Shown: one piece after another, positions 1 through 64,000 of the stretch
Layout: every line of letters begins with the position of its first letter
Numbering within the stretch: position 1 is the first letter of the stretch
Source of the DNA: Desulfovibrionaceae bacterium
Lineage (GTDB): Bacteria; Desulfobacterota; Desulfovibrionia; Desulfovibrionales; Desulfovibrionaceae
Direction: 5' to 3'
DNA length: 64,000 nt
Assembly: GCA_040307135.1 (NCBI GenBank)
Contig: JAWRKD010000130.1
Coordinates: forward strand, 4,231-68,230
The notes under the pieces: generated by a model
Seen by the model: only the letters and a program-made list of their open reading frames with translations
Databases searched by the model: none
What the model was told of the DNA's origin: nothing
Made by a program: the position numbers and the translations under genes

Positions 1-794
1 AATCCGAAAGGCGCCACCAGTTCGCGATGCTCCGCGCTGCCGATGAAGCGGCTCAATTCGCCGCTGCAGGCCGCGCACAGCGCCGGACAGTTCTTGCGAA
101 AGACGAAGGCCCCGAAGCCGAGCCGGTCCGAGACTCCGGGCTCCTGCTCGAAGGGATCGGCCACCTCGGCGCGGCCCAGGCGATCCTGGCTCGCCATCCA
201 GCGCACCGTGGGCGAGGACAGGGCCAGGCCGTCCGCCTGGCCGGATTCCACGGCCACCAGGCCGGTGACCGCGTCCGGCGCCACCACCAGCAGGTCCCCC
301 CGGGACCGGTACAGCCCGCGCAGCAGGCGCTCCTCCACAGAACCGCCAAGCACGGCCACCCGCGCGCCCCTGGCCGCGGCCTGGCCGTAGGAGTGCAGGC
401 CCAGGGGGTTGCCGGCAAGCACGAGCAGGGCCTGGCGCACGCGGAAGGTGGGCTCGGAAAAAAGGACCCGTTCCGCCCGCTCCCGGGTGATGAACATGCC
501 CGCGGCCACCATGTCCACGCGGCCCTCCTCCAGCTCCTCGATGAGCCGGGAAAATTCCGTCTGCCGCCATTCGATGCGGCCGATGCCCAGGCGTTCCACG
601 ACGACTCGCGCCACTTCCGGAGCCTCGCCCGTGACCCAGCCCTGGGGCGAGAGAAAGGCGAAGGGCGCTTCCGCGGCGTAGCCGATGCGGATGACCCCCT
701 CCCGCCTCAGGCGCTCCAGGGAGCCGTCCTCCGCCGCGCACCCCGCCGCCATTGCCAGCAGCGCCACTGCCCATGCGATCCGTGCGAAAACCAT
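1..794 (-). CDS. Amino-acid ABC transporter substrate-binding lipoprotein (family 3 solute-binding protein), C-terminus outside window
   Basis: The minus-strand frame is open to the window edge, so it is absent from the ORF track. ATG at 794-792. Translation begins MVFARIAWAVALLAMAAGCAAEDGSLERLRREGVIRIGYAAEAPFAF...GRVDMVAAGMFITRERAERVLFSEPTF. It has a lipobox-like signal (LAMAAGC) and typical polar amino acid binding-protein motifs. Confidence 0.7.
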   Translation of the reverse strand, partial: MVFARIAWAVALLAMAAGCAAEDGSLERLRREGVIRIGYAAEAPFAFLSPQGWVTGEAPEVARVVVERLGIGRIEWRQTEFSRLIEELEEGRVDMVAAGMFITRERAERVLFSEPTFRVRQALLVLAGNPLGLHSYGQAAARGARVAVLGGSVEERLLRGLYRSRGDLLVVAPDAVTGLVAVESGQADGLALSSPTVRWMASQDRLGRAEVADPFEQEPGVSDRLGFGAFVFRKNCPALCAACSGELSRFIGSAEHRELVAPFG

Positions 795-920
795 GGCCGC
801 GTCCTCCTTTGTCCGGCCGAAGGTCCGGGCCCGGAGTGGTGGAGATAAAACCAATGATAGCAGATCGCCGATATTCCGGCCAATGATAAATGAACGCCCG
901 TGACTGGCCGGGCAGCGGGA

Positions 921-1835
921 TCAGAGGTCGAGCTTGATGGGCGCGCCGGAGGCCCGGTCCGGGGTTCCGGCAGCCTGGCCCGGAGCCGGCTTGGGAGCCT
1001 TGTCCGGAAGGTTTTTGGCGGGGTCGAAGCCCGCGCCGAAGATGCGCGGCCCCACCTGCTTGAGCAGCCTGAGGGCCTCCTGGTTGGTGGGATTGAGCTG
1101 GAGCACCTGGGTCAGGGAGTCGTAGGCCTCGGACCAGCTCCGCTTCTGGGTGGCCAGCCTGCCCATGCGCAGGAACAGGCTCTCGTTGCCCCCGAACCGG
1201 CGCAGGGCGTCCTTGAGCACATCCTCGGCCTTGTCCAGCTCGCCCGTGGCCTCGTAGCAGAGCACGGAAAACTGGTAGGGCCGGGGGTCCGCGGGGTCCA
1301 CCTCCTGGCCGCGCTTGAAGTATTCCAGGGCCTCCGCGAACAGCCCGGCCATCATCAGGCGGTTGCCGATGTCCACGGGCAGGTTCTTCTCGTCCGGGAA
1401 CATCTCGCTGGCCTTGCGGAACAGTTTGCGGGCCTCCAGGGGCTCCTTTTTCACCAGGAACTCCTGGGCCTTGATGAGCATCTCGTCCAGTTCCATCTTC
1501 TGGGCCCGTATCTTCTCCATGCGGACCTTCTCAATGGCCGCCTCAAGCTTGTCGTGCATGCGCCTGAGCGTGCGCCAGAGGGTCTTTTCCTGGCCCTTCT
1601 GGTACTGGATGCCCTGGGGGAAGACGCGCTTGATCTGCTTCATGCCCGAAAGGTCGCGCAGGGCCTCGTCCAGCAGCACGTTCACCTCGAAGCGCTCGCG
1701 GCCGAAGATCTGGCTGCCGTGGAGCAGCTCCAGGGCCTGGCACAGGGCCTTGAGCGTGCGGAGATAGTCGTTGCGCTGGATATAGGACTTGGCCCTGGCG
1801 ATGAATTCCTTGACCGTCTTGGCGCTGGCCGACAT
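921..1835 (-). CDS. Tetratricopeptide (TPR) repeat protein
   Basis: 304-aa ORF with ATG at 1835 and RBS GGAGAA. TPR-like helical repeats are visible (EALEYFKRGQEVDPADPRPYQFSVLCYEATGELDKAEDVLKDALR..., LQLNPTNQEALRLL). Third codon positions are GC-rich. Confidence 0.75.
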   Translation of the reverse strand: MSASAKTVKEFIARAKSYIQRNDYLRTLKALCQALELLHGSQIFGRERFEVNVLLDEALRDLSGMKQIKRVFPQGIQYQKGQEKTLWRTLRRMHDKLEAAIEKVRMEKIRAQKMELDEMLIKAQEFLVKKEPLEARKLFRKASEMFPDEKNLPVDIGNRLMMAGLFAEALEYFKRGQEVDPADPRPYQFSVLCYEATGELDKAEDVLKDALRRFGGNESLFLRMGRLATQKRSWSEAYDSLTQVLQLNPTNQEALRLLKQVGPRIFGAGFDPAKNLPDKAPKPAPGQAAGTPDRASGAPIKLDL

Positions 1836-1919
1836 ACGTTCTCCAGGGACCCGGGGCTGTTGCGGGCTGTGAAACTGCGGAAAATATTAAGCGATTCTTA
1901 ATACAGCCGGCCCGCCATT

Positions 1920-2702
1920 TCAAGCTTTGCCCGAGGAATCGGCGTCCGGCAGAAGGACCCCGGCCTGGCGCAATGCCTGGAGCATGTGCTCGTGGTGCGA
2001 GCCCTGCCAGAAGATCCGGCCGCAGCCCGGGCAGATCCGGAAGTCGTGGTAATAGAGGCGGGTCTTGGGCTCCAGCCGGTGCAGCACGGCCGCCTTGTCC
2101 ACGGCCCGCAGGGCCAGATTGCAGCGCAGGCAGCGGCCGAAGGGCGCGGGCGCACGCCGCACGCCGAAGAGGTCCAGGACCTCCAGGAGCTGGTCCATGG
2201 GCCGGGCGGCCCGCACCAGGCGGCCCCAGACGATCTCCCCGCGCTTGAGCAAGGCCCGGTCCCGCGAGAGCACCACCCGCCCCTCCTCTGCGGCCAGGCG
2301 GGCGAGGCGGCCGTCGCCGTAGCTGCGGTCATAGGCCGCGTCGAAGCCCAGGGTGCGCAGCAGGGCGGCCAGCTTGGCCACGTTCTCGTCCACGGCGAAG
2401 CGCAGCTCCGGCAGGGCGTGGGGCCGCAACAGGGTGGGCGCGGTCACGTCCACGGGCGGGCAAGCGGGTCCCACGCGCACCTCCTGGCCGGGCTCCAGGA
2501 TGTGGCCGAAATCCACGGCCCGGCCATCCACGGTCAGGGTATAGACCTCGGTGTGGGGCACGCCCAGGGACTCGACCACGTCCTTGATGGAGGCCCGGCG
2601 CGAGGCGTCGAAGACCAGCGGGCCGGGGTCGGCAAGCCGCACCAGGGCCTGGAGTTCTCCCTCGAAATCCAGGCGCGCCGGGCGATGCGTATCAGTCGCC
2701 AT
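1920..2702 (-). CDS. Mut7-C (DUF82) PIN-like RNase domain protein with N-terminal ubiquitin-like domain and C-terminal zinc ribbon
   Basis: 260-aa ORF. The N-terminal beta-grasp-like segment reads [39 protein letters not shown]. The central part is Mut7-C-like ([22 protein letters not shown]...[12 protein letters not shown]). The C-terminal zinc ribbon is CLRCN...[13 protein letters not shown]. Confidence 0.7.
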
Positions 2703-2808
2703 GAAACCACCCTACCCGCAGAGCCGTCCCGGCTCAAGCCGGACGGAGGGTCGAGCGCCTTGTCCCCCGGCCCCGGCCTCTGCTATCCTGGCCCCAACGG
2801 AGGGTCCC

Positions 2809-4461
2809 ATGCCCCTGCATCCCCTGGCCGGCAAGCCCGCGCCCCGCGAACTCTTGGCCAACATTCCCCGCCTGGTGGCGGCCTACTATGCCCTCTCGCC
2901 GGACCCCGACGAGCCGTCCCAGGCGGTGAGCTTCGGCACCTCGGGCCACCGGGGCCGCTCCCTGGAGCAGTCCTTCAACGAGGGCCACATCCTGGCCATT
3001 GTCCAGGCCGTGTGCGAACAGCGCGCCGCCCGCGGAGTGGACGGCCCGCTCTTCCTGGGCATGGACACCCACGCCCTGTCCGAGCCCGCGCTCATGACCG
3101 CCCTGGAGGTCCTGGCGGCCAACGGCGTGGCCACCCGCATCCAGGCCGGCCGCGGCCACACGCCCACGCCGGTGATCTCCCACGCCATCCTCACCCACAA
3201 CCGGAGCCGGAAGAGCGCACTGGCCGACGGCATCGTCATCACGCCCTCGCACAACCCGCCCGAGGACGGCGGCATCAAGTACAACCCGCCCGAGGGCGGC
3301 CCGGCCGACACGGCCACCACCACGGCCATCCAGGATCGGGCCAACGCGCTCCTGCGCGGCGGGCTCAAGGAGGTCCGGCGCATGCCCTTTGCCCGGGCCA
3401 TCGCGGCGGACTGCGTGGCGGAATACGACTACGTGACCCCCTACGTGGCCGATCTCGGCAACATCCTGGACCTGGACCTGGCCGCCGCGGCCGGCATGAA
3501 CATCGGCGTGGACCCCCTGGGCGGTTCGGGCCTGGCCTACTGGGACCCCATCGCCGACCGCTACGGCCTCAAGCTCACGGTGGTGAACCGGGCCGTGGAC
3601 CCCACCTTCTCTTTCATGACCGTGGACAAGGACGGCAAGATCCGCATGGACTGCTCCTCGCCCTACGCCATGGCCTCGCTCATCGGGCACCGGGAGCGCT
3701 TCGACCTGGCCTTCGGCAACGACCCGGACTTCGACCGCCACGGCATCGTCACCCGCGGGACCGGGCTGCTCAACCCCAACCACTACCTGGCCGTGGCCGT
3801 GAGCGAACTGTTCCGCACCCGGCCCGGCTGGAGCCCGGCGGCGGCCGTGGGCAAGACGCTCGTCTCCAGTTCGCTCATCGACCGCGTGGCCGCGGACCTG
3901 GGCCGCACGCTGCGCGAGGTGCCCGTGGGCTTCAAGTGGTTCGTGGACGGGCTTCTGGACGGGAGCCTGGGCTTCGGCGGCGAGGAGTCGGCCGGAGCCA
4001 GCTTCCTGCGCAGGGACGGCACGGTCTGGACCACGGACAAGGACGGCATCATCATGGACCTCCTGGCCGTGGAGATCACCGCCCGCACCGGCCGCGACCC
4101 CGGGGAGCTCTACCGGCAGCTCACGGCGCGGCTGGGCGAGCCGCTCTACCAGCGCCTGGACGTGGCCTGCGCCCCGGCCCAGAAGCAGGCCTTCGCCAGT
4201 CTCACGCCGGACATGGTGACGGCCTCGGAACTGGCCGGAGAGCCCATCCGGGCCCGGCTCACCAAGGCCCCGGGCAACGGCCGGTCCTTCGGCGGGCTCA
4301 AGGTGGTCACGGACAACGGCTGGTTCGCGGCCCGGCCCTCGGGCACCGAGGACATCTACAAGATCTACGCCGAGAGCTTCCTGGGCGAGGACCACCTCAA
4401 GCGCCTGCAGGAGGAGGCCCAGGACATGGTGCGCAAAGCCTTCCAGGCGGCCGGGGCCTGA
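2809..4461 (+). CDS. pgm: Phosphoglucomutase, alpha-D-glucose phosphate-specific
   Basis: In-frame ATG at 2809 inside ORF 2551..4461 gives about 550 aa, starting [27 protein letters not shown]. Phosphoserine-loop region FGTSGHRG; [19 protein letters not shown]; sugar-binding [10 protein letters not shown]. Confidence 0.9.
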
Positions 4462-4464
4462 ACG

Positions 4465-4491
4465 CAAAAAAGCCGCCTCCATTGCGGCGGC
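4465..4491 (-). terminator. Candidate intrinsic terminator downstream of the MarR gene
   Basis: GCCGCC-N8-GGCGGC hairpin (4472-4491). On the minus strand it is followed by a T6 run (complement of A6 at 4466-4471). It lies between the convergent pgm and marR-type genes. Confidence 0.4.
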
Positions 4492-4526
4492 GGCCATACA
4501 ACCCATTCTTTTTCCTGACTATCGAT

Positions 4527-5042
4527 TCATTTATCGATATTCTCGAAGGCCTCGATGCCGCTCTGGATGCGGGCCAGAAGCGCGGTCAAGGTGACCCACT
4601 CCTCGCAGGTCAGGCAGGCGGCGAAGCGCGTGGTCCGGCGGGAATGCTCCGGCAGCACCCGCTGGATCAATTCCTGCCCCTGGGGAGTCAGGCGCACGAG
4701 CTTCTTGCGCCGGTCCTCGGCGTCGTCCGCGCGGGTCACCAGCCCGTCCCGCTCCAGCCCGTCCAGGAGCCCGGTCATGGTGGCCCGGGTCACGCCCACC
4801 CCGTGGGCCAGGGACGAGGGCGACACGGCTTCGTCCGGGGTGCGGAACATGACCGCCAGGACGAGGAAGCGGCCATTCGACAGCCCGTACTGGCTCAGGA
4901 AACGCTCGAACGACTCGCGCATGTCGCGTGTGGTGAGGCCCAGGGCCAGACAGGCCCGCACGGCCCGAGGGTCCATGGAGTTGAACCGCCGGGAAATGTC
5001 CAACAGCATGGCTTCATCAGGGAAGTCGCGGACAAACAGCAT
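4527..5042 (-). CDS. MarR-family transcriptional regulator
   Basis: 171-aa ORF. Winged-helix region LSNGRFLVLAVMF...SSLAHGVGVTRATMTGLLDGLERDGLVTRADDAEDRRKKLVRLTPQGQEL is typical of MarR. Confidence 0.85.
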   Translation of the reverse strand: MLFVRDFPDEAMLLDISRRFNSMDPRAVRACLALGLTTRDMRESFERFLSQYGLSNGRFLVLAVMFRTPDEAVSPSSLAHGVGVTRATMTGLLDGLERDGLVTRADDAEDRRKKLVRLTPQGQELIQRVLPEHSRRTTRFAACLTCEEWVTLTALLARIQSGIEAFENIDK

Positions 5043-5053
5043 GGCGGCACCTC

Positions 5054-5082
5054 GTTAGGGGCCATATAGTATGGCCCCTAAC
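5054..5082. promoter_or_regulatory. Perfect 13-bp-arm palindrome (candidate MarR operator and/or trpA terminator)
   Basis: GTTAGGGGCCATA-TAG-TATGGCCCCTAAC. It starts 12 nt upstream of the MarR start codon and ends 23 nt downstream of the trpA stop. Confidence 0.45.
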
Positions 5083-5104
5083 GAATGTCAAGTCCGCCCT
5101 GGGA

Positions 5105-5869
5105 TCACCTCCAGCGCGCCATGAACCCGGCCGCGTCCCCGCCCGCGTCCAGGTGCTTGATGAGGCTGGAGCCGAACACGGCCGCGTCCACCTGGCCGCG
5201 CAGTTCGGCCAACTGCTCCGGGGACTTGATCCCGAAGCCCAGGGCCAGGGGGATGGTGAAGGTCTCCTTGGCCAGGGCCAGGCCCTGGCGCACCTCGGAC
5301 GGCAGGCTGGCGCGCTCGCCCGTGGTGCCCAGGACCGAGACGAAGTAGGCGAAGCCCCGGGCCTTCCTGGCATAGAGGCCCATGCGTTCCCGGCTCGTGT
5401 TCAGGCCCACCAGGGGGATGAGGTCCAGGCCCTGGGCCTCCAGGGCCTCGCGCACGGGCCCGGCCTCCTCGAAGGGCAGGTCGGCCAGGATCAGCCCGTT
5501 GACGCCCGCGGCCGCGGCGTCCTTGGCGAAGCGATCCAGGCCATACTGGAGCACCGGGTTCAGGTAGCCCATGAGCACGATGCCCGCCCGGATGCCCGCG
5601 CGCCGCAGGGCCAGCTCGTTGAGAATCCAGGACAGGTTCACGCCCAGGTCCAGGGCCTTGAGCGAGGCGGCCTCCACCACGGGGCCGTCGGCCACGGGAT
5701 CGGAAAAGGGCATGCCGATCTCGATGATGTCGGCCCCGCCCGCGTCCAGGCCCGCGATTTCGACCCAGAAGCGGGACTTGTCCGGGTAGCCCGCGGGCAG
5801 GAAGGGAATGAGGCCCAGACGCCCGGCGGCGTGGGCCGCCGTGATCTTCTCGGTGAGCAGCGAATTCAT
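5105..5869 (-). CDS. trpA: Tryptophan synthase alpha chain
   Basis: 254 aa. LIPFLPAGYPD...IIEIGMPFSDPVADGPVV...GLILADLP...YFVSVLGTTG are canonical TrpA motifs. Confidence 0.95.
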   Translation of the reverse strand: MNSLLTEKITAAHAAGRLGLIPFLPAGYPDKSRFWVEIAGLDAGGADIIEIGMPFSDPVADGPVVEAASLKALDLGVNLSWILNELALRRAGIRAGIVLMGYLNPVLQYGLDRFAKDAAAAGVNGLILADLPFEEAGPVREALEAQGLDLIPLVGLNTSRERMGLYARKARGFAYFVSVLGTTGERASLPSEVRQGLALAKETFTIPLALGFGIKSPEQLAELRGQVDAAVFGSSLIKHLDAGGDAAGFMARWR

Positions 5870-5896
5870 GATGATCTCTCCGTTGGCTATCCGGTT

Positions 5897-7060
5897 TCAG
5901 CCCTGGCTCTCGGCCACGATGCCCAGGTCCTTGTCCCCGCGGCCCGAGAGGCAGACGATGACGCTCTGGCCCTTGAGCTCGGCGGCGTTCTCCAGGACCC
6001 AGGCCAGGGCATGGCAGGATTCCAGGGCCGGGATCACGCCCTCGCCCCGGGTCAGGGCCTGGAACGCGGCCAGGGCCTGGCGGTCGTTGGCCAGGCGGTA
6101 TTCGGCCCGGCCGGCGGCCTGGAGCGCCGCGTGCTCCGGCCCCACGCCCGGGTAGTCCAGGCCCGGGGCGATGGAGTGCGAGGGCAGGATCTGGCCCTCG
6201 TCGGTCTGCAGGAGCTGGGTGCGCATGCCATGGAGCACGCCGGGACGGCCCAGGTTCAGGGGCGCGGAGTTGTAGCAGCCCGGCTCGCCCGAGCCCGCGG
6301 CCTCCACGCCGATGAGCCGCACCTCGCGGTCCGGGATGAACTCGTGGAACATGCCGATGGCGTTGGAGCCGCCGCCCACGCAGGCCACCACGGCGTGCGG
6401 CAGGCGGCCGTTCTTCTCCAGGAACTGGGCCCGGGCCTCGCGGCTGATGACGGTCTGGAACTCGTGCACCAGCTCCGGGAAGGGATGCGGACCGGCGGCC
6501 GTGCCGAAGCAGTAGTGGGCGGTCCGCTGTTCCGCGATCCAGTAGCGCAGGGCCGCGTTGATGGCGTCCTTGAGGGTCTGGGTGCCGGACTCCACGGCCA
6601 CCACGCGCGCGCCCAAAAGCTCCATGCGCTGGACGTTGTGGGACTGCCGCTGCACGTCCACCGCGCCCATGAAGACCACGCACTCCAGGCCGAAGCGCGC
6701 CGCGGCCGTGGCCGTGGCCACGCCGTGCTGGCCCGCTCCGGTCTCGGCCATGAGCACGCGCTTGCCGATCATCCGGGTGAGCAGGCCCTGGCCGATGGTG
6801 TTGTTGATCTTGTGCGAGCCGGTGTGGTTCAGGTCCTCGCGCTTGAGCCAGATGTCCACGCCCGTGGCCGCCGAGAGCGTGGGGCAGAAGGTCAGGGGCG
6901 AGGGACGGCCCACGTAGTCCTTGAGTTCCGCGGAGTAGCGCGCCCTGAACTCGTCGGTGCGCACCACCTCGGCCAAAACCTTCTCCAGCTCCAGAAGCGG
7001 CGGCATGAGCAGCTCGGGCACGAACTGTCCGCCGAAGTCGCCGAAATAGCCTTTCTTCAT
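5897..7060 (-). CDS. trpB: Tryptophan synthase beta chain
   Basis: Internal ATG at 7060 gives 387 aa, starting MKKGYFGDFGGQFVPE. PLP-lysine motif LNHTGSHKINN; GGGSNAIG. The start overlaps the trpF stop by 4 nt (ATGA). Confidence 0.95.
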   Translation of the reverse strand: MKKGYFGDFGGQFVPELLMPPLLELEKVLAEVVRTDEFRARYSAELKDYVGRPSPLTFCPTLSAATGVDIWLKREDLNHTGSHKINNTIGQGLLTRMIGKRVLMAETGAGQHGVATATAAARFGLECVVFMGAVDVQRQSHNVQRMELLGARVVAVESGTQTLKDAINAALRYWIAEQRTAHYCFGTAAGPHPFPELVHEFQTVISREARAQFLEKNGRLPHAVVACVGGGSNAIGMFHEFIPDREVRLIGVEAAGSGEPGCYNSAPLNLGRPGVLHGMRTQLLQTDEGQILPSHSIAPGLDYPGVGPEHAALQAAGRAEYRLANDRQALAAFQALTRGEGVIPALESCHALAWVLENAAELKGQSVIVCLSGRGDKDLGIVAESQG

Positions 7061-7704
7061 GACCTCTCTCCCCGCTGTTGGATGTTGCGCCCGGCAAGCC
7101 GCAGAACCTGCGCGATCTTGTCCGGGTTCTTGATGCCCGGGGCGTCCTCCACCCCGGAGTTGCAGTCCAGGCCAAAGGGCGCGCAGGCCGCCAGGGCGGC
7201 CGCCACGGTGTCCGGGCCGAGCCCGCCCGCCAGGAACCAATCCTTCGGCATCACAGCCTGTTGTAAATATGTCGCATCAATGCTCCGGCCGTGGCCGCCG
7301 CCCGCGCTTCCGGCGTCCAGGAGCAGGTAGCGGCAGCAGTCCGCAAAGGCCGCGGCCTCGACCTCCAAGGCCTGGCGCGAGCCCAGGGCCTCGGGCCAGA
7401 GCACCTTGACGACCCGCTCCGGTCCCACGGCCCGGCAGAACCCCCGGTCTTGGCCCCCGTGGAGCTGGGCCAGGTCCAGACCGGCCAGATCCATGATCCG
7501 GTTCACCTCGTCCGCGGTCTGGCGCACGAAGAGCCCCACCTTGAGCCCGCGGCCCCGCTGGAAACGGGCGGCAAAGGACGGATCCACGCAACGTGGGCTG
7601 CCGGAATGGAAGATGAAGCCGAGGAAGTCCACGCCCAGGTCCTGGCAGGCCAGCACGTCCTGACTGCGGGTCAGGCCGCAGACCTTGATCCGCACCGGGT
7701 TCAC
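7057..7704 (-). CDS. trpF: N-(5'-phosphoribosyl)anthranilate isomerase
   Basis: 215 aa. VRIKVCGLTR...GVDFLGFIF...SPR...LDAGSAGGGHGRSID...FLAGGLGPD is TrpF-like. It sits between trpC and trpB. Confidence 0.9.
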   Translation of the reverse strand: MNPVRIKVCGLTRSQDVLACQDLGVDFLGFIFHSGSPRCVDPSFAARFQRGRGLKVGLFVRQTADEVNRIMDLAGLDLAQLHGGQDRGFCRAVGPERVVKVLWPEALGSRQALEVEAAAFADCCRYLLLDAGSAGGGHGRSIDATYLQQAVMPKDWFLAGGLGPDTVAAALAACAPFGLDCNSGVEDAPGIKNPDKIAQVLRLAGRNIQQRGERS

Positions 7705-8465
7705 GGCCGCCCTCCCCGCGCCAGGGCGGCCAGGGCCGCGCCGGGGTCGGCGCTGGACATGAGCGAGGTGCCCACCAGCACGGCCCCGAAGCCCAGGTCG
7801 CGCATCTCGGCCACCTGCTCCGGCCGGTCGATGCCGCTGGCGCTGATCCAGAACTCGCCCGCCCCGCGCTGCGGGGCCAGCCGCCGCGACACGTCCAGGC
7901 CCACCCGCAGGGTGTCCAGATCGCGGTTGTTCACCTGGAGGAGCGTGGCCCCGGAATCCCGCGCCAGGCCCAGGTCGGCCTCGTCGAAGACCTCCACCAC
8001 GGCCTCCAGGCCCAGGCCCTCGGCCTGCTCGCGCAGGCTGCGCAGCTCCGTGGCCGCGCCGAACATGCGCGCGATGAGCAGGAGCGCCGAGGCCGAGGTG
8101 GCCGCGGTCTGGGCCACCTGGAGCGGATGAAAAAGGAAGTCCTTGCGCAACAGCGGCAGGCCCGGCCCGGTCATGGCCGCGAGAAATTCAAGCCGGCCCT
8201 GGAAATAGGCCTCCTCGGTGAGCACGGAGAGGGCCGCGGCCCCGGCCCGGGCATACATGGCGGCCACATCGCCGGGCTCCAGCCCCAGGTTGATGACGCC
8301 CTTGGACGGCGAGGCCCGCTTGTACTCGGCAATGACCGCGCAGGGGCCCTTGGCCTCCAGTCCGGCCCGGAAGCCCGGCCGCGCGCCGGGCAGCGGGGGC
8401 GGCGGGCCCTGGGCCAGCAGCCGCTCGATCTCGGCCTGTTTGGCCTGGCGGAAACGCTCAAGCAT
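7701..8465 (-). CDS. trpC: Indole-3-glycerol phosphate synthase
   Basis: 254 aa. VIAEYKRASPSKG...LSVLTEEAYFQG...LLRKDFL...QVNNRDL...SGI are TrpC motifs. It overlaps trpF by 4 nt. Confidence 0.9.
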   Translation of the reverse strand: MLERFRQAKQAEIERLLAQGPPPPLPGARPGFRAGLEAKGPCAVIAEYKRASPSKGVINLGLEPGDVAAMYARAGAAALSVLTEEAYFQGRLEFLAAMTGPGLPLLRKDFLFHPLQVAQTAATSASALLLIARMFGAATELRSLREQAEGLGLEAVVEVFDEADLGLARDSGATLLQVNNRDLDTLRVGLDVSRRLAPQRGAGEFWISASGIDRPEQVAEMRDLGFGAVLVGTSLMSSADPGAALAALARGGRP

Positions 8466-9453
8466 GGGGGGCCTCCGGGCTCAGGCCCCGGGCCACCTTG
8501 GCCCTGGCCTCCTCCAGACAGTCGGCCAGGGGCCGCTCCGTGAGGAGCGAAAGACAGGCCGCCAGGTTCAGGGCGGTCATGTCCTGCATAGCCGCGTTGC
8601 CTTGGCCCGCCAGCACGGCCTTGAGCGCGGCCACGGCCTGGTCCTTGCCCTCGGCGCGCACTCCCTCGGGCTTGTGCAGGGGCAGGCCCAGGGCCTGGGG
8701 GTCGATCTCCAGGGACTCCACCGCGCCGCCCCGCACGAGCCGGGCCTGGGCCGGGCCGAAGGGGGTCAGTTCGTCGTAGCCGCCGAAGCCGTGCACCACC
8801 AGGGCGTGCTCCACGCCGGTGAGGGCCAGGGTCCGGGCCATGAGGTCCAGGGCCTGGGGCACGCCCACGCCCAGGAGCTGATGCGTGGGCCGGGCCGGGT
8901 TCAGGAGCGGCCCCATGAGGTTGAACAGGGTGCGGATGCCCAGTTCCCGGCGCACCGGCACCACGTGGGCGAAGGCCGGATGAAAGGCCGGGGCGAAGAG
9001 GAACACGAAGTTGCGGCGCGCAAGCTCCCGCGCGGCCTCCTCGGGCTCCTTGGGCAGGGGCAGGCCCAGGGCCTCCACCGCATCGGCGCTGCCGCAGGAC
9101 GAGGACACGGCGCGGTTGCCGTGCTTGACCACCTTGTGCCCCATGTCCGCCAGGAACAGGGCCACGGCCGTGGAGCAGTTGAAGCTGCACGAGCCGTCGC
9201 CGCCCGTGCCGCAGGTGTCGATGCGCGCGCCGGAAAGCCCCTCCACCCGGCGGGCGTGGCCCAGGGCCGCGTTCACGGCCGCGGCCAGTTCCTCCGGGGT
9301 CTCGCCCTTGGCCCGCAGGCCCATGAGCAGGGCCCCGGCCTGGGCCTGGGTCAGCTCCCCGGACATGAGCGCGCCGAAGGCCGCGCCCACCTGTTCCGCG
9401 CCCAGGTCCTGGCCCCGGGCCAGGGTCTCCAGAATGTCGCGAAGACCGTCCAT
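8458..9453 (-). CDS. trpD: Anthranilate phosphoribosyltransferase
   Basis: 331 aa. IDTCGTGGDGSCSFNCST...VVKHGNRAVSSSCGSADVL-like...FLFAPAFHPA are TrpD signatures. Confidence 0.95.
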   Translation of the reverse strand: MDGLRDILETLARGQDLGAEQVGAAFGALMSGELTQAQAGALLMGLRAKGETPEELAAAVNAALGHARRVEGLSGARIDTCGTGGDGSCSFNCSTAVALFLADMGHKVVKHGNRAVSSSCGSADAVEALGLPLPKEPEEAARELARRNFVFLFAPAFHPAFAHVVPVRRELGIRTLFNLMGPLLNPARPTHQLLGVGVPQALDLMARTLALTGVEHALVVHGFGGYDELTPFGPAQARLVRGGAVESLEIDPQALGLPLHKPEGVRAEGKDQAVAALKAVLAGQGNAAMQDMTALNLAACLSLLTERPLADCLEEARAKVARGLSPEAPHA

Positions 9454-9463
9454 GTTCCCCTCC

Positions 9464-10048
9464 TCAGGCCGCCTGCGCGGGCTGCGTGTTCAGGAAGTTG
9501 GCCAGGAGCGCCGGCCCCTGGGGCGTGAGAATGGATTCGGGATGAAACTGCACCCCGGCCCAGGGCCGGTCCAGGTAGGCGAGCCCCATGACCTCGCCCT
9601 CGGCCGTGCGGGCCGTGGTCCGCAGCGCCTGCGGGGCCTCGTGGGCCAGCACCAGGAGCGAATGGTAGCGGCAGACCTCGAAGGGATTGGGCAGCCCCGC
9701 GAAGAGGCCCGCGCCCTCGTGCTCCACCAGGGAGGTCTTGCCGTGCATGATGCGCTCGGCGCGCACCACCGAGGCCCCGGCGTGATGGCCCAGGATCTGG
9801 TGGCCCAGGCACACGCCCAGCACAGGCACGCTTTTGGGCAGCCGCTTCAGGAATTCCAGGCAGAGCCCGGCGTTCTCCGGACGGCTGGGGCCGGGCGAGA
9901 TGCAGACCCGCGACAGCCTGCCGCCGGCGGCCAGCTCCAGGACCTCGGGCCGGTCGTTGCGATAGACCACGGGGTCGGCCCCCAGCTGCTGGAATGCCTG
10001 CACCAGGTTGAAGGTGAAGGAGTCGAAATTATCGATGAGCAAAAACAT
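9464..10048 (-). CDS. trpG: Anthranilate synthase component II (glutamine amidotransferase)
   Basis: 194 aa. MFLLIDNFDSFTFNLVQ...ISPGPSRPE...PVLGVCLGHQ...VQFHPES is a class-I GATase triad context. It overlaps the trpE 3' end by 20 nt. Confidence 0.9.
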   Translation of the reverse strand: MFLLIDNFDSFTFNLVQAFQQLGADPVVYRNDRPEVLELAAGGRLSRVCISPGPSRPENAGLCLEFLKRLPKSVPVLGVCLGHQILGHHAGASVVRAERIMHGKTSLVEHEGAGLFAGLPNPFEVCRYHSLLVLAHEAPQALRTTARTAEGEVMGLAYLDRPWAGVQFHPESILTPQGPALLANFLNTQPAQAA

Positions 10049-11441
10049 CGCCGTCCTCCTTGCCCCGGATCACCTCGCGCAGCACCCGGGCCTTGTTGTT
10101 GGCCTCCTGCCATTCCTTTTCCGGCACCGAATCATAGACCAGCCCGGCCCCGGCCTGCCAGGAGACCCTGCCGTCTCGGATCCACATGCTGCGGATGGTG
10201 ATGCCCGTGTCCAGGCTCACCGCCCCCTTGTCCAGGCCGAGCCAGCCGATGCACCCGGCGTAGGGTCCCCGGTTGCGGCGCTCCATCTCCGCGATGGTCC
10301 GCATGGCCCAGATCTTGGGCGCGCCGGACACGGTGCCCGCCGGGAAGGTGGAGGCCAGCACGTCCAGGGCGTCCAGGCCGTCCCGCAGCTGGGCCTCCAC
10401 GTAGGAGGTCAGGTGCATGACGTGGGAGAACCGCTCCACCTGCATGAACTTTTCCACCCGCACCGTGCCCGGGGCCGCGATGCGGCCCAGGTCGTTGCGT
10501 CCCAGGTCCACGAGCATGACGTGCTCGGCCCGCTCCTTGGGATCGGCCAGCATGTCCTCGGCCAGGGCCTGGTCCTGCTCCGGCGACTTGCCCCGGGGCC
10601 GGGTCCCGGCGATGGGCCGCACCTCCAGCCTGCCCCGCTCGCAGCGCACCATCATCTCCGGCGAGGAGCCCACCAGGATCACCTCGGGGAAGCGCATGAA
10701 GAACATGAACGGCGAGGGATTGGCCTGGCGCAGGCGGCGGTAGATGGAGAAGCCGTCCTCGCAGGCAGGCACCGAGAAGCGCGTGGAGAGCACCAGCTGG
10801 ATGCCCTCGCCCGCGGTGATGAGCTCCTTGGCCTTGCGCACGCCCTCACAATACTCTTCGCGGCCGGGCGAAACCTCGGGCTCGTCCGGGCAGCCGCCGC
10901 TGCCCGGCTCCAGGGACACGGCCATGGGTTCGGGCCGGGCGTCCCGGTCCAGGGCCAGGAAGCAGCAGCGGTGGCGCAGGTGGTCGAAGAGCACCACGCG
11001 GCCCGCCAGCACCAGGCAGGACTCGGCCTCGGCCGGAGGCACGGCCTGGGCCAGGGCCGGTTCGAACATGCCCGCCGTGTTGTAGCCGAAGTAGCCGTAA
11101 AGCCCGCGGGTGAGCGCGGGCAGCTCGCCCACGCCTTCGTCCGGCGTCAGGACCAGGCGCTGCATGACCCGGCGCACGCCCTCCAGGAAAGGCAGGCCCT
11201 CCAGGTCCCTGAGCCCCGCCAGGCGCTCGTCCGCCATGTCCAGGGCCAGCCTCCCGTCCCGGGGCGTCAACCGCAGGCGGAAGTCCCAGGCCATGAGGCT
11301 GAAGCGGCCCAGGCGGCCGTCCACCTCGGCGCTCTCCAGGAGAATGCCGGGCTTCTCTCCCACCAGGCTCAGGTAGAGGCTGATGGGCGTCTGCACGTCG
11401 GCCGGAAGCCACTGTCCGTATTGTTGCAAGCGAATGTCCAT
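10029..11441 (-). CDS. trpE: Anthranilate synthase component I
   Basis: 470 aa. LLESAEVDGRLGRFS...; C-terminal chorismate-binding domain SPEMMVR...IAGTRPRG...HVMLVDLGRNDLG...FPAGTVSGAPK...YAGCIGW. RBS GGGAGGAAACA. Confidence 0.95.
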   Translation of the reverse strand: MDIRLQQYGQWLPADVQTPISLYLSLVGEKPGILLESAEVDGRLGRFSLMAWDFRLRLTPRDGRLALDMADERLAGLRDLEGLPFLEGVRRVMQRLVLTPDEGVGELPALTRGLYGYFGYNTAGMFEPALAQAVPPAEAESCLVLAGRVVLFDHLRHRCCFLALDRDARPEPMAVSLEPGSGGCPDEPEVSPGREEYCEGVRKAKELITAGEGIQLVLSTRFSVPACEDGFSIYRRLRQANPSPFMFFMRFPEVILVGSSPEMMVRCERGRLEVRPIAGTRPRGKSPEQDQALAEDMLADPKERAEHVMLVDLGRNDLGRIAAPGTVRVEKFMQVERFSHVMHLTSYVEAQLRDGLDALDVLASTFPAGTVSGAPKIWAMRTIAEMERRNRGPYAGCIGWLGLDKGAVSLDTGITIRSMWIRDGRVSWQAGAGLVYDSVPEKEWQEANNKARVLREVIRGKEDGDVFAHR

Positions 11442-11454
11442 GTTTCCTCCCGTG

Positions 11455-11492
11455 TGAAAAACGAAGGCCGCGCCCCTGTGCGGGGCGCGGCC
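11455..11492 (-). terminator. Intrinsic terminator/attenuator immediately upstream of trpE
   Basis: Minus-strand RNA reads GGCCGCGCCCC-GCACA-GGGGCGCGGCC followed by UUCGUUUUUCA. The tail ends about 3 nt before the trpE RBS. The structure lies 31 nt after the tyrA stop. Confidence 0.6.
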
Positions 11493-11523
11493 TGTATTCC
11501 TCTGCCGTCTGAGCTCTCGCTCA

Positions 11524-12297
11524 CTACCGCCCCGCCCCGTTTCCGTCTCGCCACCACCAGCCGGCCTGGTCGGCCAGCAGGTCCAGGTCGCCCCCGGCGG
11601 CCAGAGCCAGGAGGCTGCGGAAGCGGCGCACCGCCTCCTGGCTGAAGGGGTTGGAATCCGCGATGACGCCGAACATCTCGCGGTCCTGGGTGAGCATCTT
11701 GCGGGCCGAGTCCAGCCGCCGCTGGAGCGAGGGAGTCAGGAAGCGGCCCTGGGGGTCCACCTCGCGCAAGCTCGCCAGGTAGGCCACCGTGGTGGTGAAG
11801 TTGAGGCCCTGGACCACGGCCAGGGCGCGATCGTGCTCCTCGGCCGTGCAGAAGAACGGGCTGTAGCCCAGCTTCTGCAGGAAAGCGGACACGGCCCGGG
11901 CAGCGGCCTCGTCCCGGCCCGGGCAGACCGCCACCCGGGGCTCGAAGCCCTCGGGGATCACCGGCCCGAACAGGGGATGCGCGCCCACCACGGCCCCGGA
12001 AAAGGCCTCGAGCATCTGCTTGAGCGGCAGCACCTTCACGGAGCAGAGGTCGGCCAGGATGCAGCCGGGGTCCAGCTCCGGGGCCACGGCGTCCAGGACC
12101 GCGCCCATCTTGTTGATGGGCACGGATAAGAGCACCAGGTCCACGCCGCGCACGGCCGCGTCCACGCGCTCCGGCGTGAGCGGACGGCTCAGGGGGCGGA
12201 CCTCCAGACCGGCGCGGCGGGCGGCCTCCACGAACAGGGCCCCCATCTGCCCCCCGGCCCCCGCCACGGCCAGGCTCCGCACGAGCCGCTCAGCCAC
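11524..12297 (-). CDS. tyrA: Prephenate dehydrogenase
   Basis: 257 aa. N-terminal Rossmann motif LAVAGAGGQMG...DLVLLSVPI...ILADLCSVK...VGAHPLFGP. The C-terminal tail ends ...ADQAGWWWRDGNGAGR. Confidence 0.85.
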   Translation of the reverse strand: MAERLVRSLAVAGAGGQMGALFVEAARRAGLEVRPLSRPLTPERVDAAVRGVDLVLLSVPINKMGAVLDAVAPELDPGCILADLCSVKVLPLKQMLEAFSGAVVGAHPLFGPVIPEGFEPRVAVCPGRDEAAARAVSAFLQKLGYSPFFCTAEEHDRALAVVQGLNFTTTVAYLASLREVDPQGRFLTPSLQRRLDSARKMLTQDREMFGVIADSNPFSQEAVRRFRSLLALAAGGDLDLLADQAGWWWRDGNGAGR

Positions 12298-13636
12298 GTC
12301 CGGCCTCCCGGGCGGCCGCGGCCACCGTGTCCCACTGCGTAAAGAAGCCGGGGAAGGACTTGGCCACGCAGCCGGGGTTGTCCAGGGCCACGTCCACCCC
12401 GGCCAGGGAGTACAGGGACAGGCTCATGGCCATGCGGTGGTCGTTGTGGGACGAAAGCGGGACCGCGCGGTCCTTGACCGGGGTCCCGGGAATGACGCGG
12501 ATGCCGTCGGACAGAAGCTCGGCGCCGCAGCCCGCGCGCGCGATCTCCGAGGCCAGGGCCCCCAGGCGGTCGGATTCCTTGATGCGCAGGTGCGCCACGT
12601 TGCGGATGACGGTCTCGCCCCGGCCCAGGGACGCGGCCACGGCCACGGTGGGCACCAGGTCCGGGCAGTGGCCCATGTCCAGGTCCGCGCCCCGGAGCCC
12701 GTCCGGAGCTGGCTCCACCAGGACGCTGCCGCCCTGCCAGGACACGGCGGCGCCCATGCGCTGCAGGATGTCGAGGATGGCCCGGTCGCCCTGGAGCGAA
12801 TCCGGCCGCAGACCGGCCACGCTCACGGGGTTGGGACCCAGGGCCCCGGCGGCCAGGAAATAGGAGGCGTTGCTCCAGTCGCCCTCCACCTTGTAGTCCC
12901 GGGCCTGATAGACCCCGGGCTCCATGACGAAGCGGATGGCCCCGGGCCGGGCCTCGAAGGCGCGGCCGCGGGAAACCGCCGTCCAGCGGTCCGCGTCCAG
13001 GAGCTTCACGCGGGCGGCCACGCCGAAGTCCTCCAGCACCTGCAAGGTCAGGGCCACGTAAGGCCAGGACACCACCTTGGAGCCGCCCACGCCGATGGTC
13101 AGCGGACCGCGGGCCAGGGGCGCGGCCAGGAGCAGGCCCGAAAGGTACTGGCTGCTCTCCTCCATGGAGATGGTCAGGGAACCGCCGGACAGGCCCCGGG
13201 TGGCGAGGACCACGGGCGGGTATCCGGGCGCGGCCTCGTAGCCCGCCACGACGCCCTGGGACTCCAGGGCGCGGAAGATCTCGCCGATGGGCCGTTCGTG
13301 CATCCGGCCCTCGCCGTGGATGCGGAAAGCGCCGCTCCCCGCGGCCAGGACCCCGGCCAGCAGGCGGCAGGTGGTGCCGGACTCGCCCACGTTCATGTCC
13401 GCGGGCCGCTCCGGGCTGCCGCCCTGGGGCCCCTGGCGCATGCCCGTGACCGTGGCGGCCTCGAAGCCGCCGTCAAAGACCGCGCCGCAGGTCTCCAGGC
13501 AGGCCCGGGTGCGCCGGAGATCCTGGCTGTCCAGGAGCCCGCTCACGCGGGACCGGCCCGGGGCCAGGGACGCAGCGATGAGCGCCCGGTGGGACATGGA
13601 CTTGGAGGCCGGGGCCTGGACGGAAACCGTGTGCAC
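12290..13636 (-). CDS. aroA: 3-phosphoshikimate 1-carboxyvinyltransferase (EPSP synthase)
   Basis: Proposed GTG start at 13636 (RBS AGGGGAGG), 8 nt after the pheA stop, gives about 448 aa. PASKSMSHRALIAASLA...LDSQDLRRT...GESGTTCRLLAG...IKESDRL...SHNDHRMAMS are EPSPS motifs. The ORF-track start at 13741 would overlap pheA by 95 nt. Confidence 0.85.
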   Translation of the reverse strand: MHTVSVQAPASKSMSHRALIAASLAPGRSRVSGLLDSQDLRRTRACLETCGAVFDGGFEAATVTGMRQGPQGGSPERPADMNVGESGTTCRLLAGVLAAGSGAFRIHGEGRMHERPIGEIFRALESQGVVAGYEAAPGYPPVVLATRGLSGGSLTISMEESSQYLSGLLLAAPLARGPLTIGVGGSKVVSWPYVALTLQVLEDFGVAARVKLLDADRWTAVSRGRAFEARPGAIRFVMEPGVYQARDYKVEGDWSNASYFLAAGALGPNPVSVAGLRPDSLQGDRAILDILQRMGAAVSWQGGSVLVEPAPDGLRGADLDMGHCPDLVPTVAVAASLGRGETVIRNVAHLRIKESDRLGALASEIARAGCGAELLSDGIRVIPGTPVKDRAVPLSSHNDHRMAMSLSLYSLAGVDVALDNPGCVAKSFPGFFTQWDTVAAAAREAGRG

Positions 13637-13646
13637 CGCGCCTCCC

Positions 13647-14756
13647 CTAGCCCATGGTCTCGATGTGCGGCCCGGCCGGGTAGGAGCCCAGGACCTTGAG
13701 GGTGTGGCAGCGCTGGCGCAGCTCGGCCAGGAAGCTCTCATACTCGGCCTTGCTCAGGTCGCACTCGAGGTCGGTGAAGAACACGTACTTCCACTTCTCG
13801 CCGCGCAGGGGCCTGGACTCCAGCTTGGTGATGTTGATGGCCCGGCCCGCGAAGGAGTCGAGCACCTCGGCCAGGGCGCCGGGCTTGTCCGGCACGGTGA
13901 AGAGGATGGAGGTCTTGTCCCGCGAGGGCTCGGTGTTGGGCCGTGGCCCGATGACCAGGAAGCGCGTCCAGTTGTCCGGGGCGTCCTCGATGTGCTCGGC
14001 CAGGACGTTCAGGCCGTAGCGGTCGGCCAGGCGCACGTGGCCCACGGTGGCCACCTCGGGTCCGCGGCGGAAGGCGATCTCGGCCGCGGCCGCGGTGCTG
14101 GCCTCGGGCACCAGAGTCCGGCCGGGCATGTTGTTCCGCAGCCAATGGGCGCACTGGTCCAGGGGCTGGGGATGGGAGTGGATCTCGCGCACCTCGGCCG
14201 TGTTCGCGGCCTTGCCCATGAGGCAGTGGGTGATGCGGCTGAACAGCTCGGCCTGGATGAACACCGGGAAGAGCATGAAGAGGTCCACCACCTGGCCCAC
14301 GGTGCCCTGGAGCGAGTTCTCCAACGGGATGACGCCCAGCTCGGCCTCGCCGTCGGACACGGCCCGGAAGATGTCCTCGAAGTTGGCCCGCGGCGACAGC
14401 TCGGCCGAGCGGCCCATGTACTCCAGGCCCGCGAAATAGGAGAAGGTGCCCTCGGGCCCCAGATAGACCACGCGTTCGGGGCGCTGGAGGCGGCGCGAGG
14501 AGGACATGATCTCGCGGTAGATGGCCCGCAGGTGGCTCTCGGGCAGGGGCCCGGCGTTGCGGGCGTTGAGCCGGTCCAGGACCTCCTTCTCGCGGAAGGG
14601 CTTGAAGACCGTCTCGATGGAGTCGGCTTTGGCGCGGCCCACGGCCACGCTGATGGCGGCCCGCTGGTTGAGCAGGTCCAGGATCTGGTCGTCCAGCCCG
14701 TCGATGGTTTTGCGCAGCTGGAGCAGGTCCAGTTCGAGGCTGTGGTTGCCGTCCAT
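13647..14756 (-). CDS. pheA: Bifunctional chorismate mutase / prephenate dehydratase (P-protein)
   Basis: 369 aa. N-terminal chorismate mutase helix LRKTIDGLDDQILDLLNQRAAISVAVGRAK; prephenate dehydratase domain YLGPEGTFSY...IPLENSLQGTV; ACT domain TSILFTVPDKPGALAEVL...INITKLESRP. Confidence 0.9.
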   Translation of the reverse strand: MDGNHSLELDLLQLRKTIDGLDDQILDLLNQRAAISVAVGRAKADSIETVFKPFREKEVLDRLNARNAGPLPESHLRAIYREIMSSSRRLQRPERVVYLGPEGTFSYFAGLEYMGRSAELSPRANFEDIFRAVSDGEAELGVIPLENSLQGTVGQVVDLFMLFPVFIQAELFSRITHCLMGKAANTAEVREIHSHPQPLDQCAHWLRNNMPGRTLVPEASTAAAAEIAFRRGPEVATVGHVRLADRYGLNVLAEHIEDAPDNWTRFLVIGPRPNTEPSRDKTSILFTVPDKPGALAEVLDSFAGRAINITKLESRPLRGEKWKYVFFTDLECDLSKAEYESFLAELRQRCHTLKVLGSYPAGPHIETMG

Positions 14757-14758
14757 GC

Positions 14759-15730
14759 TCAGCCTTCCTTGATGTCTTCGCGGATGCGCATGCCGAAATG
14801 GCGGCCGGGTTCGTCCACGCGCACGAGCACCTCGTCCCCGGGTTTGAGCGCGACCACGCTCACGGGTTCGCCGCCGGGCCGGGTCAGCCGGATGGTCTCG
14901 GCGTTCTGCAGGAAGACCTGCCCGCTCTTGCCCCCCGCCTCGGCCGTGACCAGGAGCATGGGCCGCACCTCCACCTTGACCCGGCCCACGGTGGCCAGGC
15001 TGGAGGACCCGGCGGCGTCCACCACGAGCACGTCGCGGCCCGCGGCCAGCTCCTCCAGGTAGCTCGTCTTGTCGCCGGGCATGACGCAGTATGCGTGCAC
15101 GGCCCCGGCATTGACCCGGAAGGGACGCGCCGCCACGTAGGGATTGGACTCGGTCTCGGCGTGCACCAGGAAGGTGAAGGCGCTGGAATTGCCCACCAGC
15201 ATGCCCTGGCCCTTTTTGAGCATGGAGATGGTGTCCACGCAGACCCGGTGGCCCAGCCCGGCGTGGCGGATCTCCGTGACCCGGGCCGGAACCAGGGGCT
15301 GCACGCCCTGGGCCAGCTTGACCTCGGCCACGATGGCCTTGAGCTCCCCGGCCGCCTCGGGCAGGACCACGATGGTCTCGGCCCCGCGCTCCAGGACGCC
15401 CGCGGCCAGCCTGGCCCGGTCCAGGGACTCCACTTCCAGGCCCACGTCCGGGGCCTGGGCCAGGATGTTCTCCACCGGGATGATCTCCCAGCCCTTGGCC
15501 AGGACCACGCGCTCCCCGGCCTTGAGGCGGCGCACGGCCTCCTCCTCGTCGGACTTGGCGGCCAGCGCCACCACCGGCAGGTCCTCGGGGGTCAGGACCT
15601 GGACCCGGCCCAGGGCGCGCACAGCCTCGACCTTGTCCGCGCTGGTGAGCACGGCGTCCACGCCGGACTCCAGGGCCAGGGTCACGAGCTTTTTGTCAAA
15701 CGGCAGGGCCTTGAACACGATGGTCTTCAT
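14759..15730 (-). CDS. 3-dehydroquinate synthase type II (archaeal-type, AroB')
   Basis: 323 aa. The family was recognised from the overall sequence (e.g. VCVDTISMLKKGQGMLVGNSSAFTFLVHAETESNPYVAARPFRVNAGAVHAY). It sits next to an ADH-synthase-like aldolase at the head of the aro operon. Confidence 0.8.
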   Translation of the reverse strand: MKTIVFKALPFDKKLVTLALESGVDAVLTSADKVEAVRALGRVQVLTPEDLPVVALAAKSDEEEAVRRLKAGERVVLAKGWEIIPVENILAQAPDVGLEVESLDRARLAAGVLERGAETIVVLPEAAGELKAIVAEVKLAQGVQPLVPARVTEIRHAGLGHRVCVDTISMLKKGQGMLVGNSSAFTFLVHAETESNPYVAARPFRVNAGAVHAYCVMPGDKTSYLEELAAGRDVLVVDAAGSSSLATVGRVKVEVRPMLLVTAEAGGKSGQVFLQNAETIRLTRPGGEPVSVVALKPGDEVLVRVDEPGRHFGMRIREDIKEG

Positions 15731-15731
15731 G

Positions 15732-16532
15732 CTAGTCCTCGCCCGCGATGGCCAGGGCCTCTTCCACGGAAGCGCCCTTGTGCACCACGGCGTTGAGCGC
15801 CCGGGTCAGGGCCGCGGGGTCCTTGTGCTGGAAGATGTTGCGGCCCACGGACAGGCCCGCGCCGCCCGCGGCCAGGGAGTCCCGGACCATTTCCAGGAAG
15901 GCCTTGGTGCTGTTCAGCTTGGGGCCGCCCGCGATGACCACGGGGATGCAGCAGGCCGCCACCACCTGGGAAAAGCTCTCGGGGTCGCCGGTGTAGGGCA
16001 CCTTGACCACGTCCGCGCCGAGCTCCATGCCCACGCGGGCGCAGTGAGCCACCACGTCCGGGTCGAATTCGTCGGTGATCTTGGGGCCGCGGGCATAGAC
16101 CATGGCCAGAAGCGGCATACCCCACTCCGTGGCCCGGGAGGCGATGGTCCCCAGGTCGCGGAGCATGGCGGGCTCGGTCTCGTCGCCCAGGTTCACGTGC
16201 ACGGACACGCCGTCCGCGCCCAGGCGCAGGGCGTCCTCCACGCTGGCGCAGAGGGCCTTGGCGTTGGGAAAGGGCGAGAGCGTGGTGCTGGCCGAGATGT
16301 GCACGATGAGACCCACGTCGCGGCCGTGCGTGCGGTGGCCGCAGCGCACCAGCCCCTTGTGCATGAGCACGGCGTTGGCCCCGCCTGTGGCCACGGCGCC
16401 CACGGCCGCGCGCATGTCCACCAAGCCAGCGATGGGACCCACGGTGACGCCGTGGTCCATGGGCACCACCACGGTGCGGTGCGTGTCGCGGTCAAAAATC
16501 CGTTCCAGTCTGATGCTTTTCCCCAGATGCAT
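15732..16532 (-). CDS. 2-amino-3,7-dideoxy-D-threo-hept-6-ulosonate (ADH) synthase-like class I aldolase (AroA', DhnA family)
   Basis: 266 aa. [13 protein letters not shown]...ANAVLMHKG...[12 protein letters not shown]...[10 protein letters not shown]...[10 protein letters not shown] is a DhnA-type class I aldolase pattern. RBS GGAGGAGG. It is the first gene of the aro-trp supraoperon. Confidence 0.8.
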
Positions 16533-16580
16533 GGCCGTCCTCCTCCAGTTTGGCGCCCTTCGCTGGTCCCGGCTCCGGCG

Positions 16581-16623
16581 GCTGAAACAAGAAGGGCCGC
16601 CGGCTTTGCGCCTGCGGCCCTTC
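16581..16623 (-). terminator. Leader terminator (attenuator) of the aromatic supraoperon
   Basis: Minus-strand RNA reads GAAGGGCCGC-(AGGCGCAAAGCCG)-GCGGCCCUUC followed by UUGUUUCAG. The loop can extend the stem through GGC/GCC. It lies about 48 nt upstream of the first gene's ATG and 32 nt after the leader ORF stop. Confidence 0.6.
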
Positions 16624-16655
16624 GAAGAGGCTTGGTTTTCTGCAGCTACCCTTGG

Positions 16656-16748
16656 CTACAGTGCACCTCTCCCGAAACCGCAAGCGCGGGTGCGCCAATA
16701 ATACCAATAGCCATAAAAAAAGGAGTTGCGGGGTTCGGAGAGGTTCAT
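16656..16748 (-). CDS. Aromatic amino acid leader peptide (30 codons), not in the ORF track
   Basis: ATG at 16748-16746, TAG at 16658-16656. Translation is MNLSEPRNSFFYGYWYYWRTRACGFGRGAL. Codons 10-18 (FFYGYWYYW) are 8/9 Phe/Tyr/Trp. A terminator hairpin follows. Confidence 0.6.
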   Translation of the reverse strand: MNLSEPRNSFFYGYWYYWRTRACGFGRGAL

Positions 16749-17005
16749 GGGCAATGCCCTATCCCAGTTGGCCGGAGGCTGTCAACAGTTTTCTCTTCCA
16801 ACCAGTGGGATTGCGGCGCCTTTTCCCCGGCCGTTTCATTTCCCTAGATAAGGGCGCAGCCCTTGCGCCATTTTTATACGGTTTTTTCTTTTTTGTGAAT
16901 TCTTTCTCACCAGTCATGACACGATTGTTATACAATAAACATTTTTGAAGAGTATTTCCCCCGGCCATCGCAAATACAATCAATAATTTCTTGATGTTGT
17001 AAAAG

Positions 17006-17021
17006 TGGCCCGGGGTTTGCT
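17006..17021 (+). promoter_or_regulatory. Sigma-54 (-24/-12) promoter of amtB-glnK
   Basis: TGGCCCGGGGTTTGCT matches TGGCAC-N5-TTGCW with correct GG-N10-GC spacing. It lies 45 nt upstream of the amtB ATG. An AT-rich upstream region carries inverted repeats. Confidence 0.6.
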
Positions 17022-17065
17022 TTGCGCCTCGCATCCCATCCCGCACACTTTTAAGGAGGAAGCGT

Positions 17066-18466
17066 ATGTTGTTCAGCAAGTCGCCGACCGGATTCCGGCT
17101 GAGCAGGACCCTCGGGGGGGCGGTCCTGTTCGGCCTCGCCCTGGCCCCTGCCCTGGCCCTGGCCCAGGATGCTCCCGCCGAGGCCGCCTCTGCCGCCGAA
17201 AACGTGGTGGAGTATCTCACCCAGTCCAACGCCAACATCATGTGGACGCTCATCGCGTCCGTGCTGGTCATGTTCATGCAGGCCGGCTTCGCCATGGTCG
17301 AGGCCGGTCTGACCCGGGCCAAGAACACCGGCAACATTCTCATGAAAAACATGTTCGACTTCGCCGCCGGTTCCGTGACCTTCTACATCCTCGGCTTCGG
17401 CCTGATGATGGGTCTGGACCACGGCGGGTTCATCGGCCTGTCCAATTTCAACCTCTCGGACTGGACCCCGGCCACGGATGAAGGCCTCTGGGGCTTCACC
17501 TTCTGGTTCTTCCAGTGCGTGTTCGCCGCCACCGCCACCACCATCGTGTCCGGCGCCATCGCCGAGCGCACCAAGTTCGTGGCCTACCTCATCGCCTCCG
17601 TGGCCATCACCGGCCTCATCTACCCCGTGTCCGGCCACTGGATCTGGGGCGGCGGCTGGCTCTCCAAGCTGGAGGCCCCGATGATCGACTTCGCCGGCTC
17701 CACCGTGGTCCACTCCGTGGGCGGCTGGATCTCCCTGGCCGGCGCCCTGCTCATGGGACCGCGCATCGGCAAGTACTCGCCGGACGGCAAGTCCCGCGCC
17801 ATTCCGGGCCACAGCATGGCCCTGGTGGCCCTGGGCGTGTTCATCCTCTGGTTCGGCTGGTTCGGGTTCAACCCCGGCAGCACCGTGGCCGCGCAGGCGA
17901 ACATCGCCCTCATCGCCGTGACCACCAACCTGGCGGCCTGCACCGGCGGCCTGGCGGCCATGATCACCGCCTGGGTGCGCTACGGCAAGCCCGACGTCTC
18001 CATGAGCTTCAACGGCGTCCTGGCCGGTCTGGTGGCCATCACCGCCGGTTGCGCCAACGTGAGCCCGGACGGCGCCATGATCATCGGCCTGTTGGCCGGT
18101 GTGGCCGTTGTCCTCTCCGTGGACTTCATCGACAAGGTCCTCAAGATCGACGACCCGGTCGGCGCCATCTCCGTGCACGGCGTGTGCGGCGCCCTGGGCA
18201 CCATCTGCGTGGGCCTCTTCGCCAGCCCGGACTACGGCGGGGTGGCCGGCCTGTTCTACGGCGGCGGCATGACCCAGCTCACCACCCAGCTCATCGGCGT
18301 GGGCACCGTGTTCCTCTGGGCCTTCGGCACCGGTCTGGTCCTCTTCTTCATCCTCAAGGCCACCGTGGGCATCCGCGTGCCGGCCGAGGAAGAAATCAAG
18401 GGCCTGGACATCACCGAGCACGGCCAGGAGGCCTACAGCGGCTTCCAGATCTTCACCAACGAATAG
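17066..18466 (+). CDS. amtB: Ammonium transporter (Amt family)
   Basis: 466 aa. Signal peptide, then WTLIASVLVMFMQAGFAMVEAG...DFAGSTVVHSVGGW...GFNPGS...SVHGVCGALGT are Amt signatures. RBS AAGGAGGAAG. Confidence 0.95.
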   Translation: MLFSKSPTGFRLSRTLGGAVLFGLALAPALALAQDAPAEAASAAENVVEYLTQSNANIMWTLIASVLVMFMQAGFAMVEAGLTRAKNTGNILMKNMFDFAAGSVTFYILGFGLMMGLDHGGFIGLSNFNLSDWTPATDEGLWGFTFWFFQCVFAATATTIVSGAIAERTKFVAYLIASVAITGLIYPVSGHWIWGGGWLSKLEAPMIDFAGSTVVHSVGGWISLAGALLMGPRIGKYSPDGKSRAIPGHSMALVALGVFILWFGWFGFNPGSTVAAQANIALIAVTTNLAACTGGLAAMITAWVRYGKPDVSMSFNGVLAGLVAITAGCANVSPDGAMIIGLLAGVAVVLSVDFIDKVLKIDDPVGAISVHGVCGALGTICVGLFASPDYGGVAGLFYGGGMTQLTTQLIGVGTVFLWAFGTGLVLFFILKATVGIRVPAEEEIKGLDITEHGQEAYSGFQIFTNE

Positions 18467-18496
18467 CCGGAAGCCCGAGAGAAGGAGAAATACACA

Positions 18497-18829
18497 ATGA
18501 AGCTGATCGTAGCCTACATCCGGCCCGACCGCCTGAACGCGGTCAAGCAGGAACTGTACGCCAAGGAAATCTACTCCCTGTCCGTGACCAACGTCCTGGG
18601 CGCCGGCCGCCAGAAGGGCTTCACCGAAACCTATCGCGGCGTGGTCATGGAAGTGAACCTGCTCAAGAAGGTCCGTCTGGAGATCGGCGTGAACGACGAC
18701 TTCCTGGACAAGGCCATTGAGTCCATCAAGAAGGGCGCGCACACCGGCAAGGAAGGCGACGGCGTGATCTTCGTCACCGAGTTGGCCAAGGCCCTGCGCA
18801 TCCGCACCGGCGAGGACGGCATCCTGTAG
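18497..18829 (+). CDS. glnK: P-II nitrogen regulatory protein
   Basis: 110 aa. MKLIVAYIRPDRLNAVKQEL; T-loop GAGRQKGFTETYRG; GDGVIFVTEL...IRTGE. It lies immediately downstream of amtB. Confidence 0.9.
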   Translation: MKLIVAYIRPDRLNAVKQELYAKEIYSLSVTNVLGAGRQKGFTETYRGVVMEVNLLKKVRLEIGVNDDFLDKAIESIKKGAHTGKEGDGVIFVTELAKALRIRTGEDGIL

Positions 18830-18854
18830 AACCTGCGCATCCTCACAGGCATAC

Positions 18855-18883
18855 GGGGGCGGCCTTCGGGCCGCCCCTTTTCC
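18855..18883 (+). terminator. Intrinsic terminator after glnK
   Basis: GGGGGCGGCC-TTCG-GGCCGCCCC followed by TTTTCCGTT. Confidence 0.7.
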
Positions 18884-18900
18884 GTTCTGCAACGGGCGCA

Positions 18901-18936
18901 AAAAAAGGCGGGGTTTCGGCCCCGCCCTTTTTTGTC
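18901..18936. terminator. Bidirectional terminator between glnK and metK
   Basis: A6-GGCGGGG-TTTCGG-CCCCGCC-CT6. It has an A-tract on one side and a T-tract on the other, and lies 16 nt beyond the metK stop. Confidence 0.6.
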
Positions 18937-18951
18937 AAACCGCTTTCACGC

Positions 18952-20121
18952 TTACAGCTTGCAGGCCGTGCGCAGGTCGGCCACGGCGTCGGTCTGCTCC
19001 CAGCGGAACTCGGGGAGCGCGCGGCCGAAATGGCCGTAGTTGGTGGTTTCGCGGTAGATGGGCCGCTTCAGGTCCAGACGCTTGATGATGAAGTAGGGGC
19101 GCATGTCGAAGACCTCGCGCACGGCCTTGGTCAGCGCCGCGTCGGACACCGGGCCGGTGCCGTGGGAGGTGCAGAGCACGGACACGGGCTCGGCCACGCC
19201 GATGGCGTAGGCGATCTGGACCTCGGCCACCTCGGCCAGCCCGGCGGCCACGATGTTCTTGGCCACGTAGCGGGCCATGTACGCACCGGAGCGGTCCACC
19301 TTGGAGGGGTCCTTGCCGGAGAACGCGCCGCCGCCGTGGGCGCCTGCGCCGCCATAGGTGTCCTGGATGATCTTGCGGCCGGTGAGGCCGCAGTCGCCCA
19401 CCGGTCCGCCGATGACGAAACGGCCCGTGGGGTTCACGTAGATCTTGAGCTTGTCGTCCAGCAGCTCCTGGGGCAGCGAGTGGAAGATGACTTCCTTCTT
19501 GATGGCCTCCACCAGGTCGGCGTAGTCCACGCTCGGGTGGTGCTGGGCCGAGACCACCACGTTGTCGATGCGCACCGGCTTGCCGTCCTCGTACTCCACG
19601 GCCACCTGGGTCTTGCCGTCAGGCCGCAGGAAGTCGAGAATACCCTCCTTGCGCACGAAGGTCAGCCGCCGGGAGAGCTTGTGGGCCAGATAGATGGGCA
19701 TGGGCATGAGGGCGTCGGTCTCGGTGGTGGCGAAACCGAACATCATGCCCTGGTCGCCGGCGCCCTGCTCTTCGGGTTTCTGGCGTCCCACGCCCTGGGC
19801 GATGTCCGCGGACTGCTTGTCGATGGAGGAAATGACCGCGCAGGTCTCCCAGTCGAAGCCCATCTCCGAACTGTTGTAGCCGATGCCCTTGACCGTCTCG
19901 CGCACGATGTTGGGCAGGTCGGCGTAGGCCTTGGTGGTGATCTCGCCGGCGATGAAGGCCATGCCCGTCGTCACCAGGGTCTCGCAGGCCACGCGGGATT
20001 CGGGATCCTGGCCGATGAGGGTGTCGAGCACGGCGTCGGAAATCTTGTCGGCCACCTTGTCCGGGTGGCCCTCGGTCACGGACTCCGAGGTGAACAGGTA
20101 CTTGCCCTTGGGTCTGATCAT
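18952..20121 (-). CDS. metK: S-adenosylmethionine synthetase
   Basis: Internal ATG at 20121 (RBS AAGGAGGAAG) gives 389 aa. [22 protein letters not shown]...[12 protein letters not shown]...[16 protein letters not shown] are MetK signatures. Confidence 0.95.
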
Positions 20122-20150
20122 GAGGCTTCCTCCTTGAACATTCACGATCC

Positions 20151-20525
20151 TCACGGGCCCTCGATCCGGCCCTCCAGGACTTCCACGGCCCGGTTCTCCC
20201 GGTCCACCAGGACGGTCCTGGGACGGAACGCGGCCCACTCCTCGGCGGCCAGCCAGACGTAGGCCGCCACGATGACCCGCTGTCCGGGGCGGCCCTTGTG
20301 GGCGGCGGCCCCGTTCAGACAAATCTCACCCGGCCCTCCGGGGATGGCGTAGGTGGTGAACCGCTCCCCGTTGTCCAGGTTGTACACGTCGATCCGCTCG
20401 AAGGGCAGGATGCCCGCGGCCCGCAAAAGTTCCGGGTCCACGGCCAGGCTGCCCCGATACTCCACGTTGCCGCCGGTGATCACGGCCCCGTGGATCTTTG
20501 CGCTCAAAAAACAGCGAGAAGGCAT
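20151..20525 (-). CDS. panD: Aspartate 1-decarboxylase (pyruvoyl-dependent)
   Basis: 124 aa inside ORF 20151..21332, starting [30 protein letters not shown] (Gly-Ser self-processing site)...NGAAAH. Confidence 0.9.
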
Positions 20526-20530
20526 GATCC

Positions 20531-21379
20531 TTAACCTGCCAGCAACGTGTTGTCTATGAGCCGGGCCTTGCTCATGAACAGGGCCACGGCCAGCAGCGCC
20601 GCCCCCCGGACCTCTTCCATGGGCTCCAGGGACTCGGGGTCCACCAGCCGGGCGTAGTCCAGACGAGCCATGGGCACCCGCTCGGCATAGAAGGCCTCCA
20701 GGTCCGCCAGGATTTTGGCGCTCCGGCGCTGTCCCTGGCCCACCTGCTCCGCGGCCCGCAGCAGGCCCTGGTGGATGCCCGGCGCGGCGCGCCGTTCCTC
20801 GTCGGTCAGGAACACGTTGCGCGAACTCAAGGCCAGGCCGTCGGCTTCCCGCACGATGGGCCGCCCCACCACCTCGAGCGGGAAGTGCAAATCCCGGACC
20901 ATGCGGCGGATGATGGCCAGCTGCTGCCAGTCCTTTTCCCCGAACACGGCGAAGGTGGGCTGGGCCAGGTGGAAGAGCTTGGCGACCACGGTGGTCACGC
21001 CCTTGAAGTGCGTGGGCCGGGTGGCCCCGCAGAGCCCGCGGGCCAGGTCCGGCACCTCCACCCAGGTGGCGTGGTCCGGGGCGTACATGGCCCCGGGTTC
21101 GGGCGCGAAGAGCAGGTCCACTCCGTGCTCCCGGGCCAGGGCCGCGTCGCGCTCGAAGTCGCGGGGATAGCGGCCCAGGTCCTCGTTGGGACCGAACTGG
21201 GTGGGGTTCACGAACAGGCTGACCACCACGCGGTCCGCCCGCTGGCGGGCGAAGTCCATGAGCGAGAGGTGGCCGGCGTGAAAATAGCCCATGGTCGGGA
21301 CCAGGCCGGTGGCCAGTCCCTGGGCCCGCCAATGCAGGCTGGCTTTCTGGAGCGCCTGGGGCTCGCGGATGATGTCCAT
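20531..21379 (-). CDS. panC: Pantoate--beta-alanine ligase
   Basis: ATG at 21379 gives 282 aa. LVPTMGYFHAGHLSLM...VSLFVNPTQF...HFKGVTTVV...FGEKDWQQ are PanC motifs. The longer track ORF begins at a TTG. Confidence 0.9.
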   Translation of the reverse strand: MDIIREPQALQKASLHWRAQGLATGLVPTMGYFHAGHLSLMDFARQRADRVVVSLFVNPTQFGPNEDLGRYPRDFERDAALAREHGVDLLFAPEPGAMYAPDHATWVEVPDLARGLCGATRPTHFKGVTTVVAKLFHLAQPTFAVFGEKDWQQLAIIRRMVRDLHFPLEVVGRPIVREADGLALSSRNVFLTDEERRAAPGIHQGLLRAAEQVGQGQRRSAKILADLEAFYAERVPMARLDYARLVDPESLEPMEEVRGAALLAVALFMSKARLIDNTLLAG

Positions 21380-21486
21380 ATTCTTGGAGCGGGTGCTACC
21401 CTCTTTTCCCGGGCTTGTCCACCGAGGCCCCGGGACCCTGGAAAGCCCCTTGAGCAAACAGGATTGTCAAGATAAGGACATGGGTT

Positions 21487-23907
21487 ATGCGCGCCTATAA
21501 AGACCCCTTCGCGGCGGGCCCCGGGGCCCTGGACCGGCAGGATCTGGTGGAGTACGAGCACGCCCTCAAGGACGCCGTCCACCAGTTCCTGCCCTTCGCC
21601 TCCTACAGCCTGTTCTTCCCGCGCTCCGGCCAGGAGGACCAGGCCGAGGCCCGGCCCGAGTACCGCGCGGCCGACGCCGAGGTCTTCCTGCCTCTGGTGC
21701 TGCGCGGCCGGCTCCTGGGCTGGTTCGTGGCCCGCGGGGTCAGGCTGCCCGCGCCCAAGACCTCCCTGGCCTATCTCCAGGCCCTGGCCTCGGCCACCCT
21801 GGAGCGCCTGGTCCTCTACAAGCAGGGCGTCACGGACCCGGTGACCGGGCTGGCCAACCGCGCGCACTTCCTGCACTGCCTGACCCAGGAGATCGGCCTC
21901 ATCAAGGGCTGCCTCCTGCCCGCCGCGGGCCAGCGCCTGGACGCCGACCTGCCGAGCTTTTCCGGCTGCCTGGGCCTGGTGCTCATGGACCTGGACTGCT
22001 TCCAGCGCATCAACGAAAACTACGGCTACGCCACGGGCGACCGCATGGTGGCCGAGGTGGGCGCGGTGCTGGCCCGGGTCTGCCCCAAGCACGTCATCGC
22101 CGCCCGGCTCCAGGACGACGCCTTCGCCCTGCTCCTGCCCGACGCCACGCCGCGAGCCAGCTTCCAGCTGGCCGAGGTGATCCGCGAGGAGGTGGCCAAG
22201 CTGGCCGTCACCGACGAACTCACCGGCGACCGGCTCCAGGTCTCGGCCAGCCTGGGCGTCATCAACTATCCCCAGGGCCTGTCCGGGGTCCAGCTCAAGC
22301 GCGGCGACCGCGAGCAGGCCCGCATCCTGCTGCGCAAGGCCCGCAAGGCCGTGGGCACGGCCAAGGACCACGGCCGCAACCGGGTCTTCTCCTACGCCGA
22401 AATCCTCAAGTCCGGCGGCCGGGTCCTGGAGGTCCTGCCCCTGAACCGGCTGGCCGTGAGCCTGGGCCGTTCGGTGGACGCCCAGGAGGGCCGCCGCTTC
22501 CTGGTCTGGTCGCCCAAGTACCAGAAGACCGCCGAGGCCCGGCTCACCGAGGAGGACCGCCTGCTGGGCAGCTACCCCACGCTGTACAAGGGCGAGGTGG
22601 TGCTCACCCTGGTCCAGGACGAGATGAGCTTCGCCGAGGTGCTGCACGCCGCGGACCCCTCCTGGGCCATGGAGGCCGGCGACCGCCTGACCCTGGTGCA
22701 GGAGGGCGAGAGCCCCTTCGAAAGCGAGGCCTCGGCCGAGGCCGCCGCCGCGCCCCAGAAGGACATCCTCACCGGGCTCTACTCCTACCGCGACTTCCTG
22801 GCCTGGTTCGGCCGCGCGCGCCAGAAGCCCGCGGGCTTCTGCCTGGCCCTGCTGCGCCTGCAGGACCAGGGCGGGGAGCACAGCGCCCATTTCCAACAGT
22901 ATATGGACGGCCAGGTGCGCAAGCTGGCCGAGCTGGCCGCCGAGACCCTGGGGGCCGAGCCCACGGGCGGCCGCTTCGGCCTGGGCGGGCTGGCCTATTT
23001 CCTGCCCGAGCGCGAGCCCGCCGAGGTCCTGGCCCAGTTCCAGGCCCTCTGCGCCGCGGCCTCGGAGCGGCTGTCCCAGAACCTGGCCGTGGGCATCGCC
23101 CGCCACCCCTACCTGCGCTTCGACCGGGCCGCGGCCCTGGAGAACGCCCGCAAGGCCCTGGACCACGCCCTGCTCCTGCCGCCGCCCCGGGCCGCCCTGT
23201 TCGATTCGGTGTCCCTGAACATCGCCGCGGACAAGCTCTACATGGACGGCGACATCTTCGGCGCCCTGGAGGAATTCAAGCTGGCCCTGCTGGCCGACGA
23301 GAACAACCTCACGGCCCGCAACTCCCTGGGCATCTGCCTGGCCCAGCTGGGCCGCCTGGAGCAGGCCCGCCAGCACTTCGAGCTGGTCATCGCCGCCAAC
23401 CCCAAGGACATCATGGCCCACTTCAACCTGGGCCGGGCCTGCCAGCGCCTGGGCGACCTGAAGCGCGCCCGCGAGGCCTACCGCCGCTGCCTCAAGCTGG
23501 ACCCGCGCCACGTTTACAGCCTGCTGCGCCTGGGCACCCTGGCCGAGCGCGAGAACAAGCCTGCCCAGGCCGAGAAGTTCTACCTCCAGGCCGCTGAGCT
23601 GCCCGAGGGCGGCAAGCTGACCCTGCGGCCCCTGGCCCGGGTCTGCCTGGCCCGCGGCCGCACCGAGCAGGCCCGCGAATACCTGCACCTGGCCCTCAAG
23701 GCCAACCACAACGACGCCCAGGCCATGCACCTCCTGGCCCGGCTCTACCTGGACTCGGGCGAGGACCCGCAGATCGCCGAGGTCCTGGCCCGCCAGAGCG
23801 CGGCCCTTGCGCCGGACAAGGAGGAGTATTGGCAGACCCTGGCCCGGGCCTTGGAGGCCCAGGGCAAGGACGAGGAGGCGCGGCAGGTGGAGCTGCGGCG
23901 GAGCTAG
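21487..23907 (+). CDS. Multidomain signalling protein: two degenerate GGDEF-like domains plus C-terminal TPR repeats
   Basis: 806 aa. First domain: DPVTGLANRAHF...LVLMDLDCFQRINENYGYATGD...ARLQDDAFALLLP (GGDEF replaced by QDDAF). Second domain: DILTGLYSYRDF...GGRFGLGGLAYFLPE. The C-terminus has several TPR units (ARNSLGICLAQLGRLEQARQHFELVIAANPKD...). Confidence 0.8.
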   Translation: MRAYKDPFAAGPGALDRQDLVEYEHALKDAVHQFLPFASYSLFFPRSGQEDQAEARPEYRAADAEVFLPLVLRGRLLGWFVARGVRLPAPKTSLAYLQALASATLERLVLYKQGVTDPVTGLANRAHFLHCLTQEIGLIKGCLLPAAGQRLDADLPSFSGCLGLVLMDLDCFQRINENYGYATGDRMVAEVGAVLARVCPKHVIAARLQDDAFALLLPDATPRASFQLAEVIREEVAKLAVTDELTGDRLQVSASLGVINYPQGLSGVQLKRGDREQARILLRKARKAVGTAKDHGRNRVFSYAEILKSGGRVLEVLPLNRLAVSLGRSVDAQEGRRFLVWSPKYQKTAEARLTEEDRLLGSYPTLYKGEVVLTLVQDEMSFAEVLHAADPSWAMEAGDRLTLVQEGESPFESEASAEAAAAPQKDILTGLYSYRDFLAWFGRARQKPAGFCLALLRLQDQGGEHSAHFQQYMDGQVRKLAELAAETLGAEPTGGRFGLGGLAYFLPEREPAEVLAQFQALCAAASERLSQNLAVGIARHPYLRFDRAAALENARKALDHALLLPPPRAALFDSVSLNIAADKLYMDGDIFGALEEFKLALLADENNLTARNSLGICLAQLGRLEQARQHFELVIAANPKDIMAHFNLGRACQRLGDLKRAREAYRRCLKLDPRHVYSLLRLGTLAERENKPAQAEKFYLQAAELPEGGKLTLRPLARVCLARGRTEQAREYLHLALKANHNDAQAMHLLARLYLDSGEDPQIAEVLARQSAALAPDKEEYWQTLARALEAQGKDEEARQVELRRS

Positions 23908-24821
23908 TCTTTCCCGAACCAGCGCACCCGGCTGAATCGGCGGCGCACCCCGCGCTGGTGCCGCACGGCAGGATGCCCGGCCGCCAGGAACACCCCCAGG
24001 TGGTGCTTCCTGGGCACCCCGTATTTTTCCCCCAATGCGCGGTCGCGCTGGAAGGCGTGGCCCGGGAACCCGAGCATGCACGTGCCCAGGCCCAGGGATT
24101 CCGCCGCCAGCATGGCGTAGGTGGCGGCGATCATGGGGTCGGCGGCGTCGGCAAAGGCCGCGGCGTGAAAATAGAGGCCCAGGGGCGCGCCGTAGAAGAG
24201 CGTATCCCGGCCGGCGGCCCATTCCCGCACATAGAGGTCCACCACCGGGACCAGGAAGCCGCGGAAGGCCTCGGCCGTGGCCCTGTCCAGGAACGGCCGC
24301 AGGAACCAGAAGAGCGGCGGCCGCATGATCCGGCACATGCGGTCCAGGGCCGGGATCATCTCCCCGGCCAGGGTCCGCACACAGTCCCGGCCGTGGAACA
24401 CGGCCCCCTCCACGTCCGTGGGCGGCAGGCCCATGGGCGCGGTGGCGGCCGCCTCCAGGATGCGCTCCACGTCCTCCCGGGACACTTCCTCCGGACGGTA
24501 ATGCCGCACGCTGCGCCGGGCCTGAAGCAGGGCCAGAAGCTGGGCGTGCGTGGCCCGCTCCCGGGCCGGGGCCAGGCCGAAGATGTCGCCGGGCTCCAGG
24601 TCGCGGCCCGAGACCAGGATGGCCCCGCTCGGGCAGACCGTGGCGCAGTGCCCGCAGCCGATGCAGCCGAACAGGCGCTCCTGGTGCACGGCGATCCTCC
24701 CGCCTTCCAGCTCCAGGACCCCGCCCGGGCAGATCCGGGCGCAGAGTCCGCAGAGCGTGCACTTTTCCGGGTCGATCAAGGGGGCGGCCGGGTCGTAGGC
24801 CCGGCCCGTGCGCAGGGCCAT
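23904..24821 (-). CDS. Nitroreductase-family protein with N-terminal 2x[4Fe-4S] ferredoxin domain
   Basis: ATG at 24821 (RBS GAGGAGGA) gives 305 aa. CTLCGLCARICP and CIGCGHCATVCP motifs are followed by nitroreductase-like RRSVRHY...APMGLPP... Confidence 0.8.
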   Translation of the reverse strand: MALRTGRAYDPAAPLIDPEKCTLCGLCARICPGGVLELEGGRIAVHQERLFGCIGCGHCATVCPSGAILVSGRDLEPGDIFGLAPARERATHAQLLALLQARRSVRHYRPEEVSREDVERILEAAATAPMGLPPTDVEGAVFHGRDCVRTLAGEMIPALDRMCRIMRPPLFWFLRPFLDRATAEAFRGFLVPVVDLYVREWAAGRDTLFYGAPLGLYFHAAAFADAADPMIAATYAMLAAESLGLGTCMLGFPGHAFQRDRALGEKYGVPRKHHLGVFLAAGHPAVRHQRGVRRRFSRVRWFGKD

Positions 24822-24853
24822 GGGGTCCTCCTCGGAAGGAATGCGCGGGGCAG

Positions 24854-25612
24854 TCAGCCGTTCCAGAGCAGCAGGATCATGGCCCCCAGGCCCAGGAACG
24901 GGCCGAAGGGCACGGCGGTCTTGAGCCCGTCGGCGTCGGGCCGCCGCAGGTAGGCCACGCTGGCGGCCAGGGCCGTGACCCCGGCCAGGACAAAGATCAT
25001 GGGCAGGGCCAGGGGGCCGCAGAGCGCGCCGATGGAGAGCATGAGCTTCACGTCGCCCAGGCCCAGGCCCTCCATCTTGCGCAGCCGCATGTGCACGAAG
25101 CGCAGAATCCAGAGAAAGCACGAGCCGAGGAGCGCGCCGATGAGCGGCTCCTGCCAGCCCCGGCCCAGGAGAAAGGCCGCCGCCGGATAGGCCAGGGCCG
25201 CGGCGGGCAGGGTCAGGATGTCCGGCAGGATGAAGATTTCCAGGTCGATGGCCCCGGCCGTGAGGCACATCCAGCCGAAGGCCCCATAGACCGGCAGGGC
25301 CCAGGACAGGCCGAAGCGCCAAGCCAGGAGCCCGAACCACAGGCCGCAGCCCAGCTCCAGCAGGATGTAGCGCAGGCCGATGGCCGCGCCGCAGCCCCGG
25401 CAGCGGCCGCGCTGGAGCACGTAGCTCAGCACCGGGATGTTCTCGCTCCAGGTCAGGGTCCTGCCGCAGGAGGGGCAGAAGGAGCGGACCGGGGTCAGAA
25501 TGGACTTTTCCGCCAGGAAACGATGGACCACGCAGGTGGAAAAGCTGCCCAGGACCAGGCCGAGAAGCGCGGCCAGGGCGATCACCGAGGGATCGGCGGC
25601 GGGCACGCTCAT
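24854..25612 (-). CDS. Prepilin peptidase (A24 family)
   Basis: 252 aa inside ORF 24854..27082. CPSCGRTLTWSENIPVLSY...CRGCGAAIGLRY (DiS-P-DiS domain). Membrane aspartates lie in ...GAIDLEIFILPD... and ...GLGLGDVKLM... Confidence 0.85.
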   Translation of the reverse strand: MSVPAADPSVIALAALLGLVLGSFSTCVVHRFLAEKSILTPVRSFCPSCGRTLTWSENIPVLSYVLQRGRCRGCGAAIGLRYILLELGCGLWFGLLAWRFGLSWALPVYGAFGWMCLTAGAIDLEIFILPDILTLPAAALAYPAAAFLLGRGWQEPLIGALLGSCFLWILRFVHMRLRKMEGLGLGDVKLMLSIGALCGPLALPMIFVLAGVTALAASVAYLRRPDADGLKTAVPFGPFLGLGAMILLLWNG

Positions 25613-25717
25613 GGGGTCGGCCTCCCGCCTCGCTTGAACTGCGCCGGTTTTTCCTGCATGAAGAGGCGGGTATCCCAATTCCCCGGGCCCGGCAAGGCCC
25701 CGCGTCAAGGAGCGTCC

Positions 25718-27010
25718 ATGTCCAAGCGCCACCGTTTCCTGCCCGACCTGCATCCCGAGGAGATCGCCGCCCGCCAGCTGGCGGGCCTCAAATGGACCGT
25801 GGCCCACGCGGCCAAGGGCAGCCCGTTCTATCGCAAGCGGCTCAAGGAGGCCGGAGTGGACCCCGCGGGCGTCTCCAGCCTGGACGACCTGCAGAGCCTG
25901 CCCTTCACCACGGCCTACGACCTCCAGGACGGCTACCCCCTGCCCCTGCTCTCCGTGCCCGAGAAGGACGTGGTGCGCATCCACGCCTCCAGCGGCACCA
26001 CGGGCAAGCGCAAGGTCCTGGCCTACACCCAGAACGACATCGACACCTGGAAGCAGATGTTCGCCCGCTGCTACGAACTGGCCGGGCTCACCCCCCTGGA
26101 CCGGGTCCAGGTCTGCGTGGGCTACGGCCTGTGGACCGCCGGGGCCGGGTTCCAGCTGGGCAGCGAATACTTCGGCGCGCTCACCGTGCCCGTGGGGCCG
26201 GGCATGATGGAGATCCAGCTCCAGATGCTCGTGGACTTGAAGACCACCTGCCTCTGCTCCACGGCCTCCATGGCCCTGCTCCTGGGCGAGGAGGTGGAGC
26301 GCCAGGGGCTCAAGGACAAGATCGCGCTCAAGCGCTGCATCTTCGGGGCCGAGTCGCACACGCCCAAGATGCGCCGCCAGTTCGAGCAGGCCCTGGGCCT
26401 GGAGGCCAGCTTCGACATCTCGGGCATGACCGAGCTCTACGGCCCGGGCGCGGGCCTGGAGTGCGAGGCGCGCACCGGCATCCACTACTGGGCCGACCTG
26501 TACATCGCGGAGATCCTCGACCCGGTCACGCTCACGCCCGTGGAACCGGGCCAGATGGGCGAGCTGGTGGTGACCAGCCTCCGCAAGGAGGCCTCCCCGC
26601 TCATCCGCTACCGCACCCGCGACCTCACCCGTCTGCTGCCCGGAGCCTGCACCTGCGGCTACTGCATGCCGCGCCACGACCGCATCCAGGGCCGCTCCGA
26701 CGACATGTTCATCTTCCGGGGCGTGAACATCTACCCCGGCCAGATCGCCGCGGTGCTGGAGAAGTTCAAGCAGCTCTCCTCGGAATACCAGATCTGCCTG
26801 CAGCGCCGGGAAGGCCTGGACCACATGCAGGTGCGCCTGGAGCGCCGGCCCGACACGGCCGAGGAAAGCGCGGCCCTGGCCAAGGCCGTGTCCGACGAGA
26901 TCCGCCGCCAGATCCTGGTGCGCAGCGAGGTGGAGGTCCTGGCCCCGGGCGCGCTGCCGCGCAGCTTCGCCAAGACCAAGCGGGTCCTGGACGAACGGGA
27001 CAACGACTAG
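25718..27010 (+). CDS. Phenylacetate--CoA ligase family (PaaK/F390-synthetase-like) adenylating enzyme
   Basis: ATG at 25718 gives 430 aa. FYRKRLKEAGV...LQSLPFTTAYDL...RIHASSGTTGKRKV (AMP-binding P-loop)...YGPGAG...IRYRTRDL...GRSDDMFIFRGVNIYP. Confidence 0.85.
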   Translation: MSKRHRFLPDLHPEEIAARQLAGLKWTVAHAAKGSPFYRKRLKEAGVDPAGVSSLDDLQSLPFTTAYDLQDGYPLPLLSVPEKDVVRIHASSGTTGKRKVLAYTQNDIDTWKQMFARCYELAGLTPLDRVQVCVGYGLWTAGAGFQLGSEYFGALTVPVGPGMMEIQLQMLVDLKTTCLCSTASMALLLGEEVERQGLKDKIALKRCIFGAESHTPKMRRQFEQALGLEASFDISGMTELYGPGAGLECEARTGIHYWADLYIAEILDPVTLTPVEPGQMGELVVTSLRKEASPLIRYRTRDLTRLLPGACTCGYCMPRHDRIQGRSDDMFIFRGVNIYPGQIAAVLEKFKQLSSEYQICLQRREGLDHMQVRLERRPDTAEESAALAKAVSDEIRRQILVRSEVEVLAPGALPRSFAKTKRVLDERDND

Positions 27011-27041
27011 GACCGCCCGGCCGGGCGGCCAGGAGGAGGCC

Positions 27042-28583
27042 ATGCCCACACTGGCCCACGCCCCTGAACGGCACGTGGTCATCGACCGCAGGCCCGGGCA
27101 CTACCTCTGTTTCCCGGACGTCTGCCGCACGGCCGACGGCCGCCTCCTGACGGCGTACAACGAATACGACCAGCACGTGGGCGCGCGCCGCCGCCTCCTG
27201 CTCCGGGAGAGCGCGGACCAGGGCCGCACATGGTCTGCGCCGCGCATGCTGCGCGCGGACGCGAGCCACTGCCCCCGCTTCTCGCAGCTCTCCTCGGACC
27301 AGCTCGTGCTCTCCGACGACTCCGGCCCCGTGCTCCACTGGAGCGCGGACCAGGGCCGCCACTGGGCCGCGGCCCCCATTGCGGGCGTGACCCACGGCCT
27401 GCTGGACCGCATCCTGGAGCTGGACACCGACAGCCTGGCCATGGCCGGGCACATGCACCGGGGGGCCTTTCCCCATCCCAAGACCCGCCAGCCGACCACT
27501 GAGCAAATGCTCTACCGCTCCGCGGACCGCGGCCGCACCTGGCGGCAGCACGCGGTCATCGCCCACGACCCCTGCCTGGTGCTCTGCGAGGCCAGCCTCG
27601 TGCGTCTGCCCGAGGGCCGGCTCCTGGCCCTCATGCGCGAGAACAGCTTCGTTTACGAGCCCATGTACGCCTGCGTCTCGGAGGACGGCGGCGACACCTG
27701 GTCCGAGCCGCAGCCCACGCGGCTCATCGGCCACCGCCCCACCCTGGGCCTGACCTCCGGCGGCAGGCTGTTGTGCACCTATCGCAACGTGGGTCCGGAC
27801 AGCGGCACCTGCGCCTGGCTCGGCAGCCTGGAGGATCTCTGCGGGGAGTTCGCCGTGCACGGCCTGGCCCCGGACCCGGGCAACCCCACGCTCGGCGAGG
27901 ACGGCCTCCTCATCAGGAACGACGCGGGCCCCCAGGCTCCGGCGCGCTACGCCCTGCGGCCGCTCACCGACCCGGAGCGGGCCGTGGCCGAGCTGGAGGC
28001 CCAGGTGCTCTGCCGCGCGGCCCAGGACAAGGGCTGCGGCCTGCGCCTGGGCGTATGGTGGAAGATCTTCCCGGAGCGCATCGTGGCCGACGTGCCGGAC
28101 GCCGAGCCCGTGGCCTTGGAGCCGGACCGCTTCCACACCCTGCGCCTGGTCTATGCCGGCGGCAAGGTGGCCCTGTCCGTGGACGGCGAGGTGCGCCAGG
28201 AGATTCCGGTGAACCCGCGGGCGGCCGACGCCCGGGCCATCGTCTTCGGCACCCGCAGCGCCACGGAGGACAACGGCGGCGAGCACCTCTGGCGGCGCCT
28301 GAAGCTGCGCACCGTGGAGCCGCGCTACGGCCGGGACTACACCTGGACCTGGCACGCGGCCTGGGGCCTGCCCGACGCCTGGGTCCGGAGCCATGTCCTG
28401 GAACTGGCCAACGACCGCCGCGCCCAGTACCCGGACTTCGGCTACTCGGGCTGGTGCGAGCTGGAGAGCGGCCGCTTCTTCGGCGTGTTCCACCACGGCG
28501 GCGGCGAGGAGCAGGACTACGTTCCGGGCCGCAGTTCGCACGTTCGCGGCTGCTGGTTCGAGACGGGAGATTTCGGTAAATAG
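27042..28583 (+). CDS. BNR/Asp-box repeat (sialidase-like beta-propeller) protein with inserted jelly-roll-like domain
   Basis: 513 aa. Asp-boxes SADQGRTWS, SADQGRHWA, SADRGRTWR, SEDGGDTWS. No obvious signal peptide. Confidence 0.7.
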   Translation: MPTLAHAPERHVVIDRRPGHYLCFPDVCRTADGRLLTAYNEYDQHVGARRRLLLRESADQGRTWSAPRMLRADASHCPRFSQLSSDQLVLSDDSGPVLHWSADQGRHWAAAPIAGVTHGLLDRILELDTDSLAMAGHMHRGAFPHPKTRQPTTEQMLYRSADRGRTWRQHAVIAHDPCLVLCEASLVRLPEGRLLALMRENSFVYEPMYACVSEDGGDTWSEPQPTRLIGHRPTLGLTSGGRLLCTYRNVGPDSGTCAWLGSLEDLCGEFAVHGLAPDPGNPTLGEDGLLIRNDAGPQAPARYALRPLTDPERAVAELEAQVLCRAAQDKGCGLRLGVWWKIFPERIVADVPDAEPVALEPDRFHTLRLVYAGGKVALSVDGEVRQEIPVNPRAADARAIVFGTRSATEDNGGEHLWRRLKLRTVEPRYGRDYTWTWHAAWGLPDAWVRSHVLELANDRRAQYPDFGYSGWCELESGRFFGVFHHGGGEEQDYVPGRSSHVRGCWFETGDFGK

Positions 28584-28586
28584 CAC

Positions 28587-28615
28587 TTGGCTGGAACCGG
28601 AGCGCGGGCTATGAT
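28587..28615 (+). promoter_or_regulatory. Candidate sigma-70 promoter for the STAS gene
   Basis: TTGGCT-N17-TATGAT, about 38 nt upstream of the ATG at 28654. Confidence 0.35.
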
Positions 28616-28653
28616 GCCGCCGCCCACAGGGTGAAGGACAAGGAGAAAACCAC

Positions 28654-28983
28654 ATGCAGTTCGAGAGCGCCAAGCAGGGCAAATACATTCTGATCAAGGT
28701 GAGCGGACGCATGGACGCGGCCTCGGCCCCGGAATTCGAGCGCGAATGCGGCAGCTGGATCAGCCAGGGCGAGTTCTTCCTGGCCGCGGATCTCTCCGGG
28801 GTGGATTACCTGAGCAGCGCGGGCCTGCGGAGCATCCTGGCCACGGCCAAGCAGCTCAAGCTCCGCCAGGGCGAAATCCGCTTTTGCGGCCTCACCGGCA
28901 TGGTCCAGGAGGTCTTCGCCGTGTCCGGCTTCGCCTCCATGTTCCAGGTGAGCAAGACCGCGGACGACATCCCGGCCGCATAG
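28654..28983 (+). CDS. STAS-domain anti-sigma-factor antagonist (SpoIIAA-like)
   Basis: 109 aa. ...LIKVSGRMDAASAPEFE...LAADLSGVDYLSSAGLRSIL... The conserved phosphorylatable Ser context is DYLSSAGL. RBS AAGGAGAA. Confidence 0.8.
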   Translation: MQFESAKQGKYILIKVSGRMDAASAPEFERECGSWISQGEFFLAADLSGVDYLSSAGLRSILATAKQLKLRQGEIRFCGLTGMVQEVFAVSGFASMFQVSKTADDIPAA

Positions 28984-28994
28984 CCCCCGGGCGC

Positions 28995-29028
28995 AAAAAA
29001 GGCCGGTCCCCGCAAGGACCGGCCTTTT
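28995..29028. terminator. Bidirectional intrinsic terminator
   Basis: A6-GGCCGGTCC-CCGCAA-GGACCGGCC-TTTT, between the convergent STAS and DsbA-like genes. Confidence 0.7.
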
Positions 29029-29041
29029 GACGTTTCCGCCC

Positions 29042-29878
29042 TCAGGGCCGTTCCGTGGATTTCTTGGCCTTTTTCGCGCATTCCTTGCAGATGGTTCCGT
29101 CCTTCTGGCTGGCCAGGGCCGCGGCCATGACCCCCTCCATCTCCTCCATGGGCACGGCCCCTTCCACCATGACCCCGTTGATGAGGAAGGTCGGGGTGCC
29201 GTCCACGTTGAAGGAAGCCGCCTCCTGCACGTCGCGGGCGATGCGCGCGGTCACCCGCGAATCCTTGCGGTCCCTGGCCACGCGGGCCGGGTCCGCGCCG
29301 ATCTCCTTGAGCATGGCCGTGATGGCCTCCTCGCCGCCCGCTTCCAGGCGGTCGCGGCTGGCAAAGGCCAGGTCGTGGAACTTCCAGGCCAGGGCGTCGC
29401 TGCGCAGGGACAGGGCCTCGAAGGTCTCGGCCAGCTCCATGGAGCCGGGATGCAGGGGCAGGTGCTTGAAAAAGAAGCGCACCTCCCCGGCGTGGCGGTC
29501 CAGGAGACGGTGGATGTTGAGCGCGGCGCGGCCGCAGTAGGGGCAGAGGAAGTCGGAGTAGCCCACGATGGTCACGGGCGCGTCGGGCGCGCCGAGCATG
29601 GGCCGGTCCGCCTCGATGGCGGGCTTGAGGGGATTGGCCAGGGCCTGCTTGAGCCGTTCGGCCTGTTCCTGGACCCGGCGCTCCCGGGCGCCCTCCTCCA
29701 CAGTCTGGAGCACGGCCACCTTGTTCTCCTGGAGCACCTCCAGGACCAGGTCCGGGTTCTCGCGCAGGGCCTCGCGCAACTCCTCGCGCAGGGCCTCGCG
29801 GGACTGCGGCGACTTGGCCGCGCAGCCCCACAGAAGCACAGCGGCCAGCACCAGGCAACAGACAGACCGGACCATCAC
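29042..29878 (-). CDS. DsbA-family thiol:disulfide oxidoreductase lipoprotein
   Basis: 278 aa. Lipobox LLWGC; thioredoxin-fold active site DFLCPYCGRA; ...GTPTFLING. Confidence 0.8.
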   Translation of the reverse strand: MMVRSVCCLVLAAVLLWGCAAKSPQSREALREELREALRENPDLVLEVLQENKVAVLQTVEEGARERRVQEQAERLKQALANPLKPAIEADRPMLGAPDAPVTIVGYSDFLCPYCGRAALNIHRLLDRHAGEVRFFFKHLPLHPGSMELAETFEALSLRSDALAWKFHDLAFASRDRLEAGGEEAITAMLKEIGADPARVARDRKDSRVTARIARDVQEAASFNVDGTPTFLINGVMVEGAVPMEEMEGVMAAALASQKDGTICKECAKKAKKSTERP

Positions 29879-30026
29879 ACCCCTCCGTTCGTTCCGGGCC
29901 GGCGTCTCCGGCCGGTGATCATCCTATCCTTTCCCGGACCTGGGGCCAAGTGCGAAAAAGGGTTCCTTGCGCCGGGCGGCTCCCTCTATTAAGAATGGAG
30001 CCAGAAACTCCTCCCCGGAAGTGCCT

Positions 30027-31190
30027 ATGGAAAGACTGCTGACCCTGCGCTACGCGGCCACCTTGAGTTTCGTGGCCCTGCTGGCCGGACTGGCCTTCTG
30101 GAACATCCACAGCCTTTCGGCCCTGCACCAGGAGTCCGCCTACTTCATGGACCTGGCCGCCAGCCAGATGGGCCTGGTGCAGCGCCTGGCCGCGGATAGC
30201 GTGCGCCTGGACCTGGCCGCAGACCCGCAGGAACGCGCCCGCATCGCCGACTCCGCCCGGCAGATCGCCGAGCGCATCGGCAACAGCCACCTCCTGCTCA
30301 CCGGCGAGGCCGCGCCCCTGCCCGACTACTACCGCTATTCCGGGAGCCTGCGCGCCCTGTACTACAACCAGCCCCTGCTCCTGGACCAGCAGGTGCGCAA
30401 CTACGTCCAACTGGCCCTGAACCTCCTGGCCGAGGCCGACCCGACCCGCCGGGCCAGCCTGCGGGACTCCCTGCTCTATGCGGCCGGGGAGCGGCTGCCC
30501 GAGGCCCTGCGCCTGGCCGCCCGGCTCTACCGCGACGAGGCCAGGACCAAGGCCGCGAATCTGCGTCTGATGGGCCTGGGCATCCTGACCCTGACCCTCG
30601 GCCTGCTCCTGGTGGACCTGACCCTGGTCTTCCGGCCCATGCTGCGGCACGTGACCGCGGCCCGCCAGAGCCTGGGGGAGATGGCCCGCAGGGTCGAGAC
30701 CGCCGCAGCCACGGACAGCCTGACCTCCCTGCTCAACCGGGCCAAATTCAACGAGGTCCTGGAACGCGAGGTCTCCGCGGCCCGGCGCTACGGCAATCCC
30801 CTTTCGCTCCTGCTCCTGGACGTGGATCACTTCAACCGGATCAACAACGACTACGGCCTGGAAACCGGCGACCGGCTCCTGGCCGAACTGGCCCTGCTCG
30901 TGAAGAACAACCTGCGGATCACGGACCACGCCTTCCGCCTCGACGGCGAGGTTTTTGCCGTGCTGGCCACCCAGACCCCCCTGGAGGGCGCGGCGGCCCT
31001 AGGCGAGAAGCTGCGCCGCCTGGCCAAGGGCTTTCTGTTCGGGACGGAACCCCTGACGCTCAGCCTGGGCCTGGCCGCCTTCCGCCGGGGCGACGAACGG
31101 GAGTCGCTCCTTTCCCGCGCGACCGAGGCCCTGAAAGAGGCCAAGGCCAAGGGCCGCGACCGCCTGGAAATCGAGGCGGCCACGGCATGA
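30027..31190 (+). CDS. Membrane sensor with degenerate GGDEF domain (RxxD I-site retained)
   Basis: ATG at 30027 gives 387 aa. N-terminal TM plus helical sensor, a second TM, then DSLTSLLNRAKF...LLLLDVDHFNRINNDYGLETGD...LRITDHAFRLDGEVFAVL (GGDEF replaced by DGEVF; RITD sits at I-site spacing). Confidence 0.8.
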   Translation: MERLLTLRYAATLSFVALLAGLAFWNIHSLSALHQESAYFMDLAASQMGLVQRLAADSVRLDLAADPQERARIADSARQIAERIGNSHLLLTGEAAPLPDYYRYSGSLRALYYNQPLLLDQQVRNYVQLALNLLAEADPTRRASLRDSLLYAAGERLPEALRLAARLYRDEARTKAANLRLMGLGILTLTLGLLLVDLTLVFRPMLRHVTAARQSLGEMARRVETAAATDSLTSLLNRAKFNEVLEREVSAARRYGNPLSLLLLDVDHFNRINNDYGLETGDRLLAELALLVKNNLRITDHAFRLDGEVFAVLATQTPLEGAAALGEKLRRLAKGFLFGTEPLTLSLGLAAFRRGDERESLLSRATEALKEAKAKGRDRLEIEAATA

Positions 31191-32611
31191 CCGTCCTGCA
31201 CTGGCTGTTCTTCGCCCTGGCCACGGCCGCGGACATCTGGGCCGCGGGCCACGCCCTGCTCACCCAGCGCGACCCGCGCACGGCCTGGGGCTGGATCGCG
31301 GTCACCCTGCTCCTGCCCGGCCTGGGGCCGGTGCTCTACTTCCTCCTGGGCATCAACCGCATCGCGGCCCGTGGCCGCAAGCTCCGGCGGCGCTCGCCCT
31401 TCGACATCCAGGACCAGCAGGGGCGGCTCACCGCGGCCGCTCCGGCCACGCTCCCGGAAAACCACCTGGGCGACCTGGCGGCCCTGACCTTCGCCCTCAC
31501 CGGCCGCTCTCTGGTTGCCGGCAACAAGTTGGATTTCCTGGAGAACGGCGAAGAGACCTATCCCCGGATGCTGGCCGCCATCAACGAAGCCCGGGAGCGG
31601 GTCTATCTTTCCACTTACATCTTTGAGGCCAACACCGTGGGCCGCCGCTTCGTGGAGGCCCTGGCCGCGGCCCGCGAGCGCGGGCTGGACGTGCGCGTGC
31701 TTCTGGACGGCGTGGGCGAGTGGACCCAGCTGCCCCTGGCCGGGACCCTGCTCAAACGCCGGGGCGTGCCCCTGGCCCGCTTCCTGCCGCCGCGGCTCAT
31801 CCCGCCCAGCGTGCACCTGAACCTGCGCTGCCACCGCAAGATCCTGGTGGCCGACGGCCGGGTGGGCTTCACCGGCGGCATGAACATCGGAGACCGCTAC
31901 CTGGCGGGACGCAAATGGCGCAAGACCAGGGTCACGGACACCCATTTCCGCCTGCGCGGGCCCATCGTCGCCCAAATGGAGGAGGTCTTCCTCTGGGACT
32001 GGGGCTTCGCCACGGGCCAGGACACCGCTCCGCCCGCCGGGCCGCCCCCGGCCCCGGCCGGGGACTCCGTGTGCCGCGCCGTGGTGGACGGCCCCAGCGA
32101 GGACCTGGACCGGCTGGTGGACGTCTATTGCGCGGCCATCGGCGCGGCCCGCGAGCGGATCCGGATCATGACCCCCTATTTCCTGCCCCCGAGGGAGCTG
32201 GTGGCCGCCTTCCACTTGGCCGTGAAGCGCGGCGTGGAGATATCCATCATCCTGCCCGCCACCAACGACCAGGCCGTGGTGCACTGGGCCGCCCAGCACA
32301 TGCTCCCGGACATCCTGGACCTGGGGGCGCGGGTCTATTTCCAGCCCCCGCCCTTTGCCCACACCAAGCACCTCATGGTGGACCAGGGCTACGCCGTCCT
32401 GGGCTCGGCCAATCTGGACCCGCGCAGCCTGCGGCTCAATTTCGAGCTGGGCCTGGAGGTCTTCGACCCGGGACTGACGAAGATTCTCATTGCCCATTTC
32501 GAGAAAATCCGCCATGGCTCCCGCGAACTGACCGCGGAGGCGCTGGCCGGGCGCTCCCTGCCCCTCCGCCTGCGGGACGCGGCCTGCTGGCTCTTCTCGC
32601 CCTACCTCTAG
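31187..32611 (+). CDS. cls: Cardiolipin synthase (PLD superfamily)
   Basis: 474 aa. Two HKD motifs (HRKILVADGRVGFTGGMNIGD and HTKHLMVDQGYAVLGSANLD). Two N-terminal TM helices. The start overlaps the upstream stop (ATGA). Confidence 0.9.
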   Translation: MTVLHWLFFALATAADIWAAGHALLTQRDPRTAWGWIAVTLLLPGLGPVLYFLLGINRIAARGRKLRRRSPFDIQDQQGRLTAAAPATLPENHLGDLAALTFALTGRSLVAGNKLDFLENGEETYPRMLAAINEARERVYLSTYIFEANTVGRRFVEALAAARERGLDVRVLLDGVGEWTQLPLAGTLLKRRGVPLARFLPPRLIPPSVHLNLRCHRKILVADGRVGFTGGMNIGDRYLAGRKWRKTRVTDTHFRLRGPIVAQMEEVFLWDWGFATGQDTAPPAGPPPAPAGDSVCRAVVDGPSEDLDRLVDVYCAAIGAARERIRIMTPYFLPPRELVAAFHLAVKRGVEISIILPATNDQAVVHWAAQHMLPDILDLGARVYFQPPPFAHTKHLMVDQGYAVLGSANLDPRSLRLNFELGLEVFDPGLTKILIAHFEKIRHGSRELTAEALAGRSLPLRLRDAACWLFSPYL

Positions 32612-32677
32612 GCAGGGGCATTGACACCGGGCAGGGAAGGTTTAGTTTGAAGACCGCGGGCCGAGCCCGCCCATACG

Positions 32678-33583
32678 ATGCTGAAGTTCCTGACGGCCGC
32701 ATGCGGCCTTGCCATATTGCTCCTGGCCCTGCCCGGGGAAGCCCTGGCCTGGGGGCCCGGCGTGCACCTGGCCGCCGGCGGAGCCATCCTGGCCAACCTG
32801 GACCAGGTTTCGCCGTTCATCGCCGACATCCTGGCCCGCTACCGCGACCTCTTCCTCTACGGCTGCATCAGCGCGGACATCTTCATCGGCAAGGGCTCGC
32901 GCATCCACGACAGCCACAGCCACAACTGGACCACCGGCTTCAGCCTGCTGGAGTCGGCCCGCGACCCGGGGCTGCGGGCCTACGCCTACGGCTACCTCTC
33001 GCACCTGGCCGCCGACACCGTGGCCCACAACTACTACATCCCGAACATGCTGGCCGCCGCGCCCCACCGCGGCAAGCTGGGCCACGTCTTCCTGGAGATG
33101 CAGGCCGACCGCGCCGTGGACTGGAATCCGCGCAACGCCCGCCGCCTGTTCTCCGGCTCCGTGGGCGAGGCCGACCACATCCTGCTGGCCACCCTGAACA
33201 AGAACCGCCTGCCCTTCCTGCTCAAGAAGCAGGTCTTCATGGGCAGCCTGCGGGTCTGCGGCCGCAAGACCCTGACCTCCTCCCTGGACCTCATCGGCCG
33301 CAACCTGCACTGGACCGGCTCCTCGGCCTACCTGGCCGAGATGCTCGACCTCTCCCTGCGCGTGGTGGCGGACTTCTTCACCTTTCCCAAGGCCTCGCCG
33401 GCCCTGGCCCTGGACCCCATCGGCAGCCGCAACCTGGAGGCCGCGCGCCGCCTGGCCCGGCGCAGGAAGCCGCCGCAAGGCGCGCTGCCGCACATGTTCC
33501 AGGTGGACGGCTGCCTGGCCTGCCTTCCGCCGCTGGTTCAGCCGGAACCCGGCCAGGACCGCGCCCCGGCCGTGAACCAGTAG
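32678..33583 (+). CDS. Zinc-dependent phospholipase C-like secreted protein
   Basis: 301 aa. Signal peptide ending ALA-WGPGVH (mature N-terminal Trp/His typical of the Zn-PLC fold). HSHNW, YLSHLAADTVAHN. Confidence 0.65.
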   Translation: MLKFLTAACGLAILLLALPGEALAWGPGVHLAAGGAILANLDQVSPFIADILARYRDLFLYGCISADIFIGKGSRIHDSHSHNWTTGFSLLESARDPGLRAYAYGYLSHLAADTVAHNYYIPNMLAAAPHRGKLGHVFLEMQADRAVDWNPRNARRLFSGSVGEADHILLATLNKNRLPFLLKKQVFMGSLRVCGRKTLTSSLDLIGRNLHWTGSSAYLAEMLDLSLRVVADFFTFPKASPALALDPIGSRNLEAARRLARRRKPPQGALPHMFQVDGCLACLPPLVQPEPGQDRAPAVNQ

Positions 33584-33611
33584 CCCCAGGCGGGAACCAT
33601 CCCGCGCCCAG

Positions 33612-34859
33612 ATGCCCGAACCCGTCATGCCGCTCCCGGAAACCCCCGGCCGCCTCGCGGCCCTGGGCCGCTCCTTCCGCCACCGCAACTACCGGCTGTT
33701 CTTCTCCGGCCAGGCCATCTCCCTCATCGGCACCTGGATGCAGAGCGTGGCCCTGTCCTGGCTCCTCTACCGGCTCACCGGCTCCAGCCTGGAATTGGGC
33801 CTGCTGGGCTTCGCCTCCCAGATCCCGGTCTTCCTCCTCTCCCTGGGGGGCGGGGTCCTGGCCGACCGCCTGGACCGCCACCGGCTCCTGGTGGGCACCC
33901 AGGTGGCCTCCATGATCCAGGCCTCCATCCTGGCCGGGCTCACCCTGGCCGGGCACATCGCCACCTGGCACCTCTACGTCCTGGCCACCCTGCTGGGCTG
34001 CATCAACGCCGTGGACATCCCGGTGCGCCAGTCCTTCATCGTGGAGCTGGTGGGCAAGGAGGACCTGCACAACGCCATCGCGCTCAATTCCTCCATGTTC
34101 AACGCCGCCCGCGTGGTGGGTCCCTCGGTGGCGGGCATCCTGGTGGCGGCCATCGGCGAGGGCTGGTGCTTCCTGATCAACGCCGTGAGCTTCCTGGCGG
34201 TCATCGCCGGGCTGCTGGCCATCCGCCTCACCCCGCGCGCCGCGGCCCAGGGGCCGGCCTCGGTCCTGGCCCACCTGGCCGAGGGCTTCCGCTTCGCCTG
34301 GACCACGCCCTTTGTGCGGGCCGCCCTGCTCCTGCTGGGAGCGGGCGGGCTGCTGGGCTCCTCCTACATGACCCTCATGCCGGTCTTTGCGGGCGAGATC
34401 CTGAACACCGGCGCCCGCGGCCTGGGCATCCTCCTCTCCGCGGCCGGGGCAGGCTCCCTGGCCGGGGCCCTGAGCCTGGCCGCCCGGCGCCAGAGCGCGG
34501 GCCTGTCCCGCCTGGTCCTGGGCGCGGCCCTGGGCTTCGGGGCCTGCCTGGCGGTCTTTCCCCTGTCCCGCGACTTGCGCATTTCGGCCCTGATCCTGGT
34601 GCCCGCGGGCTACTGCATGATCGTGTTCATGGCCGGCGCCAACACCCTGCTCCAGCTCCGGGTGCCGGACGCGCTGCGCGGCCGGATCATGGCCTTCTTC
34701 TCCATGATGATCATCGGCATGACGCCCTTCGGCGCGCTCCTTTCCGGAAGCCTGGCCCACTGGCTCGGCGCGCCGGTCACGGTGAGCCTCTCCGGCCTGG
34801 CCATCCTCGTGGTGACCGTCCTGTTCGGGAAAAAAATCAGGCAGGCCGATACGGCCTAG
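33612..34859 (+). CDS. MFS transporter (EntS/MFS_3-like)
   Basis: 415 aa. About 12 predicted TM helices. N-terminal FRHRNYRLFFSGQAISLIGTWMQ..., GGVLADRLDRHR motif. Confidence 0.85.
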   Translation: MPEPVMPLPETPGRLAALGRSFRHRNYRLFFSGQAISLIGTWMQSVALSWLLYRLTGSSLELGLLGFASQIPVFLLSLGGGVLADRLDRHRLLVGTQVASMIQASILAGLTLAGHIATWHLYVLATLLGCINAVDIPVRQSFIVELVGKEDLHNAIALNSSMFNAARVVGPSVAGILVAAIGEGWCFLINAVSFLAVIAGLLAIRLTPRAAAQGPASVLAHLAEGFRFAWTTPFVRAALLLLGAGGLLGSSYMTLMPVFAGEILNTGARGLGILLSAAGAGSLAGALSLAARRQSAGLSRLVLGAALGFGACLAVFPLSRDLRISALILVPAGYCMIVFMAGANTLLQLRVPDALRGRIMAFFSMMIIGMTPFGALLSGSLAHWLGAPVTVSLSGLAILVVTVLFGKKIRQADTA

Positions 34860-36382
34860 GCCGCGGGGCCGGAATCCGGGCGGGTCTCGCCCCGGAAGGA
34901 CACGGTCATGGTCGTGCCGCTCTGCTCGTCGGTCTTGCAGACGATATGCGCGCCGTGGGTCTGGGCCACCAGGGCGGCGAAATAGGCGCCCAGGCCCGTG
35001 CCCCCCTCCTTGCCGAAGGTCACGTACTTCTCGAATATGCGCCGCCGGATCTCCGCGGGCACGGCCCGGGCGTTGTGGATGGAGACGCGCGGGGCGGCGC
35101 CGCGCTCCAGGCTGACGCGCACCACGCCCTCCCGCTCCGAGGCCTCGATGGCGTTCTGCATGAGGTTGCGCAGCATGGCCCGCAGCAGGGCCGTCTCGCC
35201 AGAAACCAGGAAGGTCTCACGGCCCTCCACCTCCCGGTCCTCCAGGAGGATGTTCAGGCGCACGCCCTGGCCCCGCAGGAGCGGGGTGAACTCCTCCTCC
35301 AGGCTGCAGAGAAGCTCCACCAGGTCCACCGGCTCCTTGCGCAGGGAGTAGATGCCCTTCTCCATCTTGAACATGTCCAGGTGGTTGCGGATCATGTCCA
35401 ACATCCGGTAGCCCGCGGCGCGGATGCGCCGCACGTGGTCCTCCTGCTCCGCGCTGAGGCCGCCCTCGCGCAAGAGCAGCTCGGGGTAGCCGATGACCAG
35501 GTTGAGCGTGGACTTCAGGTCGTGGCGGTTGATGCGCTCCACCTCGCTGCGGATCATCTCCGCGCGCTCGCGCTCCCGCATCTCCACCTGGAGCTGCCGG
35601 TTCTTGCGCTCCAGCTCCTCCTGGTTGCTGCGCAGCTCCCGGGTGCGCTCCTCCACCAGCCGTTCCAGGAGCTCGTGCTGACGGCTCAGCCACTGGTCAT
35701 GCTGCTCGATCTTGGCCAGCATGGCGTTGAACTCGGCCACCAGCGCGCCGATCTCGTCGTTGCTGGCGTAGGCCACGCGCTGGGAATAGTCCTTGTTCCG
35801 GCCGATGTCCGCCACCACCTCCTGGAGCCGGTGGATGGGGTCCGTAAGCCTGCGGCGGTAGTAGCGCGCCACGCTGACGCAGACCGCGAACACGATGCCC
35901 AGGATGAGCACGGACCCGCCCAGGTATTCGGCCAGGACCATCCACTGCTCCTCCAGGGAGACGCGCAGGAGCAGGACTCCGGGCCGCGCGCCCGTGGTCA
36001 TGGGCTGGACCACGGTGAGGGCGTTGAACTCCTTGAGCACCTCCGGCTCCGCGGCGGGCTGGAACGCGGGGGGCTCGCGGAACGTGGCGAAGGCCCGGCC
36101 CTCGTCCGTATATACGGCGGCCCCGGCGATGCTCGGCACCCGGCCCAGCATGGCCAGGTTCTCGGCGGCGGCCTGGGGGTCCTCGAAATCCAGGGCCGCG
36201 GCGGTGGAGGCGGCCATGAGCCCGGCCAATGCCTGGGCCTTGTCCTGGGCGTCGCGCCGGTAGTTGTGGAGCATGGGGAACACGCCAAGGGCCAGGCTCA
36301 GGGTGAGGGCCAGCAGGGTCACGCCCAGGATGGCCCCGGTGAAACGGCGGCCCAGGGGGATGAAGCGCTTCTGCTCAGTCAC
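34856..36382 (-). CDS. Sensor histidine kinase (periplasmic CHASE8-like domain, HAMP, coiled coil, HisKA, HATPase)
   Basis: 508 aa with a GTG start overlapping the upstream stop (GTGACTGA). HAMP LTDPIHRLQEVVADIG...DEIGALVAEFNAML; H-box RINRHDLKSTLNLVIGY; N/G boxes LRNLMQNAIEAS...GTGLGAY. Confidence 0.85.
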   Translation of the reverse strand: MTEQKRFIPLGRRFTGAILGVTLLALTLSLALGVFPMLHNYRRDAQDKAQALAGLMAASTAAALDFEDPQAAAENLAMLGRVPSIAGAAVYTDEGRAFATFREPPAFQPAAEPEVLKEFNALTVVQPMTTGARPGVLLLRVSLEEQWMVLAEYLGGSVLILGIVFAVCVSVARYYRRRLTDPIHRLQEVVADIGRNKDYSQRVAYASNDEIGALVAEFNAMLAKIEQHDQWLSRQHELLERLVEERTRELRSNQEELERKNRQLQVEMRERERAEMIRSEVERINRHDLKSTLNLVIGYPELLLREGGLSAEQEDHVRRIRAAGYRMLDMIRNHLDMFKMEKGIYSLRKEPVDLVELLCSLEEEFTPLLRGQGVRLNILLEDREVEGRETFLVSGETALLRAMLRNLMQNAIEASEREGVVRVSLERGAAPRVSIHNARAVPAEIRRRIFEKYVTFGKEGGTGLGAYFAALVAQTHGAHIVCKTDEQSGTTMTVSFRGETRPDSGPAA

Positions 36383-36914
36383 CGGCTCTCCCCTGGACCT
36401 GGGCCAGTTGCAGGAGCCGGGAGCTGATGGCCAGCCCGGCCTTGCGCGCCGCCTGCATGTCGATCTGGAGCCTGAGCCGCCCGCCGTCTTCCACGATGTT
36501 CACGATGAGCCCCGGCGGCGGGCTCTCCAGCTGGTAGCCCACGGTGAGCACCGGCCGGTCCGCCAGGCGGTTCACCAGGGCCGCGGCGTCGCGCGGGGCC
36601 GTGCCGTTGAGCAGGAGGATGTGGCAGGGGGTGGCCGGCCACTGGGTCAGGAGCATGCCGGGGGAGGCCGCGGGGTCGGGGAAATAGGCGCGGAGCTGGC
36701 GGGCGTCCGTGGCCGCCAGCAGAAACGGCGAGCCCTGGGCCGGGGCCGCCAGCTCGGGCCAGGTGACATAGCGGGCCAGCCGCTGCACGATGAGCGCGCA
36801 GAGCTGGTCGCCGGAGGCGCTCACCTCGCCCTGCGCCGAGGCCTGCGCGCTGAGCAGAAGCGGCAGCAGGACCACCGGCAGGAGGAGGGCGCGCAGCCGG
36901 CTCAAAAGTCCCAT
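36375..36914 (-). CDS. YfiR-family (DUF4154) periplasmic protein
   Basis: 179 aa. Signal peptide ...LLLSAQASAQGE, then ALIVQRLARYVTWPE...CHILLLNG...PVLTVGY...GLIVNIVEDGGRLRLQIDMQAARKAGLAISSRLLQLA is typical of the YfiR family (recognised from memory). Confidence 0.65.
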   Translation of the reverse strand: MGLLSRLRALLLPVVLLPLLLSAQASAQGEVSASGDQLCALIVQRLARYVTWPELAAPAQGSPFLLAATDARQLRAYFPDPAASPGMLLTQWPATPCHILLLNGTAPRDAAALVNRLADRPVLTVGYQLESPPPGLIVNIVEDGGRLRLQIDMQAARKAGLAISSRLLQLAQVQGRAGD

Positions 36915-38824
36915 GTGACTCTCAGGGCCAGACTGGTGTCCACCTCGAGAACCGAAAATTCCTGGCGCGCGCCGAGCAGGTTCTGGCCGATGAGCTCCAG
37001 CAGGAGACCCTCCCTGGCCTTCCAGGAGAGGTGGGCGTCCATGGTCCAGTAGCTGTCCAGGCGCTCCTCGGTGGGACTGTCCAGGTAGGCCGTGTCCACG
37101 TCCAGGCCGACGCCATGGCCCAGGTCGCTCATGACCATGAGCTTGGTCTCCACCACGTCCGTGGGCTTGGGCAGGGAATCACCGTGGTCGTCCCAGCTGA
37201 ACTGCTGGAAATCCTGGCGGATGAAGCTCACCGACGGCCGCAGGGTCAGCCACTGCCGGGCCTGCCATTCGAGCAGGCTCTCCACGCCGTAGGACATGCC
37301 GCTCAGGCTGTTGACCAGCTTGCCGGTGCGGGTGGCGCCGTTCAGCTCAAGCTTGGTGAGCCGGTCATAGTCGTTGGCGAACAGGGAGACTTCCATGGCC
37401 AAGAGCTTGGAGATGTGGCGGCGGTAGCCCGCCTCGTAGGCGATGAGCTCCTCGCTGGTCAGGGAGTCGGTGGGGCGGACGTCGTAGTCCACGCCCTGGT
37501 ACCGGACCCGGTAGAAGCCGTTGTCCTGCCAGCGGTTGGCCGGGCGCACGGCCCGCGACACGGCCAGCCAGTATTCCTGGTCCTCCAGGGTCTGGAGCAG
37601 GCGGACGGTGGGCTGGGTCTCCAGGTTGCCGCTGCCCAGGTAGTCGAACTTGAGCCCCAGAATGAGGAAGAGGCTGTCCTGCACCAGGGTCAGCTTGTCC
37701 TGAAGGAAGGCGCTGGTCTCCAGGCGGTAGGAGTTCGGGGTCTCCATGCGGGAGTCGGCCTTGTCCTTGAAACTGTCCCAGTAGTAGCGGGTGCCCAGCC
37801 CGTAGCTCAGAAGGTTGCGGTCGCCCAGCTCCAGGACGTGCTGGAGTTCGGCGTCCCAGACGTTGCTGGTGCCCTCCAGACCGCCGTCGGTGTCCAGCTC
37901 GCGGGTATAGGAAGTGCGGAAGTGCAGGCCCGAGCCCAGGCCCGTGGCCCGGTCCCAGGCGAGCTGCCAATAGCCGCCGTAGTTCTCCTTCTCCTGGGGC
38001 GGGGCCATGTGCGGCATGGCGCCCGCGCCCTCGTTGAACTGCGACTGGACCAGCTCGCCCTGCAGGGAGAGCTCGTCGGTGGCGGCGTTGTTCCAGTCGA
38101 TGCGGGCCCCGGTGCGTCCCTGGGTCCAGTCCCGGGTGCTGGTGGCCTGGTGGGCCTGGTCCTGGAGCTGGGAGCCGTCCTGATAGCTGCCCTTGGCGTA
38201 GATCCGGTAGTACAGGTCCTCGCCTGCGGAGCCGCCGTTGCGCAGGGTCTGTTCCAGGCCGTCGGTGCCCGCTAGGCTGACGCTCTGCCAGCCCTGGGTC
38301 TCGGCGGCCCGTTTGGTGATGATGTTGATGACCCCGGTGAAGGAGTCCGAGCCCCAGAGGCTGGTCCAGGCACCGCGCACCACCTCGATGCGCTTGACCG
38401 TCTCCAGGGGAATGCTCTCGTTGCTCCAGGCCACGTTGGTCCGGGCCGAGGAGGTGATGGGCCGGCCGTCCAGGAGCACGAGGTGCTTGTTGTCGAACAT
38501 GCCGTTGAAGCCGCGGATGCCCACGGCCCACTTTTCGGTGTCGATCTGGGCCACGTGCACGCCGGGGATCAGCTTGAGAGCCTCGGGGATGTTGGTGGCG
38601 CCGGACCTGCGGATGTCCTCCTCGTCGAGGACCGTCACGGCCCCGGCCACCTGGGACAGGGATTCAGCGCGGCGGGAGGGGGTCACCACCTGGACCTGCA
38701 TGAGGTCCTCCATCTCCAGGCCGGAGAGGTCCGCGGCCTCCTCCTGGGCCAGGCCGGGCGGGCAGAAAAAGAGGGCAAGAAGGGCGCTGAGAAGGAAGGC
38801 GGCAAGGAAACGCGAAGGCGGCAT
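36902..38824 (-). CDS. TonB-dependent outer-membrane receptor
   Basis: ATG at 38824 gives 640 aa. Signal peptide; plug domain VTVLDEEDIRRSGATNIPEALKLIPGVHV...GIRGFN...LVLLDGRPI; C-terminal ...ALRVTWDF terminal Phe. Confidence 0.85.
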   Translation of the reverse strand: MPPSRFLAAFLLSALLALFFCPPGLAQEEAADLSGLEMEDLMQVQVVTPSRRAESLSQVAGAVTVLDEEDIRRSGATNIPEALKLIPGVHVAQIDTEKWAVGIRGFNGMFDNKHLVLLDGRPITSSARTNVAWSNESIPLETVKRIEVVRGAWTSLWGSDSFTGVINIITKRAAETQGWQSVSLAGTDGLEQTLRNGGSAGEDLYYRIYAKGSYQDGSQLQDQAHQATSTRDWTQGRTGARIDWNNAATDELSLQGELVQSQFNEGAGAMPHMAPPQEKENYGGYWQLAWDRATGLGSGLHFRTSYTRELDTDGGLEGTSNVWDAELQHVLELGDRNLLSYGLGTRYYWDSFKDKADSRMETPNSYRLETSAFLQDKLTLVQDSLFLILGLKFDYLGSGNLETQPTVRLLQTLEDQEYWLAVSRAVRPANRWQDNGFYRVRYQGVDYDVRPTDSLTSEELIAYEAGYRRHISKLLAMEVSLFANDYDRLTKLELNGATRTGKLVNSLSGMSYGVESLLEWQARQWLTLRPSVSFIRQDFQQFSWDDHGDSLPKPTDVVETKLMVMSDLGHGVGLDVDTAYLDSPTEERLDSYWTMDAHLSWKAREGLLLELIGQNLLGARQEFSVLEVDTSLALRVTWDF

Positions 38825-39531
38825 CAGGCTTCCTGGTTCTGGGTCACGGCCATGAGGTAGCCGCGTCCACGGATGGTCTTGATGCTCACCCGTCCGGCAA
38901 GCTTCTTGCGCAGATTGCTCATATGCACGTTGAGCACGTAGTCGTCGAAGTCCACGCCCTTGCCCAGGGCCTTCTCCATGAGCACCTCGCGCTCCACGAT
39001 GTTGCCCGGGCTGGCGCTCAGGAGGTCCAGGATGCTGAACTCCGTGGCGGTCAGGGGCAGGGGCGTCCCCGCCAGGGTGGCCTGGCGGGCCCCGGGGTCC
39101 AGGCTCAGTTCGCCGATGCGCACCGCGGCCCGCTGGCGCGCGGGGGTTTCGGCCGCCGCAGCCCCGGCGTGGGAGAAGCGGCGCAGCACGGCGCGCATGC
39201 GGGCCAGCAGCTCCCGCAGGGGAAAGGGCTTGGGGATATAGTCGTCCGCGCCCTTCTCCAGCCCCACCACCCGGTCGATCTCCTCGCCGCGGCCGGTGAG
39301 CATGATGATCGGGATGTTGGACTCGGCCCGCAGCCTGCCCAGGACCTCGAAGCCGCTGGTGTCCGGGAGCATGATGTCCAGGATGACCAGGTCGTAGCCG
39401 CCGGACCGGAAGCGCTGGAGGCCTTCCGCCGCCGAGGGGGCGGCGTGGAGCTGGATGCCTTCTGCGCCGAGGTATTTGGTCAGGAGTTCGCCGAGTTCTG
39501 GGTCGTCGTCGATGAGCAGGGCTGTGGTCAT
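38824..39531 (-). CDS. OmpR-family response regulator
   Basis: ATG at 39531 (AAAGGAA RBS) gives 235 aa. MTTALLIDDDPELG...DLVILDIMLPD...GADDYIPKPF; winged-helix LTATEFSILDLL...IKTIRGRGY. The stop overlaps the receptor ATG (CTGATG). Confidence 0.9.
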   Translation of the reverse strand: MTTALLIDDDPELGELLTKYLGAEGIQLHAAPSAAEGLQRFRSGGYDLVILDIMLPDTSGFEVLGRLRAESNIPIIMLTGRGEEIDRVVGLEKGADDYIPKPFPLRELLARMRAVLRRFSHAGAAAAETPARQRAAVRIGELSLDPGARQATLAGTPLPLTATEFSILDLLSASPGNIVEREVLMEKALGKGVDFDDYVLNVHMSNLRKKLAGRVSIKTIRGRGYLMAVTQNQEA

Positions 39532-39730
39532 ACACATTTCCTTTTGAATCGTGAAATAAAGCTTCACGAAAACAAAAGGTACAGTTTTAATCTCAAGTTT
39601 TCTTAAGATTTCACAACAAAAGTAAACAACCGCTTCCGCGCCAGCGCATCAACATTCCTTTGGAACATTAATAAATCTACAGACCCTGAACGAACGGCCC
39701 ACGCTCCTCCGTATAGGTTTGCATGAGACC

Positions 39731-39755
39731 TGTCCGTTCACGGAATGAACGGACA
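39731..39755 (+). promoter_or_regulatory. 5'-UTR hairpin presenting GGA in its loop (candidate CsrA site) upstream of flagellin
   Basis: TGTCCGTTCA-CGGAA-TGAACGGACA is a perfect 10-bp stem, 40 nt before the flagellin ATG. Further GGA motifs are at CATGGATG (39759-39766) and in the SD AAGGAGGAA. Confidence 0.4.
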
Positions 39756-39794
39756 AAGCATGGATGCGAAAAAACTTCAAGGAGGAACCCCACC

Positions 39795-40655
39795 ATGTCG
39801 CTCGTCGTCAACAACAACCTCATGGCCAACTCGGCCGCCCGCTACCTGAACGAGGCCTACAGCAAGCTGTCCGCCTCCACGGAAAAGCTCTCCTCGGGCC
39901 TGCGCATCAACTCGTCCTCGGACGACGCCGCCGGTCTGGCCGTGCGCGAGCTCATGCGCGCCGACATCGCCACGCTGAACCAGGGCACCCGCAACGCCAA
40001 CGACGGCATCTCCATGATCCAGACCGCGGACGGCGCGCTCTCGGTCATCGACGAGAAGCTCATCCGCATGAAGGAGCTGGCCGAGCAGGCCGCCACGGGC
40101 ACCTACACCTCGGACCAGCGGCTGCTCATCGACTCCGAGTACCAGGCCATGGCCTCGGAAATCACGCGTATCGCCAACGCCACGGACTTCAACGGCATCT
40201 ACCTGCTCAACGGCAACCTCTCCAGCTCCGGCCTGACCATCCACTTCGGCACGGGCAACGACTCGGCCGAGGACAAGTACGACGTGGTCATCGGTTCCTG
40301 CACGGCCTCGGCCCTGGGCCTGGGCCACGGCGCCAGCGTCAAGAGCTCGGGCTACTGCGTATCCACCCAGGCCCTGGCCCAGGCCGCCCTGGAAGCCCTG
40401 GACCTGGCCGTGAAGAGCAAGGACACCATCCGCGCCAACCTGGGCGCCATGGAGAACCGCCTGGACGCCACCATCTCCAACCTGGAAATCCAGGCCGAGA
40501 ACCTCCAGTCCGCGGAATCGCGCATCTCGGACGTGGACGTGGCCACGGAGATGACCGAGTACTCCAAGGAGCAGATCATCACCCAGTCGGCCGTGGCCAT
40601 GCTCTCCCAGGCCAACTCCCTGCCCCAGATGGCGCTCTCGCTCATCACGGGCTGA
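39795..40655 (+). CDS. fliC: Flagellin
   Basis: ATG at 39795 gives 286 aa. MSLVVNNNLMANSAARYL...LSSGLRINSSSDDAAGLA...NANDGISMIQTADGAL; C-terminal ...QAENLQSAESRISDVDVATEMTEYSKEQIITQSAVAMLSQANSLPQ. Confidence 0.95.
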   Translation: MSLVVNNNLMANSAARYLNEAYSKLSASTEKLSSGLRINSSSDDAAGLAVRELMRADIATLNQGTRNANDGISMIQTADGALSVIDEKLIRMKELAEQAATGTYTSDQRLLIDSEYQAMASEITRIANATDFNGIYLLNGNLSSSGLTIHFGTGNDSAEDKYDVVIGSCTASALGLGHGASVKSSGYCVSTQALAQAALEALDLAVKSKDTIRANLGAMENRLDATISNLEIQAENLQSAESRISDVDVATEMTEYSKEQIITQSAVAMLSQANSLPQMALSLITG

Positions 40656-40679
40656 TCCGCTTCCCGCCTGTATCCGCGA

Positions 40680-40706
40680 GGCCCGGGCAATGCCCGGGCC
40701 TTTTTC
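40680..40706 (+). terminator. Intrinsic terminator after flagellin
   Basis: GGCCCGGGC-AAT-GCCCGGGCC-TTTTTCG. Confidence 0.75.
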
Positions 40707-40953
40707 GTTTCATGAGGCGGGCCGTTTTTTCCGCCCCGGGAATTTTTTTCCCTGCCCCCTGCCGCCGCCCACCCCGGACCGGGTCCTGCCGCGGCCGCGT
40801 CCATCAAGTTCCCTGTGCTTTCATCATGCCTGTCAATGTTTCTTGATGCAATCCTTTACAATCAAAACAAACCGCAAAATGATTCACTAGTAAAGTATAT
40901 CATGCATAATGTAATATTAATATTCTGCGGAATCCATATTGCTGAATCATGGC

Positions 40954-41505
40954 ATGAACACGCTGACGAAACATGATGCAAAATTGTCCTACACTGATTT
41001 ATTCAAGCGGTATTCTCCGAATATCCATATGTGTATCATGAGTTTCATACGCTACAACAATATTTTGATAAGCAGGGATGAAATCGACGACATATTCCAG
41101 GAAGTGGCGTTGAAGATCGTGAAGTACAGATATCTCGACAAGTTCGACAGCAACAGAAGCTCGCTCTCCACATGGATGAAGACCATCACAAGAACAGTGA
41201 CTATCGACTACTACAGAAAGAACAACCCGGCCATGCAGCACGAAAACATCGAGGAGCACGAGGAGCCCGCGGGCGAGAACGAACCCGCGCAGGAATTCCC
41301 GCTGCCCCCCGGCGTGCTCACCGGGAGACAGGAAGAGGTGCTGACCCTGGCCCTGCGCGACGGCTGGGAGACCAGGGACATCGCCCGCAAGCTGAGCGTG
41401 ACCGAGGAGACCGTGCGCAGCACCAAGTTCCAGGCGCTCGAACGGCTGCGCAAGCACTACGGCATCGCCCAGGAAACGGCCGAACACAAGGAGAGAGCCT
41501 CATGA
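40954..41505 (+). CDS. ECF-type sigma-70 family sigma factor (regions 2 and 4 only)
   Basis: First in-frame ATG at 40954 gives 183 aa. Region 2-like DDIFQEVALKIVKYRYLDKFDSNRSSLSTWMKTITRTVTIDYYRK; region 4-like LTGRQEEVLTLALRDGWETRDIARKLSVTEETVRSTKFQALERLRK. The 5' half is conspicuously AT-rich. The stop overlaps the flgD ATG (ATGA). Confidence 0.7.
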   Translation: MNTLTKHDAKLSYTDLFKRYSPNIHMCIMSFIRYNNILISRDEIDDIFQEVALKIVKYRYLDKFDSNRSSLSTWMKTITRTVTIDYYRKNNPAMQHENIEEHEEPAGENEPAQEFPLPPGVLTGRQEEVLTLALRDGWETRDIARKLSVTEETVRSTKFQALERLRKHYGIAQETAEHKERAS

Positions 41506-42191
41506 GCACCAGCGAAGTGACCAGCTACTACACCTCCCTGCTGGCGTCCTCGGACACGAGCACTGTGACCACCACCGACTCCAGCTCGGCCACCGACCTC
41601 ACGGCCGAGGATTTCCTGACCCTGCTCCTGACCGAGATCCAGTACCAGGATCCCACCGAGCCCCTGGATAACGCCGAGATGATCAGCCAGCTCACCGGCT
41701 ATTCCCAGCTGGATGAGCTGACCAGCATCAACGAGCAGATGGAGAGCATCGCCGACGCCGTGACCTCCTCCAGCGCCACCAACGGCCTGGACTACATCGG
41801 CAAGAGCGTGGAGGCCGAGGGCGACAGCATCGTCAAGAACGAGGACGGCATCTCCTCTCTCTCCTTCACCCTGGGCGACGACGCCGCCAGCGTGACCATC
41901 AACATCTACGACGCCAACGGCAAGATCGTGAACACGGTGAGCATGAGCGACCTGGACGAGGGCTCCTACACCTTCGACTGGGACGGCACGGACGCCGACG
42001 GCGAGAGCGCGGACGACGGCACCTACTCCGTGGCCGTCACGGCCCAGGACAGCGACGGCGACAGCGTGGACGTGACCACCACCACCTCCGGCGTCGTCAC
42101 CGGCCTGCAGATCACCTCCGACGGCGTGATCCTGGTCCTGGAGGACGGACGCACGGTGAACATGGCGGACGTGACCTCGGTCACCTCCTGA
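41502..42191 (+). CDS. flgD: Flagellar hook capping/assembly protein FlgD
   Basis: 229 aa. ...TAEDFLTLLLTEIQYQDPTEPLDNAEMISQLTGYSQLDEL (FlgD N-terminal motif), then an Ig-like C-terminal domain. Confidence 0.9.
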   Translation: MSTSEVTSYYTSLLASSDTSTVTTTDSSSATDLTAEDFLTLLLTEIQYQDPTEPLDNAEMISQLTGYSQLDELTSINEQMESIADAVTSSSATNGLDYIGKSVEAEGDSIVKNEDGISSLSFTLGDDAASVTINIYDANGKIVNTVSMSDLDEGSYTFDWDGTDADGESADDGTYSVAVTAQDSDGDSVDVTTTTSGVVTGLQITSDGVILVLEDGRTVNMADVTSVTS

Positions 42192-42230
42192 ACCCGTTGA
42201 AGACACTTCTTCCACACAAGGAGCACGAAC

Positions 42231-43781
42231 ATGAGCGTCACGGGATCGATGTACACCGGCATTTCCGGGCTGCAGGCCCAGAGCGAGGCCATTTCCGTGG
42301 TGAGCAACAACCTGGCCAACTCCACCACCACGGCCTACAAGAGTTCCTCCATCACCTTCGAGGACGTGTTCTACAGCACGGTCTCCACCGGCGGCTCCCT
42401 GTCCCAGGTGGGCAACGGCGTCACCGTCTCCTCGATCTACACGGACTATTCCCAGGGCTCCTACCAGTCCACCAACTCCGCCACGGACGTGGCCCTCACC
42501 GGCAACGGCTTCTTCGTGGTGGAGGACGCCATCACCGGCGACACCTACTACACCCGCGACGGCAGCTTCACCTTCGACAGCAACGGCTACCTGGTGGACT
42601 CCAGCGGCAACCGCGTCCAGGGCTGGGGCATGGAGGACGGCTCCATCAGCGGCGGGCTCGTGGACATCCATCTGGAGGACTCCCAGTCCCCGCCCTCGGC
42701 CACCAGCGAGGTGCACATCGTCATGAACCTGGACTCGGAGGCCACGGACAACGCCTCGGCCAGCGGCTACACGTCCCTGTACAACGTGTACGACGGGACC
42801 CAGACTCCGCCCCTGGACGACTCGGCCTATTCCTACTCCACCACGCTGACCATCTACGACGAGAACGGCGAGGCCCACGACCTGACCGTGTACCTGGACT
42901 ACGTCACCACCAACGATGACGGCTCCATCGTCTATGAGTACGTCATGTGCTGCGACGCCGGCGACGACGAGCGCACGGTCAACGGCACGGACGTGGGCGG
43001 CACCAGCGCCGCGGGCCTGCTCATGGTCGGAACCATGACCTTCAGCACCTCGGGCAAGCTCGAGGGCATGACCGCCTTCACCCTGGACGAGACCGCCATC
43101 ACCTCCTCCAGCTCCGGGCTCATGGACGCCTCCAACTGGACCCTCGCGGACTTCGACGGCAACGGCTACGTGGCCCTGTCGGCCAACTTCACGGGCGCGG
43201 ACGAGGACCAGGTCATCGGCATCGACTTCGGCCTCTACAACACCGACGCGGACAGCGGCACGGGCTGGGACGACAAGGGCGTCACCTCCCTGGCCGACCT
43301 CGACTCCACACTGCTGCCCGACGACCTGCCGGAGTTCAACACCAACCGCCTGGAGAGCAGCTACACCACCAGCTACAGCTCCAGCTCCGCCACCTACACC
43401 CTGACCCAGGACGGCTACGCTTCGGGCACCCTGAGCGAGGTTTACTTCGACGACGAGGGCGTGCTCTGGGCCTCCTACACCAACGGCCAGAGCATCTCTC
43501 TCTACACCCTGGCCCTGGCCGACTTCGCCAACGAGCAGGGCCTGGAGGCCATCGGCAGCAACCTCTACAGGGCCACGGCCGAATCCGGTCAGGCCATCAT
43601 CGGCACGGCGGGCACCGGCACCTTCGGCGACATCGCCTCCAGCTGCCTGGAGGAATCCAACGTGGACACGGCCACCGAACTGACCAACCTGATCATCCTC
43701 CAGGCCGCGTACCAGGCCAACAGCAAGGTCATCACCACGGCCAACACCCTGCTCCAGACCGCCATCAGCATGAAGAGCTAG
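42231..43781 (+). CDS. flgE: Flagellar hook protein FlgE
   Basis: 516 aa. MYTGISGLQAQSEAISVVSNNLANSTTTAYK...; C-terminal ...SNVDTATELTNLIILQAAYQANSKVITTANTLLQTAISM. Confidence 0.95.
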   Translation: MSVTGSMYTGISGLQAQSEAISVVSNNLANSTTTAYKSSSITFEDVFYSTVSTGGSLSQVGNGVTVSSIYTDYSQGSYQSTNSATDVALTGNGFFVVEDAITGDTYYTRDGSFTFDSNGYLVDSSGNRVQGWGMEDGSISGGLVDIHLEDSQSPPSATSEVHIVMNLDSEATDNASASGYTSLYNVYDGTQTPPLDDSAYSYSTTLTIYDENGEAHDLTVYLDYVTTNDDGSIVYEYVMCCDAGDDERTVNGTDVGGTSAAGLLMVGTMTFSTSGKLEGMTAFTLDETAITSSSSGLMDASNWTLADFDGNGYVALSANFTGADEDQVIGIDFGLYNTDADSGTGWDDKGVTSLADLDSTLLPDDLPEFNTNRLESSYTTSYSSSSATYTLTQDGYASGTLSEVYFDDEGVLWASYTNGQSISLYTLALADFANEQGLEAIGSNLYRATAESGQAIIGTAGTGTFGDIASSCLEESNVDTATELTNLIILQAAYQANSKVITTANTLLQTAISMKS

Positions 43782-43808
43782 CGGCAGCGGGGATGGAGGA
43801 GGACGGCC

Positions 43809-45839
43809 ATGATCAACACGATCTACAGTATCGCCCGCAGCGCCCTGCAGAACGCGCAGGTCTCCCTGGCCAACGTGTCCAGCAACATCGCCAACGCGGA
43901 CACCGAGGGCTACCAGCGGACCACCACCAACTACTCCACCAACTCCTCCATCACCATCTACGGCCTGAGCGTAGGCACGGGCGCCAGCGTCACGTCCATC
44001 ACCGCGGAGTGGGACTCCTACGTGGAGGCCCAGTATCTGGACTCCTCCGCGGAGCTGAACCGCCAGAACGCCGCGCTCAAGTATGCGGACCAGCTGGACT
44101 CGCTCTGGGACCAGGACGAGGACTCGGGACTTGCCGTCACGCTCAACGCCTTCTGGAACGCCTGGAACGACCTGATCACGGACCCCACCTCCTCCTCGGC
44201 GCGGGAGGCGCTGCTGGGGGCCGCGGAAACCCTGGCCTACTCCCTGAGCGAGGCGGCCGAGGAGCTGGAAACCATGACCCAGACCATCGACACGGAAATC
44301 GCCGCCAACGTGGACGACGCCAACGATCTCATCGACTCCATCGCCAAGGCCAACGCCTCCATCGCGGCCAATCCGGACGACACCACGGCCATCTCCGAGC
44401 GCGACCAGATGATCCGGGACCTGAACGAGATCATCGGCGTGGACGTGCTGGAGCAGGAGGACGGCACGGTGACCATCCTCACCGAGGAGGGCTACACCCT
44501 GGTGGACGGCTCCTCCACGCACCACCTGGCCTACGCCGAGGCCCGCTCCACCGAGTCCCTGCTGCGGGACTCCAGCTACGAGGGCAGCCTCCGGTTCTCG
44601 GGCAGCTCCAGCGAGGAGATCCTCATCGAATTCGTGTCCGCTGGCGCGGACGGCGCGGCCCAGTACAAGGTCTCCCTGGACGGCGGCGCGACCTGGCTCA
44701 CGGACGGGAACGGCGACACCATGCTCTACACCGCGGACGGCGAGGACAACGCCGTGACCATAGAGGGCGTGACCATCTGGTTCGACGGTTCCGCGGGCGA
44801 GCACGCCGTGGGCGACCGCTACACCGTGGTGGCCAAGTCCGGCCTGTACTGGGAGGGCGGCGACGGCTCCCTGGTGAACATCACGCCCATGACCGGCGCC
44901 GGCGGGGACGAGGTCTCGGGCCGGACCACGGGCGGGACCCTGGCCGGGCTGTTCCTGGTGCGCGACGACGTGGTGGTCCCGACCCTGGATTCCCTGAACG
45001 ACCTGACCGAAACCCTGATCTGGGAGGTGAACTCCCTGCACTCCCAGGGGGCCGGACTCGAAGCCGACACCTCCATGGTGGGGACCTATTCCGTGGACGA
45101 TTCCGGCGCGGCGCTCTCCAACTGCGGTCTGGCCTACGGCGACAGGATCGTGTCCGGCAGCCTGGAGCTGGTGCTCTACGACGCCGACGGCGCAGTCACC
45201 ACCACCGCGCTCATCGACATCGAACCCTCGGACTCCCTGCAGGACGTGGTGGACGCCATCAACTCCAACGCGGCCCTGGGCGGCGGGCTCACCGCCTCCA
45301 TCAACGCCGACGGCCGGCTCGTGCTCGACGCGGCGGACGGCACGACCTTCGAGATCGTCTCCGACTCCTCCAACATCCTGGCCGCCCTGGGTCTGAACAC
45401 CTTCTTCGACGGCTCGGACGCCGACACCATCGCGGTCCGCGACTCCATCGCCGCGGACACCTCGGGCATCAACGCGGGAGCCCTGGGGGACGATTACCTC
45501 CTAGCCTCGGGCAACAACGAGGTCGCCGCCGGGATCGTGGCCCTGGCCGACAGCGAGGTGCGCATCGGCAGCGGCTCCTCGGCCGCTGCCTCCAGCCTGG
45601 GCGACTACCTGGCGGCCATGGTCTCCACCATCGGCTCCGCGGCCAGCGCTTACGAGACCGAGGCCGAGACCGCCTCGGTCTGCGCCGAGTACTACTACAA
45701 CCAGCAGGCCTCCACCGCCGAGGTGAACGTGGACGAGGAGCTGGTGGACCTGACCAGGTACCAGCAGGCCTACCAGGCCGCGGCCAAGATGATCGAAGTG
45801 AGCAAGGAAATGATGCAGACCGTGCTGGACATGATCTAG
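43809..45839 (+). CDS. flgK: Flagellar hook-associated protein 1 (FlgK)
   Basis: 676 aa. ...ARSALQNAQVSLANVSSNIANADTEGYQR...; C-terminal ...VNVDEELVDLTRYQQAYQAAAKMIEVSKEMMQTVLDM. Confidence 0.9.
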   Translation: MINTIYSIARSALQNAQVSLANVSSNIANADTEGYQRTTTNYSTNSSITIYGLSVGTGASVTSITAEWDSYVEAQYLDSSAELNRQNAALKYADQLDSLWDQDEDSGLAVTLNAFWNAWNDLITDPTSSSAREALLGAAETLAYSLSEAAEELETMTQTIDTEIAANVDDANDLIDSIAKANASIAANPDDTTAISERDQMIRDLNEIIGVDVLEQEDGTVTILTEEGYTLVDGSSTHHLAYAEARSTESLLRDSSYEGSLRFSGSSSEEILIEFVSAGADGAAQYKVSLDGGATWLTDGNGDTMLYTADGEDNAVTIEGVTIWFDGSAGEHAVGDRYTVVAKSGLYWEGGDGSLVNITPMTGAGGDEVSGRTTGGTLAGLFLVRDDVVVPTLDSLNDLTETLIWEVNSLHSQGAGLEADTSMVGTYSVDDSGAALSNCGLAYGDRIVSGSLELVLYDADGAVTTTALIDIEPSDSLQDVVDAINSNAALGGGLTASINADGRLVLDAADGTTFEIVSDSSNILAALGLNTFFDGSDADTIAVRDSIAADTSGINAGALGDDYLLASGNNEVAAGIVALADSEVRIGSGSSAAASSLGDYLAAMVSTIGSAASAYETEAETASVCAEYYYNQQASTAEVNVDEELVDLTRYQQAYQAAAKMIEVSKEMMQTVLDMI

Positions 45840-45854
45840 CCGCGGGAGGACCCC

Positions 45855-47048
45855 ATGCGCGTCAGCACTTCCCAGATATTCTCGGCCTCCTTGAGCCAAA
45901 TCAACTCAGCGCTCTACGACGTGACCCGGCTGAACCTGATGAACTCCAGCCAGAAGAAGATCAACACGCCCTCGGACGACCCCGCGGGCATGGCCTCGGT
46001 GATCTCCCTGCGCGACTACTCCTCGTCCCTGGACCGCTACACGGACAACTGCACCGTGGCCGGCAACTACCTCTCCGAGGCCGACTCGGTCCTGAGCCAG
46101 ATCAGCGAGACCGTCACCTCCATCCTGGAGCTGGCCGAGCAGGGCTCCACCGGCACCTACACATCAGACCAGCTCCAGATGATGGCCGAGGAGATGGAGG
46201 GCTACCTGGAGACCCTCATGAGCCTGGCCAACTCCACCTTCGGCGACGACTATCTCTTCGGCGGCGACGAACTGGACTCCAGCGCCTTCAGCATGGGCCT
46301 GGGCGTCAGCGTGACCGGCGACGGGCTGACCAGCTCGGCCTCCTTCCTCTCGGTGAGCGGGTCCATCGACTCCGCGGTCATGGTGCGATTCACCGAGGAC
46401 GGCACAGTGGGGACGGACGCGCTGGACTACGAGTACTCCCTGGACGGCGGCGAAACCTGGACCGGGGCCACCCTGGCCTCCGGGGCCTCCACCCTGGACC
46501 TGGGCTCCTGCCAGGTGGAGCTGGCCGCCGGGATCGCGGTGAACGCGGCCGGCGACGACGAGGAGGGCACCGAATTCCTGGTGCGCGACGCCGTGTACTA
46601 CGAGGGCAGCGGCAAGGCCATGTCCGTGACCATCTCCGACGGGGTCAGCGTGGACATGACCAGCGTGGGCAGCGCGATCTTCGGCGGCCTGGACTCCACG
46701 GGAACGGCCTATTCCGGAGCCAACCTCTTCGAGGCCGTGGCAAAATGTCTGGCCTGCATGGAGGTGGGCGACGCCGATGGCGTGGCCGCCTGCCTGGACG
46801 GCATCAGCGCCGGGCAGGAGCGGATGCTGGCCGGGGCCTCCAGCGTGGGCGCCCGGGAGGTCAAGGTGACCAGCTTCGAGTCCAGCCTGAGCGTCATCTC
46901 GGAGGTGGCCACCAACAGCATCAGCTCGCTGGAGGACGCCGACGCCACGCAGATCCTGGTGGAGCTGGAGCAGGCCAACTACATCTACGAGGCCGTGCTC
47001 TCCTCCGCCTCGGACATCATGCAAATGAGCCTTTTGGATTACCTCTAG
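45855..47048 (+). CDS. flgL: Flagellar hook-associated protein 3 (FlgL)
   Basis: 397 aa. MRVSTSQIFSASLSQINSA...SSQKKINTPSDDPAG... has flagellin-like N- and C-terminal helices. It lies directly after flgK. Confidence 0.85.
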   Translation: MRVSTSQIFSASLSQINSALYDVTRLNLMNSSQKKINTPSDDPAGMASVISLRDYSSSLDRYTDNCTVAGNYLSEADSVLSQISETVTSILELAEQGSTGTYTSDQLQMMAEEMEGYLETLMSLANSTFGDDYLFGGDELDSSAFSMGLGVSVTGDGLTSSASFLSVSGSIDSAVMVRFTEDGTVGTDALDYEYSLDGGETWTGATLASGASTLDLGSCQVELAAGIAVNAAGDDEEGTEFLVRDAVYYEGSGKAMSVTISDGVSVDMTSVGSAIFGGLDSTGTAYSGANLFEAVAKCLACMEVGDADGVAACLDGISAGQERMLAGASSVGAREVKVTSFESSLSVISEVATNSISSLEDADATQILVELEQANYIYEAVLSSASDIMQMSLLDYL

Positions 47049-47060
47049 AGGAGGAACGCC

Positions 47061-48833
47061 ATGGCCTATGTCAGTTCCCTGTCCAGCGGCACGTCCGTTT
47101 ACACCTCCATCTCCACCTCCGGGGCCATCACCTTCTCGGGCCTGGGCAACGGCACGGACTTCAGCGAGATCATCGACGCCACGGTGGAGGCCGAGAGCTA
47201 CAAGCTGGACGCCTACGAAGAGGATCAGGAGGAGAAGGAGGCCATCGTCGAGCTTCTGGAAACCCTGAGCGACCTGATGGACGACCTCAACGAGACCCTG
47301 GAGGGATTGGACGAGATCGACGAGTTCCTGCCCATGACCACCACCGTGGAGGACGCCTTCACCGCCACGGCGGACGGCGACGCCACCCCGGGCACCCACA
47401 CCATCGTGGTGAACCAGCTGGCCCAGGCCGACGTCTGGGTGGACACGGCCTACGGCTTCTCCTCCGAAAACGAGGTGCTGGCCTCCTCGGCCACGACCTT
47501 CACCTTGTCCTACGCCGGAAAAGACATCACCCTGGACATCGCCGCGGGCACCACCATCGAGGGCCTGGTCTCGGCCATCAACACCTCCTCGTCCACCACT
47601 GGCAAGGTCACGGCCAGCCTGGTTTATGACGGCGAGTCCTACTACTTCACCCTGAGCGGGGACGACACCGGCGCGGACAACGCCATCGTCATCAAGGACA
47701 CGGGCACCCTCTCCGGCATGTCGGCCTCCGGCTTCACCAACACCCTGACGGCCCAGGACTGCCGCTTCAAGGTGGACGGCTTCCCCGCGGGCGACGACGC
47801 CTGGATATCCCGCGACACCAACGTCGTGGACGACGTGCTCACCGGCGTGACCCTGACCTTCACGGACACCACGGACAGCGCGGGCGAGACGCTCACCGTG
47901 AACTACGACACCGAGGCCCTGGAGGAGAACATCGAGACCTTCCTCGCCGAGGTGAACCAGATCATCCTCGAGATCCAGACCCTCACCGGCAGACTTGACC
48001 AGGATTACGAGAACGGGGACGCGGTGAGCACGGACACCGACGATGACGACGAGGACGACGAGGACGACGACATCGTCATCAAAAGCTCCACTCTGGACGC
48101 CATGTACAGCCAGATCAAGAGCATCCTCTCCTCCTCGGGGCTGGGGTTCAAGGCCTACGACGCGGACACCGACTCCGGCGACCTGTTCAGCACGCTGTCC
48201 CAGCTCGGCATCTCCACCGACACCGAGGAGGGCTCCGACACCTTCGGCCAGCTCCAGCTGGACACCGACACCCTGGAGGAGGCCCTGGACGCGGACCCGA
48301 CCGCCGTGGCCGCGCTCTTCTCGGTGAACGACGTGGCCGAGTCGGACAGCGACGCCCTGCAGGTCATCTCCCTGATCAAGACCGTCACCGCGCCCGGGAA
48401 CTACCAGGTGGAGTACACGGTGGAGAACGGCGCGCTCGTCTCGGCCACCATCAACGGAGAGCAGGCCCAGGTCAGCGGCTGGACCATCCTGGGCATCGAC
48501 GACGACTCCACCGGTCTCTACCTCCAGGTGGTGGACCAGACCGACGGCGACCATTCCGGCAGCGTGCGCGTGAAACAGGGCAAGATCGGCCAGCTCGCCG
48601 AGGCCATCTCGGACATGACCGCCGACGAGACCGGCACCCTGGCCATCCTCATCAGAAGCTACGAACAGGGCATCGACGACCTGGACGACCGCATCTACTA
48701 CGAGAGCGCGCGGCTGGACGCCCTGGAGACCAAGCTCACCTCCCAGTACGCCACCCTGGACGAGACCCTGTCCTACTACACCAACCTGGAGAGCAGCCTG
48801 AGCAGCCTGGTGGAATCGCTCTCCAGCGATTGA
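47061..48833 (+). CDS. fliD: Flagellar filament cap protein FliD
   Basis: 590 aa. ...ITFSGLGNGTDFSEIIDATVEAES...; C-terminal ...RLDALETKLTSQYATLDETLSYYTNLESSLSSL. It contains a poly-Asp/Glu insert. Confidence 0.9.
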   Translation: MAYVSSLSSGTSVYTSISTSGAITFSGLGNGTDFSEIIDATVEAESYKLDAYEEDQEEKEAIVELLETLSDLMDDLNETLEGLDEIDEFLPMTTTVEDAFTATADGDATPGTHTIVVNQLAQADVWVDTAYGFSSENEVLASSATTFTLSYAGKDITLDIAAGTTIEGLVSAINTSSSTTGKVTASLVYDGESYYFTLSGDDTGADNAIVIKDTGTLSGMSASGFTNTLTAQDCRFKVDGFPAGDDAWISRDTNVVDDVLTGVTLTFTDTTDSAGETLTVNYDTEALEENIETFLAEVNQIILEIQTLTGRLDQDYENGDAVSTDTDDDDEDDEDDDIVIKSSTLDAMYSQIKSILSSSGLGFKAYDADTDSGDLFSTLSQLGISTDTEEGSDTFGQLQLDTDTLEEALDADPTAVAALFSVNDVAESDSDALQVISLIKTVTAPGNYQVEYTVENGALVSATINGEQAQVSGWTILGIDDDSTGLYLQVVDQTDGDHSGSVRVKQGKIGQLAEAISDMTADETGTLAILIRSYEQGIDDLDDRIYYESARLDALETKLTSQYATLDETLSYYTNLESSLSSLVESLSSD

Positions 48834-48840
48834 TCCGCCG

Positions 48841-48883
48841 CCGGAAACGAAAAGGCCCCGGACAGGCGGAGCCTGTCCGGGGC
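48841..48883 (-). terminator. Terminator between the convergent fliD and TauE-family genes
   Basis: GCCCCGGACAGG-CGGAG-CCTGTCCGGGGC (12-bp stem). The U-rich tail (CUUUUCGUUUCC) is only on the minus-strand transcript. Confidence 0.55.
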
Positions 48884-48909
48884 GGAGGCGAGAGGGAATC
48901 GGCGTTCTT

Positions 48910-49965
48910 CTAAGCCTTGGCCATGGCGGCGGCCTCGGCGCGGCGGGCCTTCCACATGGCGCCCAGGATGATGACCGCGCCGGTGAGCAGGGCCAGGCAC
49001 ATGAAACCGAAGCTCACGTTGCTCATGAGCTGGAGCGAGCCGTCGGAGACTTCCATAACGCCCAGCTGCACCAGATACTTGGGAATGGCGATGGCGCGGC
49101 TCACGGCCACCACGAGCATGATGGTGGCCATGACGGCCTTGATCATGTGTTCGCGCACGTAGGTGGTGCCGATGGCGCCCAGCTGCACGCCCAGGAGCGA
49201 GCCTGCCAGGATGATGAGCACCAGGCGGATGTCCACCATGCCGTGCATGGCCCAGTTGATGGAGCCGCCCAGGCCCATGATGAAGGCGATGACCAGCTCC
49301 GTGGCCGAGGAGACCAGGCTGGACGCGCCGATGACGTAGATCATGCCGGGCACGCCGATGAACCCGCCCACGGCGATGGTGGCGGCCAGCAGGCCGGTGG
49401 CGAAGCCGACGGGCACGGTGAACCACAGGGAGATGCGCAGGCCCGAGGTCTTGAAGGTGATCATGGGCCAGATCTCAAGCTTCTGGAGCCGCTTGGCCAG
49501 GGAGCTCGGCTTCTCCTCGCCGCCGCAGCGGCTGCACTTCACGGCGTCCATCATGACGTAGCCGCCCACGATGACCAGCACGGCCACGAAGGACAGGCTC
49601 ACGTAGAGGTCCGAGCCGGCCTGGCCCCAGCGGTTCAGAATGAACTGCTGGATCATGATGCCGATCTGCACGCCCACGCCCGCCGAGGCGGCCATGATCA
49701 GGCCCATCTTGATGTCCACCTGGCCGTAGCGGAAACGCTTGATGGCGCCCACCAGGGCCTTGGGGAACTTGTGGCACATGTTGCTGGCCACGGCCACGGT
49801 GCCGGGCACGCCCAGGCTCATCATGCCGGGGGTGAGCACGAAAGCGCCGCCCGAGCCGATGAAGCCGCTGACCAGGCCTCCGATGAAGCCCACGATGAAA
49901 AGGAAGCCCACCGCCTGAAAGTTCAGCTCGATGAACTTGGTGCTGTCGAGAAGCAAGGTTTCCAT
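48910..49965 (-). CDS. TauE/SafE (DUF81) family anion exporter membrane protein
   Basis: 351 aa. Two internal repeats with G-rich TM motifs (GFIGGLVSGFIGSGGAFVLTPGM... and GLLAATIAVGGFIGVPGM...). A central hydrophilic loop contains CSRCGG. Confidence 0.85.
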   Translation of the reverse strand: METLLLDSTKFIELNFQAVGFLFIVGFIGGLVSGFIGSGGAFVLTPGMMSLGVPGTVAVASNMCHKFPKALVGAIKRFRYGQVDIKMGLIMAASAGVGVQIGIMIQQFILNRWGQAGSDLYVSLSFVAVLVIVGGYVMMDAVKCSRCGGEEKPSSLAKRLQKLEIWPMITFKTSGLRISLWFTVPVGFATGLLAATIAVGGFIGVPGMIYVIGASSLVSSATELVIAFIMGLGGSINWAMHGMVDIRLVLIILAGSLLGVQLGAIGTTYVREHMIKAVMATIMLVVAVSRAIAIPKYLVQLGVMEVSDGSLQLMSNVSFGFMCLALLTGAVIILGAMWKARRAEAAAMAKA

Positions 49966-49992
49966 ATTACTTTCTCCTCTCTCTTCCGGCGA

Positions 49993-50283
49993 CTAGGCGT
50001 TGAGGGTGGCGCGGGGCTGCGGCCGGGTCTCGGCGCGCTTCTGGGCGCGGGCGCGGCTGGCTTCGATGCCCAGGCAGGTCCAGAGATTCGAGGCAAAGGC
50101 CCCGTGGGCGTAGGAGAACACGAAGACCGTCAGGATCGGGCCGGCGGCCCAGAAGGAACCCTGGGAGAACAGGGCCGTGAGCGCATCGCCGTGCGAGAAG
50201 GCCGCGGCATACAGGGCCGCGGAGAACAGTCCATAGAGTACGGTCTTGAGAACGGGCTTCTTGCCCCCGGTGGTCTGAGCCAT
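49993..50283 (-). CDS. Small hypothetical membrane protein (about 96 aa)
   Basis: ATG at 50283, 6 nt after GGAGG (an alternative ATG is at 50289). Two or three hydrophobic helices (VLKTVLYGLFSAALYAAAF..., WAAGPILTVFVFSYAHGAF). GC-rich third positions. No family recognised. Confidence 0.5.
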   Translation of the reverse strand: MAQTTGGKKPVLKTVLYGLFSAALYAAAFSHGDALTALFSQGSFWAAGPILTVFVFSYAHGAFASNLWTCLGIEASRARAQKRAETRPQPRATLNA

Positions 50284-50336
50284 GGTCATCCTCCAGTTTG
50301 TTGTGTCTTCCGCCCCAGGGGGCGGATCGGTTTCCT

Positions 50337-50897
50337 TCAATCCACAGTGAACAGGGCCGAGGTGGCGCGGCCTTCCAGCCGGGCGCCCTCCCCTGGTTCG
50401 CTCAAGATGAGCTCCACGCGATGCAGATCGCGGCACAGGCCCTCGACCTCGGCCGGGGTGTCGCCGAAGCGCACCACGTGCCCCGCCTCCAGGCCCCGGT
50501 CCGTGGCCAGCAGGAGCCAGGGCCGGGCCTCTTCCCCGGCGCGGCGGGCAAAGCTTTCGCGCAGGTAGCTGTCCATCTGGCCGTCCGCAGCCTGGGACCC
50601 GGGGCTGCCCACGTTCAGGAAGACCAGGCCGTAGCCCAGGCGCTGGGCCAACCCCAAGGCGTATTCCGCCAGGCGCGGCGAAAAGGACGGGCCGTGCCCC
50701 AGCACGAGGATGCGCTTGCGGCCGGAACCGGCCCGGCGGATCACCCCGCCGGCCAGGGCCTGCTCGCCCGCCTCAGCCAGGGCCAGGGCCTCGGCATAGT
50801 CGTCCAGCCGTTCGCGGCGCATGCCGCCCGGCCGGACCTCAATGCCCCTGGGCCGGGATATCCCGGCCCAGATGCGCCTGGCGAAATTGCGGGGCAT
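50337..50897 (-). CDS. Hypothetical protein, possibly universal-stress-protein-like fold
   Basis: 186-aa ORF with GC-rich third positions. ...RKRILVLGHGPSFSPRLAEYALGLAQRLGYGLVFLNVG...WLLLATDRGLEAGHVVRFGD... The plus-strand 286-aa ORF over the same DNA looks like antisense noise. Confidence 0.5.
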   Translation of the reverse strand: MPRNFARRIWAGISRPRGIEVRPGGMRRERLDDYAEALALAEAGEQALAGGVIRRAGSGRKRILVLGHGPSFSPRLAEYALGLAQRLGYGLVFLNVGSPGSQAADGQMDSYLRESFARRAGEEARPWLLLATDRGLEAGHVVRFGDTPAEVEGLCRDLHRVELILSEPGEGARLEGRATSALFTVD

Positions 50898-50900
50898 GAA

Positions 50901-51074
50901 CTACTCCGCCCTCAGGGTGGCGCGGGTGCGCTTGTCCTTGCGGGTGTCCTTGCGGGCCTGGGGACGCTCGGCCTCCTCGCCCTTGGCCAGCTGAACGGCC
51001 TCTTCCTTGTTGCCGCGCTCGGCGAACGCCACGGCCGCGAACACGTCCTCAACCTGCTTTCTGATGGTCGCCAT
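50901..51074 (-). CDS. Small hypothetical protein (57 aa), not in the ORF track
   Basis: ATG at 51074 (RBS GGGAGAA). Translation is MATIRKQVEDVFAAVAFAERGNKEEAVQLAKGEEAERPQARKDTRKDKRTRATLRAE. The stop is 3 nt before the next gene's ATG. It replaces the listed 77-aa ORF 50912..51145, which is in another frame. Confidence 0.4.
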   Translation of the reverse strand: MATIRKQVEDVFAAVAFAERGNKEEAVQLAKGEEAERPQARKDTRKDKRTRATLRAE

Positions 51075-51115
51075 ACCGATTCTCCCGGTTTGATTGTTGC
51101 AACCGGCATGACCAT

Positions 51116-51132
51116 AACAAAGGCCGTGCCAA
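51116..51132 (-). promoter_or_regulatory. Sigma-54-like promoter (imperfect -12) for the small-protein/TauE operon
   Basis: The minus strand reads TTGGCACGGCCTTTGTT. The -24 element TGGCAC is perfect and the spacing is correct, but -12 is TTGT instead of TTGC. It lies about 42 nt upstream of the ATG at 51074. Confidence 0.3.
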
Positions 51133-51284
51133 ACCAGTTTTTCACGGCAATATTCTGAAATTGTTGATGATAAAAATTAAGGCGCCCCGGCAGCGTCGGG
51201 CCGGCTTGTTGCAGAAACGAACAAAAGGGAGTACGATTTGATTTATCTTATTGAAATACAAAGGACTCGCCCAAAAAAGGCTGC

Positions 51285-51319
51285 GTTCGGTATTGCAACG
51301 TGTGTTCGGTTGCGCAACG
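51285..51319. repeat. Tandem 16-nt direct repeats with palindromic TTGC..GCAA cores (candidate regulator binding sites)
   Basis: GTTCGGTATTGCAACG (51285-51300) and GTTCGGTTGCGCAACG (51304-51319) match at 13/16 positions. The second contains the 10-bp palindrome GTTGCGCAAC. A related GTTGCAAC is at 51096-51103. Confidence 0.35.
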
Positions 51320-51338
51320 CGCGGCCAGGGAGGGGGGC

Positions 51339-53348
51339 ATGATCTTCTTCCGAAAAAACGACGAGCCCGGACCTGCGGAGCAGGAGGGCCTGGAAGGCCT
51401 CAAGGCCAAGGCCCACGCCGCGGACCTGCCCGAGGCCACTCGCAAGGCCGTGGACGCCGAGTTGGAACGCCTGGCCAAGACCGACCCTTCCGTAGCCGAG
51501 TACGGCATCGGCGCCAACTATATCGAATGCCTCCTGGACCTGCCCTGGAACCGCCTGACCCAGGACAACCTGGACCTCAAGCGGGCCGAGGCCGTGCTCG
51601 ACGCCAGCCACGCGGGCCTGGGCCAGGTCAAGGACCGGGTCCTGGAGTACCTGGCCCAGCGGACCATGGCCGCGCGCCGCGCCCCCTCGGTGCTCGTGGT
51701 GGACGACGAGTCCATCGCCCGCAACAACCTCCGTCACATCCTCTCCCGCGAGGGCTACCAGGTGGAGGCCGCGGCCAACGGCGAGGAGGCCATGGAAAAG
51801 GTCCGGCGCTGGGAGTTCGACCTCATCGTCACGGACCTCAAGATGGACCACATGGACGGCATGACGCTCCTGGAGGAGGCCAAGAAGGTCTCGCCCGGCA
51901 CCAGCATCATGATCGTCACCGGCTACGCCACCGTGGACACGGCCGTGCAGGCCATGAAGACCGGGGCCGTGCACTACCTCTCCAAACCCATCGAGATCGA
52001 CGAGCTGCGCAACTCGGTGCGCGAGATCCTCAAGGGCAGCGCCCGGCAGTACGGCTCGCGCTCGCCCATCCTCTGTTTCGCGGGCCCCCCGGGCGTGGGC
52101 AAGACCTCGGTGGGCATGGCCGTGGCCGAGGCCCTGGGCCGCAAGTTCTGCCGCCTGTCCCTGGCCGACCTGCGCGACGAGGCCGAGCTGCGGGGCCATC
52201 GCCGGACCTACGTGGGCGCCCTGCCCGGCCGCATCATCCAGGCCATCCGCAGCGTGGGCGTGAAGAACCCCGTGTTCATGCTCGACGAGATGGACAAGAT
52301 CGCCCAGGACGCCAAGGGCGACCCGGCCTCGGCGCTCCTGGAGATCCTGGACCCCGAGCAGAACAGCCGCTTCCTGGACCGCTACCTGGACGTGCCCTTC
52401 GACCTCTCGGCCGTGCTCTTCATCGCCACGGCCAACGGCACGGCGCGGCTGGCCGGGCCGGTGCTCGACCGCATGGAGGTGGTCACCTTCTCGGGCTATT
52501 CCGAGGCCGAGAAGCTGGAAATCTCCCGCCGTTTCCTGGTGCCCCGCCAGCTGCGGGAGCACGGCCTGACCCAGCCCTTCCCGCCCTTCACGGACGAGGC
52601 CCTCTCGCGCATCATCCGCGAACACACCAACGAGGCCGGAGTGCGCGGCCTGGACCGTGAGATCGGCCGGGTCTGCCGCAAGCTGGCCCGATCCTGCCTG
52701 GAAAAGGGCCAGATCGGCTACCTGGGCGACATCACCCCGGAACTGGTGGCCTCGCTCCTGGGCCCGGCGCGCTTCAGCCACGAGGCCGCGGCGGGCGCCC
52801 CGCGGGTGGGTGCGGCCACGGGCCTGGTCTGGTCCGAGGCCGGGGGCGAGCTGGTCTCGGTGGAGGCCTCGCGCATGCCCGGCACGGGCCAGCTCCTGCT
52901 CACCGGCTCCCTGGGCGAGGTGCTCAAGGAATCGGCCCAGATCGCGCTCAGCCACATCCGCGGCAACGCCGGACGCCTGGGCGTGGACCCCGGGTTCTTC
53001 GCGGGCCAGGACATCCACATCCCGGCGGGCGGGGTGAGCAAGGACGGCCCCTCGGCCGGACTGACCATCGCCGTGGCCCTGGTCTCCCTGCTCACCGGCA
53101 GGCCGGTGCGCGCCGACGTGGCCCTGTCCGGCGAAATCTCCCTCTCCGGCCGCGTGCTCCGCGTGGCGGGCGTGCGCGAGAAGCTCCTGGCCGCGGTGCG
53201 CGGCGGAGTGCGCCAGGTTGTGCTGCCCGAGGAGAACGGAGCCGACGTGGAGACCCTGCGCCGCTCCTCCCCGGGCCTGCCCGAGGCCGTCCTGGCCCGG
53301 GACATCGACGCGGCCCTGGCCGCGGCCCTGGAAGGAGGCCACCCGTGA
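51339..53348 (+). CDS. Lon-family ATP-dependent serine protease lacking the N-terminal LAN domain and carrying an inserted response-regulator receiver (REC) domain
   Basis: ATG at 51339 (RBS AGGGAGGGG) gives 669 aa. Lon helical segment LPEATRKAVDAELERL...LDLPWN...GLGQVKDRVLEYLA. Then REC: VLVVDDESIARNNL...DLIVTDLKMDHMDG...IMIVTGY...YLSKP. Then Walker A ILCFAGPPGVGKTS, Walker B VFMLDEMDK, and the Lon_C domain with KDGPSAG (catalytic Ser) and GVREKLLAA (catalytic Lys). Confidence 0.9.
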   Translation: MIFFRKNDEPGPAEQEGLEGLKAKAHAADLPEATRKAVDAELERLAKTDPSVAEYGIGANYIECLLDLPWNRLTQDNLDLKRAEAVLDASHAGLGQVKDRVLEYLAQRTMAARRAPSVLVVDDESIARNNLRHILSREGYQVEAAANGEEAMEKVRRWEFDLIVTDLKMDHMDGMTLLEEAKKVSPGTSIMIVTGYATVDTAVQAMKTGAVHYLSKPIEIDELRNSVREILKGSARQYGSRSPILCFAGPPGVGKTSVGMAVAEALGRKFCRLSLADLRDEAELRGHRRTYVGALPGRIIQAIRSVGVKNPVFMLDEMDKIAQDAKGDPASALLEILDPEQNSRFLDRYLDVPFDLSAVLFIATANGTARLAGPVLDRMEVVTFSGYSEAEKLEISRRFLVPRQLREHGLTQPFPPFTDEALSRIIREHTNEAGVRGLDREIGRVCRKLARSCLEKGQIGYLGDITPELVASLLGPARFSHEAAAGAPRVGAATGLVWSEAGGELVSVEASRMPGTGQLLLTGSLGEVLKESAQIALSHIRGNAGRLGVDPGFFAGQDIHIPAGGVSKDGPSAGLTIAVALVSLLTGRPVRADVALSGEISLSGRVLRVAGVREKLLAAVRGGVRQVVLPEENGADVETLRRSSPGLPEAVLARDIDAALAAALEGGHP

Positions 53349-54792
53349 TCGCCCTGAGCCTGCCCATCCGCCACAAGGTGGCCCTGGGCATCGTGTCCGC
53401 CATGCTGGCCCTGGGGCTCCTGGGGGCCGTGTCCTACCACCACCTGGCCCAGATCGAGGACGCCCTGCGCCTGGCCGAGGTGGTGGACGACCTGGCCAAC
53501 GATATCCTGGAAGTGCGCCGCTACGAGAAGAACTACCTCCTCTATTCCCTGGAGGAGGATCTGATTGAGAGCCTGCGCTACGCCGACCTGGGCCTGGCGA
53601 GCATCGACCGCATCGCCCGGGACGAGACCGCGGTGCACACCTCCCGGACCGGAGCCGACGGCTTCGCCCGCCTGCGAATCCTGCTCCTGCGCTACAAGCA
53701 GGGCGTGCTCGAGCTGGCCGGCAGCAACGGCGCCAAGGCCGAACTGGAGACCGCGCGCAACGAGCTGCGCGAACACGGCAAGGCCCTGGTGGAGACCTCC
53801 CAGGGTTTCGTGGCCGAACAGCGCGAGGGCATCCTGCGCATCGTGAACAGCCTGAAGCAGCAGCTTCTGCTCTCCATCTGCGCGGCCCTGGGCCTGGGCC
53901 TGGCCTTCGCCTGGTTCGTGGGCCGCAACATCATCCAGGCCCTGCGCCTCATCAACCGCTCCACCACCCAGATCGCCCAGGGCGACTTCACGCCCCTGCC
54001 CGTGCCCCGCAGCCGCGACGAGACCCGCAACATGGCCGAGGCCTTCAACCGCATGATCGTGGAGCTGGAGAAGCGCCAGAACCAGCTGGTGCAGGAGAAG
54101 AAGCTGGCCTCCCTGGGCGTGCTCACCTCGGGCATAGCCCACCAGCTGAACAACCCCCTCAACAACATCTCCACCTCCTGCCAGATCCTGCGCGAGGAGG
54201 GGGTGGTCCGGGAGGACGAGTTCACCCGCGAACTCCTGGACAACATCTACCACGAGGTCCTGCGCTCGCGGGACATCGTGAAGGGGCTCCTGGAGTTCTC
54301 GCGGGTCACGGACTTCTCGCTCAAGCCCGTGTCCCTGGACGCCGTGGTGGAGCGCTCCATGCGCCTGGTGGCCAGTCAGCTCCCGGCGGGCGTCGAAACC
54401 GAGCGGAACATCCCGGCCGACCTCCTGGTGCCCATGGACGCCCAGCGCATGCAGGAGGTCTTCCTGAACCTGTTCATCAACGCCATGCAGGCCATGACCC
54501 CGCCGGGCCGCATCACGGTGCGGGCCGAGGCCGACGCGGCCCGGGGCCAGGCCGTGATCCGGGTGGAGGACACGGGCACGGGCATCAAGCCCGAGCACCT
54601 GGGCCGCATCTTCGATCCCTTCTACACCCTGAAGGAGGTGGGCAAGGGCACGGGCCTGGGCCTGTCCATCGTCTTCGGCATCATCAAGAAGCACGGCGGC
54701 ACCATCGTGGCCGAGAACCGCCAGGACCGCCAGGGCGCGGTGTTCACCATCCGCCTGCCCCTGGAGCGGCCGGAGCCCAAGGAGGTCTGCCA

Positions 54793-54796
<4 letters not shown>
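53345..54796 (+). CDS. Sensor histidine kinase (2 TM, HAMP, HisKA, HATPase)
   Basis: 483 aa. The GTG start overlaps the lon stop (GTGA). HAMP IIQALRLINRSTTQIAQGDF...MAEAFNRMIVEL; H-box LTSGIAHQLNNPLNNI; N box FLNLFINAMQAM; G boxes DTGTGI...GKGTGLGLSIV. Confidence 0.9.
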
Positions 54797-56151
<1,355 letters not shown>

Positions 56152-56179
56152 ACCCGTCCCGCGCCTGCGCCCGTCCCCC

Positions 56180-56206
56180 TTGACTCCCCCTTGACCGGGG
56201 TATAAT
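56180..56206 (+). promoter_or_regulatory. Near-consensus sigma-70 promoter upstream of the hydrogenase-like operon
   Basis: TTGACT-N15-TATAAT (56180-56185 and 56201-56206). A second TTGACC is at 56191. It ends 33 nt before the ATG at 56239. The spacer is shorter than the optimal 17. Confidence 0.45.
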
Positions 56207-56238
56207 GGACAGGCGTTTTTTCCCTACGGGAGGGGTCC

Positions 56239-58209
56239 ATGGTTCTCTTCTGTTCCGGGATTGCGGTGCTCCTGGCCGGAGCCCTGTGCGCCTTCATCCT
56301 GGCGCGCCGCGACCAGGCGGCCAACGCCCTGGGGCCCTTGGCTGCGGCCCTGGGCTCGGGCCTCTGCCTGGCGGCCGGCGCCCTGGCCCTGGCAGGCGAC
56401 ACCTGGAGCCTGACCCTGGCCTGGGCCATGCCCGGGGCCTCCTTCCGCCTGGCCCTGGATCCCCTCTCCGGCTTGTTCCTGCTTCCGGGCGGCATTCTGG
56501 GCCTGGCCTCGGCATGGTCCGGCCACGCCGCGCTCAAGCACCACGACGGCGGCCTGGGTCCGCACTGGGGCTTCTTCAACCTGACGCTGGCCGCCTCGGC
56601 CGTGGTCTTCGCGGCCCGCGACTCTCTGCTCTTCCTCCTGGCCTGGGAGGTCATGTCCGTGGCCTCCTTTTTCTGCATCACCCTGGAGGACCGCGAGGAA
56701 CGGGTGCGCTCCGCGGGCTGGCTCTACTTCGTGGCCGCCCACCTGGGGGCCGCGGCCCTGCTGGCCCTGTTCCTGGTGCTGGGCTCGGCCGCGGGCGCGC
56801 AGGACTTCGCCGCCTTCTCCGGCCTGGGACTCACCGGCGGCACGGCCGCGGCCGTGTTCCTCCTGGCCCTGGCCGGGTTCGGCTCCAAGGCCGGATTCTT
56901 CCCCATGCACGTCTGGCTGCCCGAGGCCCATCCAGCCGCGCCGAGCCACATCTCGGCCTATCTTTCGGGCGCGCTCATCAAGGCCGGGCTCTACGGATTC
57001 TTGCGCGTGCTCACCTTCCTGGGGGCGCCGCCCACCTGGTGGGGCGGGCTCTGCCTGATCCTCGGCCTGGCCGGGGCCCTGCTCGGCATCCTCCTGGCCC
57101 TGGGCCAGGCCAACCTGAAGCGCCTGCTGGCCTACTCCAGCGTGGAGAACATGGGCATCATGCTCCTGGGCGTGGGCGTGGGGCTCCTTGGTCTGGCCAA
57201 CGGCGCGCCGCTGGCCGCAGGACTGGGATTCGCCGGGACGCTTCTGCACATGCTCAACCACTGCCTCATGAAGGGCCTGCTCTTCCTGGCCGCGGGCTCG
57301 GTGCTCCACGGCGCGGGCACGGTGCGCATGCCGCTTTTGGGCGGTCTGCTCAAGCGCATGCCGGCCACAGGCACGCTCTTCTGCCTGGGGGCACTGGCCA
57401 TCTGCGGCCTGCCGCCGGGCAACGGATTCTTGAGCGAACTCCTGCTCTACGTGGCCGCCGCGGGCTGGGCCAAGGGCCTGGGTCCGGCCCAGGCCGCCCT
57501 GCTCTGGGCCGCGGTGGTGGGTCTGGCCCTCACCGGCGGGCTGGCGGCCTTCGCCATGGTCCGGGCCTTCGGCCTGACCTTCCTGGGCGAGCCGCGCTCC
57601 GGCGTGGTGGACCACGCCCACGAGCCCGGCCCGGGCGAAGTCGGCCCCGTGGCCGCCCTGGCCCTGCTCTGCGGCCTGGCCGCGGCCGCCGCGCCCCTGA
57701 TCCTGGCCGGCATCTGGCCCGCCGCGGCCCAGCTGGCCCCGGTGGGCGACGCGCCCCTGGCCCTGGGCCGCAGCCTGCTCGGCGCCACGGTGGCGGCCCT
57801 GGCCGCGCTCCTGCTTCTGGTCCTGGCCGCGGCCCTGGCCCGCCGCCTGCTCCTGCGTGGCCGCAGCGTGGCCCAGGCCCCCACCTGGGGCTGCGGCTAC
57901 ACCGCCCCCACGCCCCGCATGCAGTACAGCCCGGCCTCGTTCTCGGCCGAGGCCGAGTCCATGGCCCGGCAGGCCACGGGCTACGTGGAGACGCGCCAGG
58001 ACCCCACGGGCTATTTCCCGGGCCGCTCCGGCTTCGCCTCCGCCTGCCGGGACCGCGTGCTGCACGGCTTGTTCGGCGCGCCCTTCGCCCGGCTGGCCCA
58101 GCTCTGCGACCAGTTCAAGGTCATCCAGCACGGCAGGACCCAGTTCTACATCCTCTACATCTTCGCGGCCCTGCTCGGGGTCCTGGCCTGGAGGGTCTGG
58201 CTGCCGTGA
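56239..58209 (+). CDS. HyfB/NuoL-like antiporter-type membrane subunit
   Basis: 656 aa, polytopic. WEVMSVASFFCI..., FGSKAGFFPMHVWLPEAHPAAPS...SALLSGALIKAGLYG..., LLAYSSVENMGIMLLG are Mrp/NuoL-family motifs. Confidence 0.9.
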   Translation: MVLFCSGIAVLLAGALCAFILARRDQAANALGPLAAALGSGLCLAAGALALAGDTWSLTLAWAMPGASFRLALDPLSGLFLLPGGILGLASAWSGHAALKHHDGGLGPHWGFFNLTLAASAVVFAARDSLLFLLAWEVMSVASFFCITLEDREERVRSAGWLYFVAAHLGAAALLALFLVLGSAAGAQDFAAFSGLGLTGGTAAAVFLLALAGFGSKAGFFPMHVWLPEAHPAAPSHISAYLSGALIKAGLYGFLRVLTFLGAPPTWWGGLCLILGLAGALLGILLALGQANLKRLLAYSSVENMGIMLLGVGVGLLGLANGAPLAAGLGFAGTLLHMLNHCLMKGLLFLAAGSVLHGAGTVRMPLLGGLLKRMPATGTLFCLGALAICGLPPGNGFLSELLLYVAAAGWAKGLGPAQAALLWAAVVGLALTGGLAAFAMVRAFGLTFLGEPRSGVVDHAHEPGPGEVGPVAALALLCGLAAAAAPLILAGIWPAAAQLAPVGDAPLALGRSLLGATVAALAALLLLVLAAALARRLLLRGRSVAQAPTWGCGYTAPTPRMQYSPASFSAEAESMARQATGYVETRQDPTGYFPGRSGFASACRDRVLHGLFGAPFARLAQLCDQFKVIQHGRTQFYILYIFAALLGVLAWRVWLP

Positions 58210-59117
58210 ACGCCCTGACCCTCTTCCATTTCGGCCTGGGCCTGGTCCTGGCCCCGCTGCTCCCGGGCGTCATCAACCGGGTCAAGGCGTTGTTCGGCGG
58301 CCGCAAGGGCAAACCCCTGCTCCAGCTTTACTTCGACCTGGCCAAGCTGGTGCGCAAGGGCGCGGTGTACAGCACCACCAGCACCTGGATCTTCAAGGCC
58401 GGTCCGCTCGTCGGCCTGGCCGCCCTGGTCCTGGCCCTGGCCTTCCTTCCCTTTGCCGGGGTGGACGCCCTCTGCTCCTTCCCGGGCGACGTCTTCCTCT
58501 TCGCCTACCTGCTCGGCCTGGCCCGCTTCTGCACCATGCTGGCAGCCCTGGACACAGGCTCCAGCTTCGAGGGCATGGGCGCGGCCCGCGAGGCCCTGTT
58601 CTCGGCCCTGGCCGAACCGGCCCTGGTCCTGGCCTTCCTCGTCTTCATCAGCCGCTCGGGCTCCCTGACCCTGTCGGCCATGCTCAAGTCCCCGGCCAAC
58701 ATGGACTGGACCCTGCACGGGCCGTCGCTTCTGCTCATCGCCGCGGCCCTGTTCCTGGTGCTCCTTTCGGAGAACTGCCGCATCCCCTTCGACGACCCCA
58801 ACACGCACCTGGAACTGACCATGATCCACGAGGTCATGGTCCTGGACCACAGCGGCCCGGACCTGGCCTTCATCCTCTACGGCGCAAGCCTCAAGCTCTG
58901 GATCTTCGCGGCCCTGCTCGTGAACGCCGTGGCCCCCTGGGGTGTGGCCAGCGACTGGCTGGACGGCCTGGCGGGCCTGGCCTGCGTGTTCCTGGTGGCC
59001 GTGGCCGTGGGCGTCATGGAATCGATCATGGCCCGCTACCGGCTGCCCCAGGTGCCCAAGGCCCTCACCGTGGCCGGGGCCCTGGCCCTCCTGGCCTTGG
59101 TGCTCACCTGGAGATAG
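58206..59117 (+). CDS. HyfC/HycD/NuoH-like membrane subunit
   Basis: GTG at 58206 overlaps the upstream stop (GTGA); 303 aa. ...LLPGVINRVKALFGGRKGKPLLQLYFDLAKL...SENCRIPFDDPNTHLELTMIHEVMVLDHSG are HycD-like motifs. Confidence 0.85.
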   Translation: MNALTLFHFGLGLVLAPLLPGVINRVKALFGGRKGKPLLQLYFDLAKLVRKGAVYSTTSTWIFKAGPLVGLAALVLALAFLPFAGVDALCSFPGDVFLFAYLLGLARFCTMLAALDTGSSFEGMGAAREALFSALAEPALVLAFLVFISRSGSLTLSAMLKSPANMDWTLHGPSLLLIAAALFLVLLSENCRIPFDDPNTHLELTMIHEVMVLDHSGPDLAFILYGASLKLWIFAALLVNAVAPWGVASDWLDGLAGLACVFLVAVAVGVMESIMARYRLPQVPKALTVAGALALLALVLTWR

Positions 59118-59119
59118 CG

Positions 59120-59758
59120 ATGCGGGAACTGCTCGACCCCCTGGCCACCTCGGTCATCCTGGCCAACCTGCTCCTGCTGGCCTGCAGCCGCCTGCGGGTG
59201 GGCGTGACCCTGGCCGCGGTCCAGGGCATCCTCTTGAGCCTCGCGCCCATGGCCCTGCCCCAGGCCGAGCCCAACCTGCAGCTGGCCGCGTTCTGCGTCA
59301 CGGCGCTCTGCGTCAAGGGCCTCATCTTCCCCTGGATGCTCATCCGCACCCTGCAGCGGGTCAAGGCCCGCCGCGAGATGGAGCCGGTGCTCGGCTACAA
59401 CCTCTCGGTGCTGGCGGGCATCGCCGGGCTGGTGCTGGCCATCTGGCTGCGCGGCCAGCTGGGCCTGACCGAGGCCCTGGCCCTGCCCGCCACCGCGGCC
59501 TTCATGACCGGCATCACCGGCTTCCTCCTCCTCATCATCCGGCGCAAGGCCATCACCCAGGTCATCGGCTACCTGGTGGCCGAGAACGGCATCTTCCTCT
59601 TCGGCACCCTGGTTTCGGCCCACGCCGAGATCTGGGTGGAGCTGTCCATGCTCCTGGACCTCTTCGTGGCGGTCTTCGTCATGGGCATCGCCATCCACAA
59701 CATCGGCCGCGAGTTCTCCTCCATCAACACCGACCGCATCGCGTCGCTCAAGGACTGA
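59120..59758 (+). CDS. HyfE-like (NuoK-related) membrane subunit
   Basis: ATG at 59120; 212 aa. Six or seven hydrophobic helices. ...ITQVIGYLVAENGIFLFG... is the HyfE family pattern. Confidence 0.8.
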   Translation: MRELLDPLATSVILANLLLLACSRLRVGVTLAAVQGILLSLAPMALPQAEPNLQLAAFCVTALCVKGLIFPWMLIRTLQRVKARREMEPVLGYNLSVLAGIAGLVLAIWLRGQLGLTEALALPATAAFMTGITGFLLLIIRRKAITQVIGYLVAENGIFLFGTLVSAHAEIWVELSMLLDLFVAVFVMGIAIHNIGREFSSINTDRIASLKD

Positions 59759-59760
59759 CC

Positions 59761-61227
59761 GTGCTGCTGGCCGCCCTCGTGCTCATCCCCCTGGCCGCCG
59801 CAGCGCTGGCCTTCCTGCTCCGGGCCAACGGGCCGCGGCGCGGCCTGCTCCTGGCCGCGTCCCTGGCCCACGCCGCGCTCACGGCGAGCGCCTGGGCCGT
59901 GGCGCCGGCCCCGACCTTCCAGGGCAACCTGGCCCTGGACCCCCTGGGCCGGCTCTTCCTGAGCCTCATCAGCCTGGTCTTCCTGGCCGCGTCCCTTTAC
60001 GGCGTGTCCTACCTGGGCGGCGAGGAATCCGGACCGCGGCAGGACTTCCAGGGCCAGGGCCTGTTCCTGAACGCGCCCGAGGCCCGCTTCACGGCCTGCC
60101 TGCTCCTGTTCCTCTCCTCCATGACCCTCACGGTGCTGGCCCAGAACCTGGCCCTGGTCTGGGTCGGGGTGGAGGCCACCACCCTGGCCAGCGCGCCGCT
60201 CATCTACTTCCACCGCCACGGCCGTTCCCTGGAGGCGGCCTGGAAGTACCTCATGGTCTGCTCCGTGGGCATCGCCCTGGCGCTCATCGGCAACATCCTG
60301 CTCTCCGCGGCCCAGCCCGGCGGTGCGGAAAGCATGCTCCTTCCCGACCTGATCCGGAGCGCCCCGGCCATGCGCCAGCCCTGGCTCAAGGCGGCCTTCG
60401 TCTTCACCCTGGTGGGCTACGGCACCAAGATGGGCCTGGCCCCCATGCACACATGGCTACCCGACGCCCACTCCGAGGCCCCGTCCATGGGCTCGGCGCT
60501 CTTCTCCGGCATCCTGCTCAACTGCGCCTTCCTGGGCATCCTGCGGGTCTATCAGGTGGCCCTGGCCGCGGACCTGGCCCCCTTCTGCCAGGAGCTGTTC
60601 CTGGCCTTCGGGCTTTTCTCCATGGGCCTGGCCGCGGTGTTCATCGTGGGCCAGGGCGACTACAAGCGCATGCTGGCCTACTCCAGCGTGGAGCACATGG
60701 GCCTGCTCGTGCTGGGCCTGGGTCTGGGCGGCGGCGCGGTCTTCGGCTCCATGCTCCACGCCGTGAACCATTCCCTGGCCAAGTCCATGCTCTTCCTGCT
60801 CTCGGGCAACATCCTGACCGTGTACCACTCCAAGTCCACCTACGACGTGCGCGGCCTGACCCGCGCCCTGCCCGCCACGGGCTGGCTCTGGCTCATGGGC
60901 TTTTTGGCCATCACCGGCACCCCGCCCTTCGGCGCGTTCGTCAGCGAATTCACCATTCTGCGCCAGGCCTTCGCCGCCGGCCGCTACGGCGTGGCCGCCG
61001 CGGCCCTGGTCTTCCTGGCCATGATCTTCATCGGCATGTCGGTGTCCGTGCTGCGCATGGCCCAGGGCAACGTGCCCCCGGACGCCCAGCGCCGCCTGAA
61101 GCCCGAGCCCGCGCTCTCCCTGGTCCCGCCCCTGGTCCTGGGCCTGGCGGCCCTGGGCCTGGGCCTGTTCGTCCCGGAAGCCCTGCGCCATCTGCTGGAG
61201 CAGGCCGCCGTGGTGCTGGGAGGCTAG
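59761..61227 (+). CDS. HyfF/NuoM/N-like antiporter-type membrane subunit
   Basis: GTG at 59761; 488 aa. ...VGVEATTLASAPLIYF..., GYGTKMGLAPMHTWLPDAHSEAPS...SALFSGILLNCAFLG..., MLAYSSVEHMGLLVLG. Confidence 0.85.
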   Translation: MLLAALVLIPLAAAALAFLLRANGPRRGLLLAASLAHAALTASAWAVAPAPTFQGNLALDPLGRLFLSLISLVFLAASLYGVSYLGGEESGPRQDFQGQGLFLNAPEARFTACLLLFLSSMTLTVLAQNLALVWVGVEATTLASAPLIYFHRHGRSLEAAWKYLMVCSVGIALALIGNILLSAAQPGGAESMLLPDLIRSAPAMRQPWLKAAFVFTLVGYGTKMGLAPMHTWLPDAHSEAPSMGSALFSGILLNCAFLGILRVYQVALAADLAPFCQELFLAFGLFSMGLAAVFIVGQGDYKRMLAYSSVEHMGLLVLGLGLGGGAVFGSMLHAVNHSLAKSMLFLLSGNILTVYHSKSTYDVRGLTRALPATGWLWLMGFLAITGTPPFGAFVSEFTILRQAFAAGRYGVAAAALVFLAMIFIGMSVSVLRMAQGNVPPDAQRRLKPEPALSLVPPLVLGLAALGLGLFVPEALRHLLEQAAVVLGG

Positions 61228-61229
61228 GC

Positions 61230-62756
61230 ATGCGACACCTGCACACGGAACTGACCCCGGGCAAGGCCGCGCCCCTGGCCGCGGTGCCGCTCCTGGCACC
61301 CGAGACCTTCGCCCTCTGGCTGGCCCACGAGACCCAGGCGGGCTGCCGCCTGGCCTCGCTCTTCGGGCACGCGGCCGGAGACGCCCTGCGCCTTTTCGCC
61401 GTGGTGGCCGAAGACGGCCGGGGCCTGCTCAAGGCCTCCAGCGCGGAGGTCCGGGAAGGGGTCTTCCCCTCGGTGACGCCCGCCTGCCCCCAGGCCCACC
61501 TCTTCGAGCGCGAGATCGCCGAGCAGTTCGGGGTCACGCCCCAGGGCCATCCCTGGCTCAAGCCCGTGCGCTTCGTGCGTCCGCTGCGCGACTTCGGCAA
61601 GGGCCCGGAGTTCACCCGCCAGACCCCGCGCGTGGGCGAGATGGAGTTCTTCCGCGTGGAGGGCGAGGCCGTGCACGAGGTGGCCGTGGGGCCGGTGCAC
61701 GCCGGAGTCATCGAGCCCGGACATTTCCGCTTCCAGTGCCGGGGCGAGACCGTGCTTCACCTGGAAATATCCCTGGGCTACCAGCACCGGGGCGTGGAGG
61801 CCGCGCTCCAGGCCGGGCCCCTGGCCCAGGGCCTGCACCTGGCCGAGACCCTGGCCGGGGACACCACCATCGGCCACGGCTGGGCCTATTGCGCGGTCCT
61901 GGAGGGCCTGGCCGGCATCACGCCGCCGCCGCGGGCCCTGATCCTGCGCGCCGTGCTCCTGGAGCTGGAGCGGCTGGCCAACCACACCGGCGACCTGGGC
62001 GCCCTGGCCGGGGACGTGGGCTTCCTGCCCACCATGTCCTTCTGCGGCCGCCTGCGCGGCGACTGGCTCAACCTCTCGGCCCTGTTCTGCGGCAGCCGCT
62101 TCGGCCGGGGCCTGCTCCTGCCGGGCGGGGTGCGCTTCGAGGCCGACGCCGCGCTCCTGGCCGAGGCCCGGCAGCGCCTGGAGGCCATCTTCACCGACAC
62201 CCGGGGGGCCGTGGAGCTGCTCTTCGCCGCGCCCTCCGTACTGGCCCGCTTCGAAGGCACGGGCACGGTGAGCGCCCAGGCCGCCCGCGACCTGGGACTG
62301 GTGGGGCCGGCGGCCCGGGCCTGCGGCCTGGCCCTGGACGACCGCGCGCATTTCGCCCAGGCCCCCTACGACCGCCTGGCCGTGCCCATGGCCCTGCACG
62401 AGACCGGCGACGTGTACGCCCGCGCCCGGGTGCGCTGGCTGGAGATCCAGAATTCCGTGGCCTTCATCCGTCAGGCCCTGGATCTGCTGGAGGCCGAACA
62501 GGGCCCCCTCCGCGCCGGCCCCCTGCCCGCCCTGGCCCCGGACTCCCTGTGCGTTTCCCTGGCGGAGGCCTGGCGCGGCGAGGTCTGCCACGCGGCCCTC
62601 ACCGGCCCGGACGGCCGCCTGGTGCGCTACAAGGTCACGGACCCCTCGTTCCACAACTGGTCCGGCCTGGCCCTGGCCTTGCGCAACCAGCAGATTTCGG
62701 ACTTCCCGCTCTGCAACAAGAGCTTCAACCTATCCTACTGCGGGTTCGACCTCTAG
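61230..62756 (+). CDS. NuoC-NuoD/HycE-like 'large subunit' lacking the NiFe-ligating cysteine pairs
   Basis: ATG at 61230; 508 aa. The NuoC-like N-terminus reads AHLFEREIAEQFGVTPQGHPWLKP. The HycE-like core reads VGPVHAGVIEPGHFRFQC.GETVLHLEISLGYQHRGVE. The expected N-terminal CxxC site reads ETLAGDTTIGH, and the C-terminal DPCxxC site reads SFNLSYCGFDL. Confidence 0.85.
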   Translation: MRHLHTELTPGKAAPLAAVPLLAPETFALWLAHETQAGCRLASLFGHAAGDALRLFAVVAEDGRGLLKASSAEVREGVFPSVTPACPQAHLFEREIAEQFGVTPQGHPWLKPVRFVRPLRDFGKGPEFTRQTPRVGEMEFFRVEGEAVHEVAVGPVHAGVIEPGHFRFQCRGETVLHLEISLGYQHRGVEAALQAGPLAQGLHLAETLAGDTTIGHGWAYCAVLEGLAGITPPPRALILRAVLLELERLANHTGDLGALAGDVGFLPTMSFCGRLRGDWLNLSALFCGSRFGRGLLLPGGVRFEADAALLAEARQRLEAIFTDTRGAVELLFAAPSVLARFEGTGTVSAQAARDLGLVGPAARACGLALDDRAHFAQAPYDRLAVPMALHETGDVYARARVRWLEIQNSVAFIRQALDLLEAEQGPLRAGPLPALAPDSLCVSLAEAWRGEVCHAALTGPDGRLVRYKVTDPSFHNWSGLALALRNQQISDFPLCNKSFNLSYCGFDL

Positions 62757-62765
62757 GAGCCGCCC

Positions 62766-63515
62766 ATGTTCGCCGCCATCCGCCAGCGCATCCTCCAGAA
62801 GCAACGGACCGTGGGCTTTCCGGCCAAGCCGCCGGTGCTGCCCGCGCGCTTCCGGGGGCGGCCCGAACTCCATGCGGAACGTTGCGTCCAGGGCTGCGCA
62901 GCCTGTCTGGAGGTCTGCCCCACCGGGGCCCTGAGCCTGACCCCCCTGCGCCTGGACCTGGGCCGCTGCACCTTCTGCGGCCGTTGCGCCGAGGCCTGCC
63001 CGGCCGGGGCCCTGGCCTTCACCCGGGACTACGCCCTGGCCGCGCGCAGGCGCGAGGACCTGCTCCTGGAAAACGGGGCCATGCGCCTAGCCGAGGCCCT
63101 GGACGCCCGCAGCCGGAAGCTGTTCGGCCGCTCCCTCAAGCTCCGCCAGGTGAGCGCGGGCGGCTGCAACGCCTGCGAGGCCGACGTGAACGTGCTGACC
63201 ACCGTGGTCTTCGACCTGGGCCGCTTCGGCATCGACTTCGTGGCCTCGCCGCGCCACGCCGACGGCCTCTACGTCACCGGCCCCGTGCCCGAGAACATGC
63301 GCCAGGGCCTGCTCGAGACCTGGCGCGCCCTGCCCGAGCCCCGGCTGTGCATCGCGGCCGGGGCCTGCGCCATCTCCGGCGGCCTGTTCCGGGAGCTCCA
63401 GCCCGGCCAGACCGGCACGGGCGGCCATCTGCCCGTGGACCTTTTCATCCCGGGCTGCCCGCCCCACCCCATCACCGCCCTGCACGGCATGCTCCGGCTC
63501 CTGGGCCGGATCTGA
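62766..63515 (+). CDS. Fusion of a 2x[4Fe-4S] ferredoxin (HycF/NuoI-like) domain and a NuoB/HycG-like small subunit
   Basis: 249 aa. The N-terminus has CVQGCAACLEVCP and CTFCGRCAEACP. The C-terminus has SAGGCNACEAD...ASPRHADGLYVTGP...GACAISGG...IPGCPPHP (NuoB-type cluster ligands). Confidence 0.85.
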   Translation: MFAAIRQRILQKQRTVGFPAKPPVLPARFRGRPELHAERCVQGCAACLEVCPTGALSLTPLRLDLGRCTFCGRCAEACPAGALAFTRDYALAARRREDLLLENGAMRLAEALDARSRKLFGRSLKLRQVSAGGCNACEADVNVLTTVVFDLGRFGIDFVASPRHADGLYVTGPVPENMRQGLLETWRALPEPRLCIAAGACAISGGLFRELQPGQTGTGGHLPVDLFIPGCPPHPITALHGMLRLLGRI

Positions 63516-63783
63516 GCCCTTCCCCGCTTTTCGCCTGCGGAAACAAGCCCCTGGCGGTTCTTTGCGCCAGGGGGAACGCCCGCCCGCAAACCCCGGCCCG
63601 GCCCGCCCCTGCCCGGATCCTGCCCCGGAGTCCCGGGATGAAGAGATGACAAGCTCCCGCGACAACCTGTTTTTGCCGTTTACTCCTGCGCAAATGCTAT
63701 GTACTGTATGATCAATATCACGCGGCAGGCATCCGTCGGCCGCGCAGGCGCAGCCGCGCCCAGCTTCCCTGGCGGGAGACCCC

Positions 63784-64000
63784 ATGGAGATAAAGGAACT
63801 CGGACGGACTCCCATTCCCGGGACCGCCCCTGCAGGGCAGGACCCGCGCTACGAGCCCGAGTTCGAGCAACTCCAGGCCGAAATCGAAAAACTTTCCTCG
63901 GTGAGCGCTGGGGGGGTGGCCGACTGGCCCCGCATCGTGGATCTGGCCTCGCAGGTGCTCTCGACCAAGGCCAAGGACCTCACCGCCGCGGCCTACCTGG
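63784..64000 (+). CDS. tssA: Type VI secretion TssA/ImpA N-terminal domain protein (5' part only)
   Basis: ATG at 63784. MEIKELGRTPIPGTAPAGQDPRYEPEFEQLQAEIEKLSSV..ADWPRIVDLASQVLSTKAKDLTAAAYL matches the ImpA_N pattern (PI....G.D.RY.P.F..L..EI.......DW..V......L...SKDL..A.YL). It runs off the window end. Confidence 0.7.
   Translation, partial: MEIKELGRTPIPGTAPAGQDPRYEPEFEQLQAEIEKLSSVSAGGVADWPRIVDLASQVLSTKAKDLTAAAYL

What the first reader, a model, noticed from the sequence alone, without database searches (positions are those of the whole stretch)
56239..63515. Six-gene group-4-hydrogenase-like complex whose catalytic subunit lacks the NiFe cysteines (Ehr-type)
Gene order and families match hydrogenase-4 / formate-hydrogenlyase-type modules: NuoL-like, NuoH-like, HyfE-like, NuoM/N-like, NuoCD/HycE-like, then NuoI+NuoB-like.

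In the 'large subunit', the site where group-4 enzymes carry the N-terminal C-G-x-C-x-x-x-H motif reads E-T-L-A-G-D-T-T-I-G-H. The C-terminal D-P-C-x-x-C site reads N-L-S-Y-C-G. At most one of the four Ni-Fe ligands is therefore present.

No hyp maturation genes or maturation endopeptidase are in the window. The NuoB-type cluster ligands in the small subunit are intact.

This matches the poorly understood 'energy-converting hydrogenase-related' (Ehr) class, intermediate between membrane hydrogenases and complex I. Its substrate and physiological role are not established. Here it sits directly downstream of the Lon-REC / HK / sigma-54 activator module.
Basis: partly seen in the sequence, partly recalled or inferred. 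Interest (0 to 1): 0.75.

Follow-up and report, generated by a model that had tools for sequence, protein, structure and literature searches.

The report
Hydrogenase-like membrane complex without nickel-iron site
This is a six-gene operon for an "Ehr" complex, a widespread relative of membrane hydrogenases and respiratory complex I that has lost the nickel-iron site; the class was already described and its substrate is still unknown, so this copy is a correct but ordinary example of it.

Summary
Six tightly packed + strand genes (56239-63515) encode HyfB/NuoL-like, HycD/NuoH-like, HyfE-like and HyfF/NuoN-like proteins, a NuoC-NuoD/HycE-like protein, and a NuoI+NuoB-like protein.

None of the four Ni-Fe ligand positions in the large subunit holds Cys. 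They read A209, T212, S502 and G505. The one nearby Cys (C504) lies between the two L2 positions. All 12 Cys for three [4Fe-4S] clusters in the small subunit are kept. No hyp, hycI or fdh gene is in the window.

The interpretation as Ehr-type is supported. The same cassette, gene order and replacement motifs (E-x-x-A-G-D-T-T-x-G-H; SDFPLCNKSFNLSYCG[HF]DL-stop) occur in at least 80 species from many phyla, including Geobacteraceae, where Ehr was first named. In a rough tree, 4-Cys hydrogenases are basal and the window protein sits deep in the Cys-less clade.

Ion-pump residues are conserved, so this is a working redox-driven pump, not a relic. Papers up to 2026 still call its function unknown.

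The sigma-54 module upstream is not a conserved neighbour, and no sigma-54 promoter precedes ehrA. In most other genomes an HTH-PTS-EIIA regulator gene flanks the cassette; it is absent here.

Verdict: new member of a known kind, moderate interest.

The parts
56174..56206 (+). Candidate promoter/operator of the operon. A perfect tandem repeat TCCCCCTTGAC x2 (56174-56195) is followed 5 nt later by TATAAT (56201-56206), 33 nt before the ehrA ATG.
   Evidence: Read directly from the sequence. The repeat was found by the repeat finder. CCCCCTTGAC occurs only at these two places in the window, against 0.37 expected. The promoter scan with 16-18 nt spacers found nothing. No sigma-54 -24/-12 match lies in 55900-56239. 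Function is inferred, not shown.
56239..58209 (+). ehrA: HyfB/HycC/NuoL-like antiporter-type membrane subunit, 656 aa.
   Evidence: PF00361, 1e-48. Best NCBIfam hit is hydrogenase-4 subunit B, 5.6e-150, below the cut-off. E137, K217, K248, H337, H341, K345 and E400 are conserved in at least 90% of 59 orthologues.
58206..59117 (+). ehrB: HycD/NuoH-like membrane subunit, 303 aa. It links the redox arm to the membrane arm.
   Evidence: PF00146, 3.6e-31. PDB hits in order: HycD 2.9e-28, MbhM 6.5e-19, MbsM 8e-12, NuoH 2e-6. The loop ...EN-RiP-DDPnTHLELTMIHEvMvLDhsGp... and E189, R192, D196, D197, E203 and E209 are conserved.
59120..59758 (+). ehrC: HyfE-like small membrane subunit, 212 aa, with a NuoK-like C-terminal part.
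   Evidence: NCBIfam hydrogenase-4 membrane subunit, 7e-23. PF00420, 8e-4, below the cut-off. E155 and E174 are conserved. No PDB relative by sequence.
59761..61227 (+). ehrD: HyfF/NuoN-M-like antiporter-type membrane subunit, 488 aa.
   Evidence: PF00361, 2e-51. Best NCBIfam hit is hydrogenase-4 subunit F, 6e-107. E138, K223, H333 and K341 are conserved.
61230..62756 (+). ehrL: NuoC+NuoD / HycE-like 'large subunit', 508 aa, without NiFe ligands. The ligand positions read A209, T212, S502 and G505. The Ehr signature is E206-T-L-A-G-D-T-T-I-G-H216 and S490-DFPLCNKSFNLSYCGFDL508-stop.
   Evidence: PF00329 + PF00346, no PF00374 hit. HycE alignment. Foldseek top hit is HycE 7z0s_E, TM 0.82. Motif conservation in 120 + 81 + 150 homologues. 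NJ tree.
62766..63515 (+). ehrS: fusion of a NuoI/HycF-like 2x[4Fe-4S] domain (residues about 1-105) with a NuoB/HycG-like domain (about 114-249) that carries the proximal [4Fe-4S] ligands.
   Evidence: PF01058, 3.5e-23, plus Fer4 families. HycG 2e-33 and HycF 2.5e-19. C40, 44, 47, 51, 68, 71, 74, 78, 134, 137, 201 and 231 are conserved in at least 93% of 68 orthologues.
63548..63573 (.). G+C-rich hairpin 33 nt after the ehrS stop; a possible end of the transcription unit.
   Evidence: Terminator-like site reported on the - strand. On the + strand the same stem has no T run (sequence). The role is uncertain.

Best explanation
This is an Ehr-type (energy-converting-hydrogenase-related) complex. 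It is a six-subunit membrane enzyme descended from a group-4 [NiFe]-hydrogenase that has lost the Ni-Fe site but kept everything else.

Shown here:
- The large subunit has no Cys at any of the four ligand positions.
- Those positions carry a strictly conserved polar motif instead. G210-D211 and H216 are found in every one of 81 orthologues. S502, Y503, G505 and D507 are kept in at least 95% of them. The protein ends at the position where mature HycE ends.
- The small subunit keeps all ligands for three [4Fe-4S] clusters.
- The four membrane subunits keep the Glu/Lys/His residues typical of the antiporter-like, NuoH-like and NuoK-like subunits of complex I and FHL.
- The cassette is an autonomous unit with no partner dehydrogenase beside it.

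Inferred mechanism:
- A soluble low-potential carrier, most likely reduced ferredoxin, docks on the NuoI-like domain of EhrS.
- Electrons pass through two [4Fe-4S] clusters to the proximal NuoB-type cluster.
- There they reduce a non-H2 acceptor in the Asp/His/Ser/Thr-lined pocket at the EhrL-EhrS-EhrB interface.
- Reduction and protonation in that pocket drive H+ or Na+ export through EhrB/EhrC and the two antiporter-like subunits EhrD and EhrA. The reverse reaction is also possible.

My estimates:
- Ehr class: about 0.9.
- Working redox-coupled ion pump: about 0.65.
- Ferredoxin as donor: about 0.5.
- Acceptor in this menaquinone-type organism is menaquinone: about 0.3. This is the single most likely acceptor, but it is not established.

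Transcription here probably starts at a TATAAT box preceded by a tandem 11-nt repeat, not at a sigma-54 promoter.
For: Identity and anatomy.

Loss of ligands: HycE alignment and the shared C-terminal frame with 4-Cys relatives. The window protein has no PF00374 hit, while the 4-Cys relatives P0222 and P0229 have one.

Family-wide conservation at about 55-60% identity across Planctomycetota, Verrucomicrobiota, Acidobacteriota, Desulfobacterota, Spirochaetota, Elusimicrobiota, Cloacimonadota and others.

Synteny: the order A-B-C-D-L-S holds in nearly all of 80 loci.

Electron wire: 12 of 12 cluster cysteines are conserved. EhrS aligns with HycG and HycF.

Pump residues are conserved. EhrB is nearest to HycD. 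The EhrL fold is nearest to HycE, then NuoCD.

Tree: 4-Cys sequences are basal and the window protein is nested in the Cys-less clade.

dN/dS against an 84%-identical relative is 0.24-0.35.

No conserved neighbour other than a regulator gene.

Literature: Ehr is defined by the lack of NiFe ligands and is suspected to couple cytoplasmic redox reactions to charge translocation (PMC6349859). Ehr proteins are abundant in formate-grown Geobacter (PMC7894505). Ehr is not induced by H2 in Nitrospira (PMC12342949).
Against: No biochemical datum exists for any Ehr. Donor, acceptor, ion and direction are all inferred.

The AF2 model is unreliable exactly at the pocket (pLDDT below 50 for residues 153-164 and 491-508), so its geometry is unknown.

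Against quinone:
- EhrB and EhrL are closer to the quinone-independent FHL/MBH subunits than to NuoH/NuoD.
- The complex I Tyr87 position is Gly210 (alignment to Nqo4).
- Ehr-bearing Riflemargulisbacteria reportedly lack quinone biosynthesis (PMC6349859).

The dN/dS values are only moderately low.

The promoter assignment rests on a 15-nt spacer, which the scan tool does not accept.
Confidence: 0.6

Rival explanations
1. It is a true H2-evolving or H2-oxidising [NiFe]-hydrogenase (Hyf/FHL-type), as the database label 'Ni,Fe-hydrogenase III large subunit' says, with ligands that are merely shifted.
For: JGI names the protein this way. The overall fold and best PDB hit are HycE. One Cys (C504) lies inside the L2 region.
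Against: None of the four ligand positions is Cys in any of 81 orthologues. The 4-Cys relatives share the same C-terminal frame, which fixes the register. C504 is Ala or Ser in several orthologues and in a whole sister clade. There is no PF00374 hit. No hyp or hycI gene is in the window. The protein ends where mature HycE ends, so there is no extension for endopeptidase processing (the HycE cleavage site after Arg537 is from my own knowledge).
Confidence: 0.02
2. It is a decaying, non-functional relic of a hydrogenase operon. This is stated for Geobacter sulfurreducens KN400 in PMC13194489.
For: The catalytic metal site is lost. One paper treats Ehr as non-functional and its mutations as drift. 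No phenotype has been published.
Against: All six reading frames are intact with tight or overlapping junctions. EhrL is 55-60% identical across distant phyla, with invariant replacement motifs. All 12 Fe-S ligands and the pump residues are conserved. The cassette is syntenic in at least 80 species, and more than 600 matches were found. dN/dS is below 0.36. Ehr proteins are abundant in Geobacter proteomes.
Confidence: 0.03
3. It is the membrane module of a formate-oxidising complex (FDH-Ehr), taking electrons from a formate dehydrogenase rather than from ferredoxin.
For: Proposed for Margulisbacteria and Saganbacteria. Ehr subunits are most abundant in formate-grown G. sulfurreducens. The nearest characterised relative is formate hydrogenlyase.
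Against: No fdh, hycB-like or nuoEF-like gene lies in the 64-kb window or beside the cassette in the 80 loci. EhrS has no extra docking domain. The acceptor would still be unknown.
Confidence: 0.1
4. It is an MBS/Mbx-like sulfane-sulfur or disulfide reductase. The proximal cluster, with C495 and C504 or other conserved Cys (C170, C272, C287), would reduce an S-S bond.
For: MBS/Mbx is the one characterised hydrogenase-derived complex without a NiFe site. MbsL, MbsJ and MbsM are detectable relatives. Five Ehr-clade cysteines are conserved in EhrL. The window organism looks like a sulfate-reducer relative (inference).
Against: C495 and C504 are replaced (by N, V, A or S) in several orthologues, including Geomonas. 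Both are absent from the sister Ehr clade, which keeps the rest of the motif. Similarity to Mbs subunits is weaker than to FHL and MBH subunits. Ehr occurs in aerobes such as Nitrospira and Methylacidiphilum. No Mrp-type extra subunits are present.
Confidence: 0.08

Closest known systems
Ehr (Ech-hydrogenase-related / energy-converting-hydrogenase-related) complex of Geobacter sulfurreducens, GSU0739-0745 (EhrA-1, EhrA-2, B, C, D, L, S)
   Same: Same subunit families in the same order. The large subunit lacks NiFe cysteines and the small subunit has Fe-S ligands.
   Different: The Geobacter and Holophaga type has a second NuoL-like gene, giving seven genes (PMC7894505 and PMC13194489 list EhrA-1 and ehrA-2). 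The window has six. Most Geobacter-type loci have the HTH-EIIA gene nearby; the window does not. I could not fetch the G. sulfurreducens sequences themselves.
E. coli formate hydrogenlyase-1 membrane-bound hydrogenase-3 (HycC, D, E, F, G; PDB 7z0s) and hydrogenase-4 (HyfB-I)
   Same: Best structural and sequence relatives of EhrL (2.7e-50, TM 0.82), EhrS (HycG 2e-33, HycF 2.5e-19) and EhrB (HycD 2.9e-28). EhrA, EhrC and EhrD match the HyfB, HyfE and HyfF models best. The large subunit is a NuoC-NuoD fusion, as in HycE.
   Different: No NiFe ligands. HycF and HycG are fused into one protein. There is no HycB or FdhF partner, no hyc/hyp maturation genes nearby, and no C-terminal extension for HycI.
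4-Cys group-4 hydrogenases nearest to Ehr (representatives P0197, P0222, P0229, P0235, P0242). They are probably the 'group 4f' that PMC10284858 places next to Ehr.
   Same: 37-41% identical to EhrL. Same length and NuoC-NuoD fusion. Same C-terminal frame PDFPL-x-NKSF-x-L-x-Y-x-x-x-D-[RL]-stop. Basal to Ehr in the NJ tree.
   Different: They keep R-x-C-G-x-C-x-x-x-H and L-C-Y-[SA]-C, and they hit PF00374. The assignment to subgroup 4f was not tested here.
Ech hydrogenase (EchA-F) of Methanosarcina barkeri and Desulfovibrio
   Same: A six-subunit, ferredoxin-dependent, ion-translocating minimal member of the superfamily. It is the model for the proposed donor side.
   Different: Ech has one antiporter-like subunit, separate NuoB-, NuoC-, NuoD- and NuoI-like proteins, and a NiFe site. 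Ehr has two antiporter-like subunits plus HyfE, fused C-D and I-B proteins, and no NiFe site. No Ech sequence was compared directly here.
MBS/Mbx of Pyrococcus furiosus (PDB 6u8y)
   Same: A hydrogenase-derived respiratory complex that has lost NiFe catalysis and reduces another substrate while pumping ions.
   Different: More distant (MbsL 3.7e-16, MbsM 8e-12). MBS has a 13-subunit Mrp-type membrane arm and is archaeal. The Ehr pocket motif is different.
Respiratory complex I (Nuo/Nqo), especially 11-subunit forms lacking NuoEFG
   Same: Homologous NuoB, C, D, H, I, K, L, M and N modules. Conserved pump residues. Nqo4 Asp139 aligns with the invariant D262.
   Different: The quinone-ligand Tyr87 position is Gly210. 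Subunits score far lower against Nuo than against Hyc (NuoH 2e-6). There is no NuoA, NuoJ or NuoEFG. All Nuo NCBIfam scores are far below the cut-offs.

Membership tests
Ehr (energy-converting / Ech-hydrogenase-related complex) | Gene cluster of group-4-hydrogenase type: antiporter-like, NuoH-like and HyfE-like membrane subunits plus a large and a small subunit. | tested here: met
   Pfam and NCBIfam assignments of the six genes. Operon structure.
Ehr (energy-converting / Ech-hydrogenase-related complex) | The large subunit lacks the L1 and L2 CxxC motifs that bind Ni-Fe. | tested here: met
   A209, T212, S502 and G505 sit at the four positions. The same holds in 81 orthologues.
Ehr (energy-converting / Ech-hydrogenase-related complex) | The small subunit retains the proximal [4Fe-4S] ligands. 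| tested here: met
   C134, C137, C201 and C231 align with the HycG and NuoB ligands and are conserved.
Ehr (energy-converting / Ech-hydrogenase-related complex) | Orthology with the Geobacter Ehr cluster, where the name was coined. | tested here: met
   Geobacteraceae and Geomonas loci (L027, L029, L030, L045) are syntenic, 53-55% identical, and share the signature motifs. G. sulfurreducens itself was not available.
Ehr (energy-converting / Ech-hydrogenase-related complex) | Absence of Ni and of hydrogenase activity in the protein. | not testable with these tools
   Needs metal analysis and enzyme assays.
Group 4 membrane-bound [NiFe]-hydrogenase (Hyc/Hyf/Ech/Coo/Mbh) | Four Cys ligands: L1 R-x-C-G-x-C-x-x-x-H and L2 (D-P-)C-x-x-C. 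| tested here: not met
   No PF00374 hit, whereas the 4-Cys relatives hit it.
Group 4 membrane-bound [NiFe]-hydrogenase (Hyc/Hyf/Ech/Coo/Mbh) | Maturation machinery (HypA-F, with or without an endopeptidase) available. | tested here: inconclusive
   None in the 64-kb window. The rest of the genome cannot be seen.
Group 4 membrane-bound [NiFe]-hydrogenase (Hyc/Hyf/Ech/Coo/Mbh) | Homologous subunit set and fold. | tested here: met
   HycE, HycD, HycG and HycF are the best PDB matches.
Respiratory complex I (NADH or ferredoxin:quinone oxidoreductase) | NuoD quinone-binding Tyr (T. thermophilus Nqo4 Y87) and His38 in the beta1-beta2 loop. | tested here: not met
   In the ungapped Nqo4 alignment, Y87 aligns with G210 and H38 with I161. 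H165 lies four residues away, so the His position is ambiguous. D139 aligns with the invariant D262.
Respiratory complex I (NADH or ferredoxin:quinone oxidoreductase) | Subunits NuoA and NuoJ, and NuoEFG or an equivalent input module. | tested here: not met
   Only six genes. None matches NuoA, J, E, F or G, and none is found in the flanks.
MBS/Mbx sulfane-sulfur reductase | Mrp-type multi-subunit membrane arm (MbsA-H type) with MbsL, MbsJ and MbsN. | tested here: not met
   Six-gene Hyf-type arm. Mbs subunits are weaker hits than FHL and MBH subunits.

The most novel reading that the evidence does not exclude
The former Ni-Fe pocket has been rebuilt into a new catalytic or ion-binding site that is under strong selection. 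G210-D211 and H216 are found in all 81 orthologues. T/S212, N496-K497-S498, S502, Y503, G505 and D507 are kept in at least 95%, apart from Thr/Ser swaps and rare exceptions at 212, and the C-terminus is fixed. On this reading Ehr is an uncharacterised, very widespread respiratory enzyme with chemistry different from hydrogenase, complex I and MBS. It occurs in more than 600 species across at least 10 phyla, aerobes and anaerobes. In most lineages it would be switched by a dedicated HTH-EIIA(Ntr)-type regulator that reads the PTS-Ntr phosphorylation state. The window would then be one tractable example, from a cultivable-type Desulfovibrionaceae relative, with a different regulatory region.
Probability: 0.25. 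Interest if true: 0.75.

Novelty: new member of a known kind. Interest (0 to 1): 0.35.

Why it matters
Ehr complexes are common in environmental bacteria: Geobacter, Nitrospira, Planctomycetes, Verrucomicrobia, Acidobacteria and candidate phyla. Databases routinely label them hydrogenase-3/4 or NADH dehydrogenase, so metabolic reconstructions wrongly credit these organisms with H2 production or an extra complex I.

Recognising this operon as Ehr corrects that label here.

The family-level results add testable handles to a question that papers up to 2026 still call open:
- The replacement motif is invariant.
- The Fe-S wire and pump residues are conserved.
- The remaining cysteines are dispensable.
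- The 4-Cys relatives are basal in the tree.
- An HTH-EIIA regulator is usually linked to the cassette.

These results also argue against the published view that Ehr is non-functional. This particular copy is not special in itself.

Tried and rejected
1. AF2 model of EhrL from a 26-sequence alignment. The overall model is good (pLDDT 82.8), but the beta1-beta2 loop (153-164) and the C-terminus (491-508) are below 50. Coordinates are not exposed to scripts. So I could not measure whether D211, H216, C495, C504 and H/F506 cluster.

2. Sigma-54 control. The pattern TGGCAC-N5-TTGC with up to 2 mismatches gives 40 hits against 77 expected by chance. None lies between the activator gene and ehrA. 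I rejected a direct sigma-54 promoter. The only 1-mismatch hit near the module (51117-51131, - strand) has GT instead of GC at -12 and faces the usp gene.

3. The canonical sigma-70 scan found nothing in 55900-64000. The TTGACT-15 nt-TATAAT arrangement I report was read by eye and falls outside that tool's spacer range.

4. Search for a partner enzyme. I clustered all ORFs of 90 aa or more from 80 loci with 10-kb flanks. Only the Ehr genes, their antisense shadow ORFs and the HTH-EIIA gene recur. Generic HK and ABC-ATPase clusters occur in 11 loci or fewer. No dehydrogenase is conserved.

5. Cys2 metal site or disulfide idea. It is weakened because C495 and C504 are substituted in several orthologues and absent in the sister clade.

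6. EhrC has no solved relative by sequence.

7. Literature searches for GSU0737, GSU0738 and GSU0746 (possible regulator genes) returned nothing.

8. The organism could not be named. The exact protein occurs only in metagenome contigs, and the best GTDB species hit is 60% identical. 'Desulfovibrionaceae-like' is an inference from the named relative Fundidesulfovibrio (62%), the DHQS-II/aldolase aromatic pathway and 70% G+C.

Full report
**1. What is at 56239-63515**

The region holds six + strand genes with overlapping or nearly abutting junctions:
- ehrA 56239-58209
- ehrB 58206-59117 (GTG start overlapping the ehrA stop)
- ehrC 59120-59758
- ehrD 59761-61227
- ehrL 61230-62756
- ehrS 62766-63515

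A public metagenome contig that carries the identical large subunit was called independently. It gives six products of the same lengths in the same order: 656, 303, 212, 488, 508 and 249 aa. Third-position G+C is about 0.93 in a 70% G+C window where it was measured, in the ehrA and ehrS frames.

- EhrA and EhrD are PF00361 antiporter-like proteins. Their best models are hydrogenase-4 HyfB (5.6e-150) and HyfF (6e-107).
- EhrB is PF00146 (NuoH/HycD).
- EhrC matches the HyfE model (7e-23).
- EhrL is a NuoC (PF00329) + NuoD (PF00346) fusion.
- EhrS is a 2x[4Fe-4S] ferredoxin-like domain fused to PF01058 (NuoB).
- Every NCBIfam score is below the curated cut-off, so none of the six is an equivalog of a named Hyf, Hyc or Nuo subunit.

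**2. The metal-site claim**

phmmer against PDB sequences gives E. coli HycE (7z0s_E) as the best hit (2.7e-50). T. thermophilus Nqo4 (3.5e-34) and P. furiosus MbhL (5.9e-32) follow.

In the HycE alignment, 'DRVCGICGFAH' pairs with 'ETLAGDTTIGH'. The two L1 cysteines are therefore A209 and T212. 'SLDPCY' pairs with 'SFNLSY', so the first L2 cysteine is S502.

The HMMER alignment stops at Y503. The register of the last residues is fixed by distant relatives that still have four cysteines and share the same C-terminal frame. '...PDFPLINKSFELCYSCTDR' aligns with '...SDFPLCNKSFNLSYCGFDL'. The second L2 cysteine is therefore G505, and C504 occupies the 'x' position between the two ligands.

None of the four ligand positions is Cys.

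EhrL ends at the residue aligned with HycE Arg537. From my own knowledge, the HycI protease cuts after that residue. So EhrL has no extension to process.

The window protein does not hit PF00374 (NiFeSe_Hases). The 4-Cys relatives P0222 and P0229 do.

**3. The small subunit and the rest of the window**

EhrS residues 114-247 align with HycG (2e-33) and residues 1-103 with HycF (2.5e-19). The NuoB/HycG-type ligands are C134, C137, C201 and C231. The eight cysteines of the NuoI-like domain are C40/44/47/51 (spacing Cx3Cx2Cx3CP) and C68/71/74/78. All twelve are present here and in at least 93% of 68 orthologues.

Pfam scans of the other ORFs of the window that were scanned found the following:
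- tryptophan and aromatic amino-acid biosynthesis, Amt/GlnK, MetK and PanC
- GGDEF proteins, a DsbA-like protein and phospholipases
- a TonB-dependent receptor
- flagellar genes (flagellin, FlgD, FlgE, FlgK, FlgL, FliD)
- TauE and a Usp protein
- the REC-AAA-Lon / HAMP-HK / REC-sigma54-HTH_8 trio
- downstream of ehrS, a TssA/ImpA_N gene

No Hyp, HycI or formate dehydrogenase family was found.

**4. Is it the known Ehr class?**

A search of 5.8 billion proteins returned thousands of relatives. The best 120 are about 58-84% identical and come from Holophaga, Myxococcales, Desulfuromonadales, Verrucomicrobia, Planctomycetes and Fundidesulfovibrio. In them the two replacement motifs are almost invariant: E-T-[LV]-A-G-D-T-[TS]-[IV]-G-H and SDFPLCNKSF[ND]LSYCG[HF]DL-stop.

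The 80 best loci span Planctomycetota, Verrucomicrobiota, Acidobacteriota, Desulfobacterota (including Geobacteraceae, Geomonas, Pelobacter, Desulfovibrionaceae and Desulfomicrobium), Spirochaetota, Elusimicrobiota, Cloacimonadota, Fibrobacterota, Hydrogenedentota, Riflebacteria and Omnitrophota.

tblastn with the six window proteins shows the order A-B-C-D-L-S in essentially every locus long enough to hold it. A subset (Geobacter, Holophaga, some Verrucomicrobia) has a second NuoL-like gene. This matches the seven-gene GSU0739-0745 cluster with EhrA-1 and ehrA-2 named in PMC7894505 and PMC13194489.

The Geobacteraceae loci carry ET[AIV]AGDTT[IV]GH and SDFPL[CN]NKSFNLSYCGFDL. The window operon is therefore an orthologue of the Geobacter-type Ehr.

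The literature defines Ehr exactly by these features. As late as 2025 it still states that the function is unknown (PMC6349859, PMC10284858, PMC12342949).

**5. Place in the family tree**

phmmer against 1.84 billion 50%-identity representatives found 909 clusters at E <= 1e-30. I classified the best 150 by the four ligand columns.

Five sequences keep all four cysteines: P0197, P0222, P0229, P0235 and P0242, at 37-41% identity. Of the other 98 full-length sequences, about ten have a Cys at one ligand column (nearly always 209) and the rest have none.

I built a rough neighbour-joining tree from 351 columns and 103 full-length sequences. It has no bootstrap. HycE and MbhL fragments taken served as outgroups.

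The 4-Cys sequences form a basal grade. Next comes a Cys-less clade with the 'SGD ... SY[SA]G' motifs and Ile/Val at position 495. Nested further in is the 'AGDT ... SYCG' clade that contains the window protein.

This agrees with PMC10284858, which places Ehr next to group 4f. I did not test the 4f assignment myself.

Two consequences follow:
- Ehr looks like a derivative of a real hydrogenase.
- C495 and C504 are features of one subclade, not of Ehr as a whole. Even within the subclade they are replaced in some species: C495 is present in 77 of 81 sequences and C504 in 76 of 81, and Geomonas limicola has Asn at 495.

What is universal is G210-D211, H216, N496-K497-S498-F499, L501, Y503, G505 and D507. 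The former metal site has become a conserved polar pocket.

**6. Is it functional, and how would it work?**

Several lines argue for a working enzyme:
- EhrL shows cross-phylum identity of 55-60% with invariant motifs.
- All cluster ligands are conserved.
- The canonical charged residues of the membrane subunits are conserved. In EhrA these are E137, K217, K248, H337, H341, K345 and E400. In EhrD they are E138, K223, H333 and K341. In EhrB they are E189, R192, D196, D197, E203 and E209. In EhrC they are E155 and E174.
- dN/dS against an 84%-identical relative is 0.24-0.35.

These results contradict the statement in PMC13194489 that Ehr is non-functional.

EhrB is closest to HycD (2.9e-28), then MbhM and MbsM, and only distantly to NuoH (2e-6). 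The EhrL model's best structural match is HycE (TM 0.82), ahead of E. coli NuoCD.

Only a regulator gene is conserved beside the cassette; no dehydrogenase is. The simplest donor is therefore a soluble carrier docking on the NuoI-like domain. This is how ferredoxin is thought to work with Ech and MBH (established knowledge of those enzymes; inference here).

My preferred mechanism:
- Electrons pass from ferredoxin through two [4Fe-4S] clusters to the proximal cluster.
- They then reduce an acceptor in the polar pocket at the EhrL/EhrS/EhrB interface.
- This is coupled to H+ or Na+ movement through EhrB/C/D/A.

The acceptor is not established. Menaquinone is my single best guess for this organism (about 0.3).

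Against menaquinone:
- The complex I Tyr87 position is Gly210.
- The membrane anchor is of the FHL type.
- Quinone-less Margulisbacteria reportedly carry Ehr (PMC6349859).

The AF2 model cannot help, because the pocket loops have pLDDT below 50.

**7. Regulation and context**

The upstream trio is real. However, HK-like or sigma-54-activator-like sequence occurs within 10 kb in only about a dozen of the 80 other loci, and all three proteins match in only 3. It is absent beside the cassette of the cultured relative Fundidesulfovibrio butyratiphilus.

The 87-bp gap before ehrA has no -24/-12 element. It contains a perfect tandem repeat TCCCCCTTGAC x2 (56174-56195; the only copies in the window). 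TATAAT follows 5 nt later. No terminator lies between the activator gene and ehrA, so read-through is possible.

The trio lies just downstream of a flagellar gene block. It could equally serve those genes or the divergent usp gene. This was not tested.

In contrast, 43 of 80 loci carry a gene for an HTH_17 + PTS_EIIA_2 protein. It usually ends within a few bases to a few hundred bases upstream of ehrA on the same strand. In L007 it occupies 4233-4943 and ehrA starts at 4944. Its G-x-G-I-A-I-P-H phospho-histidine motif is conserved in 40 orthologues. The window has no such gene.

This points to control of Ehr by a PTS-Ntr-type phosphorelay in most lineages. I found no mention of this in the papers I searched.

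**8. Verdict**

Ehr has been described since the mid-2000s (Coppi 2005 and Marreiros 2013, cited from memory and through the papers read). It is repeatedly noted in genome papers, and this very protein is already in public databases, mislabelled as 'Ni,Fe-hydrogenase III large subunit'. So the finding is a new member of a known kind.

Its interest lies in the unresolved function of the class, not in anything particular to this copy. I score it 0.35.

The most novel reading still open is that the conserved polar pocket is a new catalytic or ion site of a major, overlooked respiratory enzyme. I give that about 0.25 probability, and it would deserve about 0.75 if true.

Noticed in passing
window 56174-56206: A perfect tandem 11-nt repeat TCCCCCTTGAC x2, one helical turn apart, is followed 5 nt later by TATAAT, 33 nt before the ehrA start codon. 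The 10-mer occurs nowhere else in the window. It looks like an activator- or repressor-binding site overlapping a -35 region.
   Followed up: partly
L007 4233-4943 and the equivalent position in 43 of 80 genome loci (e.g. L001, L002, L006, L008, L014, L036): A gene for an HTH_17 + PTS_EIIA_2 (PtsN-like) protein with a conserved GxGIAIPH phospho-His motif sits directly upstream of ehrA in many phyla. It is divergent in some Geobacter-type loci. It is absent from the window and from Fundidesulfovibrio. It is probably a dedicated regulator linking Ehr to the PTS-Ntr phosphorelay. None of the papers I read mentions it.
   Followed up: partly
window 51300-56151: Three genes with overlapping stop and start codons: a REC-AAA-Lon_C fusion (a response-regulator receiver fused to a Lon protease), a HAMP-HisKA-HATPase kinase, and a REC-sigma54-HTH_8 activator. 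The receiver-Lon fusion is an unusual architecture. The module lies between a flagellar gene block and ehr, and its target is unknown.
   Followed up: partly
window 51117-51131 (- strand): TGGCACGGCCTTTGT, one mismatch from the sigma-54 consensus (GT instead of GC at -12), lies about 220 nt upstream of the divergently transcribed Usp-family gene (50340-50897, - strand). It is a weak candidate target of the neighbouring sigma-54 activator. Hits of this quality are not above chance.
   Followed up: no
EhrL residues 170, 272, 287 (window 61737-61739, 62043-62045, 62088-62090): Three further cysteines are conserved in Ehr large subunits: C170 in 81 of 81 sequences, C272 in 78 of 81, and C287 in 79 of 81. 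HycE has Val, Phe and Thr at these positions. Their spatial relation to the pocket could not be assessed.
   Followed up: partly
Representatives P0133, P0137, P0148, P0153, P0162, P0174, P0177, P0182, P0249: Some Ehr large subunits keep or regained a Cys at the first L1 position ('C-G-D') while lacking the other three ligands. They may be intermediate states in the loss of the site.
   Followed up: no
window 63784-64000 (continues beyond the window; L081 12555-14477): A TssA/ImpA_N + VasJ type VI secretion protein gene starts 270 nt after ehrS. In the longer contig it is followed by glycosyltransferase and polysaccharide genes rather than a full T6SS cluster.
   Followed up: no
window 39700-48830: A flagellar block (flagellin, FlgD, FlgE, FlgK, FlgL-like flagellin-family protein, FliD) has clearly lower G+C (0.60-0.67) than the rest of the window (about 0.70) and strong positive AT skew.
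   Followed up: no
window 14762-16655 (- strand): 3-dehydroquinate synthase II (PF01959) lies next to a DeoC/LacD-family aldolase. This is the archaeal-type route into aromatic amino-acid synthesis, within a long aro/trp gene run (5108-16655). It is consistent with a Desulfovibrio-like organism.
   Followed up: no
window 63548-63573: A 9-bp G+C-rich hairpin lies after the ehrS stop. The scan scores it as a terminator only on the - strand (T run on that side), although the neighbouring genes are on the + strand.
   Followed up: no
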